This document shows, in pieces, positions 1-64,000 of a stretch of 64,000 bases of DNA; positions within the stretch are counted from its first letter, which is position 1; each line of letters starts with the position of its first letter. This DNA is from Phyllobates terribilis (taxonomy: Eukaryota), in assembly GCF_046119375.1 (NCBI RefSeq), contig NW_027366690.1, positions 1-64,000 on the forward strand. The letters are read 5' to 3'. The notes under the pieces are model-generated. The model searched no databases, was not told the DNA's origin, and saw only the letters and a list, made by a program, of their open reading frames with translations. Position numbers and translations under genes: made by a program.

Positions 1-2550
1 CCCAAGGAAGGATACTTCTTTTAACCAAAAGTCGCACTTGGACAACTTGGCATACAACTGATTTTCCCGAAGAATTGATAAGGCAATTCGAAGATGTTCT
101 TCATGAGTTCCTTCATTCGGGGAGTAGATCAGGATATCTTCAATGAACACCACAACAAATTTGTCCAGATACTGCCTAAAGCACCTGTGCATCAGATCCA
201 TGAACACAGCTGGAGCATTGGTTAGTCCGAATGGCATTACTACAAACTCGTAGTGTCCATATCTTGTCCGGAATGCAGTCTTTGGAATATCCTCCTCACG
301 AATCCTGAGCTGATGATAACCCGATCTCAGATCGATCTTGGAGAAGACTTTGGCACCCTGTAACTGATCTAGAAGATCATCAATCCTCGGCAAGGGGTAC
401 TTGTTCTTGATGGTGACTTTGTTCAGCTCTCGATAATCGATGCAAAGTCTAAAAGATCCATCTTTCTTCTTGACGAACAAGACAGGGGCACCCCAAGGAG
501 ATGCACTTGGTCGAATATATCCCTTCTCGAGCAACTCTTCAAGCTGCTTCTTCAGTTCTTGCATTTCTATTGGAGCCATTCGATAAGGTGCCTTTGAGAT
601 CGGCACCGTTCCTGGTTCCAATTCAATAGTAAACTCCACGTCACGGTTAGGGGGTAGACCTGGGATTTCTTCCGGGAAGACATCCTCAAATTCACACACA
701 ATAGGAATATCGTGAACCAGAACTTCATCCTTTTCGGGCGCATCCAAGTAACACAAATACCCGACACAACCTTGTCGAAGTAGCTTAAACGCTGCCATAG
801 CATTAATCAAGTTCCCATTATCGGCGTCATTCCGACCCTTGAACTTGCACACTTGATGGCCCCCAGATGAAACTGTCACTGTCCTTGTACAAAAGTCAAT
901 TACCGCCCCATGACGTGTCAGCCAATCCATCCCGAGAATAATGTCGTATGGAGCCATGGCAATACAGATTAAGTCAGCTTCAAACTCCCGACCTTGGAGG
1001 GTCACTGAGAATCTTGACAACCGACTAGTTCCTATCAACTGTTCCCCGTTGGGAAGATTTACTATGAATGGTTCGCATGTATCATTGCATTTCAAGCCTA
1101 ACTTATTAACACAACTCTCCGAAACAAAGGAATGTGTAGCACCAGAATCAAATAATATGCATACGGAGGTAGAATCTAGGTATATGGTACCTTGAGCAAC
1201 TGGAGCATTTGGTTCATCAGCCTGGCGCATCTCATACAATCGTTGGCCTTGGCTACCTGATGTAGTTGGAGCTTTTCCCTTACCCTGAACATTTGACTGG
1301 ATAGCAGTATTCGCAGTCCTTGAAGGTCCTGGTTGAGGTCGGTTGTTGTAACTAACTGACCCTTGCTGAGACTCAACACTAGCTTGCCTCTTCTTAGGAC
1401 AATATGTCTGCACATGTCCATCCTTCCCACAAGTAAAACAGGTCCTTCTAGGCTTCACGCAAACAATACTCTTGTGGCCAGGAGCTCCACAATTGTAGCA
1501 TTGAACCAGACCCTTACTCTGTTCAGAGCGTTGAGTTGACATCGACTGAGATGGCTCAGTCCTGGCTTTGCTTGCTTTTGGAAAAGTTAGATGGTGGTGC
1601 CGGACGTTTGAACCCACTGTAGTGTTGGTTACCATCACTCTGATGTTGTTGGTTTCTAGCCTTCTTTGCATTCTCCATGGCTAACTCCATTTTGATTGCT
1701 GCATCAATGTACTCCTCAAGAGTGGAGCAACCATGGCGCAACATCATAGGCTGTAATTCTGATTCATCCATTCATGGAAGTGCCATATTTTATCTTCCTC
1801 TGTTGATACATCAGAATAGTGCAACAGATGATTAAATTTTTCTGCCAGCTCTTTCACCTTCAGCCCATGGTTCTTAGGGTAGAGAAACTCCTTACGCTTT
1901 TCCTCTCTCAAAGCCTTTGAGAAGAAGCGGTTAGTCATCTTAGTCTTGAACATCTCCCAACTCAGATTAGGGTGATCAGCTAATCCAGTGGACTCCCACC
2001 ATTCACTTGCCACATCCTTCAAAGATAGCGAGGCTATGTGCACCTTCTTAGCTTCTGTGCACACAATGTTTTTGAACAGACGTTCCATGTGCCCAAACCA
2101 GTAAGAGACTCTCACACCATCCCCGGTTCCATCATAGGAATCAGGCTTCATAGTGCTTATGGCCTTTAGTGCCCGACTATACCTCCTTCCAGCTCTGCGC
2201 TCACGAGCATGAGGTACAGACTCCTCTGTTTCAGCATCTATGGCAGCAACTGGTGGAATAGGGGCTGCTGGGGGAACCATATGAGCGGTCAATCCAGCAA
2301 CTGCTTGAGCCACTATCTGTTTGATTGCTTCAAGGGTGGCGGTATTAAGGTCAACTGGAGCAGCTGGGTTAGTGGGCTGTTCGGCTCGGCCAGTTTGCAA
2401 GTTATCCTGATCTTGGTGCTCATTCACAGAATGGTTTTCTGAATTGGCTCCCAACTCATGATCCTGATTAGCAGTGCTTTGAAATTGGATCTGAGAAGCA
2501 TTGCTTGGTCCAATACCTCCACGACGAGAATCATTTCTCTTATTCACCAT
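1..2550 (-). pseudogene. Tekay gag-pol, degenerate (frameshifts and stops)
   Basis: ORF-track pieces 1744-2592, 1556-1771, 1176-1430 and 567-803 are successive gag/PR/RT fragments in different frames. The RT catalytic motif reads FIED rather than FIDD. Confidence 0.85.
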
Positions 2551-3095
2551 CTGGATATGGATCAAAGGAATTAGATTGGAATTTCGACACACATCAACTT
2601 AGGGGTAATGAAACAGGTATATAAAATCACGCAAATCATTACTCTAGGTAAAATTTGCGATTTATTAATACTTGTATCCTACCAAGACCAGAAAAGAGTT
2701 CACAACATCGGAAGGGATGCTACTGCTCCTCATGTTGTTCTAGAAGGGATCAGTGTCTACCACGAAATAGGAATAGGTTGAAATATTAAAGATCATAAAT
2801 CTTTAATTTATGACAACTAGAAGAGAGAGGTAGAGAAGTTCCGCTAGAGTTTGGCAGTGTTTCAAAAACATAAGTGGAGAGATGAAAACTTTTCTTGTGT
2901 TCCAACTCAAATTCATTTATCAAACTCAAATAAATTTTATATATGTACGATTTAAAATGAGTGAGATATTTTTATTTATAAATGAAGAAATAATTAGTCC
3001 ATATAATATTTTTTTTGTTTTGTTTTAAACCTTTAAAACAAATACTTATTAAAGATCCATAAATTATTATGAAAAATAAATTTTCAAAACCTTTA

Positions 3096-3107
3096 GCTCT
3101 GATACCA
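3096..3107 (-). other. Primer-binding site (tRNA-iMet) of the Tekay element
   Basis: Plus-strand gctctgatacca is TGGTATCAGAGC on the minus strand, 4 nt from the LTR end. Confidence 0.9.
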
Positions 3108-3111
3108 AATC

Positions 3112-4399
3112 TGTAACACCCCCAATTCAGATGGGAATATTACCGCCGATGACTTTAGACTCTCACGTCCAAAATCACCCAGGCTTATATCATTGAACAA
3201 AACATAATACATATATATAAATAATATCAAAGTCTTACATAATAATGCGGAAAATCAGTACAATGTGAAATTGTAATACAAATTACATCAGCGGAAGACT
3301 TGTAAAAATAACAATTACATATATAACTTGATCAGCATCAGGATCGTCAACCTTGATAACATGAACTTGAAACATTAACAGCCAACTACTTGGATCAGAA
3401 GATGTTGATTCGGATTGAATGGAGATAAGGTTCCTAGTTGACGGCTTGATTCCAAAAACCGAATGTAACTCGGCAGAATAGATGTTGTTGCACAGCTGGG
3501 TTCGAGCTGCTCGTTCAAGGCTCAAACGGAGACGGAATCGGACATGGTTGATACCGTTGGCTTCGTATCGAAATGAATATAACTTAGCATCAAGAAAATC
3601 AAGAAAAGACGAACTATAGACTCAGTAAACTGGAAACCGTGAGCACTCACTGTTCACGCCGGAATTCAGAGGCTGGGCTGCGCAATGAACTTCGAGTATC
3701 TCGTTCAGGGGTCAAATGGAAACGAAACTGGATGAGACTGGTGTCGTTGGAACCGTATCGAGTCGAACTACAATTAGACTCAAGAATCTAAGAAAACTAT
3801 GGACGAGAAGTTCATAAATACAGAAAAACAGAAGTGTCCGAAAAATCTGAGTGTAAGGATGAGTTACAATCTTCGGAGTTGAATCGATATCGTTTGGAAG
3901 CGGAATTGGATGATTCAAGAGTCGAAATCCACTAATTTGAGTATGAGGAATTCAAATTTGTGGTCAGAATAAGTAAATAAAGGCTCTAACTAGAGTAGCT
4001 GGGAGGATTTCAGATTCGGGTTGTGAGTGAAAGTGAGGAAGAAGCTCCCTATTTTATAGAACAATGGTGATGATGAAGGTGTATGATGAAGAGATAAGAA
4101 TGCATTAACTCTCACATGGCAAAGACAAAGAAGAAGCCGCAATAGTTGGTCTATGAGGAGGAGTAGGAGACCTACAAATAGTTGATGGAAAATGATGAAG
4201 ATGGTGATTTACCATAGCTTTGTCAAATCTGAAAATAAATTACCTTGTAGGGTGATTTCAATTTTCACTTTAATTATAGGTTTTTTTTTCAAGGTGTTTT
4301 TTAAAGGTAAGAAATTCCTTGAAACAATAATTAAGGTTTAATTTATACCCGATTAAGTATCAACTTAATTATTAAGATATAAAAGAGAGGGTTATTACA
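3112..4399 (-). repeat. Tekay 5' LTR (~1.29 kb)
   Basis: TG...CA termini with Tekay-type end motifs and an adjacent PBS. The partner LTR lies outside the window. Confidence 0.75.
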
Positions 4400-5304
4400 A
4401 ACCTAACCTTGAAACTATCAAAACTAACTCCTAGGTAGCATTAAGTTCATGAATAAATAGGAAGGTAAATTGTCCTTGGTGCATATACCTCATTAATCTC
4501 CCTGTCCTACAAGTGCAACTAGTCCAATTAGAGATTCGTACTACTAAGCAGGCTAGGTTTTCCAATTAGGATAAACCAGGCCCTAGCAATATTAAATCGA
4601 ACTAATAGCCTAGGTGATCAATCTAGAAAGTGCATTAAATTCAATAGATATTACGCGCAAGAGATTAAAGCAATAGAGACATAATAACATTAAGAACCAA
4701 GGATAATAACCTCACATTGAATTAGCCTAGAGGCACGAACCAACCATACAAAGTCTAAGGAGATTACTCCTGGCTCATTGCTAATAACCTAATGAAATGT
4801 AATTCGGAAATTTAGATAATGGATCCTTAGGGAGAGGCAAAACTCTCTCTATTTATAAAAAATGACTTGTGTGAAAGCCCAGCCCGAAATACATGTAAAA
4901 CTTAGGTAAAAAGCCCAATTAAAGTCCCGAAGCTAAGGCTTCTCACGGTGCTGAGGAGGAGAAAGGCGTGAGCGTGCATGTGTCAGCGCAATCGCGTCAC
5001 CCTCAGAAGGTGGTGCACGGTCGCGTCGTGTTTGGCGCGGTCGCGTCCGTGTATGGCCTACTTTCGGCTTGTTGCGCGAGCTAGGCACAAACACGTCCGG
5101 GGCAAAGTGCCCCTTTTCCTCCTCTTCTCCACTTGTGTTCGCTCCTTGCCTTCCACGTCTTCTCCCTTGTGCACGTAATCCTTGTAATTGTACTATTTTC
5201 TCTACGATGTCCAGATTACGACATTTATGCTCCGTTTGTGGCCTATTTTGTCCGTAGTTGATGTTAATTCCCACTCTTGATGATGTACGAGATGCCTCAA
5301 ATCA
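4400..5304 (-). mobile_element. Athila-like LTR, 5' portion, interrupted by the Tekay element
   Basis: Starts TGAT on the minus strand exactly where SIRE RT homology stops (QGIV|). It shares blocks with the LTR fragment at 47304-47927 (tctagattgatcacctagg, tggactagttg.acttgta, ttgatagtttca.ggt). Confidence 0.65.
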
Positions 5305-8300
5305 GCAACACTATTCCTTGGTCATATATATTGTTCCTGAAGACCCACCTGGTTCCAATAATGGTCCTATTGGATGGCTTCGGAACTAAACTCCCAACCT
5401 TTTTGCACTCAGATTCTTGGAGCTCTTCTTTCATCGCCACTATCCAATCAGGATCCTTGAGTGCTTGTTGGATGCTCTTTGACTCCTCCAAAGAGACAAA
5501 TCTGCTAAAAGCACATAGGTTGTGGAGAGAAGATCAAGTATGAGTGCCCTTATACAAAGGGTGTGAGTATGTTGTCCACAGGGTGGGAGCTTTTCTATTA
5601 ATAGTAACACTGCTCGATCACTGTTGCATCTGGGAGGAGGATAAGAGTGGTGCTCTTACCAGTTGCATTTGTGGAGCTACTTGCTTCAGCTCTTGATGTA
5701 ATGGATTGAGATGGAGGAGTCTCACTTCTTCTTCAGGGTGACTTGCTTCACCAGAAGGGATACTCGCTTTAATCTCAGGGAGAATCACTTCTTCTAAAGC
5801 GGGACTCACTTCTTCCTATATGGCTTGATCTGGCACTTCACTATCACTTTCCTTGTTCAGAGTACCATCAGAGTTAGAAGGGGGTATTTAGGATTGTGCT
5901 CTTCATCATTGTTGTTAGCTTCAGGGGAAGCTATAGAATAAGGGTGATAGAGAGAGCTTGAGGATGTGTGACCTTGAGTTGGTGAAGGGATTAGGACCTG
6001 TAGAAGTTGGAGGAGGAAGAGGGCGTTCATCAAACTACACGTGTATGTTCTCTTCTATCTTTCTTGTTCTCTTGTTAAGAACCTTGTATGCCTTGTTGTA
6101 GGGTGTGTATCCTAAGAACACAACCTCATCATTTCTCTCATCAATCTTTCTCAATATGTAAACCTTGTTGTGGACTTAACACTTGCAACCAAACACCCTT
6201 AAGTGAGAGATGTTAGGTGTTGGCCCCTTTAACAACTCATAGGGAGTCCTCTCCAGGATTGGCCTTAGCATTGCCCTATTTTTGATGTAGCACGCCATGC
6301 TCACAACTTGTTTCCCATTAGTGGTGAGGAAGCATGCTTGAGAGAAGCATGGTTCTAGCCATGTCCTCGAGCGTCCTTTTTTTCTTTCAACAACTCTATT
6401 ATGTCGGGACTTCTTGGAGCTGAAAAGTTGTGCTCAATGCCTTTCCCCCTGAAAAAAGTTAGAAAACTCTTATTCTCAAACTTCAGCACGTGATCGGAGC
6501 AAACAGAGAGACCCACTATTTTCTAATAAGAGAATTAAAGAGGAAAACTCACTAAAAACTTCATCCTTAGTTTTCAAAAGTAAAGTCGGTGAATCTGGAT
6601 TAGTCATCTATTACAACATATATATAGTGATTATCCCCCTCCACTTTGTATTCTAAGTGGTCTACAAAGGTCCATGTGGATTAACTCTAGTGGACTTTGG
6701 GTGGATACTACTTTTGGGGAGAAAATGATTGCCTTGTCCCTTTGCTTGAGTGTAATCTGAGCATGTTTTCATAGACTTTGGGTTTATATCTAGAAGGCCC
6801 CTCACAAGCTCCTTCTTCTTGAGCTTGTGTAATAGATGAAGACTGGCATGGCCTAACATTTGATGTCACATATTGGACAAATCTTCTATTGTTTCAAAGA
6901 CACAATTATTGAGATGGAATGAAGTTGTAGTCGAAAGATAGGTGTTCTATACGCGCTTACCTCTCATTATAATCTCTTGATCTGGATTCTTCACTATGTA
7001 GCTTGTTGCGGTGAAGGTTACTTCATTAACTCCCTTTTCGTACAGTTGAGCCACACTGAGAGGATTGAATTTCAGGCTCTCGGCCAAGTTGATATCTCTC
7101 ACTTGAGTTTCTTTGGTGACTTATATGTTTCCTCTAGATTTGATCTTTACTTGCTTTTTATCGTCAAAGGAGATGTTTCCTCCTTTGGTTGTTTGAAATG
7201 AGAGCATATATATGGAGATTCAATTTATGAAACATGAGCACCCGCTATCAATATATCACTTGTTCCCGCTCTTCAATTCAACCTGTAACTAAATGGATCA
7301 ATCTTTGGGAACCCATTGAAGTTTGATCTTTGTGGATTGATTAGATATTTTATTTCATAAGTTATGAGGCTTCATTGTTTCTTTCTTGGCATGAGTGAGA
7401 GATTGGTAGTCAGAGGGAACATTCAGGTCAAACCCTTGGTTTGGCCTTGACTTGAATTAGATATTTTATTTCATAAGTTATGAGGCTTCATTGTTTCTTT
7501 CTTGGCATGAGCGAGAGATTGGTAGTCAGAGGGAACTTTCAGGTCAAACCCTTGGTTTGGCCTTGACTGGTATGATTTATAAGGTTTATTCTTGAGTGTC
7601 TTCTTATTATTACACTTGTATCATTGATACTAGTTCATTCCATAAAAAGTACAGTAACGGTTGTTTCTCACACTACTTCACATTTTTTAGTGACAAGGGT
7701 AGGTCTATCATACAATTACTTAGACAACTCTATGGCTTTAGATCTCAATTTTTTTGGCTTTAGACCTCAATTTTTTTTTGTTTTCAGTACTATATTCATC
7801 ATTTTAAGTCTAAAGCAACTCATTTTCTGATGAGGCCTTTAACCATGATAAATTGATAATGAGTTCGTCCTTGCTCAGAATTCAAGATTAAGAGATGATA
7901 CCTCGAAGACTTCATCATCATATGACTACTCATTTGCTACAAGATATTTTCCTTGAACTGCTTCACCGACGTCCAACTCGTCGTCATAATCACCCCAATT
8001 GTGAAGAATTTCTTCTTGGGGTCGCTTGAGTTGGCGACCACATTCTTGTTGGTGCAAGTTTTTTCCAAGTGTCCCTTCTTTTGGCAATTACAACATGTGA
8101 AGTATTTCAGATCTCGTTTTTGAGGGACATATTTCTTGAACGTGATTTTGGTCTTTAGAAACCTCTTGACCATATTGGTCATCATTACCACTTCAAGATC
8201 ATCATCTTGATCGCTCGAGTCCTCACTCTCCCTGCGCTAGAGGACAGTAGTGAGCTTCAAGGTTGTTCCCTTTACTTCTCGAGAGGATTGGTCTTGTTCC

Positions 8301-9186
8301 CTATTTTGAACTTCTTGGATGTGGAATTTCCCATCTACCACTGAAAGTAGGAGCTCCTTTTTGTTCTTTTGACATAAGCACATTCCTCTTGGTAGTGTCA
8401 AATTTGTTATTCACCCCATGGATGAAAGCGAGTGACAACTCCCACTCTTCTACTGCAACTCCAACTGAGTTCGTATTATCTGCCAAGATTGAAACCTAGA
8501 GTGGTAGTCAGATATCAATTCGGCCTCGCTCATTTTAATGAGTGAAACTCTCATTGTAGCTCAAACTTCCAGTTGTTTCTCATGTCCTCACTACCCCGAT
8601 GTTGGAGATATGGCTTCCCACATTTTCTTTGTAGTGAAAATGTTCATTACCTTATCGATATCCTTTCTTGACAAGGAATTGAGGATAAGTTGCCTAGCAT
8701 TTGCATTCTTCTTCATGAGTTGATACTCCAAGACCCAAAGTCTTTGTAACTGATTCTTCCTCGACCTTCTATTCTTCTCTCTCGATGATTCTCCAACACT
8801 GGTAGTTTGTTTGCTAGATGTAATTTCTTGTCATTGAAATCTACCAGTCAAGCTCTCATGGGATGAGAATGTGTGGTTTGTTCAGGGAGATCCCTAAGGT
8901 GAAGTTGTTGGGATGCTTGTAGTTTTCCATTGTATGTGAACCTTGTTGGAAATTGATTCTTGATCAACCTTTAGCTGTGATACCAATTGTAGGATTCGAA
9001 ATTCTGAGGGAATGAGTAGTTCAGCGTGATTACTCTCCCTTTTAGTGGAAACAAAAATTTAACAACCAGTAACAAGGATTCACAAGTGAGAACTTTAGAT
9101 CTTTCAATCCATGCTAAAACTCAAAAAAACTCTTATCGAATTTGATAAATTACGAGTTTACAAGCTTAGAACAACACTCTCTCTTA
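5305..9186 (-). mobile_element. Decayed SIRE/Maximus Ty1/copia element (LTR remnant, PBS, gag, PR, INT, start of RT)
   Basis: PBS TGGTATCACAGC at 8974-8985 follows an LTR end ...GAATCCTACA. Fragments include SLAFIHGVNNKF, CCNCQKKGH, LGHASLHLLHKL and ALKDPDWIVAMKEEL. Many stops and frameshifts. Confidence 0.85.
7340..7568. repeat. Tandem duplication, 116-bp period, inside the decayed SIRE gag
   Basis: attagatattttatttcataag...ccttgact occurs at 7340-7452 and 7456-7568 with about 2 mismatches. Confidence 0.95.
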
Positions 9187-11290
9187 AAGGTCATTTGTCT
9201 GTTCACGTCGTATCGGTTTAAAACCAGTGTAATGAGCAACACCATTTGTCGTGACATGGGCAGGCGGGCGGGATTAGCGGCACAACATCACTTAGATTAG
9301 TGTGGTCGAGGATAAGGTTAGGCGGTGTTGGGTGGACATGCTAATTGCGATAGACGGCGACACTCCGTGATAGTGTAGATTTAATTAAGTATATATGTCT
9401 AATTGCGGGTACGTGGTGGTGGTGTAGCATAAATTGATTAGGTTTAATTTGCGGTGGAGGTGGTTGTAACTTCTATCAGTTCCACTTGACTTTTATGCCT
9501 ATCTGCTAGCTCCCATTTCCCCCCACCCCAATGACACCATTCTCCATCTTGTTCAAGCTAGGCAGACCAATCAATCACTTATATAATGTATGTTTTTTAC
9601 ATTTGTTTTCGTGATAGCGGTTTGTTTGATATTGATCTTTAGCCCTAATCTACCCATTATCTTTCAATTATTTTATTAAATTCAAAAAGTATTTGGTTAA
9701 CAGATAGTTCTAACGTGTAAATATGAAAATTTGGTTAACCGAAATCAGGACGGATCAAGTATTTTAAGTTATTGGGGTTAAAATATTAGCTTTAAAAATT
9801 ATGTTTTGAGAAGACGTGGGAAAAAACTTAAGACATAAATGAGTAGAAATTATTCACAACTAAAAATGATATAAACGAAAAATAAATAAATTTATTAAAT
9901 TATAGGATTCAAGAACATACAATCACATAATTTAATCAAATTTATTATTTAAATATATATTTACATTATAAAAAAAGATTTTTAAAGGGCAAAAAAAGTT
10001 ACTACATTTAAAAGTAGGGGTGATAGCCCCCTCTGGGCACACATGCACAGTTTGTGACTAAAATGTAGGATATCCGACAAATCCATACATATTATAAAAA
10101 TTTTGGTTATGATTATATTTTGATATGTTTGGTTAACCGATACCGGCTAACCGAATATATCAATTAACCGTTATTGATAATTAAATATAATGTTCACCGT
10201 TATTGGCTAAACAAATATTGAATTAACAAAAATGTCGCCGCTTTGATTATTCAGTAGTGTAATATTGATATTATGATTCCGGTTTTTTGTGTGTATAAAC
10301 TATCAATTTTCTAAACGTGTTTTTAGTTTTCACGGTTTTCACAAATTACTGCTATAAAACAAATAGCATACTCTGATCTTGACTCCATTATATCGTGTAC
10401 GTTTATCACACCCAAACAACAAACACATAACTTTCACGTTGATGCATATAGTTGGACTTGGACTGATATGTACTGATAAATTCACATCTTGACGTGATTA
10501 CTCACCTTACGCAGCATCTAAAATGTAGATTTGCAATTCACATTCTGTAAGCAAAATACAAGAAATCAAATACCTAATCACTACCTTAGATTAAATAGTT
10601 AGGCAATCCGCGTGAACGTTGCCAAACGAAACACGAACATATATGACATTTCTATGTTGAATTGGATACTGAGCGTCTAGCGATTATAGAGATTAGATAA
10701 GAAATACGGTTTCGAATACTTAAATCAAATACTCTATCGGGATATTGATACACGCTATTTCAGAATAACTTTTTGGGATATAAATATATATTATTTTATC
10801 AATTTTTTACGACTTTTATCACATTTATTCATACGCAATTATTATATTAAAAACAGTATGTTATTTCTCTATACGTTGTTTTTTTACATTTTTAATGTAA
10901 TTTATTTGGATTATTTTAGGAAAATTTTATCTAAAGACATGTATTTATATCCGGAAGGAGTATTTTTTAGAGTGATGAACTCAGATATACTTGAAACTCC
11001 TTACAAATTTACAATTAAAAACATCTTCTTCTCTCTTCGATCCTCTTCTACGGGAATGTGCATAGGCTATTTATAAACTTGCTCCTCCTACTTTCTTGTG
11101 AGATTCTTAGATGTGTATCGGTTTGCAGTCACTTGCACGCCTTGCCAATCGGTCAGGCATTTTAATGCCTTTGATTAGACTGCTCACAGAAATCTTCGGG
11201 TGTCAGGAGGAGGTAAGCGAGGCAATTTTTGTGTCTTAGTGTGTCAATATTTGACTGGTCGCAACATATTACACACGCAATAAACGATCC

Positions 11291-12051
11291 TGTTAGTAAA
11301 GCTGAGGTAGCTTAAACTATGTTTCTTAGTTTTGATGAGATCAAACTTAGACATTTTATTGGAACTCAAAGTGTATGCAGAGTTCAAGGTAGCTTGAAGG
11401 TAGCTTGAAGTGATTTGAAGGTCGCTTAAAGCTTTGGTGATAATAATGTTCAGCGAGACTAAGGACGCTGGAGTTATCAAGCTAAATAGAGTCAATTTGG
11501 TAGAAGACTCAAAGAGCGATCTAAAATGTTTTACAACTGAGCAAGCGCGAAGAAAAACCAGGCATCAAGAGTTTTGCACGTGTTGAATAAATTCTTGAAG
11601 AGCAAGTTGCAGTTGGTTGTTGCAGCGCGCGCGTCAGAAGTAGTTAGCCAGCTAAATACGTGTCAAGATAGGATTGGGTGAAGTGAAGTAGCGCTTAACG
11701 GCCCAACGAAGTCCTTCTTGTCAACCAATGGGAAATAAGCACGTTTGTAAATTCCGCATTGGGTTTTAGCTAGCTTTTGTGATGTTCTATATATAGCTTA
11801 GGATTAAGCTTGAATAGAAGTTAATCGTAAATTGTAATTGAGAGTCTTTGAGTGTATTGCTTTGTGCTGTGTGAGACAAAAGAGAGAGAATAGTCGTCCT
11901 TTTGTAAACACAGTTCAAGAAAGATTGAATACATCAAAGAGAGAATTACACGTTCTTGTTCGTTCAACAGTATAGCTTCTCTCTTCCGCCATTGTTACGA
12001 GTGTTAAGCTTCCTTAAGCCAAACTCGTTGGAGAAGCTCACCGATCCTACA
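11291..12051 (+). repeat. 5' LTR of the env-less SIRE (761 bp)
   Basis: TGTTAGT...CCTACA. About 16 substitutions and one 7-bp indel versus the 3' LTR (manual count). Confidence 0.95.
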
Positions 12052-12053
12052 AT

Positions 12054-12065
12054 TGGTATCAGAGC
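12054..12065 (+). other. PBS (tRNA-iMet)
   Basis: TGGTATCAGAGC two bases after the LTR end. Confidence 0.95.
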
Positions 12066-12168
12066 TTGGATCTTCGTTCAAGAACCCAGGTTTCTGCTTT
12101 GATCTCTTTTGTTCTAAATTTCTGCAACATCTCTCCCTCTCGATCTTTCCCTCTCAAGAATCAACACC

Positions 12169-14079
12169 ATGCCTGGAGAAAGAGAATCCAACCAGCACCT
12201 TCTTGGGATTTCGGTCAACAAACCTCATCTTTTGATCGAGGGTGAGCTAGACTGGTGGATGGCCATGACAAAGAACTACATTCAGCAGACCGACTATCAG
12301 TGTTGGAACATTATCGAGCATGGTGATGAGAAGGTTGAAGCTGCAACAACCGCCAAGCCTTGGGGACCAGTAGAGTACGCTCTAATGGAAAAGAATGCTA
12401 AGGCTCGCCAGCTCATCCTCAACTCTCTTCAGAGGAAAGATATGGACAAAATCATGAGCATCGCTACCGCTCAAGAAATGTGGAAGGCAGTTCAAGAAAT
12501 GAATCAGAGGAGTGATGATATGAAGAACAATCGAAAGTTCGATCTACAAAGGGAGTTTCATTCCTTCAGGATGACTGAATCCGAAAGTGTGTCAAATTCC
12601 CACTCAAGATTCCAAGTGCTCGCTAATAAGATGAGCGCGACTGGAATAGTCACTGAACCATGGTCGCTGTCATTAGCCTTCATCCATGGTGTTAACACTA
12701 AATATGACACTATCAAGAAGATAATGCTGATGACAGAAGCAACCAAGACTCTTCCAGTTGCAACGCTTGCTGGGAAATTTCGAGTTCAAGAAATCAAAGA
12801 CAGCGAGCAAGCCCATTCAATCAAGGAATCAAGAGGAACTGCTCTTAAGCTCACAAAGGTGCTACAACAACTGGAGAGCGAGACCTCCATCGATGAGGGT
12901 GAGGACGCTGAAATAGTGTTGATGACCAAGATGGTCAAAAAGTTCTTGAAAGCCAAAGGTAGCTTCAAGAAGGATCAAGGCGCTAAGCGAGACCTGACAA
13001 ACGTTACCTGTTACAATTGTCAAGAAAAGGGTCACCTAGCAAAAACCTGCACGAAACCGAAGGTCGCTGCGAGCTCTACATCCAGCGAACTTAAGAAGGC
13101 GTTCTTCACCACTTGGGGAGATTCAGATGAAGAACTAGATCTTGGCGAAGAAATGCAAGGACGCTACCTAATGGCCCAAGAAGAATCTGATGATGATCAA
13201 CCTGTTCAGGTATCTTCTATAAAATTAAGCGCCCTTCCCAAACAAGATCTAATTGATCTTTGTCAAGGTCTGATTGAGGAAAATAATTTGCTAATGACTT
13301 AGAATACTGAGTACACTGACGAAATTAACGTCCTCAAAACTGAAACACTCGAGATGACCAAAAAGCTTAAGGGTGAAACGGTTGTCGTTACAAAGTTTTG
13401 TGAACTTTGTAAAGGCAAACGCAACACCCTTCCTTCAGACTCGAATGTTTCAGCTCAACTTGACACAATCCTGGCTGAAATTGACAAACTGAATCAGTCT
13501 ATTGAGGCAAAAACTGTCAACCAAACAGTTTTTGTCCGCTCTAGACCCGGTTTAGGGTATACATTTGAGCTCGCCCCTTCTAAGGACATGTCATTGACTG
13601 AAAAGAACCTTAAACTTTCTCAAGATTTACAGTCTTTTAAAAGTAAAAATGATTATCTGGAAAACAAGATAAGGGCATTTGAACATAACCCAAAAGAAAC
13701 TAAGTGGTATCATGGGGAACCAACTCATAAGATGTATGTCAAACAGGCAAGAACTAAGCCCAAGAAAATTAAGCTTGAAAATCAAGCGCCCTTCCGGCCA
13801 GGAAAGGGTAAGTACGGGTACGTGCGAGGCAACTTGTATTGAACGCACTGTGGCAACAATGGACACAGGGTTCATGAGTGCGCTTCTAAGCAAGCTCTCA
13901 GAGAAAAATCCCGTGCTAGATATGCGCCCAAGCCACATATAATAGTAGACCTGAATGATCCCTCATACTATGACCCAATAGAGCCCAAGCATGCTAATAG
14001 GCCTAAAAGGGAAATATCTAGGGGAGCTACTACTAATCCACCCACGAGGTCTCGGCTTCGATGGGAACCAAAAATCTGA
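12169..14079 (+). pseudogene. SIRE extended gag with two zinc knuckles and two in-frame stops
   Basis: ORFs 12169-13302 and 13354-13842 share one frame, which continues *THCGNNGHRVHEC...WEPKI* to 14079. First knuckle CYNCQEKGHLAKTC. Confidence 0.85.
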
Positions 14080-14097
14080 TGTTTCTTGAATACAGGT

Positions 14098-17000
14098 TGA
14101 AGCGAGGAGCAAGTGGTATATCGACAGTGGGTGCTCTTGTCATATGAAAGGGGGTCCTAATTTTCTACTCTCGCTTCAATCAAGCGAAGGAGGCTCCATA
14201 TCATTCGGAGACAAGAAACAAGGACGCATCAAGGCCACTGGAAGCGTTCAGCCCACCCCCAATATTCAAGTACGCAATGTGAGCTTAGTAGACAGCCTCA
14301 GATTCAACCTCCTGAGTGTCGCTCAAATCTGTGATCAAGGTCCAAACGAAGTGACGTTCACTACTTCAGAATACTTTGTCAAAGACTCGTATAAGGAGGT
14401 AATTATGAAAGGTAAGAGGGTCAATATTACTTATCTTTTTTATCACTACTTTGTTCCCTCCAAACACCTCTGTCTAGCGACCCTGGAAGAACAGTCAAAT
14501 TTGTGGCATCAACGACTAGGGCATGCTAGCCTTCATCTCCTACACAAGTTACAAGCCAAGGAGTTGGTAAGGGGACTACCAGATATAAAGCCAGATACAA
14601 TGACTCACTGCTCAGAGTGCGCTAGAGCCAAGATTACAAGGAAATCATTAGCGCCCCTCAAGAAGTCAGTTACTACAAAGCGACCCTTGGAACTGCTTCA
14701 CATGGACTTATGCGGCCCCATTCGCCTTCAGAGTACTGGAGGTAAGCAATATATTTTTGTAATTGTTGATGACTTTTCCCGTTTTACCTGGACACTTTTC
14801 CTTAGAACTAAGGATGAGGCCTTTGAGGAGTTCTCAACTTTAGTTCTACTTCTTGAAAAGCAACTAGGGGTCCCTCTCAGCTCTATTCGCTCAGACCATG
14901 GGCTAGAGTTCGAGAACGGACAATTCTTACAATTTTGCAGGGAATGCGACATTCATCACAATTTCTCAGCACCTCGTACTCCTCAACAAAACGGTGTAGT
15001 GGAGCGCAAAAGCAGGACGATGGAGGAGATGGCGCGCACAATGTTACTGGGCAGCTCCCTTCCACAACACTACTGGGCACAAGCGGTTAGTACTGCATGC
15101 TATATCATGAACCGTGCAATGCTAAGACCGATCCTTGAGAAGACGCCTTACGAGCTCATCAAAGGAAAGACTCCAAACCTGTCACACCTACGCGTTTTTG
15201 GTTGTAAGTGCTACGTGCACAATAACGGTAAGGATGACCTAGGTAAATTTGATGCTAGAAACGATGAGGCTGTTTTTCTTGGATATTCTTCTTCCAGTAA
15301 ATGTTACATAGTGCTTAACAAACGTACAAGAAAGGTGGAGGAGAGCATCCATGTTTCCTTCGACGAGCGCCCAAATCCAGAGGTCGCTGCGAGTGAAGAT
15401 GATACAAGCGAGGCTACTCCAATTATCATGCCTTCTCACCGTCCTTCCTTAGTCTCATCTCATGTGACGGACAGTGACGATGATGAGGCAGCTCCCTAGG
15501 CTCCCTCACATACAGGCGCACAAGGAGACAGCCCCGACCTCGATGACGCAGAAGAGGACACTCAGGAAGAGGCAACTGAAGAGGATCCCCTAACCGATGA
15601 AGGCACCAATCCAGGTGAAGACGTGGTAGTTCCCCCTGTCGCTAGCTCAAGCAATCTACCTGTGTCAGCGACTCCTTTCACGTTTTCTTCACTAGATCGT
15701 TCAGCCTCTACTTCGACAAGGCAAGGCCCAGGGAGACCCTCCAAGCACAAAGGAAGGCCCCCCAAAGCCACAACACCATCGAAGAAGGCTTCAGCGACCC
15801 TACTAACGGACGCTTCTGCAGCCGCACCGCCTTCAGCGACTCCAGCCTCATCTTCAGCAACCCAGCCTCCTGCTTCAGCGACCCCAGCACCACCGTCAAC
15901 CTCTACTTTTGCCTCGGCTTCACTTGACCTGATTTCTGAAGCCTTGACGATGAATACCAGGAACTACCAGCAGAAGAGTTCCCACAAGCCTGACCAGATT
16001 CTCACCCCCTTCTCCGACCGAGTCTTCACACGCTCTCAACTCCATAATTTGGCGGCCTTCCATTCCTTTGTGTCCCTTGTAGAGCCAAAGAATATCAAGG
16101 AAGCCCTCCAGCACCCGGATTGGATAGTAGCCATGCAAGAGGAGCTACAGGAATTCGTGCAACACAAAGTTTGGCGACTTGTTCCAAGGCCTCCCAACAA
16201 GTCCATTATAGGGACGTGTTGGGTGTTTAGGAACAAGTTGGAAGACTTAGGCACCATTGTGAGAAACAAAGCGAGACTGGTAGCGCAAGGATGCAGTCAG
16301 CAAGAGGGCATCGATTATGACGAGACCTACGCTCCCGTAGCTCGCCTAGAAGCCATCCGCCTCTTGATCGCTTTTGCAGCCTTGAAGAATTTCAAGCTAC
16401 ATCAGATGGACGTGAAGACAGCTTTCTTGAACGGCAGCCTGAACGAGGAAGTCTATGTCAAGCAACCTCCAGGTTTCGAGGATCCCGACTTTCCAGACAA
16501 TGTTTACTTCCTCGACAATGCACTCTATGGCCTGAAGCAAGCCCCTCGGGCGTGGTATGACTGCCTATCCGAGTTCCTGATCAAGCATAATTACCGAAGG
16601 GGCGCTGTGGACAAGACGTTGTTCATTAGGGAGCTTAAAGGGGACCTCATTATTGTTCAAGTCTACGTCGACGACATCATTTTTTTCTCAACTAACGACG
16701 ATCTTGTACAAGACTTCAGGGAGACTATGTCCTCACGCTTCAACATGAGTCTTATAGGGGAGCTTAACTACTTCATCGGCTTACAAGTTACTCAGAAGAA
16801 GGAAGGTATCTAGATTCATCAACAGAAATACTTGCGCGAGATTCTGAAGAAGTTTTCTATGGACACGAGCAAGCCCTTTCCTACTCCCATCTCCACCACT
16901 ACGAAGCTGGACGCAGACCTGAGTGGAGAGAAGGTGGACGAGACTGCATACAGAGGGATAGTAGGGTCCCTTATGTATCTCACTGCCTCGCGACCTGATA

Positions 17001-17608
17001 TTGTATTTGTTGTGAGCTTATGCGCGAGAGCCCAGAGCGACCCAAGGGCCAGTCACCTTCAGAATATCAAGCGGATTTTCCGTTACTTGAATGGCACTGA
17101 GAACCTATGTCTTTGATATCCTAAGGGAGGCTCACTGTCTCTCATAGGGTATTCAGACGCTGACTACGCCGGGTACCTCGTGGATCGCAAGAGTACTTCT
17201 GGAATGGCCCAATTCCTGGGTCCCTCACTCGTCTCTTGGGTCTCAAAGAAGCAAAACTGCATAGCGACCTCGACTACGGAAGCCGAATACATTGCAGCGG
17301 CCCTTTGCGCGTCCCAAGTGGTTTGGCTCAAGCAACAATTGGTGGACTTTGGCTTCACGCTTGGCACTATAGAGATCTGATGTGACAACACGAGCGCCAT
17401 CAACATGTCCGAGAACCCTGTCCATCATGCGAGGACCAAACACATTGATGTTCGACATCACTTCCTTAGAGATCACGTGGAGAAGAAGAATATTAAGCTC
17501 ACTTTCTGCAGAACTGAGGAGCAGGTCGCTGACATATTCACCAAGCCTCTAAACAGGTTGCCCTTCCTCCACCTAAGGTTGCTTCTGGGAATGATCCCTA
17601 TTGACTGA
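14098..17608 (+). pseudogene. SIRE pol (PR-INT-RT-RNaseH), single frame broken by four in-frame stops
   Basis: ORFs starting at 14144, 15623, 16832, 17180 and 17405 are all in the same frame. Begins near WYIDSGCSCHM. Confidence 0.9.
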
Positions 17609-17986
17609 GGTAATCATGGTAAACATGATAAGTTCCATCCATATTGACTAACTTATGCATATTTGTACTTCATATGGGGAACTTTAGGAATGACTGCATA
17701 GTATACTTAAGGAGTTTCGAGAGTTCCCTATGTGTTGTACTTTGACTGCATTTTGATGATGTCAAAAGGGGGAATTTTGAAATGTGCATTTAGGAATGTT
17801 ATTCTATTCCCAAAGTCAAGAAGGATTCAAACCCACGTCTTGATCTAAGGGGGAATGAAAGGCAAGCTGAAGAAAGGTAAGGTGATGTGTAAGTGAGCTT
17901 GTTTCATTGTTCTATCTGTTTAAGCGAGATATTATTCAAATTCATATGTTATCTTTGTGAATGAGTCAAATAAGTTTGAAATCATC

Positions 17987-18000
17987 AAAAAGGGGGAAAT
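17987..18000 (+). other. Polypurine tract
   Basis: aaaaagggggaaat immediately precedes the 3' LTR. Extra PPT-like tracts lie at about 17675, 17763 and 17846. Confidence 0.9.
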
Positions 18001-18768
18001 TGTTAGTAAAGTTGAGGTAGCTTAAACTATGTTCCTTAGTTTTGATGAGATCAAACTTAGACATTTTATTGGAACTCAAAGTGTATGCAGAGTTCAAGGT
18101 AGCTTGAAGGTAGCTTGAAGTGATTTGAAGGTCGCTTAAAGCTTTGGTGATAATAATGTTCAGCGAGACTAAGGACGCTGGAGTTATCAAGCTAAATAGA
18201 GTCAATCTGGTAGAAGACTCAAAGAGCGATCTAAAATGCTTTATAACTGAGCAAGCGCGAAGAGAAACCAGGCATCAAGAGTTTTGCACGTGTTGAATGA
18301 ATTCTTGAAGAGCAAGTTGCAGTTGGTTGTTGCAGCGCGCGCGTCAGAAGTAGTTAGCCAGCTAAATACGTGTCAAGATAGGATTGGGTGAAGTGAAGTA
18401 GCGCTTAATGGCCCAACGAAGTCCTTCTTGTCAGCCAATGGGAAATAAGCACGTTTGTAAATTCCGTATTGGGTTTTAGCTAGCTTTTGTGATGTTCTAT
18501 ATATAGCTTAGGATTAAGCTTGAATAGAAGTTAATCGTAAATTGTAATTGAGAGTCTTTGAGTGTATTGCTTTGTGCTGTGTGAGACAAAAGAGAGAGAA
18601 TAGTCGTCCTTTTGTAAACACAGTTCAAGAAAGATTGAATACATCAAAGAGAGAATTATACAGAAATTGTTCTTGTTCGTTCAACAGTATAGCTTCTCTC
18701 TTCCGCCATTGTTCCAAGTGTTAAGCTTCCTTAAGCCAAACTCGTTGGATAAACTCACCGATCCTACG
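18001..18768 (+). repeat. 3' LTR of the env-less SIRE (768 bp)
   Basis: Near-identical to 11291-12051. The terminal CA is mutated to CG. Confidence 0.95.
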
Positions 18769-19252
18769 TATCCAATGGTGATAATTCAGCTGAAGAGTAC
18801 CGAGTGTGATGCGCATCCGGATTAGCACGCGAAATTGCTAGGTGGGCGCCACTCTGACAGATCAATGAGAATCAGTAGAGGTCCAATCAAAACACAACAG
18901 TGATCCAATGACCAGAAACCATGCAACGAGCCACGAGAAAAAAAACTGTCACGAACACCTTACAAACAACCATGCACCTGGAAAAAGTCTTAATATACTT
19001 CAACTACTTCATTTAGGAGGATCTAAATTTGGACAAAAAGGAGGTTTTATGATTAAGATCTGTATGACATCTTATATGAGATGATCAAAATAAATCACGT
19101 TCAACTGATATTAATTTGCGTTCTTATTTAGTATTAGCGCATCATCAAATTGAGAAATATGAGAGTAATTTTGATCACGCCTGTATAATCTATCAATTTT
19201 CTAATCGTGTTTTTGATTTTCACCGTTCTTATTTAGTATTAAAACACGGTCT

Positions 19253-19476
19253 TAAGTTGTGTTTGTCATAGTGGTAGAGTTTGACATAGCGGTAGAGGTA
19301 GCGGTTAAACTAGCGTTTTTTGAAAAGCTAATGGAAATAGCATTCGAAAAAGTAGCGGTTGAAATGCTAATAATATGAAAAGAGACTTTGACCGCTACTC
19401 TCCAAACACCATTATTTTTTTAAAATGTTAAACTCTATGTCAAATGCTACTTTGTATGCCTTATCAAACTCGCTAA
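19253..19476. mobile_element. Tourist/PIF-Harbinger-like MITE
   Basis: TAA flanks, degenerate TIRs (gttgtgtttgtcata / tatcaaactcgc) and an internal inverted repeat (gtagagtttgacatag / ctatgtcaaatgctac). Confidence 0.45.
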
Positions 19477-19564
19477 TATGGCGACATTATTTCAATTTGT
19501 CCGACTCCATTATTATTCGTCGTTTTGAGTGATATACCGCAAGATCTGTCAGATTAAAACATAA

Positions 19565-22500
19565 CTAGCATATATCCCGTGTCATGCACGAGAATATTTT
19601 AATATATAAATTATAAATAATATTTTTATAAAAGAGTTTATCATAGATGTGATATTTGATTAAGTTGTGAGATTTGATGAGATGATAAATAGTTATTAGA
19701 TAAAATAGTGATACATGGTGAATAATATTACTATAATTCAAATAATATATAAAAATGACCCACTCTAAATTTAAACGAAAATTTTATTTATGAATAAAAT
19801 ATTTTATTTTTCCGAAAGTTTTTTTAAAAAAAATTCACAAAAATTTGTTTTATTTTGTATACAACATAAAATATAAATTATGGTAGTTTTAAATCTTAGG
19901 AAAGAAATGTAGTTTATAATGGTATTCATTATATATTAAAATATATGTCTATATATATGTTTGATATAGTTATTAAGTGAAAATAATCTAAATTTATAAA
20001 AGAATTTTTAACATTTTAATTATTAAGTTATTTTTTAGAAGAATCATTTAAATCTAATAATTAAACAGATTAAGATAAAATTATCTTCGAAATGTATTCC
20101 TATAAATGTGGGAGTTTATGTATAAATATTAATCTAATAAGAGATTCTCACAATAATTTGTGTTCTTAAATGGAAAATCGGTTAAGAATAAGATCTGATT
20201 AATAAAAAATAATATATAAAATGCTAGCTTTAATATATAGGTGATGGAAAAAAGAAAAAATATCAAATCAATAAAAGGAGAGATAATAGTGTGGCAAATA
20301 GTGGATGGACACATAATCAGCTATATGACCAAAACTCTTGAGAAGACTTTAAATAAGTCTATTTTAATATATAGTATATACATATGACAATGTTTAATAT
20401 GAAATGAGTATATTAATATAAAATATTTTATTTTGCTCAAAGTGTTTTAAAAAAGGTGTCACAAAAATAGATTCAATAAGAAAAGTATACCTGATAAATA
20501 ATTGGCTAAAATTAAGGAGAAATTGATAAATTTAATATATATATGTTGTATTGATTTTATTAGATTTTATTGATCTCATAAATAAATATCACTATAATAA
20601 GAAATTTTAGGAACAATATATGTACTTAAATAGAAAATCTGTTAAGAATAAGACTTGATAAGATTTGAATAATAAAAAATAATATATCTAATTGTAGCTT
20701 TAATATATATAGGTGATGGAAAAAATATATTAAAATATTAATAAAGAGAAGAGAGAGTAGTGTGATAAATAGCGAATGAACACATAAGTAATGGTGAGGT
20801 CTAAATTTTATGAGATGTATTTTTGTAATAAAATAATATAAAATACCTATAAATTTTATGTATAGATTAGATATATTTTTATAATAAAATAATACAAAAT
20901 AGTGCATATTGATAAAGTTTTCAATAACATCTTTTAGATTTTTCTTAGTTAGAAGATGATATTTTAATTTTTTTATATTGTACTATCATAGGATAAAAGC
21001 GATTCTAGGAGATAAGTTTTACGATAAACTACAATAAAAACAAGATAAAATTCTTTTATAAATTATATGATATACATGAGACATATTTTTATAATAAAAT
21101 AACATAAAATATTGCATATTGATACAATTTCCATTTACACTTTTATACTTTTTTTAATTACAAGATAACTTTTAGTTGTTTTATATTGTACTATTATAAT
21201 ATAAGAGAAAGTTTAGGAGATGTAGTTTTGAAATAAATTAAAATAAATAAAATTTTATAAAAAATAACATTATATTATACTATCATATGATAAAGAGGAT
21301 TCTAGAAGATATAATTTTACAATGAAAACATCTTTTATAACTTATATGATATACATGAGATGTATTTTTGTAATAAAATAATATAAATGGTGCAAATTAA
21401 TATAATTTTCATTAAAACTTTTTTTATATTTTTTTAATTAGAAGATGATCTCTTAATTTATTTTATAATGTACTATCATAAAATAAGAGAGATTTAGGAG
21501 ATATAGTTTTAAACTAAACTAAACTAAACTAAAATCTTATAAAAAAACAATATCATATTATATTTTATAAGATAAGAGAGATTTTAGGAGATATAATTTG
21601 ATATAATATTGTATTATCATAAGATAAGAGATATTTAGGAGATATAATTTTATAATAAACTAAAAATAAAATATTCTAAACTTATATATGGTCGTGCCAT
21701 GCATAGAAAATAATATTTATATATTAAATAATATTTTATAAATTCTTGTACATATTCTTATAATATATATTTTAATATTATATACATGATTTATAAATAT
21801 CATTTTATAAATCATGTATATAATTGATAAATTATTTATTTATAAATCACTATTATTTTAATATATTAAATAATTCTTATTAATATGTTAGATAAAATTA
21901 TTTTTATTTATAATTCTAGTGTATATCATATATGTTTTATATATTTTATTTATATCTCCTATTACTTATACATGGTCGTGCCATGCATAGAATATAATAT
22001 TTATATATTAAATAATATTTTATAAATTCTTGTACACATTTTTATAATATATATTTTAATATTATATACATGATTTATAAATATTATTTTATAAATCATG
22101 TATATAATTGATAAATTATTTATTATATATCAATATTATTTTAATATATTAAATAATTCTTGTTAATATGTTAAATAAAATTATTTTTATTTATAATTCT
22201 AGTGTATATCATATGTGTTTTATATATTTTATTTATAACTCCTATAATAGAAGATATAAAATCATTTTTTATATTCTAGTGTATTATAGAATGGTGCATA
22301 CTTGTTGATGATAACCAAAATTATTTATTTTAATTTATTATAAAATATTCTAAATAATTTATTATAAAATATTATTTATTATTTATTATATATTTATAAA
22401 AAATCAAAATTATATATCCTATATATAATATTATTTTATAAAATTATTTATAAAAATAATTCTTCTACAATTGGATATATATAATTAGATTGTAAAATAA

Positions 22501-22784
22501 TATTTATAAAATCTATAAATACAATAAATAAGAGATATGATTTTATAGACATACGCTAGATTTTATAAAATCTCTTATTAAATAAAAAATCGGTTAAGAA
22601 TAAAATTTGAGAAGATTTGATTAGTATATAAATAATATATCCAAATGATAAAGAAAGAAAAAATTAAAATATTAATAAAGAGGAGAGAGAATAGTGTGAT
22701 AAATAAAAAATTGATATATAATTAATTGTGGGGTCTAAACTCTTGAGAAATATTGAAATATTTTAGATTTAATATATATTAAGA
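19565..22784 (-). mobile_element. Composite non-autonomous Helitron cluster
   Basis: The minus-strand 3' end is hairpin cgtgcatgacacg followed by CTAG|T at 19565. The 5' end is A|TCTTAATATATATTAAA at 22784. Internal copies of the 5' module and 3' hairpin are present and the region is extremely AT-rich. Confidence 0.7.
21681..22248. repeat. Tandem duplication, 284-bp period
   Basis: atggtcgtgccatgcatag starts at 21688 and again at 21972, with high identity across the units. Confidence 0.95.
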
Positions 22785-23225
22785 TACTATACATTTTGTC
22801 CAATTTAATTCATCTCAAGATCAATCTTACGGTGGGACAACTATAAAGAGTTGACCCTCTGCCTGATCGTACCTTTGGTCGCGAATAAAATTACACGTTT
22901 ATAAAGATGTGATGAATTTAATCAGTCGTGAAGGCTAGTTTCTAGACACGAAGAATTCTTCCATTTGCTCACATCACAAAAGTTATTTATTGGTTTGGTT
23001 TGAGCGGTAAAGGGAAATAAATTCTGGAAAACAAAACCCCCCATAAATTCAACGTCGCAAACCTGCCCGGAGTTGAATAAATCCACCTTCTCCACCTTAA
23101 TCAAATTGCATTCACACATATTGAATTTTATATATATGATGATGACATGTCACTTGTATTACTGCAACTCACCAATTTAAATTGATTCTTCTAGATGCAC
23201 TTCCGATAGACCGACGCCAACAATC

Positions 23226-25826
23226 ATGCACCTCAACCGCCTCTGCTACATCCTTCCGGCGGACTCCGACATCGGTGACGAAATTTCCTCTAAGAAGAAC
23301 CCCGCCGGCGCCTTACACCTAAACCGCCTTACCTATGTCCTGCCGGCAAAATCGGAACACCGGCAAGAGAAATCGAGCCGGAATTGCAACGATCAGATTG
23401 TTGCTCTACTAAACAGGATTGTGAAGCCGCTGAATTTCTGCAGCGGAATCCGGAAAAAGCGCGGGAGACCGGGGAGGTTTAGCGGCGCGTTCCATGACGC
23501 GCCGGGGATGCGGCTTTCGAGGAGGAATAACGGAGATAACAACCACGCGAATAACAACAGTCCAAGGATATTCAGCTTCGCCGAGCTGTACATCGGCTCT
23601 AATGGATTCAGCCAAAAAGAGCTGCTCGGAAGCGGGGGATTTGGAAGAGTCTACAAAGCCGCTTTGCCGAGTGACGGCTCTCTAGTAGCGGTTAAGTGCT
23701 TGGCGGAGAAAGGAGAGCATATCGAGAAGACTTTCGCGGCGGAGCTTGTGGCGGTGGCTCATCTCCGCCACCGCAACCTTGTCAGGCTACGCGGTTGGTG
23801 CGTCCATGAAGATCAGCTCCTACTCGTCTACGATTACATGCCGAATCGAAGCCTCGACCGCTTAATTTTCGCGCCATCAACAACGAACCAGAAGAACCGC
23901 GACACGACGCTAGATTGGGAGCGGCGGAAGAAGATAATCCGTGGCCTAGCCGCTGCGCTGTACTACCTCCATGAGCAGCTGGACACGCAAATCATCCACC
24001 GTGACGTTAAATCCAGCAACGTCATGCTCGATTCTCACTTCAACGCCCGTCTCGGCGACTTCGGCTTGGCTCGCTGGCTCGAACACGACTTCAATTCCAA
24101 CCCTAATCCTAACTCCGACCACACTCCCAACGGATTCGAACGAGTCTCGTCTCAATCCAGCCTCACTTCAAACTCAACATCGGTGCTAGATCACCAATTC
24201 CGCCTCGCTGAAACAACAAGAATCGGCGGCACAATCGGATACCTCCCTCCCGAAAGCTTCCAGAGAAAATACATCGCCACTGCCAAATCGGACGTTTTCA
24301 GTTTCGGAATCGTCGCTCTGGAACTCGCCTCAGGAAGACGAGCAGTTGATCTCGCGTACCCCGACGATCACATCGTCTTGCTCGATTCCGTAAGAAGATC
24401 AGCCGACGAAGGAAGCCTCTTACAAGCAGCGGATTCTCGTCTTCTCGACGGATCCTATTCCCTTTCAGAAATGGAAATCTTGATCCATTTAGGTCTCCTC
24501 TGTACCCTCCACGACCCCAAATCCAGACCTAACATGAGATGGATAGTCGAAATGCTTTCAGGCAACGTCATCGGTAAGCTTCCATCTCTCCCAAGCTTCA
24601 AATCACAGCCCCGATACATCTCAATCTCAGGCTCCACCACCAGTAGAAGCAAGATAACAACCTCCTCCTCCTCCGACAAACCTCCAACACCATCAATCTT
24701 CATCACAGCAACCACCGACACCCTATTCCTCACAGCTGAACCGGAATCAACCACAACCGAAAAATCCGGCATGATGAAGGGCTCGAGCGCTGGCAGTAGA
24801 CGTCACCAATTCAACCCTATCCCTACAGTAGAAACCCCAAGAGAAATCTCCTACAACGAAATCGTCGTCGCCACCAACAACTTCTCAGACGAACACCGCG
24901 TAGCCGAAGTCGATTTCGGTACCGCATACCACGGAACCCTCGAAAACCGACACCACGTCATAGTCAAAAGACTAACCATGAAAACCTGCCCTGCATTACG
25001 AGCTCGTTTCTCCACCGAGCTCCAAAACATCGGCCGTCTCCGCCACAGAAACCTAGTACAGCTCCGAGGTTGGTGCACTGAGCACGGAGAAATGCTCGTA
25101 GTCTACGACTACATGGCAACTCGTCTGTTAAGCCACATCCTGTTCCACAACAACCACACGTGTCTGACGTGGCGCCAGCGCTACAACATCATCAAATCAT
25201 TAGCCTCAGCGATCCTCTATCTACACGAGGAATGGGACGAGCAAGTGATACACAGGCACATCACGTCAGCCTCTATAGCGCTCGATCTGGACACGAACCC
25301 AAGACTGACAAGCTTCGCGCTAGCCGAGTTTCTGACGCGAAACGAGCACGGGCATCATGTCGAGAAGGATTCGACCAAGTCGGTTCGGGGGATATTCGGG
25401 TACATGTCGCCCGAGTACATGGAGTCAGGGGAGGCCAACACAGCTGCTGACATCTACAGTTTCGGTGTGGTGGTGGTTGAGGTTGTTACTGGTCAAATGG
25501 CTGTTGACTTTCGTCGCCCTGAGGTTTTGCTTGTGAAGAGACTACATGAGTTTGAGTTGAAGAAGAGGGAAATGGAGGAGCTCGTGGATCAACGATTGGA
25601 TGGTGAGTATGATCGGTTTGAGTTTAGTCGATTGGTGAAGCTCGGGTTGGCTTGTACGCGGTCGAAGCCGGAGGAGAGGCCGAGTATAAGGCAAATTATG
25701 AGCATATTGGATGGGAATGATTCAGGGTTTATACAGGGGAAGAAAGAGAAAGGAGATGAATGGAGGCAGAGGAATGCTGCTGCATTGGCTTTGACTAGGA
25801 GAATCCAAGCACTTGGAATTCAATGA
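23226..25826 (+). CDS. LECRKS2: Receptor-like protein kinase S.2 type (no lectin or TM domain; kinase plus pseudokinase), 866 aa, intronless
   Basis: Single ORF. Domain 1 has GSGGFG, VAVK, HRDVKSSN, DFG and GGTIGYLPPE. Domain 2 has EVDFGTAY, HRHITS and TSFAL. N-terminus MHLNRLCYILP and C-terminus RRIQALGIQ are typical of the family. Confidence 0.95.
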   Translation: MHLNRLCYILPADSDIGDEISSKKNPAGALHLNRLTYVLPAKSEHRQEKSSRNCNDQIVALLNRIVKPLNFCSGIRKKRGRPGRFSGAFHDAPGMRLSRRNNGDNNHANNNSPRIFSFAELYIGSNGFSQKELLGSGGFGRVYKAALPSDGSLVAVKCLAEKGEHIEKTFAAELVAVAHLRHRNLVRLRGWCVHEDQLLLVYDYMPNRSLDRLIFAPSTTNQKNRDTTLDWERRKKIIRGLAAALYYLHEQLDTQIIHRDVKSSNVMLDSHFNARLGDFGLARWLEHDFNSNPNPNSDHTPNGFERVSSQSSLTSNSTSVLDHQFRLAETTRIGGTIGYLPPESFQRKYIATAKSDVFSFGIVALELASGRRAVDLAYPDDHIVLLDSVRRSADEGSLLQAADSRLLDGSYSLSEMEILIHLGLLCTLHDPKSRPNMRWIVEMLSGNVIGKLPSLPSFKSQPRYISISGSTTSRSKITTSSSSDKPPTPSIFITATTDTLFLTAEPESTTTEKSGMMKGSSAGSRRHQFNPIPTVETPREISYNEIVVATNNFSDEHRVAEVDFGTAYHGTLENRHHVIVKRLTMKTCPALRARFSTELQNIGRLRHRNLVQLRGWCTEHGEMLVVYDYMATRLLSHILFHNNHTCLTWRQRYNIIKSLASAILYLHEEWDEQVIHRHITSASIALDLDTNPRLTSFALAEFLTRNEHGHHVEKDSTKSVRGIFGYMSPEYMESGEANTAADIYSFGVVVVEVVTGQMAVDFRRPEVLLVKRLHEFELKKREMEELVDQRLDGEYDRFEFSRLVKLGLACTRSKPEERPSIRQIMSILDGNDSGFIQGKKEKGDEWRQRNAAALALTRRIQALGIQ

Positions 25827-25907
25827 GTAGCCAAGATTTACATTCCATGTTTTGTATATATTCATGTTCTTAATTCCTGGTGATGTTATTACAGAGTGTA
25901 ATGTTTA

Positions 25908-27113
25908 TTAAGGACTATAGATAGGGATTTCTTCATCCATGTCAAGTCCAAGCCAGCTAGTTAGAGCAAAGAGAAATTCTCTAAAGGTGACACTCCCATT
26001 CTTGTCTTTGTCCATCTCCTCTGGTAAAAGGAAAGAAAAAAACCAATGAACTGTCTAAGACTCTAAATTGGCACAGAGAAATGAGAAACATTGTAGTATA
26101 GAGAGCGCGACGTACTGAATCGAGTCCTAGTGACATGAGCAGGTGACTTCTCCCATGGAGTATCATCAAGAGAATTGATCATGTCTCTTTTGTTAATCTT
26201 TCCATCTTTGTTCTTATCCATATACATGAAGGCTTCAATCATTGTATCAAACGTGCCTTCTAGCTCACCGAATCCCGTTTGAGAACTCTGAAACCAATCA
26301 CATACTCATTCAAAAATTGATAAGGCTGTTAGTGAAGAATGCAATGGATAAGAGTGGGAGGAAGTACAGTGTCATTAGAGTTAGATGGTTTAGTGAGGAG
26401 ATAGCAAAGGCAAAGGAGAGTTGCAAATCCATTGAAGTTTATCCCTCCAATCCCTTTGCAGTCACATGAACAGAAAAGATCGTCAACATCCTGCTCTGCT
26501 AGATTAATCTGCAACTTCTGTATGCATTTTTCGAGCTCGTTTCGGTTGATAATTCCATCACCATTCTCATCTGAGAAATGATAAAAGGTAGTAATTCAGA
26601 TTGCATAATTTTTTCGAAGTGTTCTCTTTTCGGAAAGGCTCGAGGGATGTGGTATGTAGGAACTACCGTATTGCTGAAAAACAACTCTAATGTTGTGAAG
26701 TTGATCTTTAAAATGAGGAAACCTCAAGATCAGGCCGCTCATCGATCTGAAGTATTTCTCTGTAGAACATCTTTTTCTTGCTTCAATAATCTTCTTTTCA
26801 ACTTTGGCATCCAATTGTTTGTACTTATTTGTGTTATTTCTTCGGCAGAATATTTCACCCACTTTGTTACTGAGTGATCTCAAAGCTGGGCATGAATCAG
26901 ATTTTCCTTCAACCACAGAAAGTCTATCAATATAAATACTTTTTTAGTTTAGTTCGTGAAATATAATTCTAGAAACAAGATGGTAGCTCATAAAAAGCAG
27001 CGTAGGATTATTTGGCTAATCTTGGCATATGACAAGAGTATTAAATTCAATCACCTACATAAGTAGTATAAGAGAGAAGAAAACATACCACTTGAAGATG
27101 AAAATTTCTCCAT
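25908..27113 (-). CDS. CML22: Calcium-binding EF-hand protein CML21/22 family, ~250 aa
   Basis: Exons 27113-27089, 26906-26667, 26570-26368, 26287-26116 and 26020-25908 have GT-AG junctions with consistent phases (753 nt). Motifs include KYKQLDAKVEKKIIEA, DENGDGIINRNE, DKNKDGKINKRD and DKDKNGSVTFREFLFA. Confidence 0.88.
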
Positions 27114-27452
27114 TTTTCTTGAGGTAGGAAGGAAAATGAAGGTACCATACAGATAGGCAAAGAAGAAGGAAAAGGCACCTAAACAATGGAGGTGAATAAA
27201 GTAACAATAAAGCATACTAAAGAAAAAAAAAATACTGTATTTGGTTCTTTCCCAATACTAGTGGAAATATGCCTTCGGAAGGATTTGAGAGGAAGCTTCG
27301 CCTCTCTTAATATGTATGCAAAAGAATTGGGCACTGACATACTGAAAAACGTGGAATAAAAATGACAGAAATCGACTCATTAAGTTCGAAATTGCTATAC
27401 AGATAGATGATCATGTTACATTTCAAGAGAAATTCACTATACTTAGCTCATC

Positions 27453-28983
27453 CTACATAGTACTCATCATCCAACCAACTTCACAGTCATGCATATTTCC
27501 CTCTGTAGGCATAAGTTCTCCGTGACTAAACACCGGTCTTGATCGTTTCTTGACACTACAAGCTAGAGGAGAAATTGGACTTCCGATTGAAGTCAAGCAG
27601 CTATCCATTGAACAATCACCAATTCTGATTGGCATGTTGCAGAAGTTTCTGTTTACGTTAACGCCAGTTAGATCAGCAAAAGATGGCATTTTCAACTGTT
27701 CAGGAATTTCCCAACTGTTATTACACTCATTGAAAGCCTTGATTGCCATATCAGAGAGGTGTTCGCGTGTAGTTTCAAGCCCGGCTGATGCTAAAGCGTG
27801 GTCATTCATGACTTTGAAAGCTTTATCCAGCATTAATTGAAGGTATTTGCCTTGTGCTTCCATTTGAATCTGGAGATGGCGCTGGACCTATTGACGTAGA
27901 TTTAGTAATAAGACACAATTTCAAGAAGGGAATTGGTAATGCAGAAGAGATTACCTCCAATTGCTCATGTAATCTTCTTTGAACTTCCATTTGCATCCTT
28001 AATGCTTCAGTGACTTGTACACCACTGTTCAAAGACGAAACAAGAAATGAGTTCAGGCTTGTCATTTGTTATTCAAAGTCTCCTCAAGAAAATTCATGTG
28101 ACATACTCATTTGACTCCTGGGAGATTGCGTTTGGTGGTGGAGATGATGGGGAAACATTTTCTTGAGCTTCTGCGTCAGAAGTTGCTAGTCCTAATACCC
28201 AAGGTGAAGATATTAGATTATACAAAAAAATACCCATGAAAGGCACCAAGAAAACAAGATGAAAGATCAATCATTACCATCTTTTGAGTTTTCATTCGCT
28301 TCCTTGTTGCATGTTTGTCTACCTAAACGGTATTTCTGCAGTAGCGTAGGACAATGAAGAACATACTTAGCAAATTTCAGAGCATCATCTTTTAGAATTA
28401 CCAAACATGTCATAGCTCTGCATGAATATAGAGTTACTCAAAAAGACCAGTGGAATTGAAAGAGAAGGCTTTATTAATAGAATACCTGAAGATGAGACTT
28501 CAAGTGGTATAAAGTAAGGCCCTTTACACCCATTGTTCTGAGAATGGTCTTCGGCGTGGCTTCTGCAAATAAAAGAAGAAAGTAAGGAGATGAATTAAAA
28601 AGCAAGAAAATCATGGACGTATTATGATCTAGTGGATGTAAACCCTAGCTTGCAAATGAATGAAATTCACGAACAACGAAATAAATTGAGCGAATTGACT
28701 CAATTACGAATGAAAATGAGCATTGATACAGAGGGGCACCAATTTGAAACCGAATGCAGTGAAATTGAAGAGGACGGAGATAGAGAGAAAGTGGAAACTA
28801 ACTGTCAGGGCCACCGAGCTGAGCGACGGCGTCAACAAATCGATCATGGAGATCAGGAGTCCAACGGAGACGAGGCCTCGGGTCAGAGGTCAACACCACG
28901 CAAGCTTCTCCTCCTCCTATTCCACTCATTTCCTGCAATCCTAGCGATTCCATGCTAATACCACCGGCCATTGCCGAAAACAT
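27453..28983 (-). CDS. MYB-CC (GARP, PHR1-like; PHL2/PHL3-like) transcription factor, 301 aa
   Basis: Exons 28983-28803, 28562-28486, 28335-28278, 28191-28107, 28024-27955 and 27887-27453 total 906 nt in frame. Motifs VLTSDPRPRLRWTPDLH, LYHLKSHLQKYRLG and LHEQLEVQR. Confidence 0.93.
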
Positions 28984-29525
28984 ACTGTTTCTTCTTAATT
29001 TCCCTAGTTTCCTGAAATAACTAGTTCTATTCTTTCACTACAAATCCCCCACAGCTGAAGTCAGCCAACCGATATGATATAAATCACATAATCAGTCAAG
29101 TAAGGAAGCGAATAGAAGCAAAATTGGTGGTTCCGGTGGACTGCAGAAACAGAAAAATTCAGTTTCCGAGACGAGGACAATTCAGAGAGAGAGAGAGAAA
29201 CGCCTAGAAGGAGAGATGGTTGGCAAGTCACAAGCTTTTTTGCCGCCCTTTCCAGAGATAGACTTGTCAAGAGACAAACAGAAGACGGACAGAAAAAGAG
29301 AAAGCGAGAGGAAGACTGGAGAAAGAGAAAGAGAGGGAAGAAGGAAAATGAATGAGTAAAAAACGCTTTCGTTGTATTTCTCTCTCTTCGAGTCTCTGGT
29401 CCAGAACTGACTCCACCGCTGCGTGGTTTATGAGTTGTCTTCCAGTTTTGTCTTGTCTGGCGTCCGTTGTCCCTGTCACTCCCTCCTTCCCTTCCCAAGT
29501 GGACCATTAAAAAGTTGTTACAATT

Positions 29526-29589
29526 TGGGCTGTTTAATATTGGCCCAAAAACAAAGTTTGATTGGGCCCAAAACTGAAAACTCGGCCCA
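29526..29589. promoter_or_regulatory. Cluster of site II (TGGGCY) motifs in the divergent PHL/NDUFAF7 promoter
   Basis: TGGGCT at 29526, GGCCCA at 29542, palindromic TGGGCCCA at 29563 and GGCCCA at 29584. Confidence 0.55.
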
Positions 29590-29764
29590 AACCTGTAGAC
29601 AGCTCTGCGAATCCGCGATGGTGGACAATGGAGGACTTCGGGGGGGTTTGCAGAAACAGCTTCAGCTGGCTGGGTTTTTTGGGTTCTGATAGCAGAGGAG
29701 AGTAGTAAAGCAAAGGAAAAGGGCCAGAAATCATGGCGGGCTTCTGCTTGTCGAAATCTTATCT

Positions 29765-32700
29765 ATGCTGTTCTTCTTCTCCTCCAGCTCGTCAAGAGGT
29801 ACTTCTGTTCACGTTTGTTAATTGTTTGATCTGATCTTCTATTGCACGTACGCCAGATTGTAAGATAAAAGCATGAGTTGTGATGTGATATTTTCGTGGC
29901 AGCGTATTCTCGGCGATGTTGTACATTCTTCTCAACCGCTCACATTGTCCGGGATGAGCCGATTCTGGTTCGGTTTTCATCTGATTATGCGATTGTATTT
30001 GATTTTGGTGGAAATTTTTAGTTTTTGATTGTTTATTATGTGTATAATAGGTTCGCGATTTCATACATTCAGCACTTTATGACCCAAACCACGGCTACTT
30101 CTCTAAAAGTTCTGCTTCAGTTGGTGTTCTCGATTCCAGTATCAAGTTCCATCAACTTCAAGGTCTAGATTTCATTTCCTCCGTTTTTCCTGTTTCTGTA
30201 TGCTCCATCCATATTCCATTGACTGATAAACCATCTGATAGGCATATTGTCTTATTGAATTATTTTATTGCTTGCTCAAATGTATAGTAAATTGTCTCCT
30301 CGTGTACTGAACTTGGAAGAACTCAGGCAGGAAAGCGTATTTGCATCATTTGGATAAGATCTATAAGCAGAGTGACACATCTTGGTTTACACCTGTGGAG
30401 CTTTTCAAGGTATTTTTTTAATGAAAAAGCTTCTTAGATCTTACTGTTTGAAGATCTCTTATGATACATATCTAGGCGGCATAATATGGACTGTGATTCT
30501 TGTTTTTCCAAAATGTTTTATATACTCGATTCTTATACTTGAATTGCTTGTGGCAGCCTTGGTATGCTCATGGAATTGCTGAAGCTATTATGCGCACTGC
30601 TAACCTATCAGTTCCCCTCAAAGTGAGTTCTCCTATCCACTTTCATTTTCTCAGCTGAAGCTGCTGAATACGTTTTATTCTTATCTACTTGTAATCTATA
30701 TCTAGTCTGTCATTATCACTTGCTTTTGTTCATAGTTTTTCATTGAATATTTAAATGTTGAGACGCTTCAAGATATTATGCTGTGAACTTATATGTGGCT
30801 ATCACTTATCAGTATGCTCTTCCGACTTATGCCTTGCTCTACCTAAGCACATCCTGTATCTTCCGTTTCTTTTATTGCAGATATATGAAATTGGTGGAGG
30901 GTCTGGAACCTGTGCAAAAGGCATAATGGACTACATCAAGTTAAATGCACCTCAACGAATTTATGATAGTATGAAGTACATGTATGTAACCTGATACGAT
31001 ATCAGCTAAGTCAGATTATCTAGTTTGTAAATTCAGTATTTCTTTGTATTTCTTGTTAATTAAATTAGGAGTCAGCATTAGAAATTCATGATAAATAATT
31101 TCAGGCAGTTAAGTTAGTAGTGGGATAGTTTGAGTTAGTGGAAGTAGAGGGTTAGTGTTCTCCCTAATTTGGTATTTAAGGCCTGTTCCTTTCAGTTTGT
31201 AATCATTCTTGAATTAATGAAAGAAAAGAGTATGTAGGTGTTCCTACTCAATATCTGGTTTCACCAGTGGTTTCCTCTTGGTTAGTCCTACCTTATAAGA
31301 AACTTGTCAGGGGAAAGTGGAAAAACTGAAGTTTAAGGTCCCGCTCAATTGTGATAGCTAAGACAACTTGCTCATACAACGGAGCACTTTCTTGAATGTG
31401 CAAGTTTGACAATTTGATAGGAATGCAGTTATCTTTCCTACTTAATGCAGTTCAGTAGAAATCAGTTCATCACTGGCTGAAAAACAGTTGGCAACCATCG
31501 GCCAAGTTTCCAGTCACTTGTCAAAATTCGAAGTTGAACGCCGGGATGCAGCTGACCGAAGTGGATGGGGTATGATTCATCTATGCTCACTTATCCCCCT
31601 TTTTATTGGGCGCTACTTTTTTTTAATATTGATAAAAAGTTCGATCCTAGAATATCTCCAATAATTTAGAAAACTGCTTTTAACAGATAATTCTATAGGA
31701 CATAATCTTCAGGCTTGCTCCTCTTTGCAAGATTTACTATGGCTCTAAATTCTCCATTCAAACAATCATTTCATTTACTACTTCTGAATGACCAATCTAA
31801 TATAAAAGCAAGTTATCAGATCCATTGGGACATATCCCGACTATATGAACTCAAAGTTATATTTTCAAGCACATTCTCACTCAAGAGGATTGTGGGTCAT
31901 AGATTGTGTTACCATCAGTTGTCCCATTCATCCCGCTTTTGGAAATGTGCCACTGAACTTAATTTTTTATGTTTTTATGATTATGTACCTAATTTTCATG
32001 GTATTTATTTTATTTTTACTCTTAACTTGGTATGCAGGTGATGTTCAGCAACAACCATGCTGGGTGATAATGCTTGAGGTTTGCGATTTCGGAACATATT
32101 ACTTTTGCATTACAAGATAGCACTTCAGCTTCTATTTAACAAGAAATAGTTTTACCGTTTACAGTTTGATCAGCAACTTATTTTTCTAGGTGTTAGATAA
32201 TCTTCCTCACGATCTCATCTTTTCTGAAGATCAAGTTTCCCCATGGAAGGAAGTGTGGGTTGAGAAGCATCCGGATAGGTAGCCATAAAAACCTAACTTC
32301 TCATATGCAAATAACATATCTTAGTTCTCTTGTTCACACTGTAGTTTTAATCTCCCTTTGCATTGCTCTACATTGACAGATTATTACCTTCTGAGCTGTA
32401 TAGATCGGTACAAGATCCACTAATTAAACGTTGCATGGAAATATTAAAATTAGAATCTACAGCTGAAGGAAGCGTGTTGGCATCTTATGCAAAAACATTT
32501 GGGCTAAAGTCTCTCCCAAGCCTCGAAGATGCTGGCTACCAACAGGGTGCTTGGTAGGTAGTGTAATTTGTAATATTATGACTCTAATTAATGTCCTTGA
32601 TTTTATTTTAAGGTTTTTGATATTCTTGGATGCAGAAACTGATGGATGCCCTGCATAGTGCTGTACCTAAGATGTCTCTTATTGCTTCAGATTTCAGTTT

Positions 32701-34023
32701 TCTTCCTGATGTCAGATTACTAGGTCACGGAGCTCCTTTAGTTTCTAGTAAGGTATTCAATTTTCTTTTCTAATTCAGTATCTTTTAGTGAACGAATGAA
32801 AGAAACCAGCTGCAAGTCTAATACATAATATGCACACTCCCTTATTGTCCTTTTTCCTTTCTTTGCTTAATTTAATGATCACTGCTCCATTTTTTAGATA
32901 ATTAACCACTTAATAACTAGTCATGTTTTCCGTGCTTAACTTTGTGTTTACAGCAGAGAAGATGTGAAACTATAATTGTATATTAATAACTTTGTGCTTA
33001 ACTTAGTTACTATTAATTGAATTGTTACTTTTTTTTTAATTTTTCCTAAATTCTGCAGACTATTGGAGTCTGTGTTAGTTTTCCTAGTTTGCAGTTAGTT
33101 AACACCATCCTATAGGAGAGTTACTGGGGTCTATTTAAGCCATTTTACAGTAATCTTTGTAATGGGTTTATGAATTATCAACAGAAAAGAGTGTCCGTGC
33201 ACTTTCCTCTTCTGATTTTACTCACATAGAGTGGTTTCCTTTAGTCTACTCAAATGTTATTTATCAACTTCGGTAAAACTTGTTGTAATATGATGTCTGC
33301 TTTCAGGATTGTTTCTATCATTCTATGGTAAATATTACATAGAGAGTTGTCTGAATCAAATATTTGTAAATAGAGACTATAAAAGTTCTTTTAAGTTTCT
33401 AAAATCAATCTCATTTGCAAATGAAACTCACAGAAAGGTGGAAGCAGTTCGGATTATGACAGCTACCTTGAGGCAAAGGTAAGCTTCTTAATTCTTATCA
33501 TGTAGACTTGCCTTTCTTCACGACAGACAAACCTGCATCTAATTCCATTTCATAAGTAAAGATATCATAAGTGCAACTGAGCATGCACATTTCACTGACG
33601 ATGGGTCTACTTATTATTGTTGCAGGGTGATGCTGATATATTCTTCCCAACAGACTTTTGGCTTCTAGAACAGATTGACCATTACTGCTCTAAAACACCG
33701 AAGGAAGAAAAATTAAAGCAGGGAAAGAAGAGGCGGGCAATGACTGTAAGTTAAGCTGTATACTTGTTACAACTGATACAATACAATGATTTTTTAGCTT
33801 TTGTATAACAAAACTCTACATTTCTTTTCTCAATTCTTTTATGTTTTTTTGTAATGTCTTTCACCTTCAAATTTTGCATACAATACAGCTTGATACCTCT
33901 GCGTTCATGGAAGAGTTTGGACTGCCTTCAAAGACGAGAACCAAAGATGGATACAACCCACTTTTGGATGACTTCAAAAACACAAAAGTTTATATTAGTG
34001 TTCCTACACATAACACTACGTAG
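29765..34023 (+). CDS. NDUFAF7: Protein arginine methyltransferase NDUFAF7/MidA homolog, mitochondrial; one apparent frameshift in exon 10
   Basis: Exons 29765-29798, 29903-29967, 30051-30162, 30327-30409, 30557-30622, 30881-30981, 31451-31569, 32038-32078, 32190-32278, 32380-32553, 32636-32752, 33434-33478, 33626-33745 and 33889-34023. Motifs VRDFIHSALYDP, WFTPVELFKPWY, IYEIGGGSGTCA, EVLDNLPHD and GDADIFFPTDF. Exon 10 is 1 nt short at the A5 run 32491-32495. Confidence 0.9.
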
Positions 34024-34838
34024 TAATCACTGGCTACTCTCCAGGTAAAGAGTACTCTGACTCGTACACTTCGAAGAAAAGAATATGAGAAACAAATAAA
34101 AAAAAGTTTCTTTCTCCTCTTAATGTTAGGAGTGATCTGAATCGTGATTTTCGAATAATTATATTGTCCTTTTGTTCTGTGAAATTGGTCAATTGTTTTG
34201 TTTGTATCTTGATTGTGGGATGACACTAGTAATATCGGGAAAGGAACAACTTTCAGTGATGAGCTGTGTACACTGTAGGCCCATATACCATGTAATTACA
34301 AGACAACCTTCCATTAAATTTAGCTATGTGTTCTTTTTCCTTCATGTAATCTTCTTTCTATTGAAGCTTCAAATCACTTGTACGAGTGTTATCATCAAAA
34401 CATATGTCAAGTGTTTATGAACTGCCTAGTTCAAGCTGAAGAACTGTATCAAAAGAAAAAGGAAAGAAAAACAAGCCATACAAGCTGAAGAAGTTGACCT
34501 TTGCAAACAAAAACATGGGATGGACCCTCTTCATTGATTAATTGTTCCTCATGTTTAATCATCTCTGACAAGTCAATCTTTTCCCTCCTTTTGGCACATT
34601 ACATTACATTAAATTGGGGCTCGTTGACCTTCCTAACATTCAAATATATATTTCATACCCTTACCCTACAGACAAAAAACATAAACTAGCTCTTATCTGT
34701 ATGGCATTATTCACCTCTGATTTCAGTGCCTAATACCAAAGCATTGCGACTAATCTGTGCTGGTTTAGATGTTTCCTTAAGTGCATTAGACTTGTCTATA
34801 AACCAATAATGTTTAACTAGAGAAGAACATCAAACGGA

Positions 34839-35997
34839 TCAATTTGCGGGGATGGAAGTCATTATCTGTTGCACTGAGCTCAGTATATCATCTGCTTCAA
34901 GCCTTGGTTTGCTACCAATCTGCACAAACACAACGAAATTGAATAATCTGCCCGAGTCTAATTAGAAACTGATATAATGAATATTCTTACTAGACACACC
35001 TTAACATTGAACAAGTAAAGAACAGTTTGATCAATGGTGGTAACATTAACATGGAGGATAGCAAACTCCAAATCTTGAAGTCCTGAAATAGCTTTAATCA
35101 ATTGTCCATGCCTCTTCTTCGTTAGGATCTTGATAAAGGCATTGAAACCGACGAGCTTGACTTCCACATCAGCAATGGCAGACTTGTTCCCTGCTGTTTC
35201 TTCATGGATTTCAACTAGACCAGAATTAGCCGAAATTTGGTAGGTGTTTGGACCAAAATACTGGCTGTTCGAAAGAGGCACACTGAGTCTTCGGCGTTTT
35301 TGAGACTCGAGAGATTGAAGGAGTTGCTCTAGTTCTCTCACGAACTCTATTGCTCCTCCTACTATTGATGCTTGATCTCCCTGAATAGATTTCAGTACTA
35401 TAAACATATAACTTATACATGATTCTGAAATAGAAACTACATAATGCAACCTCATAATAATTCATAACTCATAATATATGCATATAGAGAAAAGGATAAG
35501 TTTACCCTTTGGAGATAGGAGGCAGGCATGAGGGAACGAAGAAGGTGAAGACGCTCATTCATTTGCTTCCTTCTATTCCTTTCCACTGCAATGTGAGTCA
35601 TCCTTTGATTCTCTGCTTCCTCCCTCGTCTTGGCAGTTCGTGTTCTTCTCCTCTTACTATTTTTGCTTTTCTTTTTCATCACTGAATCCAAATAAGTAAT
35701 AGTAGTAGTGGCGGTGTTGTTCATCGTCATTATATGGTTTAGACTTCCACTTGCACTCAGAAACTCAAGAATGTAGCTATCATCATTAACATTCACATTC
35801 TCTCCATGATGATGCTCTTTGAGGGAGAATGGAGATCTGAGCATGTCAACAGGATCAACAAGTGTTGCATCTTGTTGATGTGAAATGGGCCTCGAACCGA
35901 AAGTATTAGGGGTTGATGGAGAGGAAGCTGGAATCATAGTGGAGTAGTTTAACTCAGACAAGGTTGGAGGAGCCATGGCGACAGCTGCCTCTAACAT
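34839..35997 (-). CDS. FAMA: Group Ia bHLH transcription factor, FAMA-like, ~317 aa
   Basis: Exons 35997-35506, 35380-35000 and 34919-34839 are in frame. [16 protein letters not shown]...[19 protein letters not shown]; FAMA-type C-terminal domain [15 protein letters not shown]...VLYLFNVKI. Confidence 0.8.
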
Positions 35998-36691
35998 GAT
36001 GATAAGTTTTTCAGAGCACAAAAAAAGGGAACTTTTTTGGGGAGTTGGTGAAGAAGAAATGAAAGAGGAGGAGGAGGATGACAGATAAATCTTAGTTGAA
36101 ATGACTTGTCAACGAAAAACATGGAGACAATGCAAGTCATGAATGTTAAGAAGCCTAGAGATGGAGTTTGTATATATTGGTGTAACTAGTATATAACTGT
36201 TTACCGAGTGCTTGTCTTGTTTCTCTATTTGGTACAAAGGACATATAAATAGGGATGGATGGGTTAAATCAGTAAAATTTATAGGGTAATAGGCTAATAG
36301 CAGTTGAATTTTGATAGCAAGCTTTAATACCAAAAGAGGGACCTACCTCATGAAAATTTACCGAGTGCTTCTCTTATTTCTCCATTTGGGTGTACTTTCT
36401 TGAAAAAATGACATATATAGAGGACTGAGTTAAACCAGTAAAACTGGTGGGTATCAATTGAAATGAGAACAAAAGTTTTTAATTTTGATGGTAAGCTTCG
36501 ATTTCGATAGAGGCCCTACTTAATGAAAAATAGTCTCTCGCTTCGTCTTCTTTGAATTATTTAAGCACGGATTCATGTCACTGATTAATCTAGATCCTTT
36601 CTTATAAACGTCTACCTGTAGAAGAAACTTAATTATGAGTTGGTAAATTTTTGTTTATCAATAAGTTGATAACAGAACAAAACATTACATG

Positions 36692-36941
36692 TTCTCCCTG
36701 AAACATATACCCCGGGTCTTACCCATTAAAATAAAGTATTTATTACCTAAAGTATATATCCGGGGCTTTAGACCGGCGTAATATCTATGAAAGTATATGT
36801 CCCGGACCTAAACCGGGGTATATTATATTATCCATGAAAGTATACAGTCCGGATTCCAAACCGGGTAATTATCCATTAAAGTATCCCGGTCTATAAACCT
36901 GATGATATTATTCCGGAGCTTAACCGGCCTATTCTCCCTGA
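36692..36941. repeat. Degenerate ~40-47 bp CCGG-rich tandem array bounded by a 10-bp direct repeat
   Basis: Five to six units of aaagtata..ccgg...aaaccgg...tatccat. ttctccctga occurs at 36692 and 36932. Confidence 0.7.
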
Positions 36942-37031
36942 CGAATACACTAGAAACAGGTGCAAATTTAGTTCAACGCTTTACAGCAGAACTCCACCTT
37001 CCTATCATCACCAATGTATTGTCAACAATAT

Positions 37032-40000
37032 CTAGGACAATATAAGTTCAAATGACTGGGGAGGTTGAGGGTCATCGTCAACATCCATTGATGCTACAGC
37101 CTCACCTGAGGCTTGCTGTGAGGGAGCAGTAGCGGATCCGCCCACACCAGATGAAGATAAAACCTCAGGCTCATTGGGACGCAAGTCTTTCAGTAGAATG
37201 AATCCTGAACGTGCCTTTGTAACTGGAATATATCTGCTGTCTGACAAAAACTTGATAAATTTTTGCTGAGCTGGGATTACTCTTGCAGGGTTTGTTAACA
37301 ACTCAAATGATGGCTCAGCCTCTGCCTTCGAACTTGTACTATCAACCTAACACCATAAAATGGTACCACATAAACAATGCAAACAATTGTCCTTCTAGCC
37401 CAACTCATGTCTAAAAAACTAGTCCAAAATTACTACAATAAAATTGTGGAGAAAAAGTTGTTTAATTTATGCCATGTTATTCATAGTAAAAATTAATAAG
37501 GGTAAAATCGTCCAAAACTTCATTACCTTAATTCTGATGAATATCTCTAAAACAACATCTAATTGTGAACAGAGCGAATGTTACCTGAGATTACTCCTTC
37601 CCTAAACACCACTTTTCCAATTTCCAATGGCTATTCAATACGAGCAATTGTGGGAAACCCGATTCTCCTTAAGCTTAATATACGGAGGGAGTAGTTTTTC
37701 TTACAAAATGTAAAGTTTGTACCTGCATTGAGTCGCCATCCTTTACACCAGAAGCTGCTTTGTTTGCTCTGGCATTTGCCTTTGCTGAGACAGAGAGAAC
37801 AGCGGGTGGAAGCTTCAATGGTGATGTGGCAGCAGGGAGAGTAGTTGGCTTAGGGTACTCAAACAGGGAAGGCTTTGCATGAGACATGAACTCAAACTTG
37901 GGAGCTTTCAGATCATAATTCAGCCCAATGAATGCAGTTGGTGAGAACGCTAAGCTAATGAAGTAAGTGAGAGGGTACCAGTACCAGAACTGGCTAAACA
38001 CCGCCAGACCAACTACAGCTGTCACTTTATCATGCTTACTCTTCGAAACCAATCTGATTGTTACATTTCTCCCTCCTGCATCAAGTATTCCTGACGCCAA
38101 AATTGCTCCCATTTTGCTCATTGCGTCTTCCTTCTTGTCAACAACTATCTTCTCAAGCTGTTTCCTGAATGTTCCAACACGAGGGTGATTAGTCTGGAGC
38201 ATGACCATGGCCATGGCAATGAGAGCACCTTGACGAACAAAATCCACCAAATCTGATGTTAAGGGTTCGAGCAAAGATATTGCTTGACTTAAACATGTAC
38301 CAGCACAAGAGATCCCAACTGCTAGGGCTGCTCCATATCGGACATGAGGGTTGTGTGATTCTGATAGTAATGAAACAATACGTGGTGTCTGCAGATTAGA
38401 GAAGGAATTTAGAAGCTGCGTTATATTCTACAAGTAACAGAGTATCTGGAGGTATGCATGAGACTCAGAGAGAAGGGACAGACTTACTTGCTCAGGCTGT
38501 GAATAGAGGAGAAAACCAAGCCCCATAACTGCTGTTCGCTTAACATCATCATTCGCATCGTTGACAGCAAAGTGCAGAAGCTTACGAATGGCATTACTGT
38601 TTGATGTCCCCCTATAAGCCAATGCAACTGCGTAAACTCCACCATATCTTATAATCGGATCTTGATCACTACTCATCTTCTCAATCAGTTGATCAGCTCC
38701 TTCTTCCATACCGTAAGCCACAAGTGCTATACCTAGAGCTAAACCCCTGCCATCGCAACATCAGTTACAATGAGAAAGATGAAGGATCATTTGATTGCTT
38801 TGGAAGGGGGAAAGAAAAAGGCATACCGAGTGACCTTCTCATGTCGAGTTGCTCGTGCATAAACAAGCATCTCAAAAGCCTTTGAACTACCATTACCAAC
38901 CAGTAGTAAACCCATAGCTATACCAGCTGCTTCTCCAGCAACAGCACTATCTGTAAATAATACAGTTTTTAGATCGTCGTATATACCTTCATCAGAAGTT
39001 CCAAGAGCAGCTAGACCCAGACCCAAACAGCCCCCATAGTGAATAGCCTCGAAGTTGGTATTGCGAAGTCTATCACGAAGGAACTGAATGATGTCCTCAC
39101 CATGGTTGGCATGAATTAAACCAAGGGCATACAGAGCTCCACCCTTATAGTAAGAATTACCACGACGAGTCTGAAGCAAGTAAGATGCCATTATGGACCT
39201 ACCCTTTTTGAAATGGCCCCTGTGAACAACACCCACCCCAGCCATTGCACTAAACGCAGCCCACTTAGTTGCCTTGCTAACCCAATCCTGTCATCAGCAA
39301 TGGATTGTGAAAAACTGAATTTCATAATGCAAATAAACTAAGGGTCCATTTGGCCCTCAACTTAATGTCACCATTATAATAATTTTTTTAAAAATAAATA
39401 CTTTTTAAACTTTGAATTTCGTGTTAGTAAAAATAAAAGAAACTCGTAAAAGAATGACATTATAATGTGTGTTAGTCAAACTGCATTTTCTAAAAAAAAT
39501 CATTATAATTGAAATGTCATTATAATGAAGTTAAACAAACAAGGCTTTAAAATGATGTATAGTGTAATTATGTAACTTAAGGGTATGTTTGGCCCGCCTA
39601 CCCCATTATAGAGGGGGTTTGTAAATAAGTAATTATTTGTAATAATATTGTTTGGCTAATGGTACTTGTAATGGTATTATAAATGATTTAATAGTTAATT
39701 TTTTGCACAATCTCCGATGTCACAAAAACTCTTTTTTTTAATGCCATTATATAACAAAGAGTTACTCCATCCGTCCTTTTTTTATTCTTCTCCTTTCTTT
39801 TTCATACACTATTCATAATTTTACAGATTCTTCTCCATTTCTCTCGATATATATGGAAAAACATAGTCATGTTTGATCTTGTTTTATTCGTCTTGACGAG
39901 TACATTAATAAGATATAAATTTTTTATTTTTTATTAATTTAAACTTAAAGATATTTATCATAGAAAACGTGTCTCGATAAATGTGTCAGGAGAAGGGTTT

Positions 40001-42351
40001 ATATTGTAACACAAACTCCAAAGTTCTAAAATGCCTTATTTTAAGTACTATGTCCCAATATCTTTTTGCAATGCTAATGTAAATGCACGAAGACACCCTA
40101 CAAGTGTACAATGAGTTGAAAAAATATTAGCGTACCAGATTCTCTCTAAGGAAGGTATTTATTGTAGTGCCAGCATGCATGATTGCGTTTGCATAAATGG
40201 CTGCACTGTGGCACACACTATTTTTCATCTCAGCAGACTGCTTAATTGTCTTCAGAATAAGAAGATCCGACCTATGAAAGAGAAAAGCATGGTCATTGAG
40301 GGAAGTAAAAACAGAAAACTTTATGATATTGAACTAAAAACAATTGTACGTATAAGAGTATCTCACTTGTTATGACTGCGCAAAAACTGTAATGTTAACT
40401 GAATAGACGTCTCTCCAGACAATATTTCTTTTATTTTTGTTAATCTCTCTGCATAAACTGCTTCCCTGGGATCTATTGCTTGCACAGTTCCAGCAGAATC
40501 TTTTCCCTGAATCTTGGGATTTGGAAGCAGATTCTTTACATTCAACAAGACTGTTGAGTGTCATTATCTACAAGATCAAAGGCTATTTGAAAAGCAGCCA
40601 AAGCAGCATTCTTATTATCAGAACGTAGAAGCACATTCAATATTCTGGCAACAGTTTTAGTTTATCCAAAAACATGAAACACTGGGAAATGATCAAATAA
40701 TCAGGATTCTGGACCTGCAGATAAGCCATTACAGCCTGAACAAGGACCTGCAACCAGTAATTTAAGATGACAATCATGACATTATATAAAAAGTAAATAT
40801 TCTATGGAATATACTATGATTAAGAAATCTAATGAATATAACTAAGGTAGTAGTATATTGACGAAACATCAAGAATATCTATCACCTCTTGTCTGTATTC
40901 CCTCTGACTAACATATGAATGCGAGACAATGATACAGTAAAAAAATGCTGCACGAACATCATTACTCCTTGTTATTGCTTCCTCAAGTTTATCCAATCTT
41001 CTACATTCAATGATCATCCCAATAGCTTGCTGGTACCTTGCATCCGAAATGCAACTAAAAAAATGCAGGTGATTACTGATTAGTCAATCATTTACGAAAT
41101 ACAGTTAGTAATTCTAAAGTAAAGAAGGCCATACTTTTCCAGTATTCTTTCCACAATTTCTTCCAACCGAAGATCAAAATCTGATAGTTCTTCACTGGAC
41201 TTGGCATCATTTTTCCTAAGACTAACATACACATCTATAGCTTTGTCTAACAGAACATAGACAAAAAAAAAACAGAATAATCAGACCCTTCCACCTCTAA
41301 GAATGTTACAAAAATCAAGTAGCAGAATCGATGGTATAAAAGTACTGTGGAAGAAACAAAACCTACCAAGAAGAGCCCGGGTGTAATCAGAATCCTCTGA
41401 AACATCAAATAGAGAGCCCGCTCTCAGTGCATATGTCAAAGAGTCATTTAACTCGCCCAGATAGTAGAAAACCTGAGGAGAAGGACAAAATGACAACACA
41501 ATGAGAAGGGGACTCAAATCAAAGTGGAAAGATAAGCAATGCTTGTGTATGAATTCTTGGAAGCGTAAAGATACACAATGCCTTTTTTACCTATACCTTT
41601 GAAGCAACAAGGGCAGCAAGCTGTCTTTGAGAGAAATCCTCATCTTCATACAAACTTTCTCTGCATGTAATTTTGAACTTGAGAATCCGAACTTTAAAAC
41701 CAATATTCCAAATGTTGGAACTAGAGAAGACATAGATCTTACATAGACTCAGAAGTTATGTATAAAGTTGTGTTAGAACATGTACATGCAGGTTTGCTTC
41801 ATGTAATTGAGCGCAAATCAATACCTCTCGAACCTATCCAGACTATACAATTGTGCTGCCACAGTTACATAGTTTTTAAAGACTACGACCTCAAAAGTAA
41901 AAAAATGTCCAAATTCCCTCAGTTGGATAGCTCGAAGCATTGATCAGATTAAGAAGAAATTCTTGAAGCATGCAGAATTCATGTGTTCTGTTACAGTGCT
42001 AACTGCTAAGGTCGGACCAGCCCCAAGATCTCCTCAAACTCAAGAACCTTAGAATCTTTAACCTCAAAACTTACGGAATTACAATCAGCACAACTCCCCC
42101 CAATCAAAGCGACAAAAGATATCAAATACAACCCAAATTTACGAGCAACAAAGCAAAAAATGCAGATCAACTGAAAGCCGAAGAAGCGGAAGAAGGAAAG
42201 GGAAGTACATTAGAGGAAGGCTGGTGGAAATCTCGGGCCAGAAAAAGTGAGCAAATGAGTTGAGGTTGGAAAGTGCGTGAAGCTTGAGAGCAGGATGATC
42301 CTCGCTGAGCATCGCCAACAGAGCCCCAGCGGAACTCACCATCGTCGCCAT
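37032..42351 (-). CDS. RPN2: 26S proteasome non-ATPase regulatory subunit 1 (RPN2), diverged, two apparent frameshifts in exon 6 (pseudogene or assembly error)
   Basis: Exons 42351-42209, 41660-41597, 41472-41367, 41246-41135, 41054-40886, 40747-40367, 40271-40136, 39287-38827, 38746-38488, 38388-37723 and 37346-37032. PC repeats ([41 protein letters not shown]) and QFWYWYPL. Exon 6 is 2 nt short of phase. Confidence 0.9.
39339..39550. mobile_element. Tourist-like MITE in RPN2 intron 7
   Basis: TAA+GGGTCCATTTGG on the left, CAAACAAGGC(T)+TAA on the right, and internal symmetry (cattataataattttt / aaaaaatcattataat). Confidence 0.45.
39763..39990. mobile_element. Stowaway MITE fragment in RPN2 intron 7
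   Basis: TA+CTCCATCCGTCC left TIR. The right TIR was not found and the end is approximate. Confidence 0.4.
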
Positions 42352-42576
42352 GATTACTTCTCTTACTCAAACTCCTCGACGAACTGAACTTAACTTGATG
42401 ATTGAAGTCGAAGAAAGGCGGTTAAACAGATAGTAGGATCGTCGATTGCACATTATGCTTTTACTTCCCCGTGTTTCTTCGATAACAAGCCAGGCTTCTC
42501 AAATGTTTACTGGGGTTATTAACCGAATTTCTAATAATTACTACTTCCTCATAAGTTCTCCGGTTGCTATAGATAA

Positions 42577-42847
42577 TATTCCCTCCTTAGTTTTCTTCCC
42601 GTTTGACTAAAATTACGGATTTTAAGGAAAAAATAAAGAGTAATAATGTGAAGAAAATAGATAGAGAGAAAGAATAATAAATGGATAAAGTAGTATTGGG
42701 GGAGGAGAATTTGTATTGGATAGAGTGAAAGTATATTGGAAATTGAAAAAGAGGTTAAAAAGTAATTTCTATAAATGGAATGTGGAAAGATAATTTTGGA
42801 ACAACGGAAATGACAAATGAGAAGATAATTAAGAGACGGAGGGAGTA
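42577..42847. mobile_element. Stowaway (Tc1/mariner) MITE upstream of RPN2
   Basis: The right end is GACGGAGGGAG+TA. The left end TA+TTCCCTCCTTAGTTTTCTTCCCGTTT aligns with the reverse complement of the right end. Confidence 0.65.
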
Positions 42848-43159
42848 CTATTTATAAGTTACTTATCTATTTGTATTTTGTCTAAAATTTGCCTATATAT
42901 AGATTTTCTTAATTTTAGAATAAATAAGATTTTATTATAATGAGTTAATAATTTTTGGGGAGCACATTTATTCAATCCTCTTCTCTTCCAATTTAGTTTT
43001 TTCTCTTAGTGCAGAAATAGAGTGGTGTTATACATTTGTCACGGTTCAATCTGATTGAAGAGTAGTTGTTGACATGATTAACTTTGAAAGCTCGGTCCCT
43101 CATTTTGATGTGTATTTGACCAAAGGAATGTTACCATCTGTCTCGTGTTACTGATTGAA

Positions 43160-43290
43160 TTGTCCGTGTTAATTGGATCCCCGGGCGTACAACGCGGTGG
43201 CAGATCACCTTGTCGACCTCGCCTTCGATTATAAGCTTAATTTTATTATTTATGATCATCCTTCTATGTCTGTTTTGTCGCTTTCAAATT
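43160..43290 (+). pseudogene. Non-LTR (LINE)-type RNase H C-terminal fragment
   Basis: Restoring one C in the C4 run near 43179 gives VRVNWIPRAYNAVADHLVDLA, the W.PR..N..AD.LA motif. Confidence 0.45.
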
Positions 43291-43919
43291 CTAATACGTC
43301 TTTTTTCATTCTTCATAATAAATTAATAAATATGGCATCATCCATGCTTTCTCTTATTAACCTGCATTATTATAATTTATCGACCTTAACCTTTTTCCAA
43401 GTGATATTGGATTCTTATATATCTCGTAGTACAAAAAATTATAATACTTATTCATGAAAGAATGGTCATAGAAGGACTTATTCTATTAACAACAATGTCA
43501 TGTTGAATTCATTTTATTTACTTTTGTATGGCAGTGATTTCACAATTTTCATTCAAGATACTCTAAAAAAAATCCAACGTATAAGGATATGAAAAGAGAG
43601 GGCAAAGAGGGTGTTTCATGGTTAGTGTAATCTCCAAACTCCGGAATTGCATCCACCTTATTATTAATGTGTTACATACCAATATGCTAACTACAACCAC
43701 CGAACTACCCACCCATTTAGAACTTGTTTATTATACAGACCGGTTAACTACTCCCTGACTTGTCAACTTCCAACTAATTTGGGCCGAAGTAATTATATTC
43801 GATCCATGCAATTCAACTTAATTGGCTCTCCATTGCGCTTTCCTGGCTATTCAGCTACCATATATATCCTCTGGCTAGCAGCTGATTAGCAATTAGACTG
43901 GCTACCGGAGGATTTGGAA

Positions 43920-45132
43920 ATGGAGGAGGAGAAGAAGAAAGTGTACACTCTTTCAGAAGTATCCCAACATAATAAGACTAAAGATTGTTGGCTTATTATC
44001 AATGGCAAGGTACGTTTAATATATAATATATATATTTCTTTCCTTTTTTTTAATACATGGCCAATATTGCAATAAATAATAGAATTTCTCGTGAAATTTT
44101 CTCTCGTGTTTTTATTAGTTTTGGATTTTTTGGGATTAAATGTATATAAGCTTAAAAATTAAGCTAGTTAGATCCATCTCTGACCCAGGAAAGAAAAAAG
44201 AAAGACGAAATGTATTTTTAACATAATGGACCGGGGGACAAAACATAATACACCATATAATTTTAATGAAGTGTATTAGGGGTCTTTTGGCGGCTACTAT
44301 GAGAAACATGAAATGTTAAATATCATATAAATATGATGTTAAAATGTAAAATATCCGCACACAAATCTTCTTATCTAAATCATGAAAACGAAGTATTAAA
44401 TTATAAATTTTAAAAAAAATAATGCGATGACAATTTTATAAATAACTCAAACAAATTCTTTCTTTTTCAGTAGATTTACAAATCATATTGTATGTTAATG
44501 TATTTGAATAGCAAGGTTCTAATGTGAAATTCTTCACATTTTAAGGTCTAAAGTTTCAACAAAATCTAATTCATATTAGTATGATATCGAGATATATTTA
44601 TAGTTAATATTACGTATAAAATAAGAGCGATTATAAACTAATTAAATTCATAATTCCTATGAACCATAGTAGGAGCATATATATGCGTTTAAATTAACGT
44701 GTACATTGAGAAAGCGTATATAGGTATATGATGTGACAAATTTTTTGGAAGAACATCCTGGTGGAGATGAGATTCTGCTCACGGCAACAGGTATATATGA
44801 ATGACACTTACAAAAAATGGGTTGTCCTAAAATATTTAATTAAAAATTCGTAAACATATTTATTAACATCATCCTTGCATGATTTAGGAAAAGATGCAAC
44901 AGATGATTTTGAGGGTGTAGGGCACAGCACGAGTGCAAAGGCGAATATGGAAGAATACTGCGTTGGAGAAGTGGACATGTCCACTATTCCTAAGAAAATC
45001 AACAATGTGACCCCCAAGTACTACGGATACGATAATCTAAACTCTTCTGATTTCACTACTAGAGTCCTGCAGTTTCTTGTCCCTCTTGCTATCGTGGCTT
45101 TGGCCTTCGGAATTCGCCTTGTTTATACCTAA
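43920..45132 (+). CDS. CYTB5: Cytochrome b5, tail-anchored, 133 aa
   Basis: Exons 43920-44009, 44724-44790 and 44888-45132 are in frame. DCWLIINGKVYDVT, HPGG and GHS heme ligands, and a C-terminal TM segment (VLQFLVPLAIVALAFGIR). Confidence 0.95.
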
Positions 45133-45453
45133 TCTGATTAAAGAATATACTTAAATCATATATCAGTACCATAATGTAATTGACGCTAGCCTATCAGAAC
45201 ATTTTGCAAGGTGTAATGAAAAAAAGCTCGAGTTTTTAGTTATATATTAATAGCACGGAGACAAATTAAATCATCTGAACGTAAAAAACAAAAAGGGAAT
45301 TGAAAAGGAGCTAACTGATTCAGCTTGAAACGGCTAACATAGTATATGTTACATAACCAATACTGAATTGAATGGCAGATAAATCAAGCATGTACCGATA
45401 AGATGCACATGATCGATATTTTCTTCAAGTATGTTTTTAATTAGGATTTGAAG

Positions 45454-45870
45454 ATGTAAGGCAAGAGGAGTGTGCATCTTCTTGTTCTTTATTATGTTGC
45501 TGTTTTTTTGTGTGTTGGACATCAGCCTTGGTGTATATTGTGGAGGAGGGCAGAGAGTTGTTAATGGCTCCAGAGGCATGGGGTTGGCCGGCCATTTGGG
45601 TCCAAGCCTCGCCCTGGAGGAGGAGGAGGTTAGGTGGTGGGGAGGGTGGAGGAAAGGATGGTGGTGGAGGAGGTTCTAGCGGTGGTTGGGGTAGCGAAAG
45701 TGGTGGTTGTGGAGGAGGGGGAGGTGGCAACGGTCGTGGTTGTGGCGGAGGAGGTGGTTTGGAAGAAGGGGGCGGTGGTGGCTGTGGCGGTGGAGGAGGA
45801 GGATCTGGTGCTGGGGATGAGGTTGATGGTGGCTGGAGATGAAGATAGTGAGGAAGAAGTCGGTAGGTAG
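45454..45870 (+). pseudogene. Probable secreted glycine-rich protein, frameshifted as assembled
   Basis: A hydrophobic signal-like segment (VCIFLFFIMLLFFCVLDIS, frame of 45470) is followed in another frame by VEEGRELL and a Gly/Cys-rich tract (ORF 45510-45842). The ATG at 45454 is out of frame by a G-run shortfall. Confidence 0.45.
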
Positions 45871-46006
45871 TCTGAAAGTACAACAAAATCACGGATCCAT
45901 CAGATTTTGACCTACTCTTTCTCTTTGATTATGATGGGGTGAATGCACATAATCGATCCAAGAGGTTTATAATAAACGTTTTCTTTTGTTCTCATAAAAA
46001 TATCTG

Positions 46007-47303
46007 TGTTAGACCAGGTATTCGTGTTGTGATAATCAAGCCACGTTTAAGTATAAAGGACAAAGGCTCAACTCACTATTCGGCCCATTAGATAAAAAGT
46101 CCACATAGAAATGAAGTCTCTTGATTAGCTAGCTAGGAGGACCATTATATACCCTGTAAATAGCATTTAGAAAGAAAGTACAAGGGGTCGATCACTTTTC
46201 ATTTGCTATGTTTAGCAATTGAAAGCTAACTTTTCATCCTTCTCGCATAGCTCAGTCATCCCAACTCATCGCAAGTCCGATAAAGCTATGTGAGCATGTT
46301 TAGCCTCACGAGAAGCTTCCAAACACACACTCTCTCTTGTTTTACTTATTACATTTATTAAATTTCCTTCTTCGTTAATGCCTACTGACTTGATTGTCGG
46401 AGAGTCAATTCCAGATGACGCTCTCCTCTTGGTTTGACATGCAGGTGTATGCTGAAATCCTTCACGAACAACTTTCAACCTACACATATGAAGCACAACA
46501 AGAGGTTCCCCTAACTCCAACTTGAACAAAACGACTATCCCTCCACGAGGAGTGTTGACTATGCAAAGTACCCGAGCTCCAACACTAGCACCGACCTTGG
46601 GGACCTCCTCGCGAAGTTAGGTCGTCCAGAAAAATGGTCAGGATCGTAGGTTTACCCAGAAACAATTTCGCACGTCATCGAACCCCCACGAATTTGCGGA
46701 CTGACTTCATGTGGGTTCCTAGGAAGAGTTCAAGGAGTATCGCGAGTGGAGAGAGTACATGAATAATCACGTTCATTAGCAGACAGAAGTAGAGGGGGAT
46801 ATGCGATGCAACCGCGTGACTAACCCTGAAAGAACCCCCTCTGATTACTACTCTCGAGGAGATTCGCATACTGACATGTAAGACTACTATGAGAACTCTT
46901 ATTTCATCCCTTGGCAGGCATACGGCCCAAACCTGCCACCACTTCAACGATCTCATGAAGCTCTACACCATCAGAAGTTTGCGCTTACACCCATGTACGT
47001 GAATGGTCACCAACTTTCCATCATAGCCCGTATGACCCGATGTATGCTCCAGTGCCGAGACAGGGAGGAGACATTGTATTCGATGATCATATAGCGTACT
47101 CTCCCGTGTGAAGTGATTTTAAGTACCCCGACACAAAAGACTACACGGGGAAGAAAGACCCCACAGAGCACGTAAGCCGCTATTGCTATGTCATGCTCTC
47201 GAGTAATGCCGATGACGCAACTCTATGCAAAGGTTTCCCTAACACACTCTATTGAGCTGCCCTAGCCTGGATGATGATTCTTCCCAAGCGGACTATACAT
47301 TGC
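46007..47303 (+). mobile_element. Tat/Retand-like gypsy fragment (LTR 46007-46664, degenerate PBS, gag start)
   Basis: TGTTAG...CCCAGAAACA, with the Tat-type LTR block actgacttgattgtcggagag. Gag fragment DYTGKKDPTEHVSRY...LCKGFPNTL/AALAW at 47115-47303. Confidence 0.65.
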
Positions 47304-47927
47304 TTATAATTATCATTGATTGTGATTGTTTATCTAGATTGATCACCTAGGTTTATAGATTTATCTCATATAGCTAGGCCTGGATTGTCCGATTTGGAGA
47401 GCCTTGTCCAATTAGTAGAAAATCATTTACCTGGACTAGTTGGACTTGTAGATGTGTGGAGGGTAATGATGTGTTAGTATCCAAGTTGCGTTGCACATTC
47501 CTATCTATTCTTGATCCTAATGTTGCCTGGAAATTGACCTTTGATAGTTTCAGGGTAAGATTTAGAGGTAAGGGCTATTAGGGCTAGTTGAACTAATTAG
47601 CTACAAAGGAACAAGGATTAGGGAAACTAGAGGATATATAGATATTAGGAAAGAACCTGAATAGAGAAGTCTGGGATCTTTTAATCAACTTGTTAGGTGG
47701 ATACCAATTGTACAAAGTGTTTTCCCATATTTGTGTTCAACCTATCCATTGTTAGTTAGTTTACACAATTTCCCCCCTTTGGTTTCCTTTAGAGTCATCT
47801 GAACCTAATACCATAAGAATTGATCTCCCTTGATTCCCTGTGAAATTCGACCCCTACTTACCGCTTTACTTTTGTAGAGTAGTTCGAAGGAAATTTACTT
47901 TGATGTTGTCGTAATGACAGCACGTCA
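47304..47927 (+). mobile_element. Athila-like LTR, 3' portion
   Basis: Carries the Athila-type end (ccctgtgaaattcgacccctacttaccgct...cacgtca) and is homologous to 4400-4700. No PBS follows. Confidence 0.65.
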
Positions 47928-49692
47928 AACACACATTTGCTTCTTCATTTTTCCTACTTAAAGAGAAACGATAGAGTTAGGCATTAATTGACCCCTCATT
48001 TCCTTCAGAGGTTGTCCGAGTAAGATGTTTTATGAGGTGTTGACATCTATTACATGGAATAAGGCATCTTTATAAAGATCTTCCATCATAACCTTCAATG
48101 CGATGGATCCCATGGATCTTTTCCCCACGTGATTGAAGCCTTGAATTGTAAGCAAAGCGGGAGATAAATGGTTAGTGTTTAACCCCATGGATTTTAACAC
48201 CCTATATGGGAAAGATTCACGGTCAATCCACAATACAAAAAGATTCGATTAATTTGTGTATCTCCGATACAACCTGTGACATATAAAGGCCTATTGTGAT
48301 ATTCTTATCCTGATTGAAGATCTTCATCGGATAATGTTATACATATTATATTGTAGCACAATGAATTACTGGAGAGAGTGACACATCATTGACTTCAACT
48401 CGATCGACCTGATGTTTATAATCATCAAGCTCCATCATAGCTTGTATGAGTGCTCTTCTCAACTCATTTGACATTTGTAATGCATCATATACACTCAAAC
48501 GAGCAAGTATATGCTTTAAATGATCAATGACGTCGTATTTGACTTGTTCCTTGAAAGGAGTATCACAAAGAGTCAGTGGTACTTTTATTTGTCTAAACTT
48601 GTTGAGATATTTCTTGCTTCTCACTCCCTTTTGAGACGGACCATGTATTTCTTCATTAACCACCTCGTCAAAATTTCTTTCTTTTAAGTCATCACAAGAC
48701 ATAGACTCTTTTTTCTTCTCCTTATTTTTGGTTTTTAGAGGCGTGAGTTGATGTCCAGAGCGGAGAGTTACTTCGTCAACTTCTAAAGCCTCCTCCTCAC
48801 ACATATCAGCCCATGTAGCCATGCAACATGGAGCAATTCGATCACTCCAAAATGCATCACCTTCTGGAGAGTCATCTTCGAGTAATCCTTTTGGGATAAA
48901 ATCGTTCAAGGTGATCTGTACTCTATTTGGCTGAACGTAAGTTTCATCAAAATCGGTGAATTTTGACTTTTTAATTCTTGTCTTTCTTAGCTTTCTTCTT
49001 GTTCTTCTTCCTAGTTTGCTTCCTCCCAATCATTCAAAAACTGGAGTAGTTAGACGTTGTGTCATGATTGGTCGAGATGTCCTTCGGTTCATACAAGTTT
49101 TCCAGTCAAGATCATTGAAATTGTCTTCGCCACTAGAGAACACATTCTCAATGTCGGAACGCGTCATGATCTCATATAAAGTGGGTTGCCTTGGAAAATC
49201 CCTCGGCATACTAGGATATGCCCAAACCATTCAAACTTCATCATCAATCATTAATTGAACCAGTATAGCCATTTGAGGCAGTGAAACTGTTGGAATGCCT
49301 TCATTTTCATTGGTTTCTACCATTGTGTCAAACGTACTTGGAGGACTTGGATAAGATGGAAGTGCTTCTACGATCTCTTCCATTGTGAGATAATGTTAGA
49401 CGAGGCTTCATGTGATTAGAAACATCCTCTTAAATCTCAATCTCCCCATTGTTAAACATTTTGTCACTTATATCTTTAAGGGCATATCAATTCCTTGATT
49501 GAATGGCTAATGATGCGATGATATGGACAATATTTCCATCATTTGTCTTTCCAACATCGTGTGGCCTCTTGGGATCCGGGAGAACTAGAAGATTTGATGA
49601 CATCAACTCTTCAAAGATTCCTTGGAAATCATCATCGTCGAAAGGATATTTCTTTTCCTTCCTTTCTTGAAGACTAAGCTTTTTTAAGGCTC

Positions 49693-50851
49693 TGTAGGTT
49701 CGTGTTTATTAAGCCACTATTGTTCAACGTCTTCTAAGGTTCATTAAGTCTTAGATGCGCTTTCAAGTATCGAATTACGCTTTAATACTTGGAGATGCGC
49801 TTGACCAGTGTAAGACACTTAGTAATTGATTTACTAAAGTCCTTGAACGCGGAAAAGGTCAGACAACAATAAGAGCGCGCTTTAAGTGTTTAAAGCGCAC
49901 TAAGATTTGCACACAAAGAGTTTTCCAAACGATGAGAGCCCTAAGTCGCTAATTGACTCGGGATAAAACTCACCACTACAATGTATTGATTAGAAGAAGG
50001 TTACAATCTCTCGCTTCAAATCTTTGAAGCTCACTCGTAAACTCTCTCTTTACAATACTTGAGTTCAGCTCTCTAGGACAATGGCACTTCACCTCTCTTG
50101 ATTACAACTGAGTAAACACTTAAGCTCTCCTAGCTTCTCTCTGAATTCCTCACTTTGTAATAGCTAGAGTGAATGCAACAGTCCACTATTTATACACAAA
50201 CCTTAAGCTACAACTCTAACTTAATTTCGTGTAACAAACAAAGACTAAGCGTATTGCCACCTCATTAATCCGTGCGCCTTGATCAGATTGTAAGAAATAA
50301 TCAGCCGCTCAGATTAACTTGGTTTTGTTCTTCCACTTGTTGATGCACACCACCTCAGCAATCCATGTGCATGCACTAACTAACTATCCTCCACGCTGGC
50401 GATCCCTGGTTATGCGTCTCAAAGTCTTCAAGTTCTTCTCACACCTCTTGTGTACTCAACTTGAATTCTCCCGCTCACCAGCCTTCCCTTGCATTTCGGT
50501 AGTTCTCTTCTGCGACAGCGTACACCTTGTGCTATGGTGGAACCTCGTGATCAACACTTCTTCTGCTTCATTCAAGCGCATCTTCTATGCCTTAGAAGCT
50601 CGCCTATACTCACTTCTGGACTTGAATGGGATTATTGAACACTGCTTGCGAAACTTGCTTTCTCCGCTTGGTGTTAAGCGCGACTGAGACCAGTCGAAGC
50701 GCATCTATAAGTGACTTAAGTGCATGCCAGAAGATATTACAATAACCTGGAAAGCTTAAAAACACTAAGAGATTAAACATATTAGTTTGTTATCATCAAA
50801 ACAGAGAGAAATAGATTAAGCTTTAATTAGACTATTAAAACTCAACTAACA
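49693..50851 (-). repeat. 3' LTR of the env-bearing SIRE (1159 bp)
   Basis: About 35 substitutions and about 4 single-base indels versus the 5' LTR (manual count). Confidence 0.95.
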
Positions 50852-51396
50852 ATTTCCCCTTTTTGATGATGAAAAACTGTTAACAGGTAAGCTCATGAAT
50901 ACTTTCAGTAATGATTAAAATGGAGACAATAAACAACAAGTTAATCAAGTATGCAGATTTGGAATTAGATCGAAGTACCTTACCAAGTACTTAACCAACA
51001 CAGTTTTCAAATTCCCCCTAAGTTAAGCATGATCTCATACTTCCCCCTTAATCAAAGAAGGATGGACCTGTTGTCTTCCCCCTTTTGACATCATCAAAAA
51101 AATCAAAAGCATAGTCATACGGTAAGAAAGATAGGAGGGTGCGCTTGCTAGCTAATAAGTCAAACAATGCAGAATAGTGAACAATAAGCAATTTAAGTAG
51201 AGAAGAGTCAAGTCAGCAAAGCTCTCAGAGATTTAAAAATCAAAAGCATACTTCATTGATCATATAAGTCACTGCCACAAAATAGAATGGATAACCTAAC
51301 GAGCTAGTTCACAAAAAACTTAAACAAAGCAGAGAGAGAAAAAGAAATCAGCAAAAGCGCTTAAAAGCGCAACCATCACAACACTTAACAACTACC

Positions 51397-53064
51397 GCCT
51401 TTCTCAGAATCAAACTTCTCCTGAACCATTGTGACCAGCTTCATAATCTGCTCGATCATCACACCCACCTGCTTCTCGACTCGCTCATGCTGCGCTTCAA
51501 GTGAGGCAAAAACACTTGAAAATATGAAGAGCTAGAAGAAGGACGAGCGCGAGGACTGAGCTCGGAGCGCGATGAAGAGGGGTGTGTACGTTCAACTTTA
51601 GGAAGCAGAATAGCACAAATCGCATCAGAAGTAAGAAAAGTAGAGCGGGAATAGTCTGTGAGAGAGCGGTCATAGAGGCCATCAGCCTAGAGCATCTTGC
51701 ACACGATATGAGGGAATGGCAAAGGACTAGAGGTAGTTGCTCGGCAAAGAACTAGGTGACTCATCATTATCTGGGCAGTGTTGATCACCTGGTTCGAAAT
51801 AACATTCGCCATGATACATCAGTCAGAAATGGTTACCTTGTCTCTGTTATAGTCCATCGGTGTAATATTGGTGATAATGAAGTGATGCAGAAGCCTTCGA
51901 CTTGGTTTGAGCATATCTACTGTAAGAGCGCGCTTGGGCACGTCAGGGCCAAAGACGACTTCCTTGATCTGTTTAGAACCGGCAGGGCAATTCTTTTTGT
52001 AAAGACGACCAAACCCATTAGACTGCCCGGTCAAACCAATCGCCTTAGCCAAATCTTTTACCAAGAACGACTCCTTTGAGTTACCTCGCCAATAAAACCA
52101 CACTTGGATGTACTCTGGATTAGCAACTGGACTCCATCGTCGCATAAAATTGATACACCATAGTGTCATTGCATCGCGCTGGTTTCGTTTCCAACTTGTC
52201 CCAACCTTGAAAACTCAGCCAGGTAGCGAAGCGCGTAATATGTGAAGACTCTTTGAGCTCTGTGAGAAGATCTGGAGTCACAATTTCTGGGAACAAGAAA
52301 GCACGCTTAGAAATACCTGATGGAATAGGAGGAAAATCATTAAAGTCGATAACTTTGGCACGCTTAGAGCGGGTAGAAGTGCCTTGCGCTTTCTGCTCTT
52401 GCGGCTCAGGTGGCGGTGACTCGTGCTCAGAGTCGTCAGATGACTCAATTTCCTCAGGGGGAGAAGGAGGAAGTGGGGCCTTGCGCTTACGACTCTTACG
52501 ACGCAAAACATCACTCTCTCGATCAGCTTTCTGAGTCTGTAGAGGCAGTGGAGAATTATGACCTGGACAAGCTTGAATGTGGTAGTTGACCTCGTCATCT
52601 GAGTCAGAGGGGATAGAAGCGAGAAGCTGCTGAGGAGAAGTAAGAGACTGAATACCTGGCCTTGTCTGATCACCTTGTCGTGAAGGAGTTTCAATTTCAA
52701 ACACACCATTACCCTTTGCTGGGGTAGAGTGAGACATGGCAAGAATAGAGGCTTCAGTAGTTGGCAGGCCAAGCTCTTTCTCGACATCATAGCCAGCCAG
52801 TTCCAAGTCTTCGGCTGTGAGTGAAAGATTGACCTTTGGCTCATGAGAGAATAGTGGAGCTACTGGTCTGGTAGGCTTTTTAGTGGGGCTTGGGCTGGGG
52901 CTTTTTGTGAGGAGAGCTGTGTCGGTGGGTTGTGTTTGGGGAGGTTCATCTTGTGAAGCTTGTGTAGAGGTGGACGGACCAGATGTAGAGGACTTTGATT
53001 TGAGAATCAGCTCAACTTGGGCACGGGTAGCTGGGTCAAGCTCGGCAAGGTTAACATTTTCCAT
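51397..53064 (-). pseudogene. SIRE env-like ORF, frameshifted near 52150, with downstream stops
   Basis: ORFs 52120-53064 and 51819-52169 plus a C-terminal coiled-coil-like remnant (SLEAQHERVEKQVGVMIEQIMKLV), located between pol and the PPT. Confidence 0.7.
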
Positions 53065-54021
53065 TGTTGAATTCGGAGTGAAGGTGATGGTGAAGGTTGA
53101 ACGGAGTTTGAGAGAGAGATAGAGGAAAGAGGTAGGAAATAAGGTAAATAGATGAGGAGATAATACCTTGTATTTATAAGCACGCGTTCCCCACTCTCAA
53201 CCGTTCAAACACCCAATCAAAATCAACGGCAGAAGACAAAGTCCAACGATCCAATGGGAACACTGATTTGACGCGCTAGGCTCCCAACGGTCGGAAATGT
53301 AGCCGTTACCCGAAAAAAGCGGAATAGAGCCGTTGACAGCTAATCTTTGCTTCTTAATTAAGGAAACCCAATTCCGAAGGTAATCCAACCAGACGCGCTT
53401 CAAAGCGCAATACTCCTCAACACAGAAATGCGCTACAATACGAAGCTCAACCAATCTCTCTTCTGGCTGAATATTCTGAAGAAGCTCAAAAACTAACTGA
53501 GGCAAATAGATGTAAGAGTGTGATGTCCAGTTCAAATCTCAAACCACAAAGCAAAGAAATTCATGAACATGAAGATGCACATTTCATATAGGGGACATTA
53601 GAGCATTCAATCACTCAAGTTGATGTGGACGTATGTGCATATACATGTAATATGGTAATTGAGCTTTATGCCACCAAATGAATACTTCTCTAATGTGGAG
53701 CTCAATAAAGGACGAGAGAAGCGTTACATCTAGTCAGGCTAAGAAAACCTATGCAATGGATCATTTCTTAGGCATGTAATATGGGTAAAAGACGATCACC
53801 ATTGTCAAGTTTTTGGCAAAGAAGAGCATGCATTGACTGAGATTATATCAAATCGAGCTAAGCAAGTATGACAACTTCAGTACTAATTCATTTTAATGAA
53901 CAACCATAAAGCATGAAAGACTCAAAGCTATCAAGCGCAAGCTACCATAGTTCGTACCTTGATACTAAGCTCGCTAATTCTAGTCAAATAGGGAAATACT
54001 TACAGTTCCATTGCCTCAAAG

Positions 54022-57000
54022 CTAATGGAGTCGCATAAGGCCAAGATGAAACTGAAGGTTTAAGAAGACCTGTCGATTAAGCGCTTTAGTAAAAATATCC
54101 GCTAATTGCCCTTCTGAAGATACGTGAGTAAGCTCGATGTTCTTGCGCTCCACATGATCACGTAGAAAGTGGTGTCGTACATCGATGTGCTTAGTTCGTG
54201 TGTGATGTACTGGGTTCTTGGAGACACAAATTGCGCTGGTATTATCACAATAGATAGTAATAGTGTCGAGATTAATACCGTAGTCAACGAGCTGTTGCTT
54301 TATCCATAGTACTTGAGCACAACATTGTGCTGCGGCTATGTACTCTGCTTCTGTCGTCAAAAGCGCAATACAATTCTGATTCTTGGATCCCCACGATACA
54401 AGACATGGTCCAAGGAACTGTGCCATTCCACTTGTGCTCTTACGGTCTGCTAAATAACCTGCATAATCTGCATCGGTGTAGCCAACAAGAGAAAGACCGC
54501 CTCCTTTGGAGTACCAAAGACATAAATCGTTAGACCCCTTAAGATACCTAAGTATGCGCTTTACGTGAGTAAGGTGAGAAGCGCGAGGGTCTGACTGATA
54601 CGAGCACAAACACTAAGGGCAAAAACAATGTCAGGTCTTGAAGCAGTTAAATACATAAGGGAGCCAACCATACCTCTATACATATTTTGATCTAACTTCT
54701 CAGCCATAAGATCTTTATCCAGTTTTGTAGTGGTTGAGAGAGGTGTAGGACATGGTTTGCTTCCTTCAATTTGATACTTCTTGAGGAGCTCTTTGATGTA
54801 TTTCTGTTGATGTATTTCAATGCCATTTTCCAACTGGTTCACCTGAAGCCCGAGGAAGTACTTGAGCTCACCAATCATGCTCATGCTGAACTTGAGGCTC
54901 ATGGTATTCTTAAAATCTTCTACAAGCTGCAAGTTAGTAGAACCAAAAATAATATCATCAACATATATTTGGACAATAAGGATATCGCCCTTTACTTCCC
55001 TGATAAAGAGGGTCTCGTCCACCAATCCTCTTTGTAGCCATTAGCAAGGAGATACTTCGATAGACAGTCATACCAAGCACGTGGGACTTGCTTAAGACTA
55101 TAAAGCGCCTTGTCTAGGAAGTACACATGATCAGGATAAGCTGGATCTTCAAATCCTGGTGGTTGCTTGACGTACACCTCCTCGTTCAAATCACCATTGA
55201 GGAAAGCGGTCTTCACATCCATTTGAAACAGCTTAAATCCCTTGTGTGCGGCGAAAGCTATCAACAAGCGAATTGCCTCTAGTCGAGCAACTGCTGCGTA
55301 TGTCTCATCATAATCAATGCCTTCTTGTTGATTGTATCCTTGTGCAACAAGTCGAGCTTTGTTACGAACCACCTCTCCACTATCATCCAGTTTGTTCCTG
55401 AATACCCAGTGCGTACCAATAATGCTTCTATCACATGGCTGGGGCACTAGACGCCATACCTGGTTGCGCTTGAACTCTTCTAACTCTTCTTGCATAGCAA
55501 TTATCCAATCTGGATCTTGAAGCGCAACTTGTATGTTCTTTGGTTCCTCTAAAGACACAAAATCACTATAAGCAAGCAAGTTAAGTACGTTAGAGCGAGT
55601 TTGGGTACCTTTTTCGAACTGAGATATGATCGCTGAAAATGGATGGGACTTCATTTGTTGGTAATCCCGCACTGTGACCTCAGTATTATCTAGTAGCTTC
55701 ATCATTGTAGTCTTGGACAAGCTTTTAGTTCCACCAGATTGGTCACTTGGTCCCACTTGAGGACTCTCAGGTTGCGCTTGACCGTTGCTAGTTCCCGCTT
55801 GAGAGCTAGAAGGTCCAGCTAAAGTAACTGAGGGTGTTACCTGACCTGAGCGAGATGATGAAGGTGTAGCTTGATCATTGTTGAATGGACCACTTCCTTG
55901 ATCTATATTCTGAGTGTTGTCCTCTGGAATAGCTTCGTCACTTGGATTGCCTTCTTCTTCAGCCGAAGGTTTGAGAAGCGCAACCACCACAATCGTCATC
56001 ATCACTTTCTATACCTGTGGAAGTCGTAGAAGGTGGAGCTTGAGGAATGTGTGGAGAAGCTGGAGGTAGATCAGGACTAACAAATGGATCGTCAATCATT
56101 TCTTCAATGCTATCAAGTTTTCCTTCATCAAATTTCACATGGATACTATCTTCTTCCCTCTGAGTCCTCAGGTTGAGCACTCTATACCCCTTGTTAGCTG
56201 GAGCATAACCTAGAAAGATAGCATCGCCGTTCCTAGCATCAAATTTACCCAAGAGATCCTTCCCATTGTTATTGACGTAACACTTGCAACCAAACACTCG
56301 TAAGTGAGAGATATTAGTGTACGTCCTTTGAGCAACTCGTATGGGGTTTTCTCTAGGATAGGCCTTAACAAGGCTCGGTTAGTAATATAACACACTGCTC
56401 ACAGCTTGTGCCCAATAGTATGAAAGCGACACCACTAGAGAGTAGCATTGTGCGTTCCATCTCTTGTAGAGTCCTATTCTTGCGCTCAACAACTCCATTT
56501 TGCTCAAGGGTTCTAGGAATAGAAAAATTATGATCTATACCCCCTTTCATCACAAAATGATAAGAACTCTCCATTCTTAAATTAGGTTCCATTGTCAGAA
56601 CAAATTGAACAAATGGGGAGCCCCAGACTCTTTTCTAAGAAAAGCGCATGAGTACGAAACGTTGCAAAGGTTTCGCTCTTGTCTTTTAAGAAGAGAGTCC
56701 ATGTGTAGCGAGAATAGTCATCAACTATGACAAAAATGTAGCGATTACCTCCCTTACTCTGAGTACGTAGTGGTCCACATAGGTCCATGTGGAGAAGCTC
56801 TAGAGGAGCTTTGGTTTGCACTACCTTAATAGATGGAAAGGAGCTTCTTGTCGCTTTGGACTTTGAGCAATCTGAGAAAGAAGTCATGGATTTCACTTTG
56901 ATGCGGGGAAGACCACGTACCAGTTCTTTGGACTGAAGCTTGTTGAGTAGATGTAGACTAGCGTGTCCCATTCTCTTGTGCCAAAGACTGGTCGTTTCTT

Positions 57001-59422
57001 CGAGTGTAGCGAGACATAGGTTGCGCTTGGGAGAGAAGGAGTGATCGAACAGATATGTATTATTAATGCGCTTACCCTTTAGAAGTATCTCTTGATCAGG
57101 GCTGAACATTGCACATTCACTTGTGTTGAACCATACCTTGTTTCCCCCTTGGTCGCACAACTGAGCTACACTGAGTAAATTGTATTTGAGGCTTTCTACT
57201 AAGTTCACATCTTTGATCTGGATTGACTTGTTCAGATGTGCGCTGCCTCGAGCCTTGATTATTCCCTGCTTCTTGTCACTGAAGGAGACGCTGCCTCCCT
57301 CTTTAGCTTGAAATGAGAGTAGTAATGTTGGATCGCCCGTCATATGACACGAACATCCGTTGTCGACATACCACCTACTCTGCATTCCAACCTGCAAGCG
57401 AAGAAATCAAGCTTTGATCTCCCAACGAAGCTTGCGCTTCAAGGGAATATTAGACATAGCTATTCCTGAGCTGGTCTTTTGGACTGGCTCATAATAGCTA
57501 GGATCGTTCAAATCTAGCACTAGATGAGGTCTCGCTTCACGAATCGCAGCTCTGTGTGCTGAAGCGCCATTGTTCTCGACAGGTGAATGTCGACGACGTG
57601 TGCGCTTACCCTCAGATTTAGCCATTGGCTTATAGGGCTTGTTTTTTAGGCCTTTTAGTTCCTCACACTCATGCATATCGTGTCCATTTTTACCACAAAA
57701 AGTGCATTGATGGTTACCTCTCACGTAACCATACTTCCCTTTTCTTGGTCTAACGGTGCTTTCTTTTCAAGTTTCATAGGCTGAGCTGGGGTGCGTGCTT
57801 GTTTTTTATACAAGTGATGCGCTTTTTTCCCATGAAACCACTCTTTGGTTTCGGATGGTTGTTCCTCAAGGACATTGATTCTGCTTTTCAAATGAGAGTT
57901 TTCACTCTTGTAGGCAGTCAAGTCTTGTTCAAGTGACTAAGCTTTTCAGAGTAGTCACTTGTTTGAGGAAAGCTGGTATAAGAAGAAGACTCCTGGGGGG
58001 TCATAGCCCAGTCCAGGTCTAGCTTTGACAAAAACTGTTTGAGAAACAGTCCTTGCCTCTACTAGTTAGTCAGGTCGTCTAGCTTGGAAATGATTTGATC
58101 AAGCTTTACGTCCTTAGTTGAGTCAGAGTTTCTTTCCAACCCATTTCCATGACAGCGCTCACAAGATTTAGAGAGAAGTTTGGGCCTGTCATGCAAACGT
58201 TTGGAAAGCTCAACTATTACTTCTTTTTTAGAATTTAGTTCAACCAACTATTCTCTAGCTTCAGTAGCTAGAGACTTATGTTCAACCATTAATTCTCTTA
58301 AAAGGAAAATGAGGTTGCGCTTAGGTAAAATGTCAAGATTTAGATTCGCTACCTCAATTACAGAACCAGAGTCTGAATCGGATCCTTCACCAACCATTAA
58401 GCAAACATCTGTTTGCGCTCCATCTTCAGAATCTTCGTCTGATTCTCCCCAAAGTGTAACAAAGGCTTGTTTAGGGGGCTGCTTGGAGCTGGAGCTTGCG
58501 CTTGGATTTACCTTGGCATGAGGACACGCCTTGGCTAGATGTCCTTTCTTGTTTCAGTTAAAGCATGTAAAGTCTCGGACATCGCGTTGCTTGGTGGTAG
58601 GATCGCGCTGCTTGAATCCACCTTGTCTCTTAAAGAATTTCTTCACTACCTTGGTCATCATGGAGACATCTCTATCATCATCATCGTCCCCTTCGTCATC
58701 ATTCTCTAGTTCTGGAGGACGCGTGAGAGCTTGAGCGCCATGCCCTTGGTTTCTCGTTCTGAGATTTTCTATTCATTGTTCTTGATTTCTTATACCTTGA
58801 AATTTCCTGCAAGCATGGAAATAGGCAATTCTCGAGTCGCTTTTGATTGGAGAAGAATCTGCTTGAGAGTCGCGTACTTAGAATTCACCCCATGGATGAA
58901 TGCCATAGAGTACTCCCAAGCCTTCTTTTCCATTCCAGCGGATAGCATTTTGTCATAAAGAATTTGACATCAAGAATGATAGTCAGATACAAGCTCATTT
59001 TCTCCCATTTTAATGGAGCAAAATTCACGATTCAGCTCAAATAACCTGTTGTCCTTCATATCTTCACTACCTGAGTGCATGTTGATGATGGTTGTCCACA
59101 TCTCTTTAGCAGTAGGAAGGGACATTACCTTATCAATGTCTTTACGGGAAAGTGCATTTAGGATGAGCTGACGCGCTTTGGCATTCTTCTCCATTAGTTG
59201 GTACTCCTTGGCTTCCCATTTGGAGTCATCTTTGTCAGAAATTATCTCATCTCCCTTGTCGATGATTTTCCAGCACTGATAATCTGTTTGCTGGATGTAA
59301 TTCCTTGTCATCGTTAGCCACCACTCCAATTCACCTTCAATGAGTACATGGGGCTTTGCGAGAGAGATTCCGAGGTTGAAGTTTGATATGTTCTTACTCT
59401 TCAAAATCCTTATGATCTGCAA
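54022..59422 (-). pseudogene. SIRE gag-pol, multiply frameshifted
   Basis: [46 protein letters not shown] and KHIDVRHHFLRDHV are spread over several frames. Confidence 0.9.
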
Positions 59423-59454
59423 AAAGGATTAGTGCAAAAATAGGCAAACCTGAG

Positions 59455-59466
59455 GCTCTGATACCA
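59455..59466 (-). other. PBS (tRNA-iMet)
   Basis: gctctgatacca, two bases from the 5' LTR end. Confidence 0.95.
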
Positions 59467-59468
59467 AT

Positions 59469-60629
59469 TGTAGGTTCGTGTTTATTAAGCCACTATTGTT
59501 CAACATCTTCTAAGGTTCATTAAGTCTTAGATGCGCTTCTCAAGTATCGAATTGCGCTTTAATACTTGGAGATGCGCTTGACCAGTGTAAGACACTTAGT
59601 AATTGATTTACTAAAGTCCTTGAACGCGGAAAAGGTCAGACAACAATAAGAGCGCGCTTTAAGTGTTTAAAGCGCACTAAGATTTGCACACAAAGAGTTT
59701 TCCAAACGGTGAGAACCCTAAGTCGCTAATTGACTCGGGATAAAGCTCACCACTACAATGTATTGATTAGAAGAAGGTTACAATCTCTTGCTTCAAATCT
59801 TTGAAGCTCACTCGTAAACTCTCTCTTTACATTACTTGAGTTCAACTCTCTAGAACAATGGCACTTCACCTCTCTTGATTACAACTGAGTAAACAATTAA
59901 GCTCTCCTAGCTTCTCTCTGAATTCCTCACTTCGTAATAGCTAGAGTGAATGCAACAGTCCACTATTTATACACAAACCTTAAGCTACAACTCTAACTTA
60001 ATTTCGTGTAACAAAAAAAGACTAAGCATATTGCCACCTCATTCATCTGTGCGCCTTGATCAGATTGTAAGAAATAATCAGCCGCTCAGATTAACTTGGT
60101 TTTGTTCTTTCACTTGTTGATGCACGCCACCTCAGCAATCTGTGTGCATGCGCTAACTAATTATCCTCCACTCTGACGATCCCTGGGTTATGCGTCTCAA
60201 AGTCTTCAAGTTCTTCTTACACCTCTTGTGTACTCAACTTGAATTCTCCGCGCTCACCAACCTTCCCTTGCATTTCGGTAGTTCTCTTCTGCGACAGCGT
60301 ACACCTTATGCTATGGTGGAACCTCGTGATCAACACTTCTTCCGCTTCATTCAAGCGCATCTTCTATGCCTTAGAAGCTCGCCTATACTCACTTCTGGAC
60401 TTGAATGGGATTATTGAACACCGCTTGCGAAACTTGCTTTCTCCGCTTGGTGTTAAGCGCGACTGAGAACAGTTGAAGCGCATCTCTAAGTGACTTAAGC
60501 GCATGCCAGAAGATATTACAATAACCTGGAAAGCTTAAAAACACTAATAGATTAAACATATTAGTTTGTTATCATCAAACAAAGAGAAATAGATTAAGCT
60601 TTAATAAGACTATTAAAGCTCAACTAACA
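59469..60629 (-). repeat. 5' LTR of the env-bearing SIRE (1161 bp)
   Basis: TGTTAGTTGAG...GAACCTACA on the minus strand. Confidence 0.95.
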
Positions 60630-61803
60630 GGCTCTCAGCACATTTTCCTTGCGGATCTGCATTACTTCTGAGAGGAGTCTTATTTGGTTTCCTAACAAAA
60701 GTAGTCATGGATTCTCCTCTTTTATGAGGTCTTTTAATTTCATCTTTCCTTGTCACATTCACTTGATCTCTACTCGTGCTTGCTTGACATCGAGCTAATT
60801 GTCGTTCAACGTTACAAAATTTTGATACTAGAGCGTCTAAGGATTGAGGCTCGGCACTTACAACATGCACAACTAGTTCTGGTATTAAATTAGTTGTGCA
60901 TATTTGGACCCAAGCTTCCTCACTTAACTTCTTTGAACATTGAAGTCTTAAACTTATCCATCTAGCAATGAAGTCATTCGCAGACTCGTTTGGCTTTTGA
61001 AGGGAGTTTTCTAGGTCCATAATGGAAACCTTTGCATTTGAGCTCACGAGCTGAGCCAAGAATTCCCTTTGAAGATCATCTCATGTTTGAATTGAACTTG
61101 GTTGGAGTTGTGTATACCAAGTAAAGGATGATCCTTTTAAAAATTGGAAAATTGCCTTTTAAGTAAGGCGTCACTTAGAGTCTTCTCACCACATGCCAAG
61201 TAGAAGTGGGAAAGATGCTCATTAGGTGATCCATGAAGTCCATTAAACTTGTCAAAGTTTGGTCTTTGATAACCAGCGGGAAATAAAACTTCATCAAACT
61301 GAATGGGATATGGCTTTCTATATCCAAGTACATGTGGATTTTGTGATATTTGAAACTCACGTACCCCTTGAGCAATCAAATCTTTGATTTCCTGAGGAGT
61401 AATAGATGAGCTATTGGCCGGAGTTTTATCATTTGTCCTCACTTGCTCTTCTCGACTTTCTTGTACTCGATTTTGAGTGATAAGAGTAGCAATCTGACAT
61501 CTTTTTCAATGAGTCTCCTTTGCAGCTCTTGAAGTTGCTCTTCGAGCTCTGAAATTTCAGTTACCAATACCGGCATATTTTCCAACTAGTCCTGGGAGGT
61601 ATCACCTCCTTCTCCACATCCTATGAACACATGAGGAAAGTCCTCCTCACAAAAAAGAGCATCAAGATCTCCATATATTGGAGACTCCACCGGTTCTCCC
61701 ACTACCATCTATATGCTTGTTTCAATAGTTGGTGGTGGAGATGGTGATTGTGATACAATGCTTGCATTAGACATGTGTTTAGATCGATCTTTTAATCACA
61801 CCA

Positions 61804-62572
61804 TTATAAGCTTGCAACCCCTCTGATCACGAAATCGCACTCATTTCCTTTGATGGATGGCCCCCTCTTCTTTTTCGTTGGAACCTCCTTGACTTGAGTG
61901 ACAAGTTTATCTCCTTCATCGCTTTGAGTTAACTCTTCATTGTCCTTTGATTTCTTTAAGACTTGGATCTTGGGATTTTCTGCTTGAACCTCTGCATCAG
62001 CATAAGAGGTCACACATACTTTCTCAAACTTGGCCAAGTATATAGGATGAGACTCTATGACGTTTTTTCCTGGAACAACAACCTTTGAGCTATTCAATTC
62101 CCTTTTGTGGAACAAAGATGTCTCTTGCATCCCTTGAAAGAGTTGTAGCTTGAGCTAGAGCGGGGGAACGAGCCAACTTGCGAAGTGTCTCGTCTTGAGA
62201 ATGCTTTGAACCACTCTTACGTGCTCTTCTCTTCTTGGGTTTTTTGGCCTTCTTGGCACCGAGAAGTGGGACGGGACTTGCATTAGACTTGACCTTCTTC
62301 TTCACTAAACAGATGAAAGGTCCTTGAGAACTCCTAGTCTTGGGCTTTATGCCATTAGCACTAGGAACATTTTGGTCTTCCAAGAGTTTAAGAGGCTTAA
62401 AGCCGTTCTCCAACGGGATCTCACGTATTGCATTTCCTGTGATATCGAAGACCGCAGAAAAGGACTTGCAGCGGATCCAACGACCTCCCTTGATGACGAA
62501 GGTAGCGGGCAGCGCATTGAAATTCACAGTAGCCCTTGATGTCATGTTTCTCCTTATCATATAGATGATCAA
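61804..62572 (-). pseudogene. Ogre ORF1 (extra ORF upstream of gag), frameshifted
   Basis: ORFs 62090-62572 and 61804-62130 lie directly after the PBS and before gag, which is the Ogre-diagnostic position. Confidence 0.6.
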
Positions 62573-62615
62573 ATATTAGTAAATGCATAACTTAAAGATG
62601 AAAAAGAAAGAAAAG

Positions 62616-62633
62616 GTCCCACCGAGCGTGCGA
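62616..62633 (-). other. PBS (tRNA-Arg type) of the Ogre element
   Basis: Minus strand TCGCACGCTCGGTGGGAC after the LTR end TCAACA+tatttt. Confidence 0.7.
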
Positions 62634-62639
62634 AAAATA

Positions 62640-63498
62640 TGTTGAACAAAAATGTACAAAAATCATAAAACACATTTTAATTATTTTATTGTAGTTTGAC
62701 TTCTCCTTTTTTCCCTTTTTATTAAAAGTTATACAAATACCGAGATTTGCGCATTTTAATAATTCGGATTGCACTAGAGTTTTTTACGAGCTGTCTACGT
62801 ATCTCTTTGAAGAGAATCAAGCCTCACGTAGTTCAGAGTATTTTAAATTTTACGTACATCATCGGTTTAAATTAATACCCACCTTCTAGGAAGGGTAGCC
62901 TAAACGCAAATCAAATATCACTTGTATGCCGTGAATAAAATCAAACTCACCTTTTAGGAAGGGTCGTCTAATTTATCCCCTATTTTAGTTGAATTATGAT
63001 TCTGGGTTTATTTATTATTTTCTTTTCTTTTTATGAATTTTGTAATTGAACCCGGAAAATATATTTTTTTATCGAGCTTCATACGTACCATCTTAAGAGA
63101 GATCAAATCAACTGTATTTCTAAAAAGAACGGTTCAAATTTTATAACTTTAAATTTGAGTGTGACTGAATTCGATACTCGTTTATGAGTTTTGGTTTTAA
63201 GACAAATTTTCTATTTATCCGTTTCAATACGGCGTCAAGTTAATGTGATTCTTTTTTTTAAAATCTTTTCTATAAAATATTTAGTTTTAGTTTTCGAGTC
63301 ATGATTGAACCCGAAAAGCGATGACTTTATATCGAGTTTTCGACGTACCATTTTAAATAGAGGGCCCACTTTTATGGAGGATTCAAATTTAAGTAGTTAA
63401 AATCTTGTTTTTATGGAGATAATTTTTTTATAATTTTGGGCTTAATTTGCTTATATATATATATATATTTGAATAAAGGAAAAAATTAGGGGGCTACA
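62640..63498 (-). repeat. Ogre 5' LTR (~860 bp)
   Basis: TGTAGCCCCC...TCAACA termini next to the PBS. Confidence 0.7.
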
Positions 63499-63582
63499 CA
63501 GATCTTGACGATAGCCGCCCTAGAGCATCCTCACGGATGAGAGTCAACAACTCTAGATCCTCCCTCCAGACCCTTCGCTCAT

Positions 63583-64000
63583 CTAGAAAACCCAGCTTGG
63601 CAATGCGGTCAGCACCGGATTAATTTCCCGGAAGATATGCGAAAACCTGAAAGCAGGACAAGTCAATAAATTAACACAAATATCATTAATGATTTGGTTA
63701 ATCTCCCAGGGACAGCACCAAATTCCATTCAAAACGTTAATCAGGCATAAGTTATCCCCTTCAATTTCCACGATTGAAAGGTTCAAATCTTTAACACATT
63801 TTGTTGCAAGCCTTAAGGCACATGCCTCAGCTTGTAAAGCCGATAAATTGTTCCCACTTGCCTTTTCCATAGCAAGGACTTTTCCACAGGAGTCCCTAAT
63901 TACAAAACCCATCCCTACATTTCCATTTATGTCTACTGCTCCGTCAAAATTCACTTTAAAAATATTCCAACTTGGTTTAACCCAATGGATCTTTTTCATC
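63583..64000 (-). mobile_element. LINE (L1-type) ORF2 C-terminal RNase H domain, truncated by the window end
   Basis: W.KP...FKVNFDGA, GFVIRD..G, AEACAL, IEGDNL, HIFRE.N; a 1-nt shift restores GADRIAKLG. Confidence 0.8.

Follow-up and report, generated by a model that had tools for sequence, protein, structure and literature searches.

Contact between FAMA and RBR through an LxCxE motif is the textbook mechanism for irreversible guard-cell fate. Binding of RBR by FAMA is LxCxE-dependent (Matos et al. 2014, PMC4225492), and the engineered variant FAMA-LGK loses RBR binding but not the contact with its bHLH partner; plants carrying it are rescued from lethality and show a stomata-in-stomata phenotype (PMC4225492). 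Grass FAMA offers a natural weakening of the motif: BdFAMA carries IxCxE and does not keep guard cells in their terminal fate when placed in Arabidopsis (McKown et al. 2023, PMC9940870). A first-pass annotation of the DNA analysed here had named both the LxCxE dependence and the divergence of the grass motif, in agreement with these two studies. Solanaceae possess a second, shorter and faster-evolving gene of the FAMA clade with a reduced N-terminus, FAMA-like, whose tomato member (Solyc09g091760) did not complement Arabidopsis fama (Ortega et al. 2019, PMC6828996). Among animal and viral ligands, the LxSxE motif of LIN52 binds p107 at 5.9 µM, compared with 0.12 µM for the S20C change, with undetectable Rb binding (PMC4421984), and a Cys-to-Ser change in HPV E7 abrogates pRb binding (PMC2932728).

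The gene studied here lies in a window of 64,000 nucleotides, which is the whole stretch of DNA that was analysed, and comprises three exons on the minus strand (34839–35997) with GT..AG introns and an unbroken frame, encoding a product of 317 aa (Table 1). Minus-strand positions 35320–35306 read CTT CAA TCT CTC GAG, that is, LQSLE; this motif, its Ser codon and the altered helix 1 had been called by the first-pass annotation, and all three were re-read from the window sequence as described. The core L-Q-S-L-E is not the canonical Leu-x-Cys-x-Glu and falls in the suboptimal LxSxE class of LIN52 and some E7 proteins. Of the helix 1 changes, H>R and V>L belong to the window lineage only, when set against the Rumex orthologue and the related transcript P0358.

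With Arabidopsis FAMA (AT3G24140) and canonical angiosperm FAMAs, the window product shares its clade, three-exon layout, LESQKRRR context, ACT-like C-terminal domain and a basic region that is identical, so that the DNA-contact residues are kept. It is unlike them in having Ser for Cys, in its length (canonical proteins have about 380–450 aa), in ending IPAN-stop rather than IHANSSI-stop, and in its N-terminal motifs, of which LSFADVMQFADFGPKL is absent and IDPVYFLKFPVLND degenerate as judged from alignments and a conserved-column comparison. A putative SQR phosphosite ahead of the basic region (EEVESQRMTHI) is also not kept, the window protein reading ENQR for ESQR; ENQR is seen in Rumex, Amborella and Solanaceae FAMA-like proteins too. 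The linker segment containing DSLMMNM, which is kept in the congeners sequenced in runs X3 and X5 and also in Rumex and P0358, is gone from the window copy. The Pfam HLH model matched exon 1 (E = 2.3e-7), while PF22754 (bHLH-TF_ACT-like_plant) reached 20.5 bits, under its cut-off of 27.6; the ACT-like/SMF C-terminal domain nevertheless aligns with FAMA ACT-like domains over its full length.

Table 1. Features of the FAMA-clade gene and its neighbours (window positions; strand in brackets).
Feature	Position	Description	Basis or comparison
Exon 1	35506..35997 (-)	Residues 1-164: divergent N-terminus, basic region, helix 1	ORF and GT donor
N-terminal motif remnant	35815..35859 (-)	Degenerate remnant of the FAMA IDPVYFLKFPVLNDK motif	Alignments, canonical exon-1 fragments, conserved columns
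Basic region	35563..35604 (-)		Same as canonical FAMA consensus
Helix 1	35539..35562 (-)	MNERLHLL	Canonical FAMA MNEHLRVL
Exon 2	35000..35380 (-)	Residues 165-291: helix 2, LQSLE near its start, KRRR, linker, ACT-like domain	
LQSLE motif	35306..35320 (-)	Occupies the place of the RBR-binding LxCxE (LQCLE) motif	
Ser codon	35314-35312 (-)	TCT	TGC in Rumex, TGT in transcript P0358
Deletion site	35224..35229 (-)	In-frame loss of 33 nt (11 aa)	Relative to congeners in X3 and X5
Exon 3	34839..34919 (-)	Residues 292-317 and stop; C-terminus SIPAN-stop	Congeners SIHANSSI-stop
Stop codon	34839..34841 (-)	TGA	Congeners TCA (Ser) here, stop three codons further on
RPN2	37046..42440 (-)	26S proteasome regulatory subunit; next gene upstream, same strand	Pfam RPN2_C, PC_rep
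DUF185	29870..34020 (+)	DUF185/Methyltransf_28 methyltransferase, convergent with the FAMA gene	Pfam, Rumex collinearity
PHL	27440..28983 (-)	PHL-type MYB-CC factor	Pfam Myb_DNA-binding, Myb_CC_LHEQLE
CML22	25895..26935 (-)	CML22-like EF-hand protein	Weak Pfam EF-hand; Rumex model has EF-hand_7
Kinase	23226..25826 (+)	S.2-type receptor-like kinase with two kinase domains; rate control	Two Pfam Pkinase stretches

The block in the window runs S.2 kinase–CML22–PHL–DUF185–FAMA–RPN2 and is fully collinear with that of Rumex salicifolius (Cyt-b5–RPN2–FAMA–DUF185–PHL–CML22–kinase), the ancestral block having the orientation RPN2 > FAMA < DUF185–PHL–CML22. From this full collinearity we identify the window as Polygonaceae DNA; an asterid origin, considered because the paralogue has a ‘LYGD.TP’ string resembling that of Asteraceae and because the top BLAST hits were in Lamiales, was dropped on the same evidence. 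In Coffea, Salvia and Cynara the gene immediately upstream of canonical FAMA is RPN2, which is also upstream in Rumex; tblastx with RPN2 matched the Cynara, Solanum, Coffea, Salvia and Rumex loci. PHL and CML22 are neighbours of FAMA in Arabidopsis as well (AT3G24110–24140). The first-pass annotation was thus right to take a CML22–PHL–FAMA neighbourhood as an argument for orthology, and that argument can be extended by the kinase, DUF185 and RPN2 genes, all collinear with Rumex.

The Rumex protein (KAL8172298.1, P0356) shares derived residues and intron positions with the window gene but keeps LQCLE, the 11-aa linker segment, MNEHL, LHTN and LYSFNVK. Its public model (503 aa) is mis-spliced at the 3' end, and the remodelled protein has 350 aa. 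It was found by an exhaustive representative search only; word-index protein searches with exon 1, with a profile including the window exons and with exon 2 gave no relative above about 60% identity among the matches listed (at most 120, within a set length range, the Rumex protein not among them), and exact-sequence look-ups with the kinase ORF, the exon-2 ORF and Beta FAMA gave no match.

In a careful maximum-likelihood tree, built without SPCH proper, the angiosperm FAMA clade including the window gene received 100/100 support, apart from MUTE and bHLH71/94/96, and the arrangement (P0358,(window,Rumex)) received 100/99. The FAMA signatures FVRELEQ (FVR, not FVK), KRRRL and KSxxADVEV are present in the window gene, and P0358 has the FAMA-specific FADFGPKLAL motif. 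On these grounds and from the locus order, the gene is a FAMA-clade group Ia bHLH of a Polygonaceae plant, standing at the ancestral FAMA locus. That it belongs instead to the bHLH57/67/70/71/94/96 group, where LQSLE would simply be the usual state, is scarcely credible: an AU test joining the window gene to bHLH71/94/96 fell just short of rejection (p = 0.063, borderline), and a long branch was seen at the FAMA base before Rumex was included, but the tree, the three signatures, the LQCLE of the Rumex positional orthologue, the FADFGPKLAL of the sister sequence and the agreement of the locus with canonical FAMA loci of four other families all speak against it. The assignment to FAMA made by the first-pass annotation accordingly stands. 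LQSLE was indeed seen, as that annotation had said, in SPCH-type and other group Ia proteins, here those of bHLH94/96 type. A basal position within FAMA, on a branch of length 1.0 in a first tree lacking Rumex, was set aside: adding Rumex and P0358 removed it, and we therefore take it for a long-branch effect.

Orthology with Solanaceae FAMA-like was also tried as a candidate and is unsupported by the tree, in which those genes are sister to Solanaceae FAMA (98/89), as expected for an independent origin, with an AU test of the joint clade giving no rejection (p = 0.18). Membership is also disfavoured by taxonomy, since the window is Polygonaceae DNA and FAMA-like a Solanaceae lineage. The copy that follows RPN2 immediately downstream in Solanum pennellii is FAMA-like. 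Unlike the window gene, the Solanaceae FAMA-like genes keep LQCLE and have fewer changes at conserved sites (14–24); they are an earlier case of a FAMA copy that has diverged and whose role is unclear, to which the window gene is an independent parallel.

Cys occupies the motif position in 170 of 171 fetched FAMA-type proteins (155 LQCLE, 12 IQCLE and one each of VQCLE, HGCLE and LQCLQ) and is kept from ferns to eudicots in the sample examined. Because the Rumex positional orthologue has LQCLE, P0358 has IQCLE and some 170 proteins of the FAMA clade retain the Cys, LQSLE is not the family norm; the proposal that it might be normal across this whole plant family, for which the first-pass annotation had allowed, fails on the Rumex orthologue. 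Comparison of these sequences indicates that the Cys is ancestral and near-invariant, and that its change in the window gene goes beyond chance variation and is both real and rare.

The Ser base is no obvious assembly slip. Run X1 contains all 140 of the 140 sampled 31-mers from 34700–36100, position 35313 necessarily included, although this match lends no independent support because X1 may be the source sample; the independent run X2 yielded contigs with 0 differences on parts of exon 1, none of them spanning the motif. A sequencing or assembly error, or a contig that mixes paralogues within the conserved bHLH stretch, is very improbable. Positions 35344–35382 are common to several paralogues, in relatives the de Bruijn contigs are interrupted at this point, and the sole run covering the whole stretch is possibly the source sample. 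Yet the X1 contigs, which contain every sampled 31-mer, were built independently, the Rumex orthologue is collinear on either side of the codon, a G/C substitution is atypical as a consensus error, and the codon is surrounded by many further lineage-specific substitutions.

Spliced contigs from run X5, of a related species, joined exon 1 to exon 2 and skipped 34920–34999, with boundaries exactly as modelled; one X5 transcript contig spanned 35505–35997, and its loose end was the start of exon 2. The orthologue of the window gene is hence expressed and correctly spliced in a related species.

Conservation among 104 canonical FAMAs reaches 97% or more at 150 columns. There the window protein had 33 mismatches and 5 gaps, Rumex 24 mismatches and 5 gaps, P0358 16 mismatches and Beta vulgaris 1, against a canonical mean of 0.95, making the window copy, by sequence, the most divergent FAMA of the sample. 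Measured against Rumex, omega was 0.48 for the FAMA gene and 0.12 for the adjacent kinase (89.7% identical to Rumex) at similar dS (0.37 vs 0.43); at its ancestral locus, Polygonaceae FAMA has therefore evolved about four times faster, in omega, than its neighbour. Unique amino-acid changes numbered 37 in the window lineage and 21 in that of Rumex (chi-square 4.4). The acceleration was uneven, with omega of 0.90 in the N-terminus and 0.62 in the linker but 0.25 both in the bHLH and in the ACT-like domain with the C-terminus, which indicates, from these substitution ratios, that the bHLH and ACT-like domains are still under purifying selection. Values of about 0.25 imply that the gene is not freely decaying, and a specific retained function, even the main FAMA function, is possible.

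Comparison with congeners, over the part of the gene visible there, gave 10–12 nonsynonymous and 2–6 synonymous codon differences, and both the 33-nt deletion and the early stop proved specific to the window. Relative to X3, exon 3 differs at 13 of 81 positions and intron 2 at 11 of 80 (14%), while the ACT-like part of exon 2 differs at 9 of 284. Such figures bear on whether the gene is a pseudogene in waiting in the window’s species, with neutral decay accounting for the Cys-to-Ser change, the shortened linker and the premature stop while so far leaving the frame unbroken. The excess of nonsynonymous differences, an exon 3 about as divergent as intron 2, several window-specific lesions at otherwise invariant sites (among them the three-codon truncation and the 11-aa deletion) and the occurrence of the window sequence in no RNA run would fit such decay. 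We nonetheless regard it as distinctly unlikely: the lack of RNA runs does not amount to evidence of silence, the ORF is intact with all splice sites canonical and all indels in frame, the basic region is unchanged, and the ACT-like part of exon 2 has diverged far less from X3 than the intron has.

Contigs from related species (runs X2–X5) revealed a second FAMA-type locus that aligns to 35286–35380 at about 88% identity, continues as RRRLYGDAT(P/A)SGG and differs between species synonymously. It is known from relatives’ contigs only, RNA-derived ones among them. We propose that this second locus provides redundancy, which in turn would relax constraint on the window copy or allow its sub-functionalisation. 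Our preferred reading, to which we assign a probability of roughly 0.55, is that the window gene is a FAMA copy on which constraint has relaxed or which has become sub-functionalised, and that its RBR docking is weakened, a change tolerated through redundancy. The first-pass annotation had offered either an RBR-independent FAMA or a relaxed or sub-functionalised copy, and of these both the rate data and the second locus in relatives favour the latter.

The gene could instead be the plant’s only working FAMA, terminal fate being locked with a weakened FAMA–RBR contact or with none. This is an unlikely alternative, consistent with the occupied ancestral locus, with purifying selection on the bHLH and ACT-like domains, with the transcribed and spliced orthologue of a relative, and with the way grasses cope with a weaker IxCxE, possibly by sustained expression (PMC9940870). 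Substitutes for the lost contact might then be sought, with no greater confidence, in FLP/MYB88–RBR, in sustained FAMA expression or in another RBR-binding surface. Set against a sole FAMA are the relatives’ second locus, with its canonical KRRRLYGD continuation also in RNA-derived contigs, the extreme divergence of the window copy, its loss of N-terminal FAMA motifs and C-terminal residues, and the fully canonical FAMA kept by Beta vulgaris, a species of the same plant order. It is more doubtful still that, as sole functional FAMA, the gene makes its species a natural analogue of FAMA-LGK, one whose guard cells hold their terminal fate with no canonical FAMA–RBR contact thanks to compensation that arose in Polygonaceae once the Rumex lineage had separated.

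In the preferred reading of a redundant copy, FAMA at the ancestral locus has evolved several-fold faster than its neighbours since before the Rumex split, and the window lineage has added further changes at otherwise near-invariant sites: Cys to Ser in LxCxE, His to Arg in helix 1, the 11-aa deletion in the linker and, at the C-terminus, His to Pro together with a stop three codons early. The conserved basic region, dimerisation helices and ACT-like domain suggest that DNA binding and partnering with ICE1/SCRM-type bHLH proteins are retained. If LxCxE ligands of animal and viral origin are a guide, the Ser would be expected to weaken binding in the RBR pocket cleft some 10- to 100-fold, and this copy would recruit RBR poorly for the guard-cell fate lock. 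Loss of the Cys would most probably have been tolerated through redundancy with the second, expressed FAMA-type locus of relatives, leaving the window copy under relaxed constraint or moving to sub-functionalisation.

The closest comparisons differ from the window in informative ways. FAMA-LGK, the sole change tested by Matos et al., is a double change (Cys>Gly and Glu>Lys), whereas the window has a single Cys>Ser; with the Glu kept, residual RBR binding is possible. In LIN52 (LxSxExL) and in the LxSxE of gamma-HPV and CPV-2 E7, the Cys-to-Ser variant is the same as in the window, the measured affinity falls about 50-fold, and Rb is not bound by the motif alone; these animal or viral proteins are, however, compensated by a nearby phosphoserine (LIN52) or a second binding site (E7), of which no equivalent is known or visible in the window gene. 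Grass FAMA shares with the window a natural weakening of the RBR motif, but there the Leu is changed, the Cys is kept and the gene is the functional FAMA of these plants.

A Cys-less FAMA at the ancestral locus and a confamilial orthologue that keeps the Cys form a natural pair with which to ask how far a single Cys-to-Ser change reduces RBR docking in plants, and what becomes of a FAMA copy once the constraint of RBR docking is lifted. Should a canonical second copy exist, as expected, the case would be one of ordinary relaxed constraint after duplication; relaxed constraint on a redundant copy is probably the explanation, rather than a new way to lock guard-cell fate.

Other FAMA-clade proteins without canonical LxCxE were seen in Hibiscus trionum (GMI64293.1, LEGLE, which is a second copy present in addition to a canonical one), in Nepenthes gracilis (GMH08025.1, HGCLE) and in a metagenomic grass-like protein (P0270, IQFLE). 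Like the window gene, these are divergent FAMA copies that have lost the motif, as occasionally happens, but their substitutions differ and the lineages are unrelated.

The gene under study is a minus-strand gene of the bHLH family with GT..AG borders at both introns, an HLH domain in exon 1 (Pfam) and, in exon 2, a plant bHLH ACT-like domain scoring under the Pfam cut-off. The first-pass annotation had read LQSLE, with a TCT serine codon, in place of the LxCxE motif (LQCLE) that binds RETINOBLASTOMA-RELATED (RBR), and MNERLHLL in helix 1; both readings stand as written. All 140 sampled 31-mers of 34700–36100 were present in run X1, so that the Ser-codon base stands in contigs that come from a separate assembly of reads; X1 may, however, have been the window's own source sample. 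The gene was also aligned with contigs from four sequencing runs of other organisms (X2, and the congeners X3–X5). Those of X2 showed no differences over three exon 1 stretches and the 5′ flank, an independent support for the window haplotype that covers these stretches and not the motif. That the Ser codon is a sequencing error we consider very improbable. Close to the first ATG, the X4 orthologue is shorter by 11 nt at 35986 and by 3 nt at 35966, so that its translation would have to begin at the second ATG (window position 35976); this makes the translation start in the window uncertain by 7 codons.

Coordinates of the FAMA-clade gene and other features in the window
Feature	Position	Strand	Remarks
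FAMA-clade gene	34839-35997	-	three exons, 317-aa product
Exon 1	35997-35506	-	
Exon 2	35380-35000	-	
Exon 3	34919-34839	-	
LQSLE motif	35320-35306	-	early in exon 2
Ser codon TCT	35314-35312	-	within LQSLE
Helix 1 MNERLHLL	35562-35539	-	
Ty1/copia-type retrotransposon body	12169-17608	+	gag, integrase, reverse transcriptase ORFs
Ty1/copia-type retrotransposon body	54022-59422	-	gag, integrase, reverse transcriptase ORFs; split over several frames

The closest word-index matches listed were canonical FAMAs, all LQCLE, at ~60% identity over the bHLH-to-C-terminus region. An exhaustive representative search with exon 2 gave two nearer relatives: KAL8172298.1 (P0356) of Rumex salicifolius, with 80% identity over exon 2, and P0358, a 379-aa product of the Logan transcript contig SRR18011507. 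The Rumex locus runs Cyt-b5, RPN2, FAMA, Methyltransf_28 (convergent), PHL with CML22, and a kinase, and window 22800–45000 is collinear with it gene for gene by tblastx; Pfam confirmed the neighbouring genes, including the CML22–PHL–FAMA neighbourhood proposed at first pass. This collinearity makes the window Polygonaceae DNA and the Rumex gene the positional orthologue. Judged from its sequence, the entire window is plant; the assembly or collection seems to be mixed frog and plant, in which case either the frog or the plant part may be contamination.

PHL (27440–28983) and CML22 (25895–26935) look like two adjacent minus-strand genes in the window; the Rumex annotation (L007:16906-20261) merges the PHL MYB-CC and CML22-like EF-hand genes as one 569-aa model. 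The public 503-aa model of KAL8172298.1 (L007:10001-13949, JBMGZU010000001.1) overlooks the donor site of exon 2 as well as exon 3, and extends into sequence antisense to the DUF185 (Methyltransf_28) gene; remodelled on the window's exon structure, the Rumex gene encodes a 350-aa protein ending …SVQQIITSIHLMFFSDCI.

A careful maximum-likelihood tree (53 proteins, 244 columns) placed the gene inside an angiosperm FAMA clade supported at 100/100, within which (P0358,(window,Rumex)) received 100/99. Approximately unbiased (AU) tests were weaker than these branch supports: forcing the Polygonaceae trio onto bHLH71/94/96 lost 16.5 lnL units (p = 0.063), and onto FAMA-like, the second Solanaceae FAMA-clade gene, 13.1 (p = 0.18). 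Independent evidence fills this gap, namely RPN2 synteny, PHL/CML22 flanks, FAMA motifs and intron positions. In Coffea, Salvia and Cynara the gene immediately upstream of canonical FAMA, in the same orientation, is RPN2; in Solanum pennellii RPN2 has this place next to FAMA-like. The adjacency is kept across asterids and Caryophyllales (L002, L003, L005, L006, L007); the Lycium canonical FAMA had no gene within 10 kb. Arabidopsis FAMA is likewise flanked by PHL and CML22 (AT3G24110–24140). P0358 retains the FAMA-specific FADFGPKLAL motif, the congeners end in IHANSSI as canonical FAMA does, and intron positions are equal in Rumex and the window (lengths 135/80 nt versus 125/80 nt). The proposed FAMA orthology is thus upheld, we assign the gene to the FAMA clade and its site to the ancestral FAMA locus, and a non-FAMA identity is hardly credible.

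The serine is rare. From 178 fetched proteins with a FAMA-like signature, 7 with LQSLQ or LQSLE in FVKELE/GGAIDF context were set aside because two of them, placed in a tree, fell with the bHLH71/94/96 outgroup. The motif Cys was present in 170 of the 171 counted (LQCLE in 155, IQCLE in 12, and VQCLE, HGCLE and LQCLQ in one protein each); the remaining one, a grass-like JGI metagenome protein (P0270), reads IQFLE. The Cys is also present in a Psilotum protein and, according to a preprint, in spruce FAMA. The motif codon is TGC in Rumex, TGT in P0358 and TCT in the window, indicating that Ser is derived within Polygonaceae, after the split from Rumex; the suggestion that LQSLE might be the normal state of the whole family therefore fails. 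Other natural FAMA-clade proteins without canonical LxCxE are P0270, the HGCLE protein of Nepenthes gracilis (GMH08025.1, P0368) and a Hibiscus trionum ‘FAMA’ with LEGLE (GMI64293.1, P0381), which the signature scan missed and which lies outside the 171; H. trionum has a canonical FAMA (P0183) as well, so that this last protein is an additional copy, and a very divergent one.

The gene has an orthologue at ~94% identity in X3, X4 and X5. X5 contigs omit 34920–34999 and connect exons 1 and 2 precisely at the modelled borders, showing that the orthologue is transcribed and spliced in that species. A 33-nt segment (…DSLMMNM…) kept by X3, X5, Rumex and P0358 is absent from the window at 35224–35229, and X3, X4 and X5 have TCA in place of the window's TGA stop, ending …SIHANSSI* rather than …SIPAN*. 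Over 34839–35283, window and congeners differ at 10–12 nonsynonymous versus 2–6 synonymous codons, and most nonsynonymous differences are window-specific with Rumex as judge.

Conservation was scored on the 150 alignment columns in which 104 full-length canonical FAMAs are at least 97% identical. These canonical proteins average 0.95 mismatches (8 at most), against 33 in the window, which also has 5 gaps; Rumex has 24 mismatches and 5 gaps, and P0358 16 and 1; Solanaceae FAMA-like has 14–24 mismatches, Nepenthes 24 and Beta vulgaris 1. Between window and Rumex, FAMA gives dS 0.37, dN 0.17 and omega 0.48, and the adjacent single-exon kinase 0.43, 0.05 and 0.12. With P0358 as outgroup, unique amino-acid changes number 37 in the window versus 21 in Rumex (chi-square 4.4); those in helix 1 and the motif are H>R, V>L and C>S, and others include GFD>GFN, RRRP>KKRH, LHTN>LHVN, LYSF>LYLF and IHAN>IPAN. 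Silent decay of the gene in this species, with which the window-specific changes would agree, is doubtful: the bHLH and ACT-like domains remain constrained (omega 0.25 in the bHLH and in the ACT-like domain plus C-terminus, 0.90 in the N-terminus, 0.62 in the linker).

X2–X5 each contain other contigs that match 35286–35380 only (10–11 mismatches per 93–97 nt) and whose coding-strand continuation reads …RRRLYGDAT(P/A)SGG…, ‘KRRRLYGD/E’ being the usual FAMA continuation. Between runs they differ synonymously (GAT/GAC, ACA/ACG), and one occurs in the RNA-derived run X5; it is thus very probable that the relatives have another FAMA-type gene and that it is expressed. In X3 and X4, a 34-nt piece of this contig equal to window 35349–35382 (exon 2 start) recurs 164 nt past the paralogous copy, and may be a small local duplication or a graph artefact.

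Arabidopsis FAMA binds RBR via LxCxE, and FAMA-LGK, engineered with an altered motif, loses RBR binding, still binds its bHLH partner and yields stomata-in-stomata (PMC4225492). The Cys of pocket-protein ligands occupies a hydrophobic pocket, and its replacement by Ser strongly weakens binding (PMC4421984, PMC2932728): LIN52 binds p107 at 5.9 uM versus 0.12 uM for S20C, and does not bind Rb (PMC4421984), while the change abrogates pRb binding by HPV E7 (PMC2932728). In the window protein the basic region is unchanged, and both helices, KRRR and the ACT-like domain are retained; missing are the LxCxE Cys, the FAMA motifs of the N-terminus, 11 residues of the linker and 3 of the C-terminus. The protein would still dimerise and bind DNA but dock poorly on RBR, which might be tolerated because a second FAMA gene would do the canonical work, leaving this copy relaxed or sub-functionalised. 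We put the probability of such a DNA-binding, RBR-weak copy beside a second FAMA gene at roughly 55%. That it is instead the sole FAMA, with an RBR-weak lock, is unlikely but deserves weight, and interest is modest unless it turns out to be the only one.

The nearest described analogue of the window copy, Solanaceae FAMA-like, is a short gene that evolves fast and fails to complement Arabidopsis fama, yet it retains LxCxE (PMC6828996); it grouped with Solanaceae FAMA (98/89) and is thus an independent duplicate. In grass FAMAs the motif is weakened at the Leu (IxCxE; PMC9940870), whereas here the Cys is changed. Our literature search found no paper on Polygonaceae FAMA.

Just past the Cyt-b5 gene, a proline-rich low-complexity ORF (45437–45892, PPPP runs) overlaps an opposite-strand Gly-rich ORF. 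The RPN2-adjacent position in S. pennellii belongs to the short FAMA-like copy, a fact relevant to how Solanaceae FAMA-like arose.
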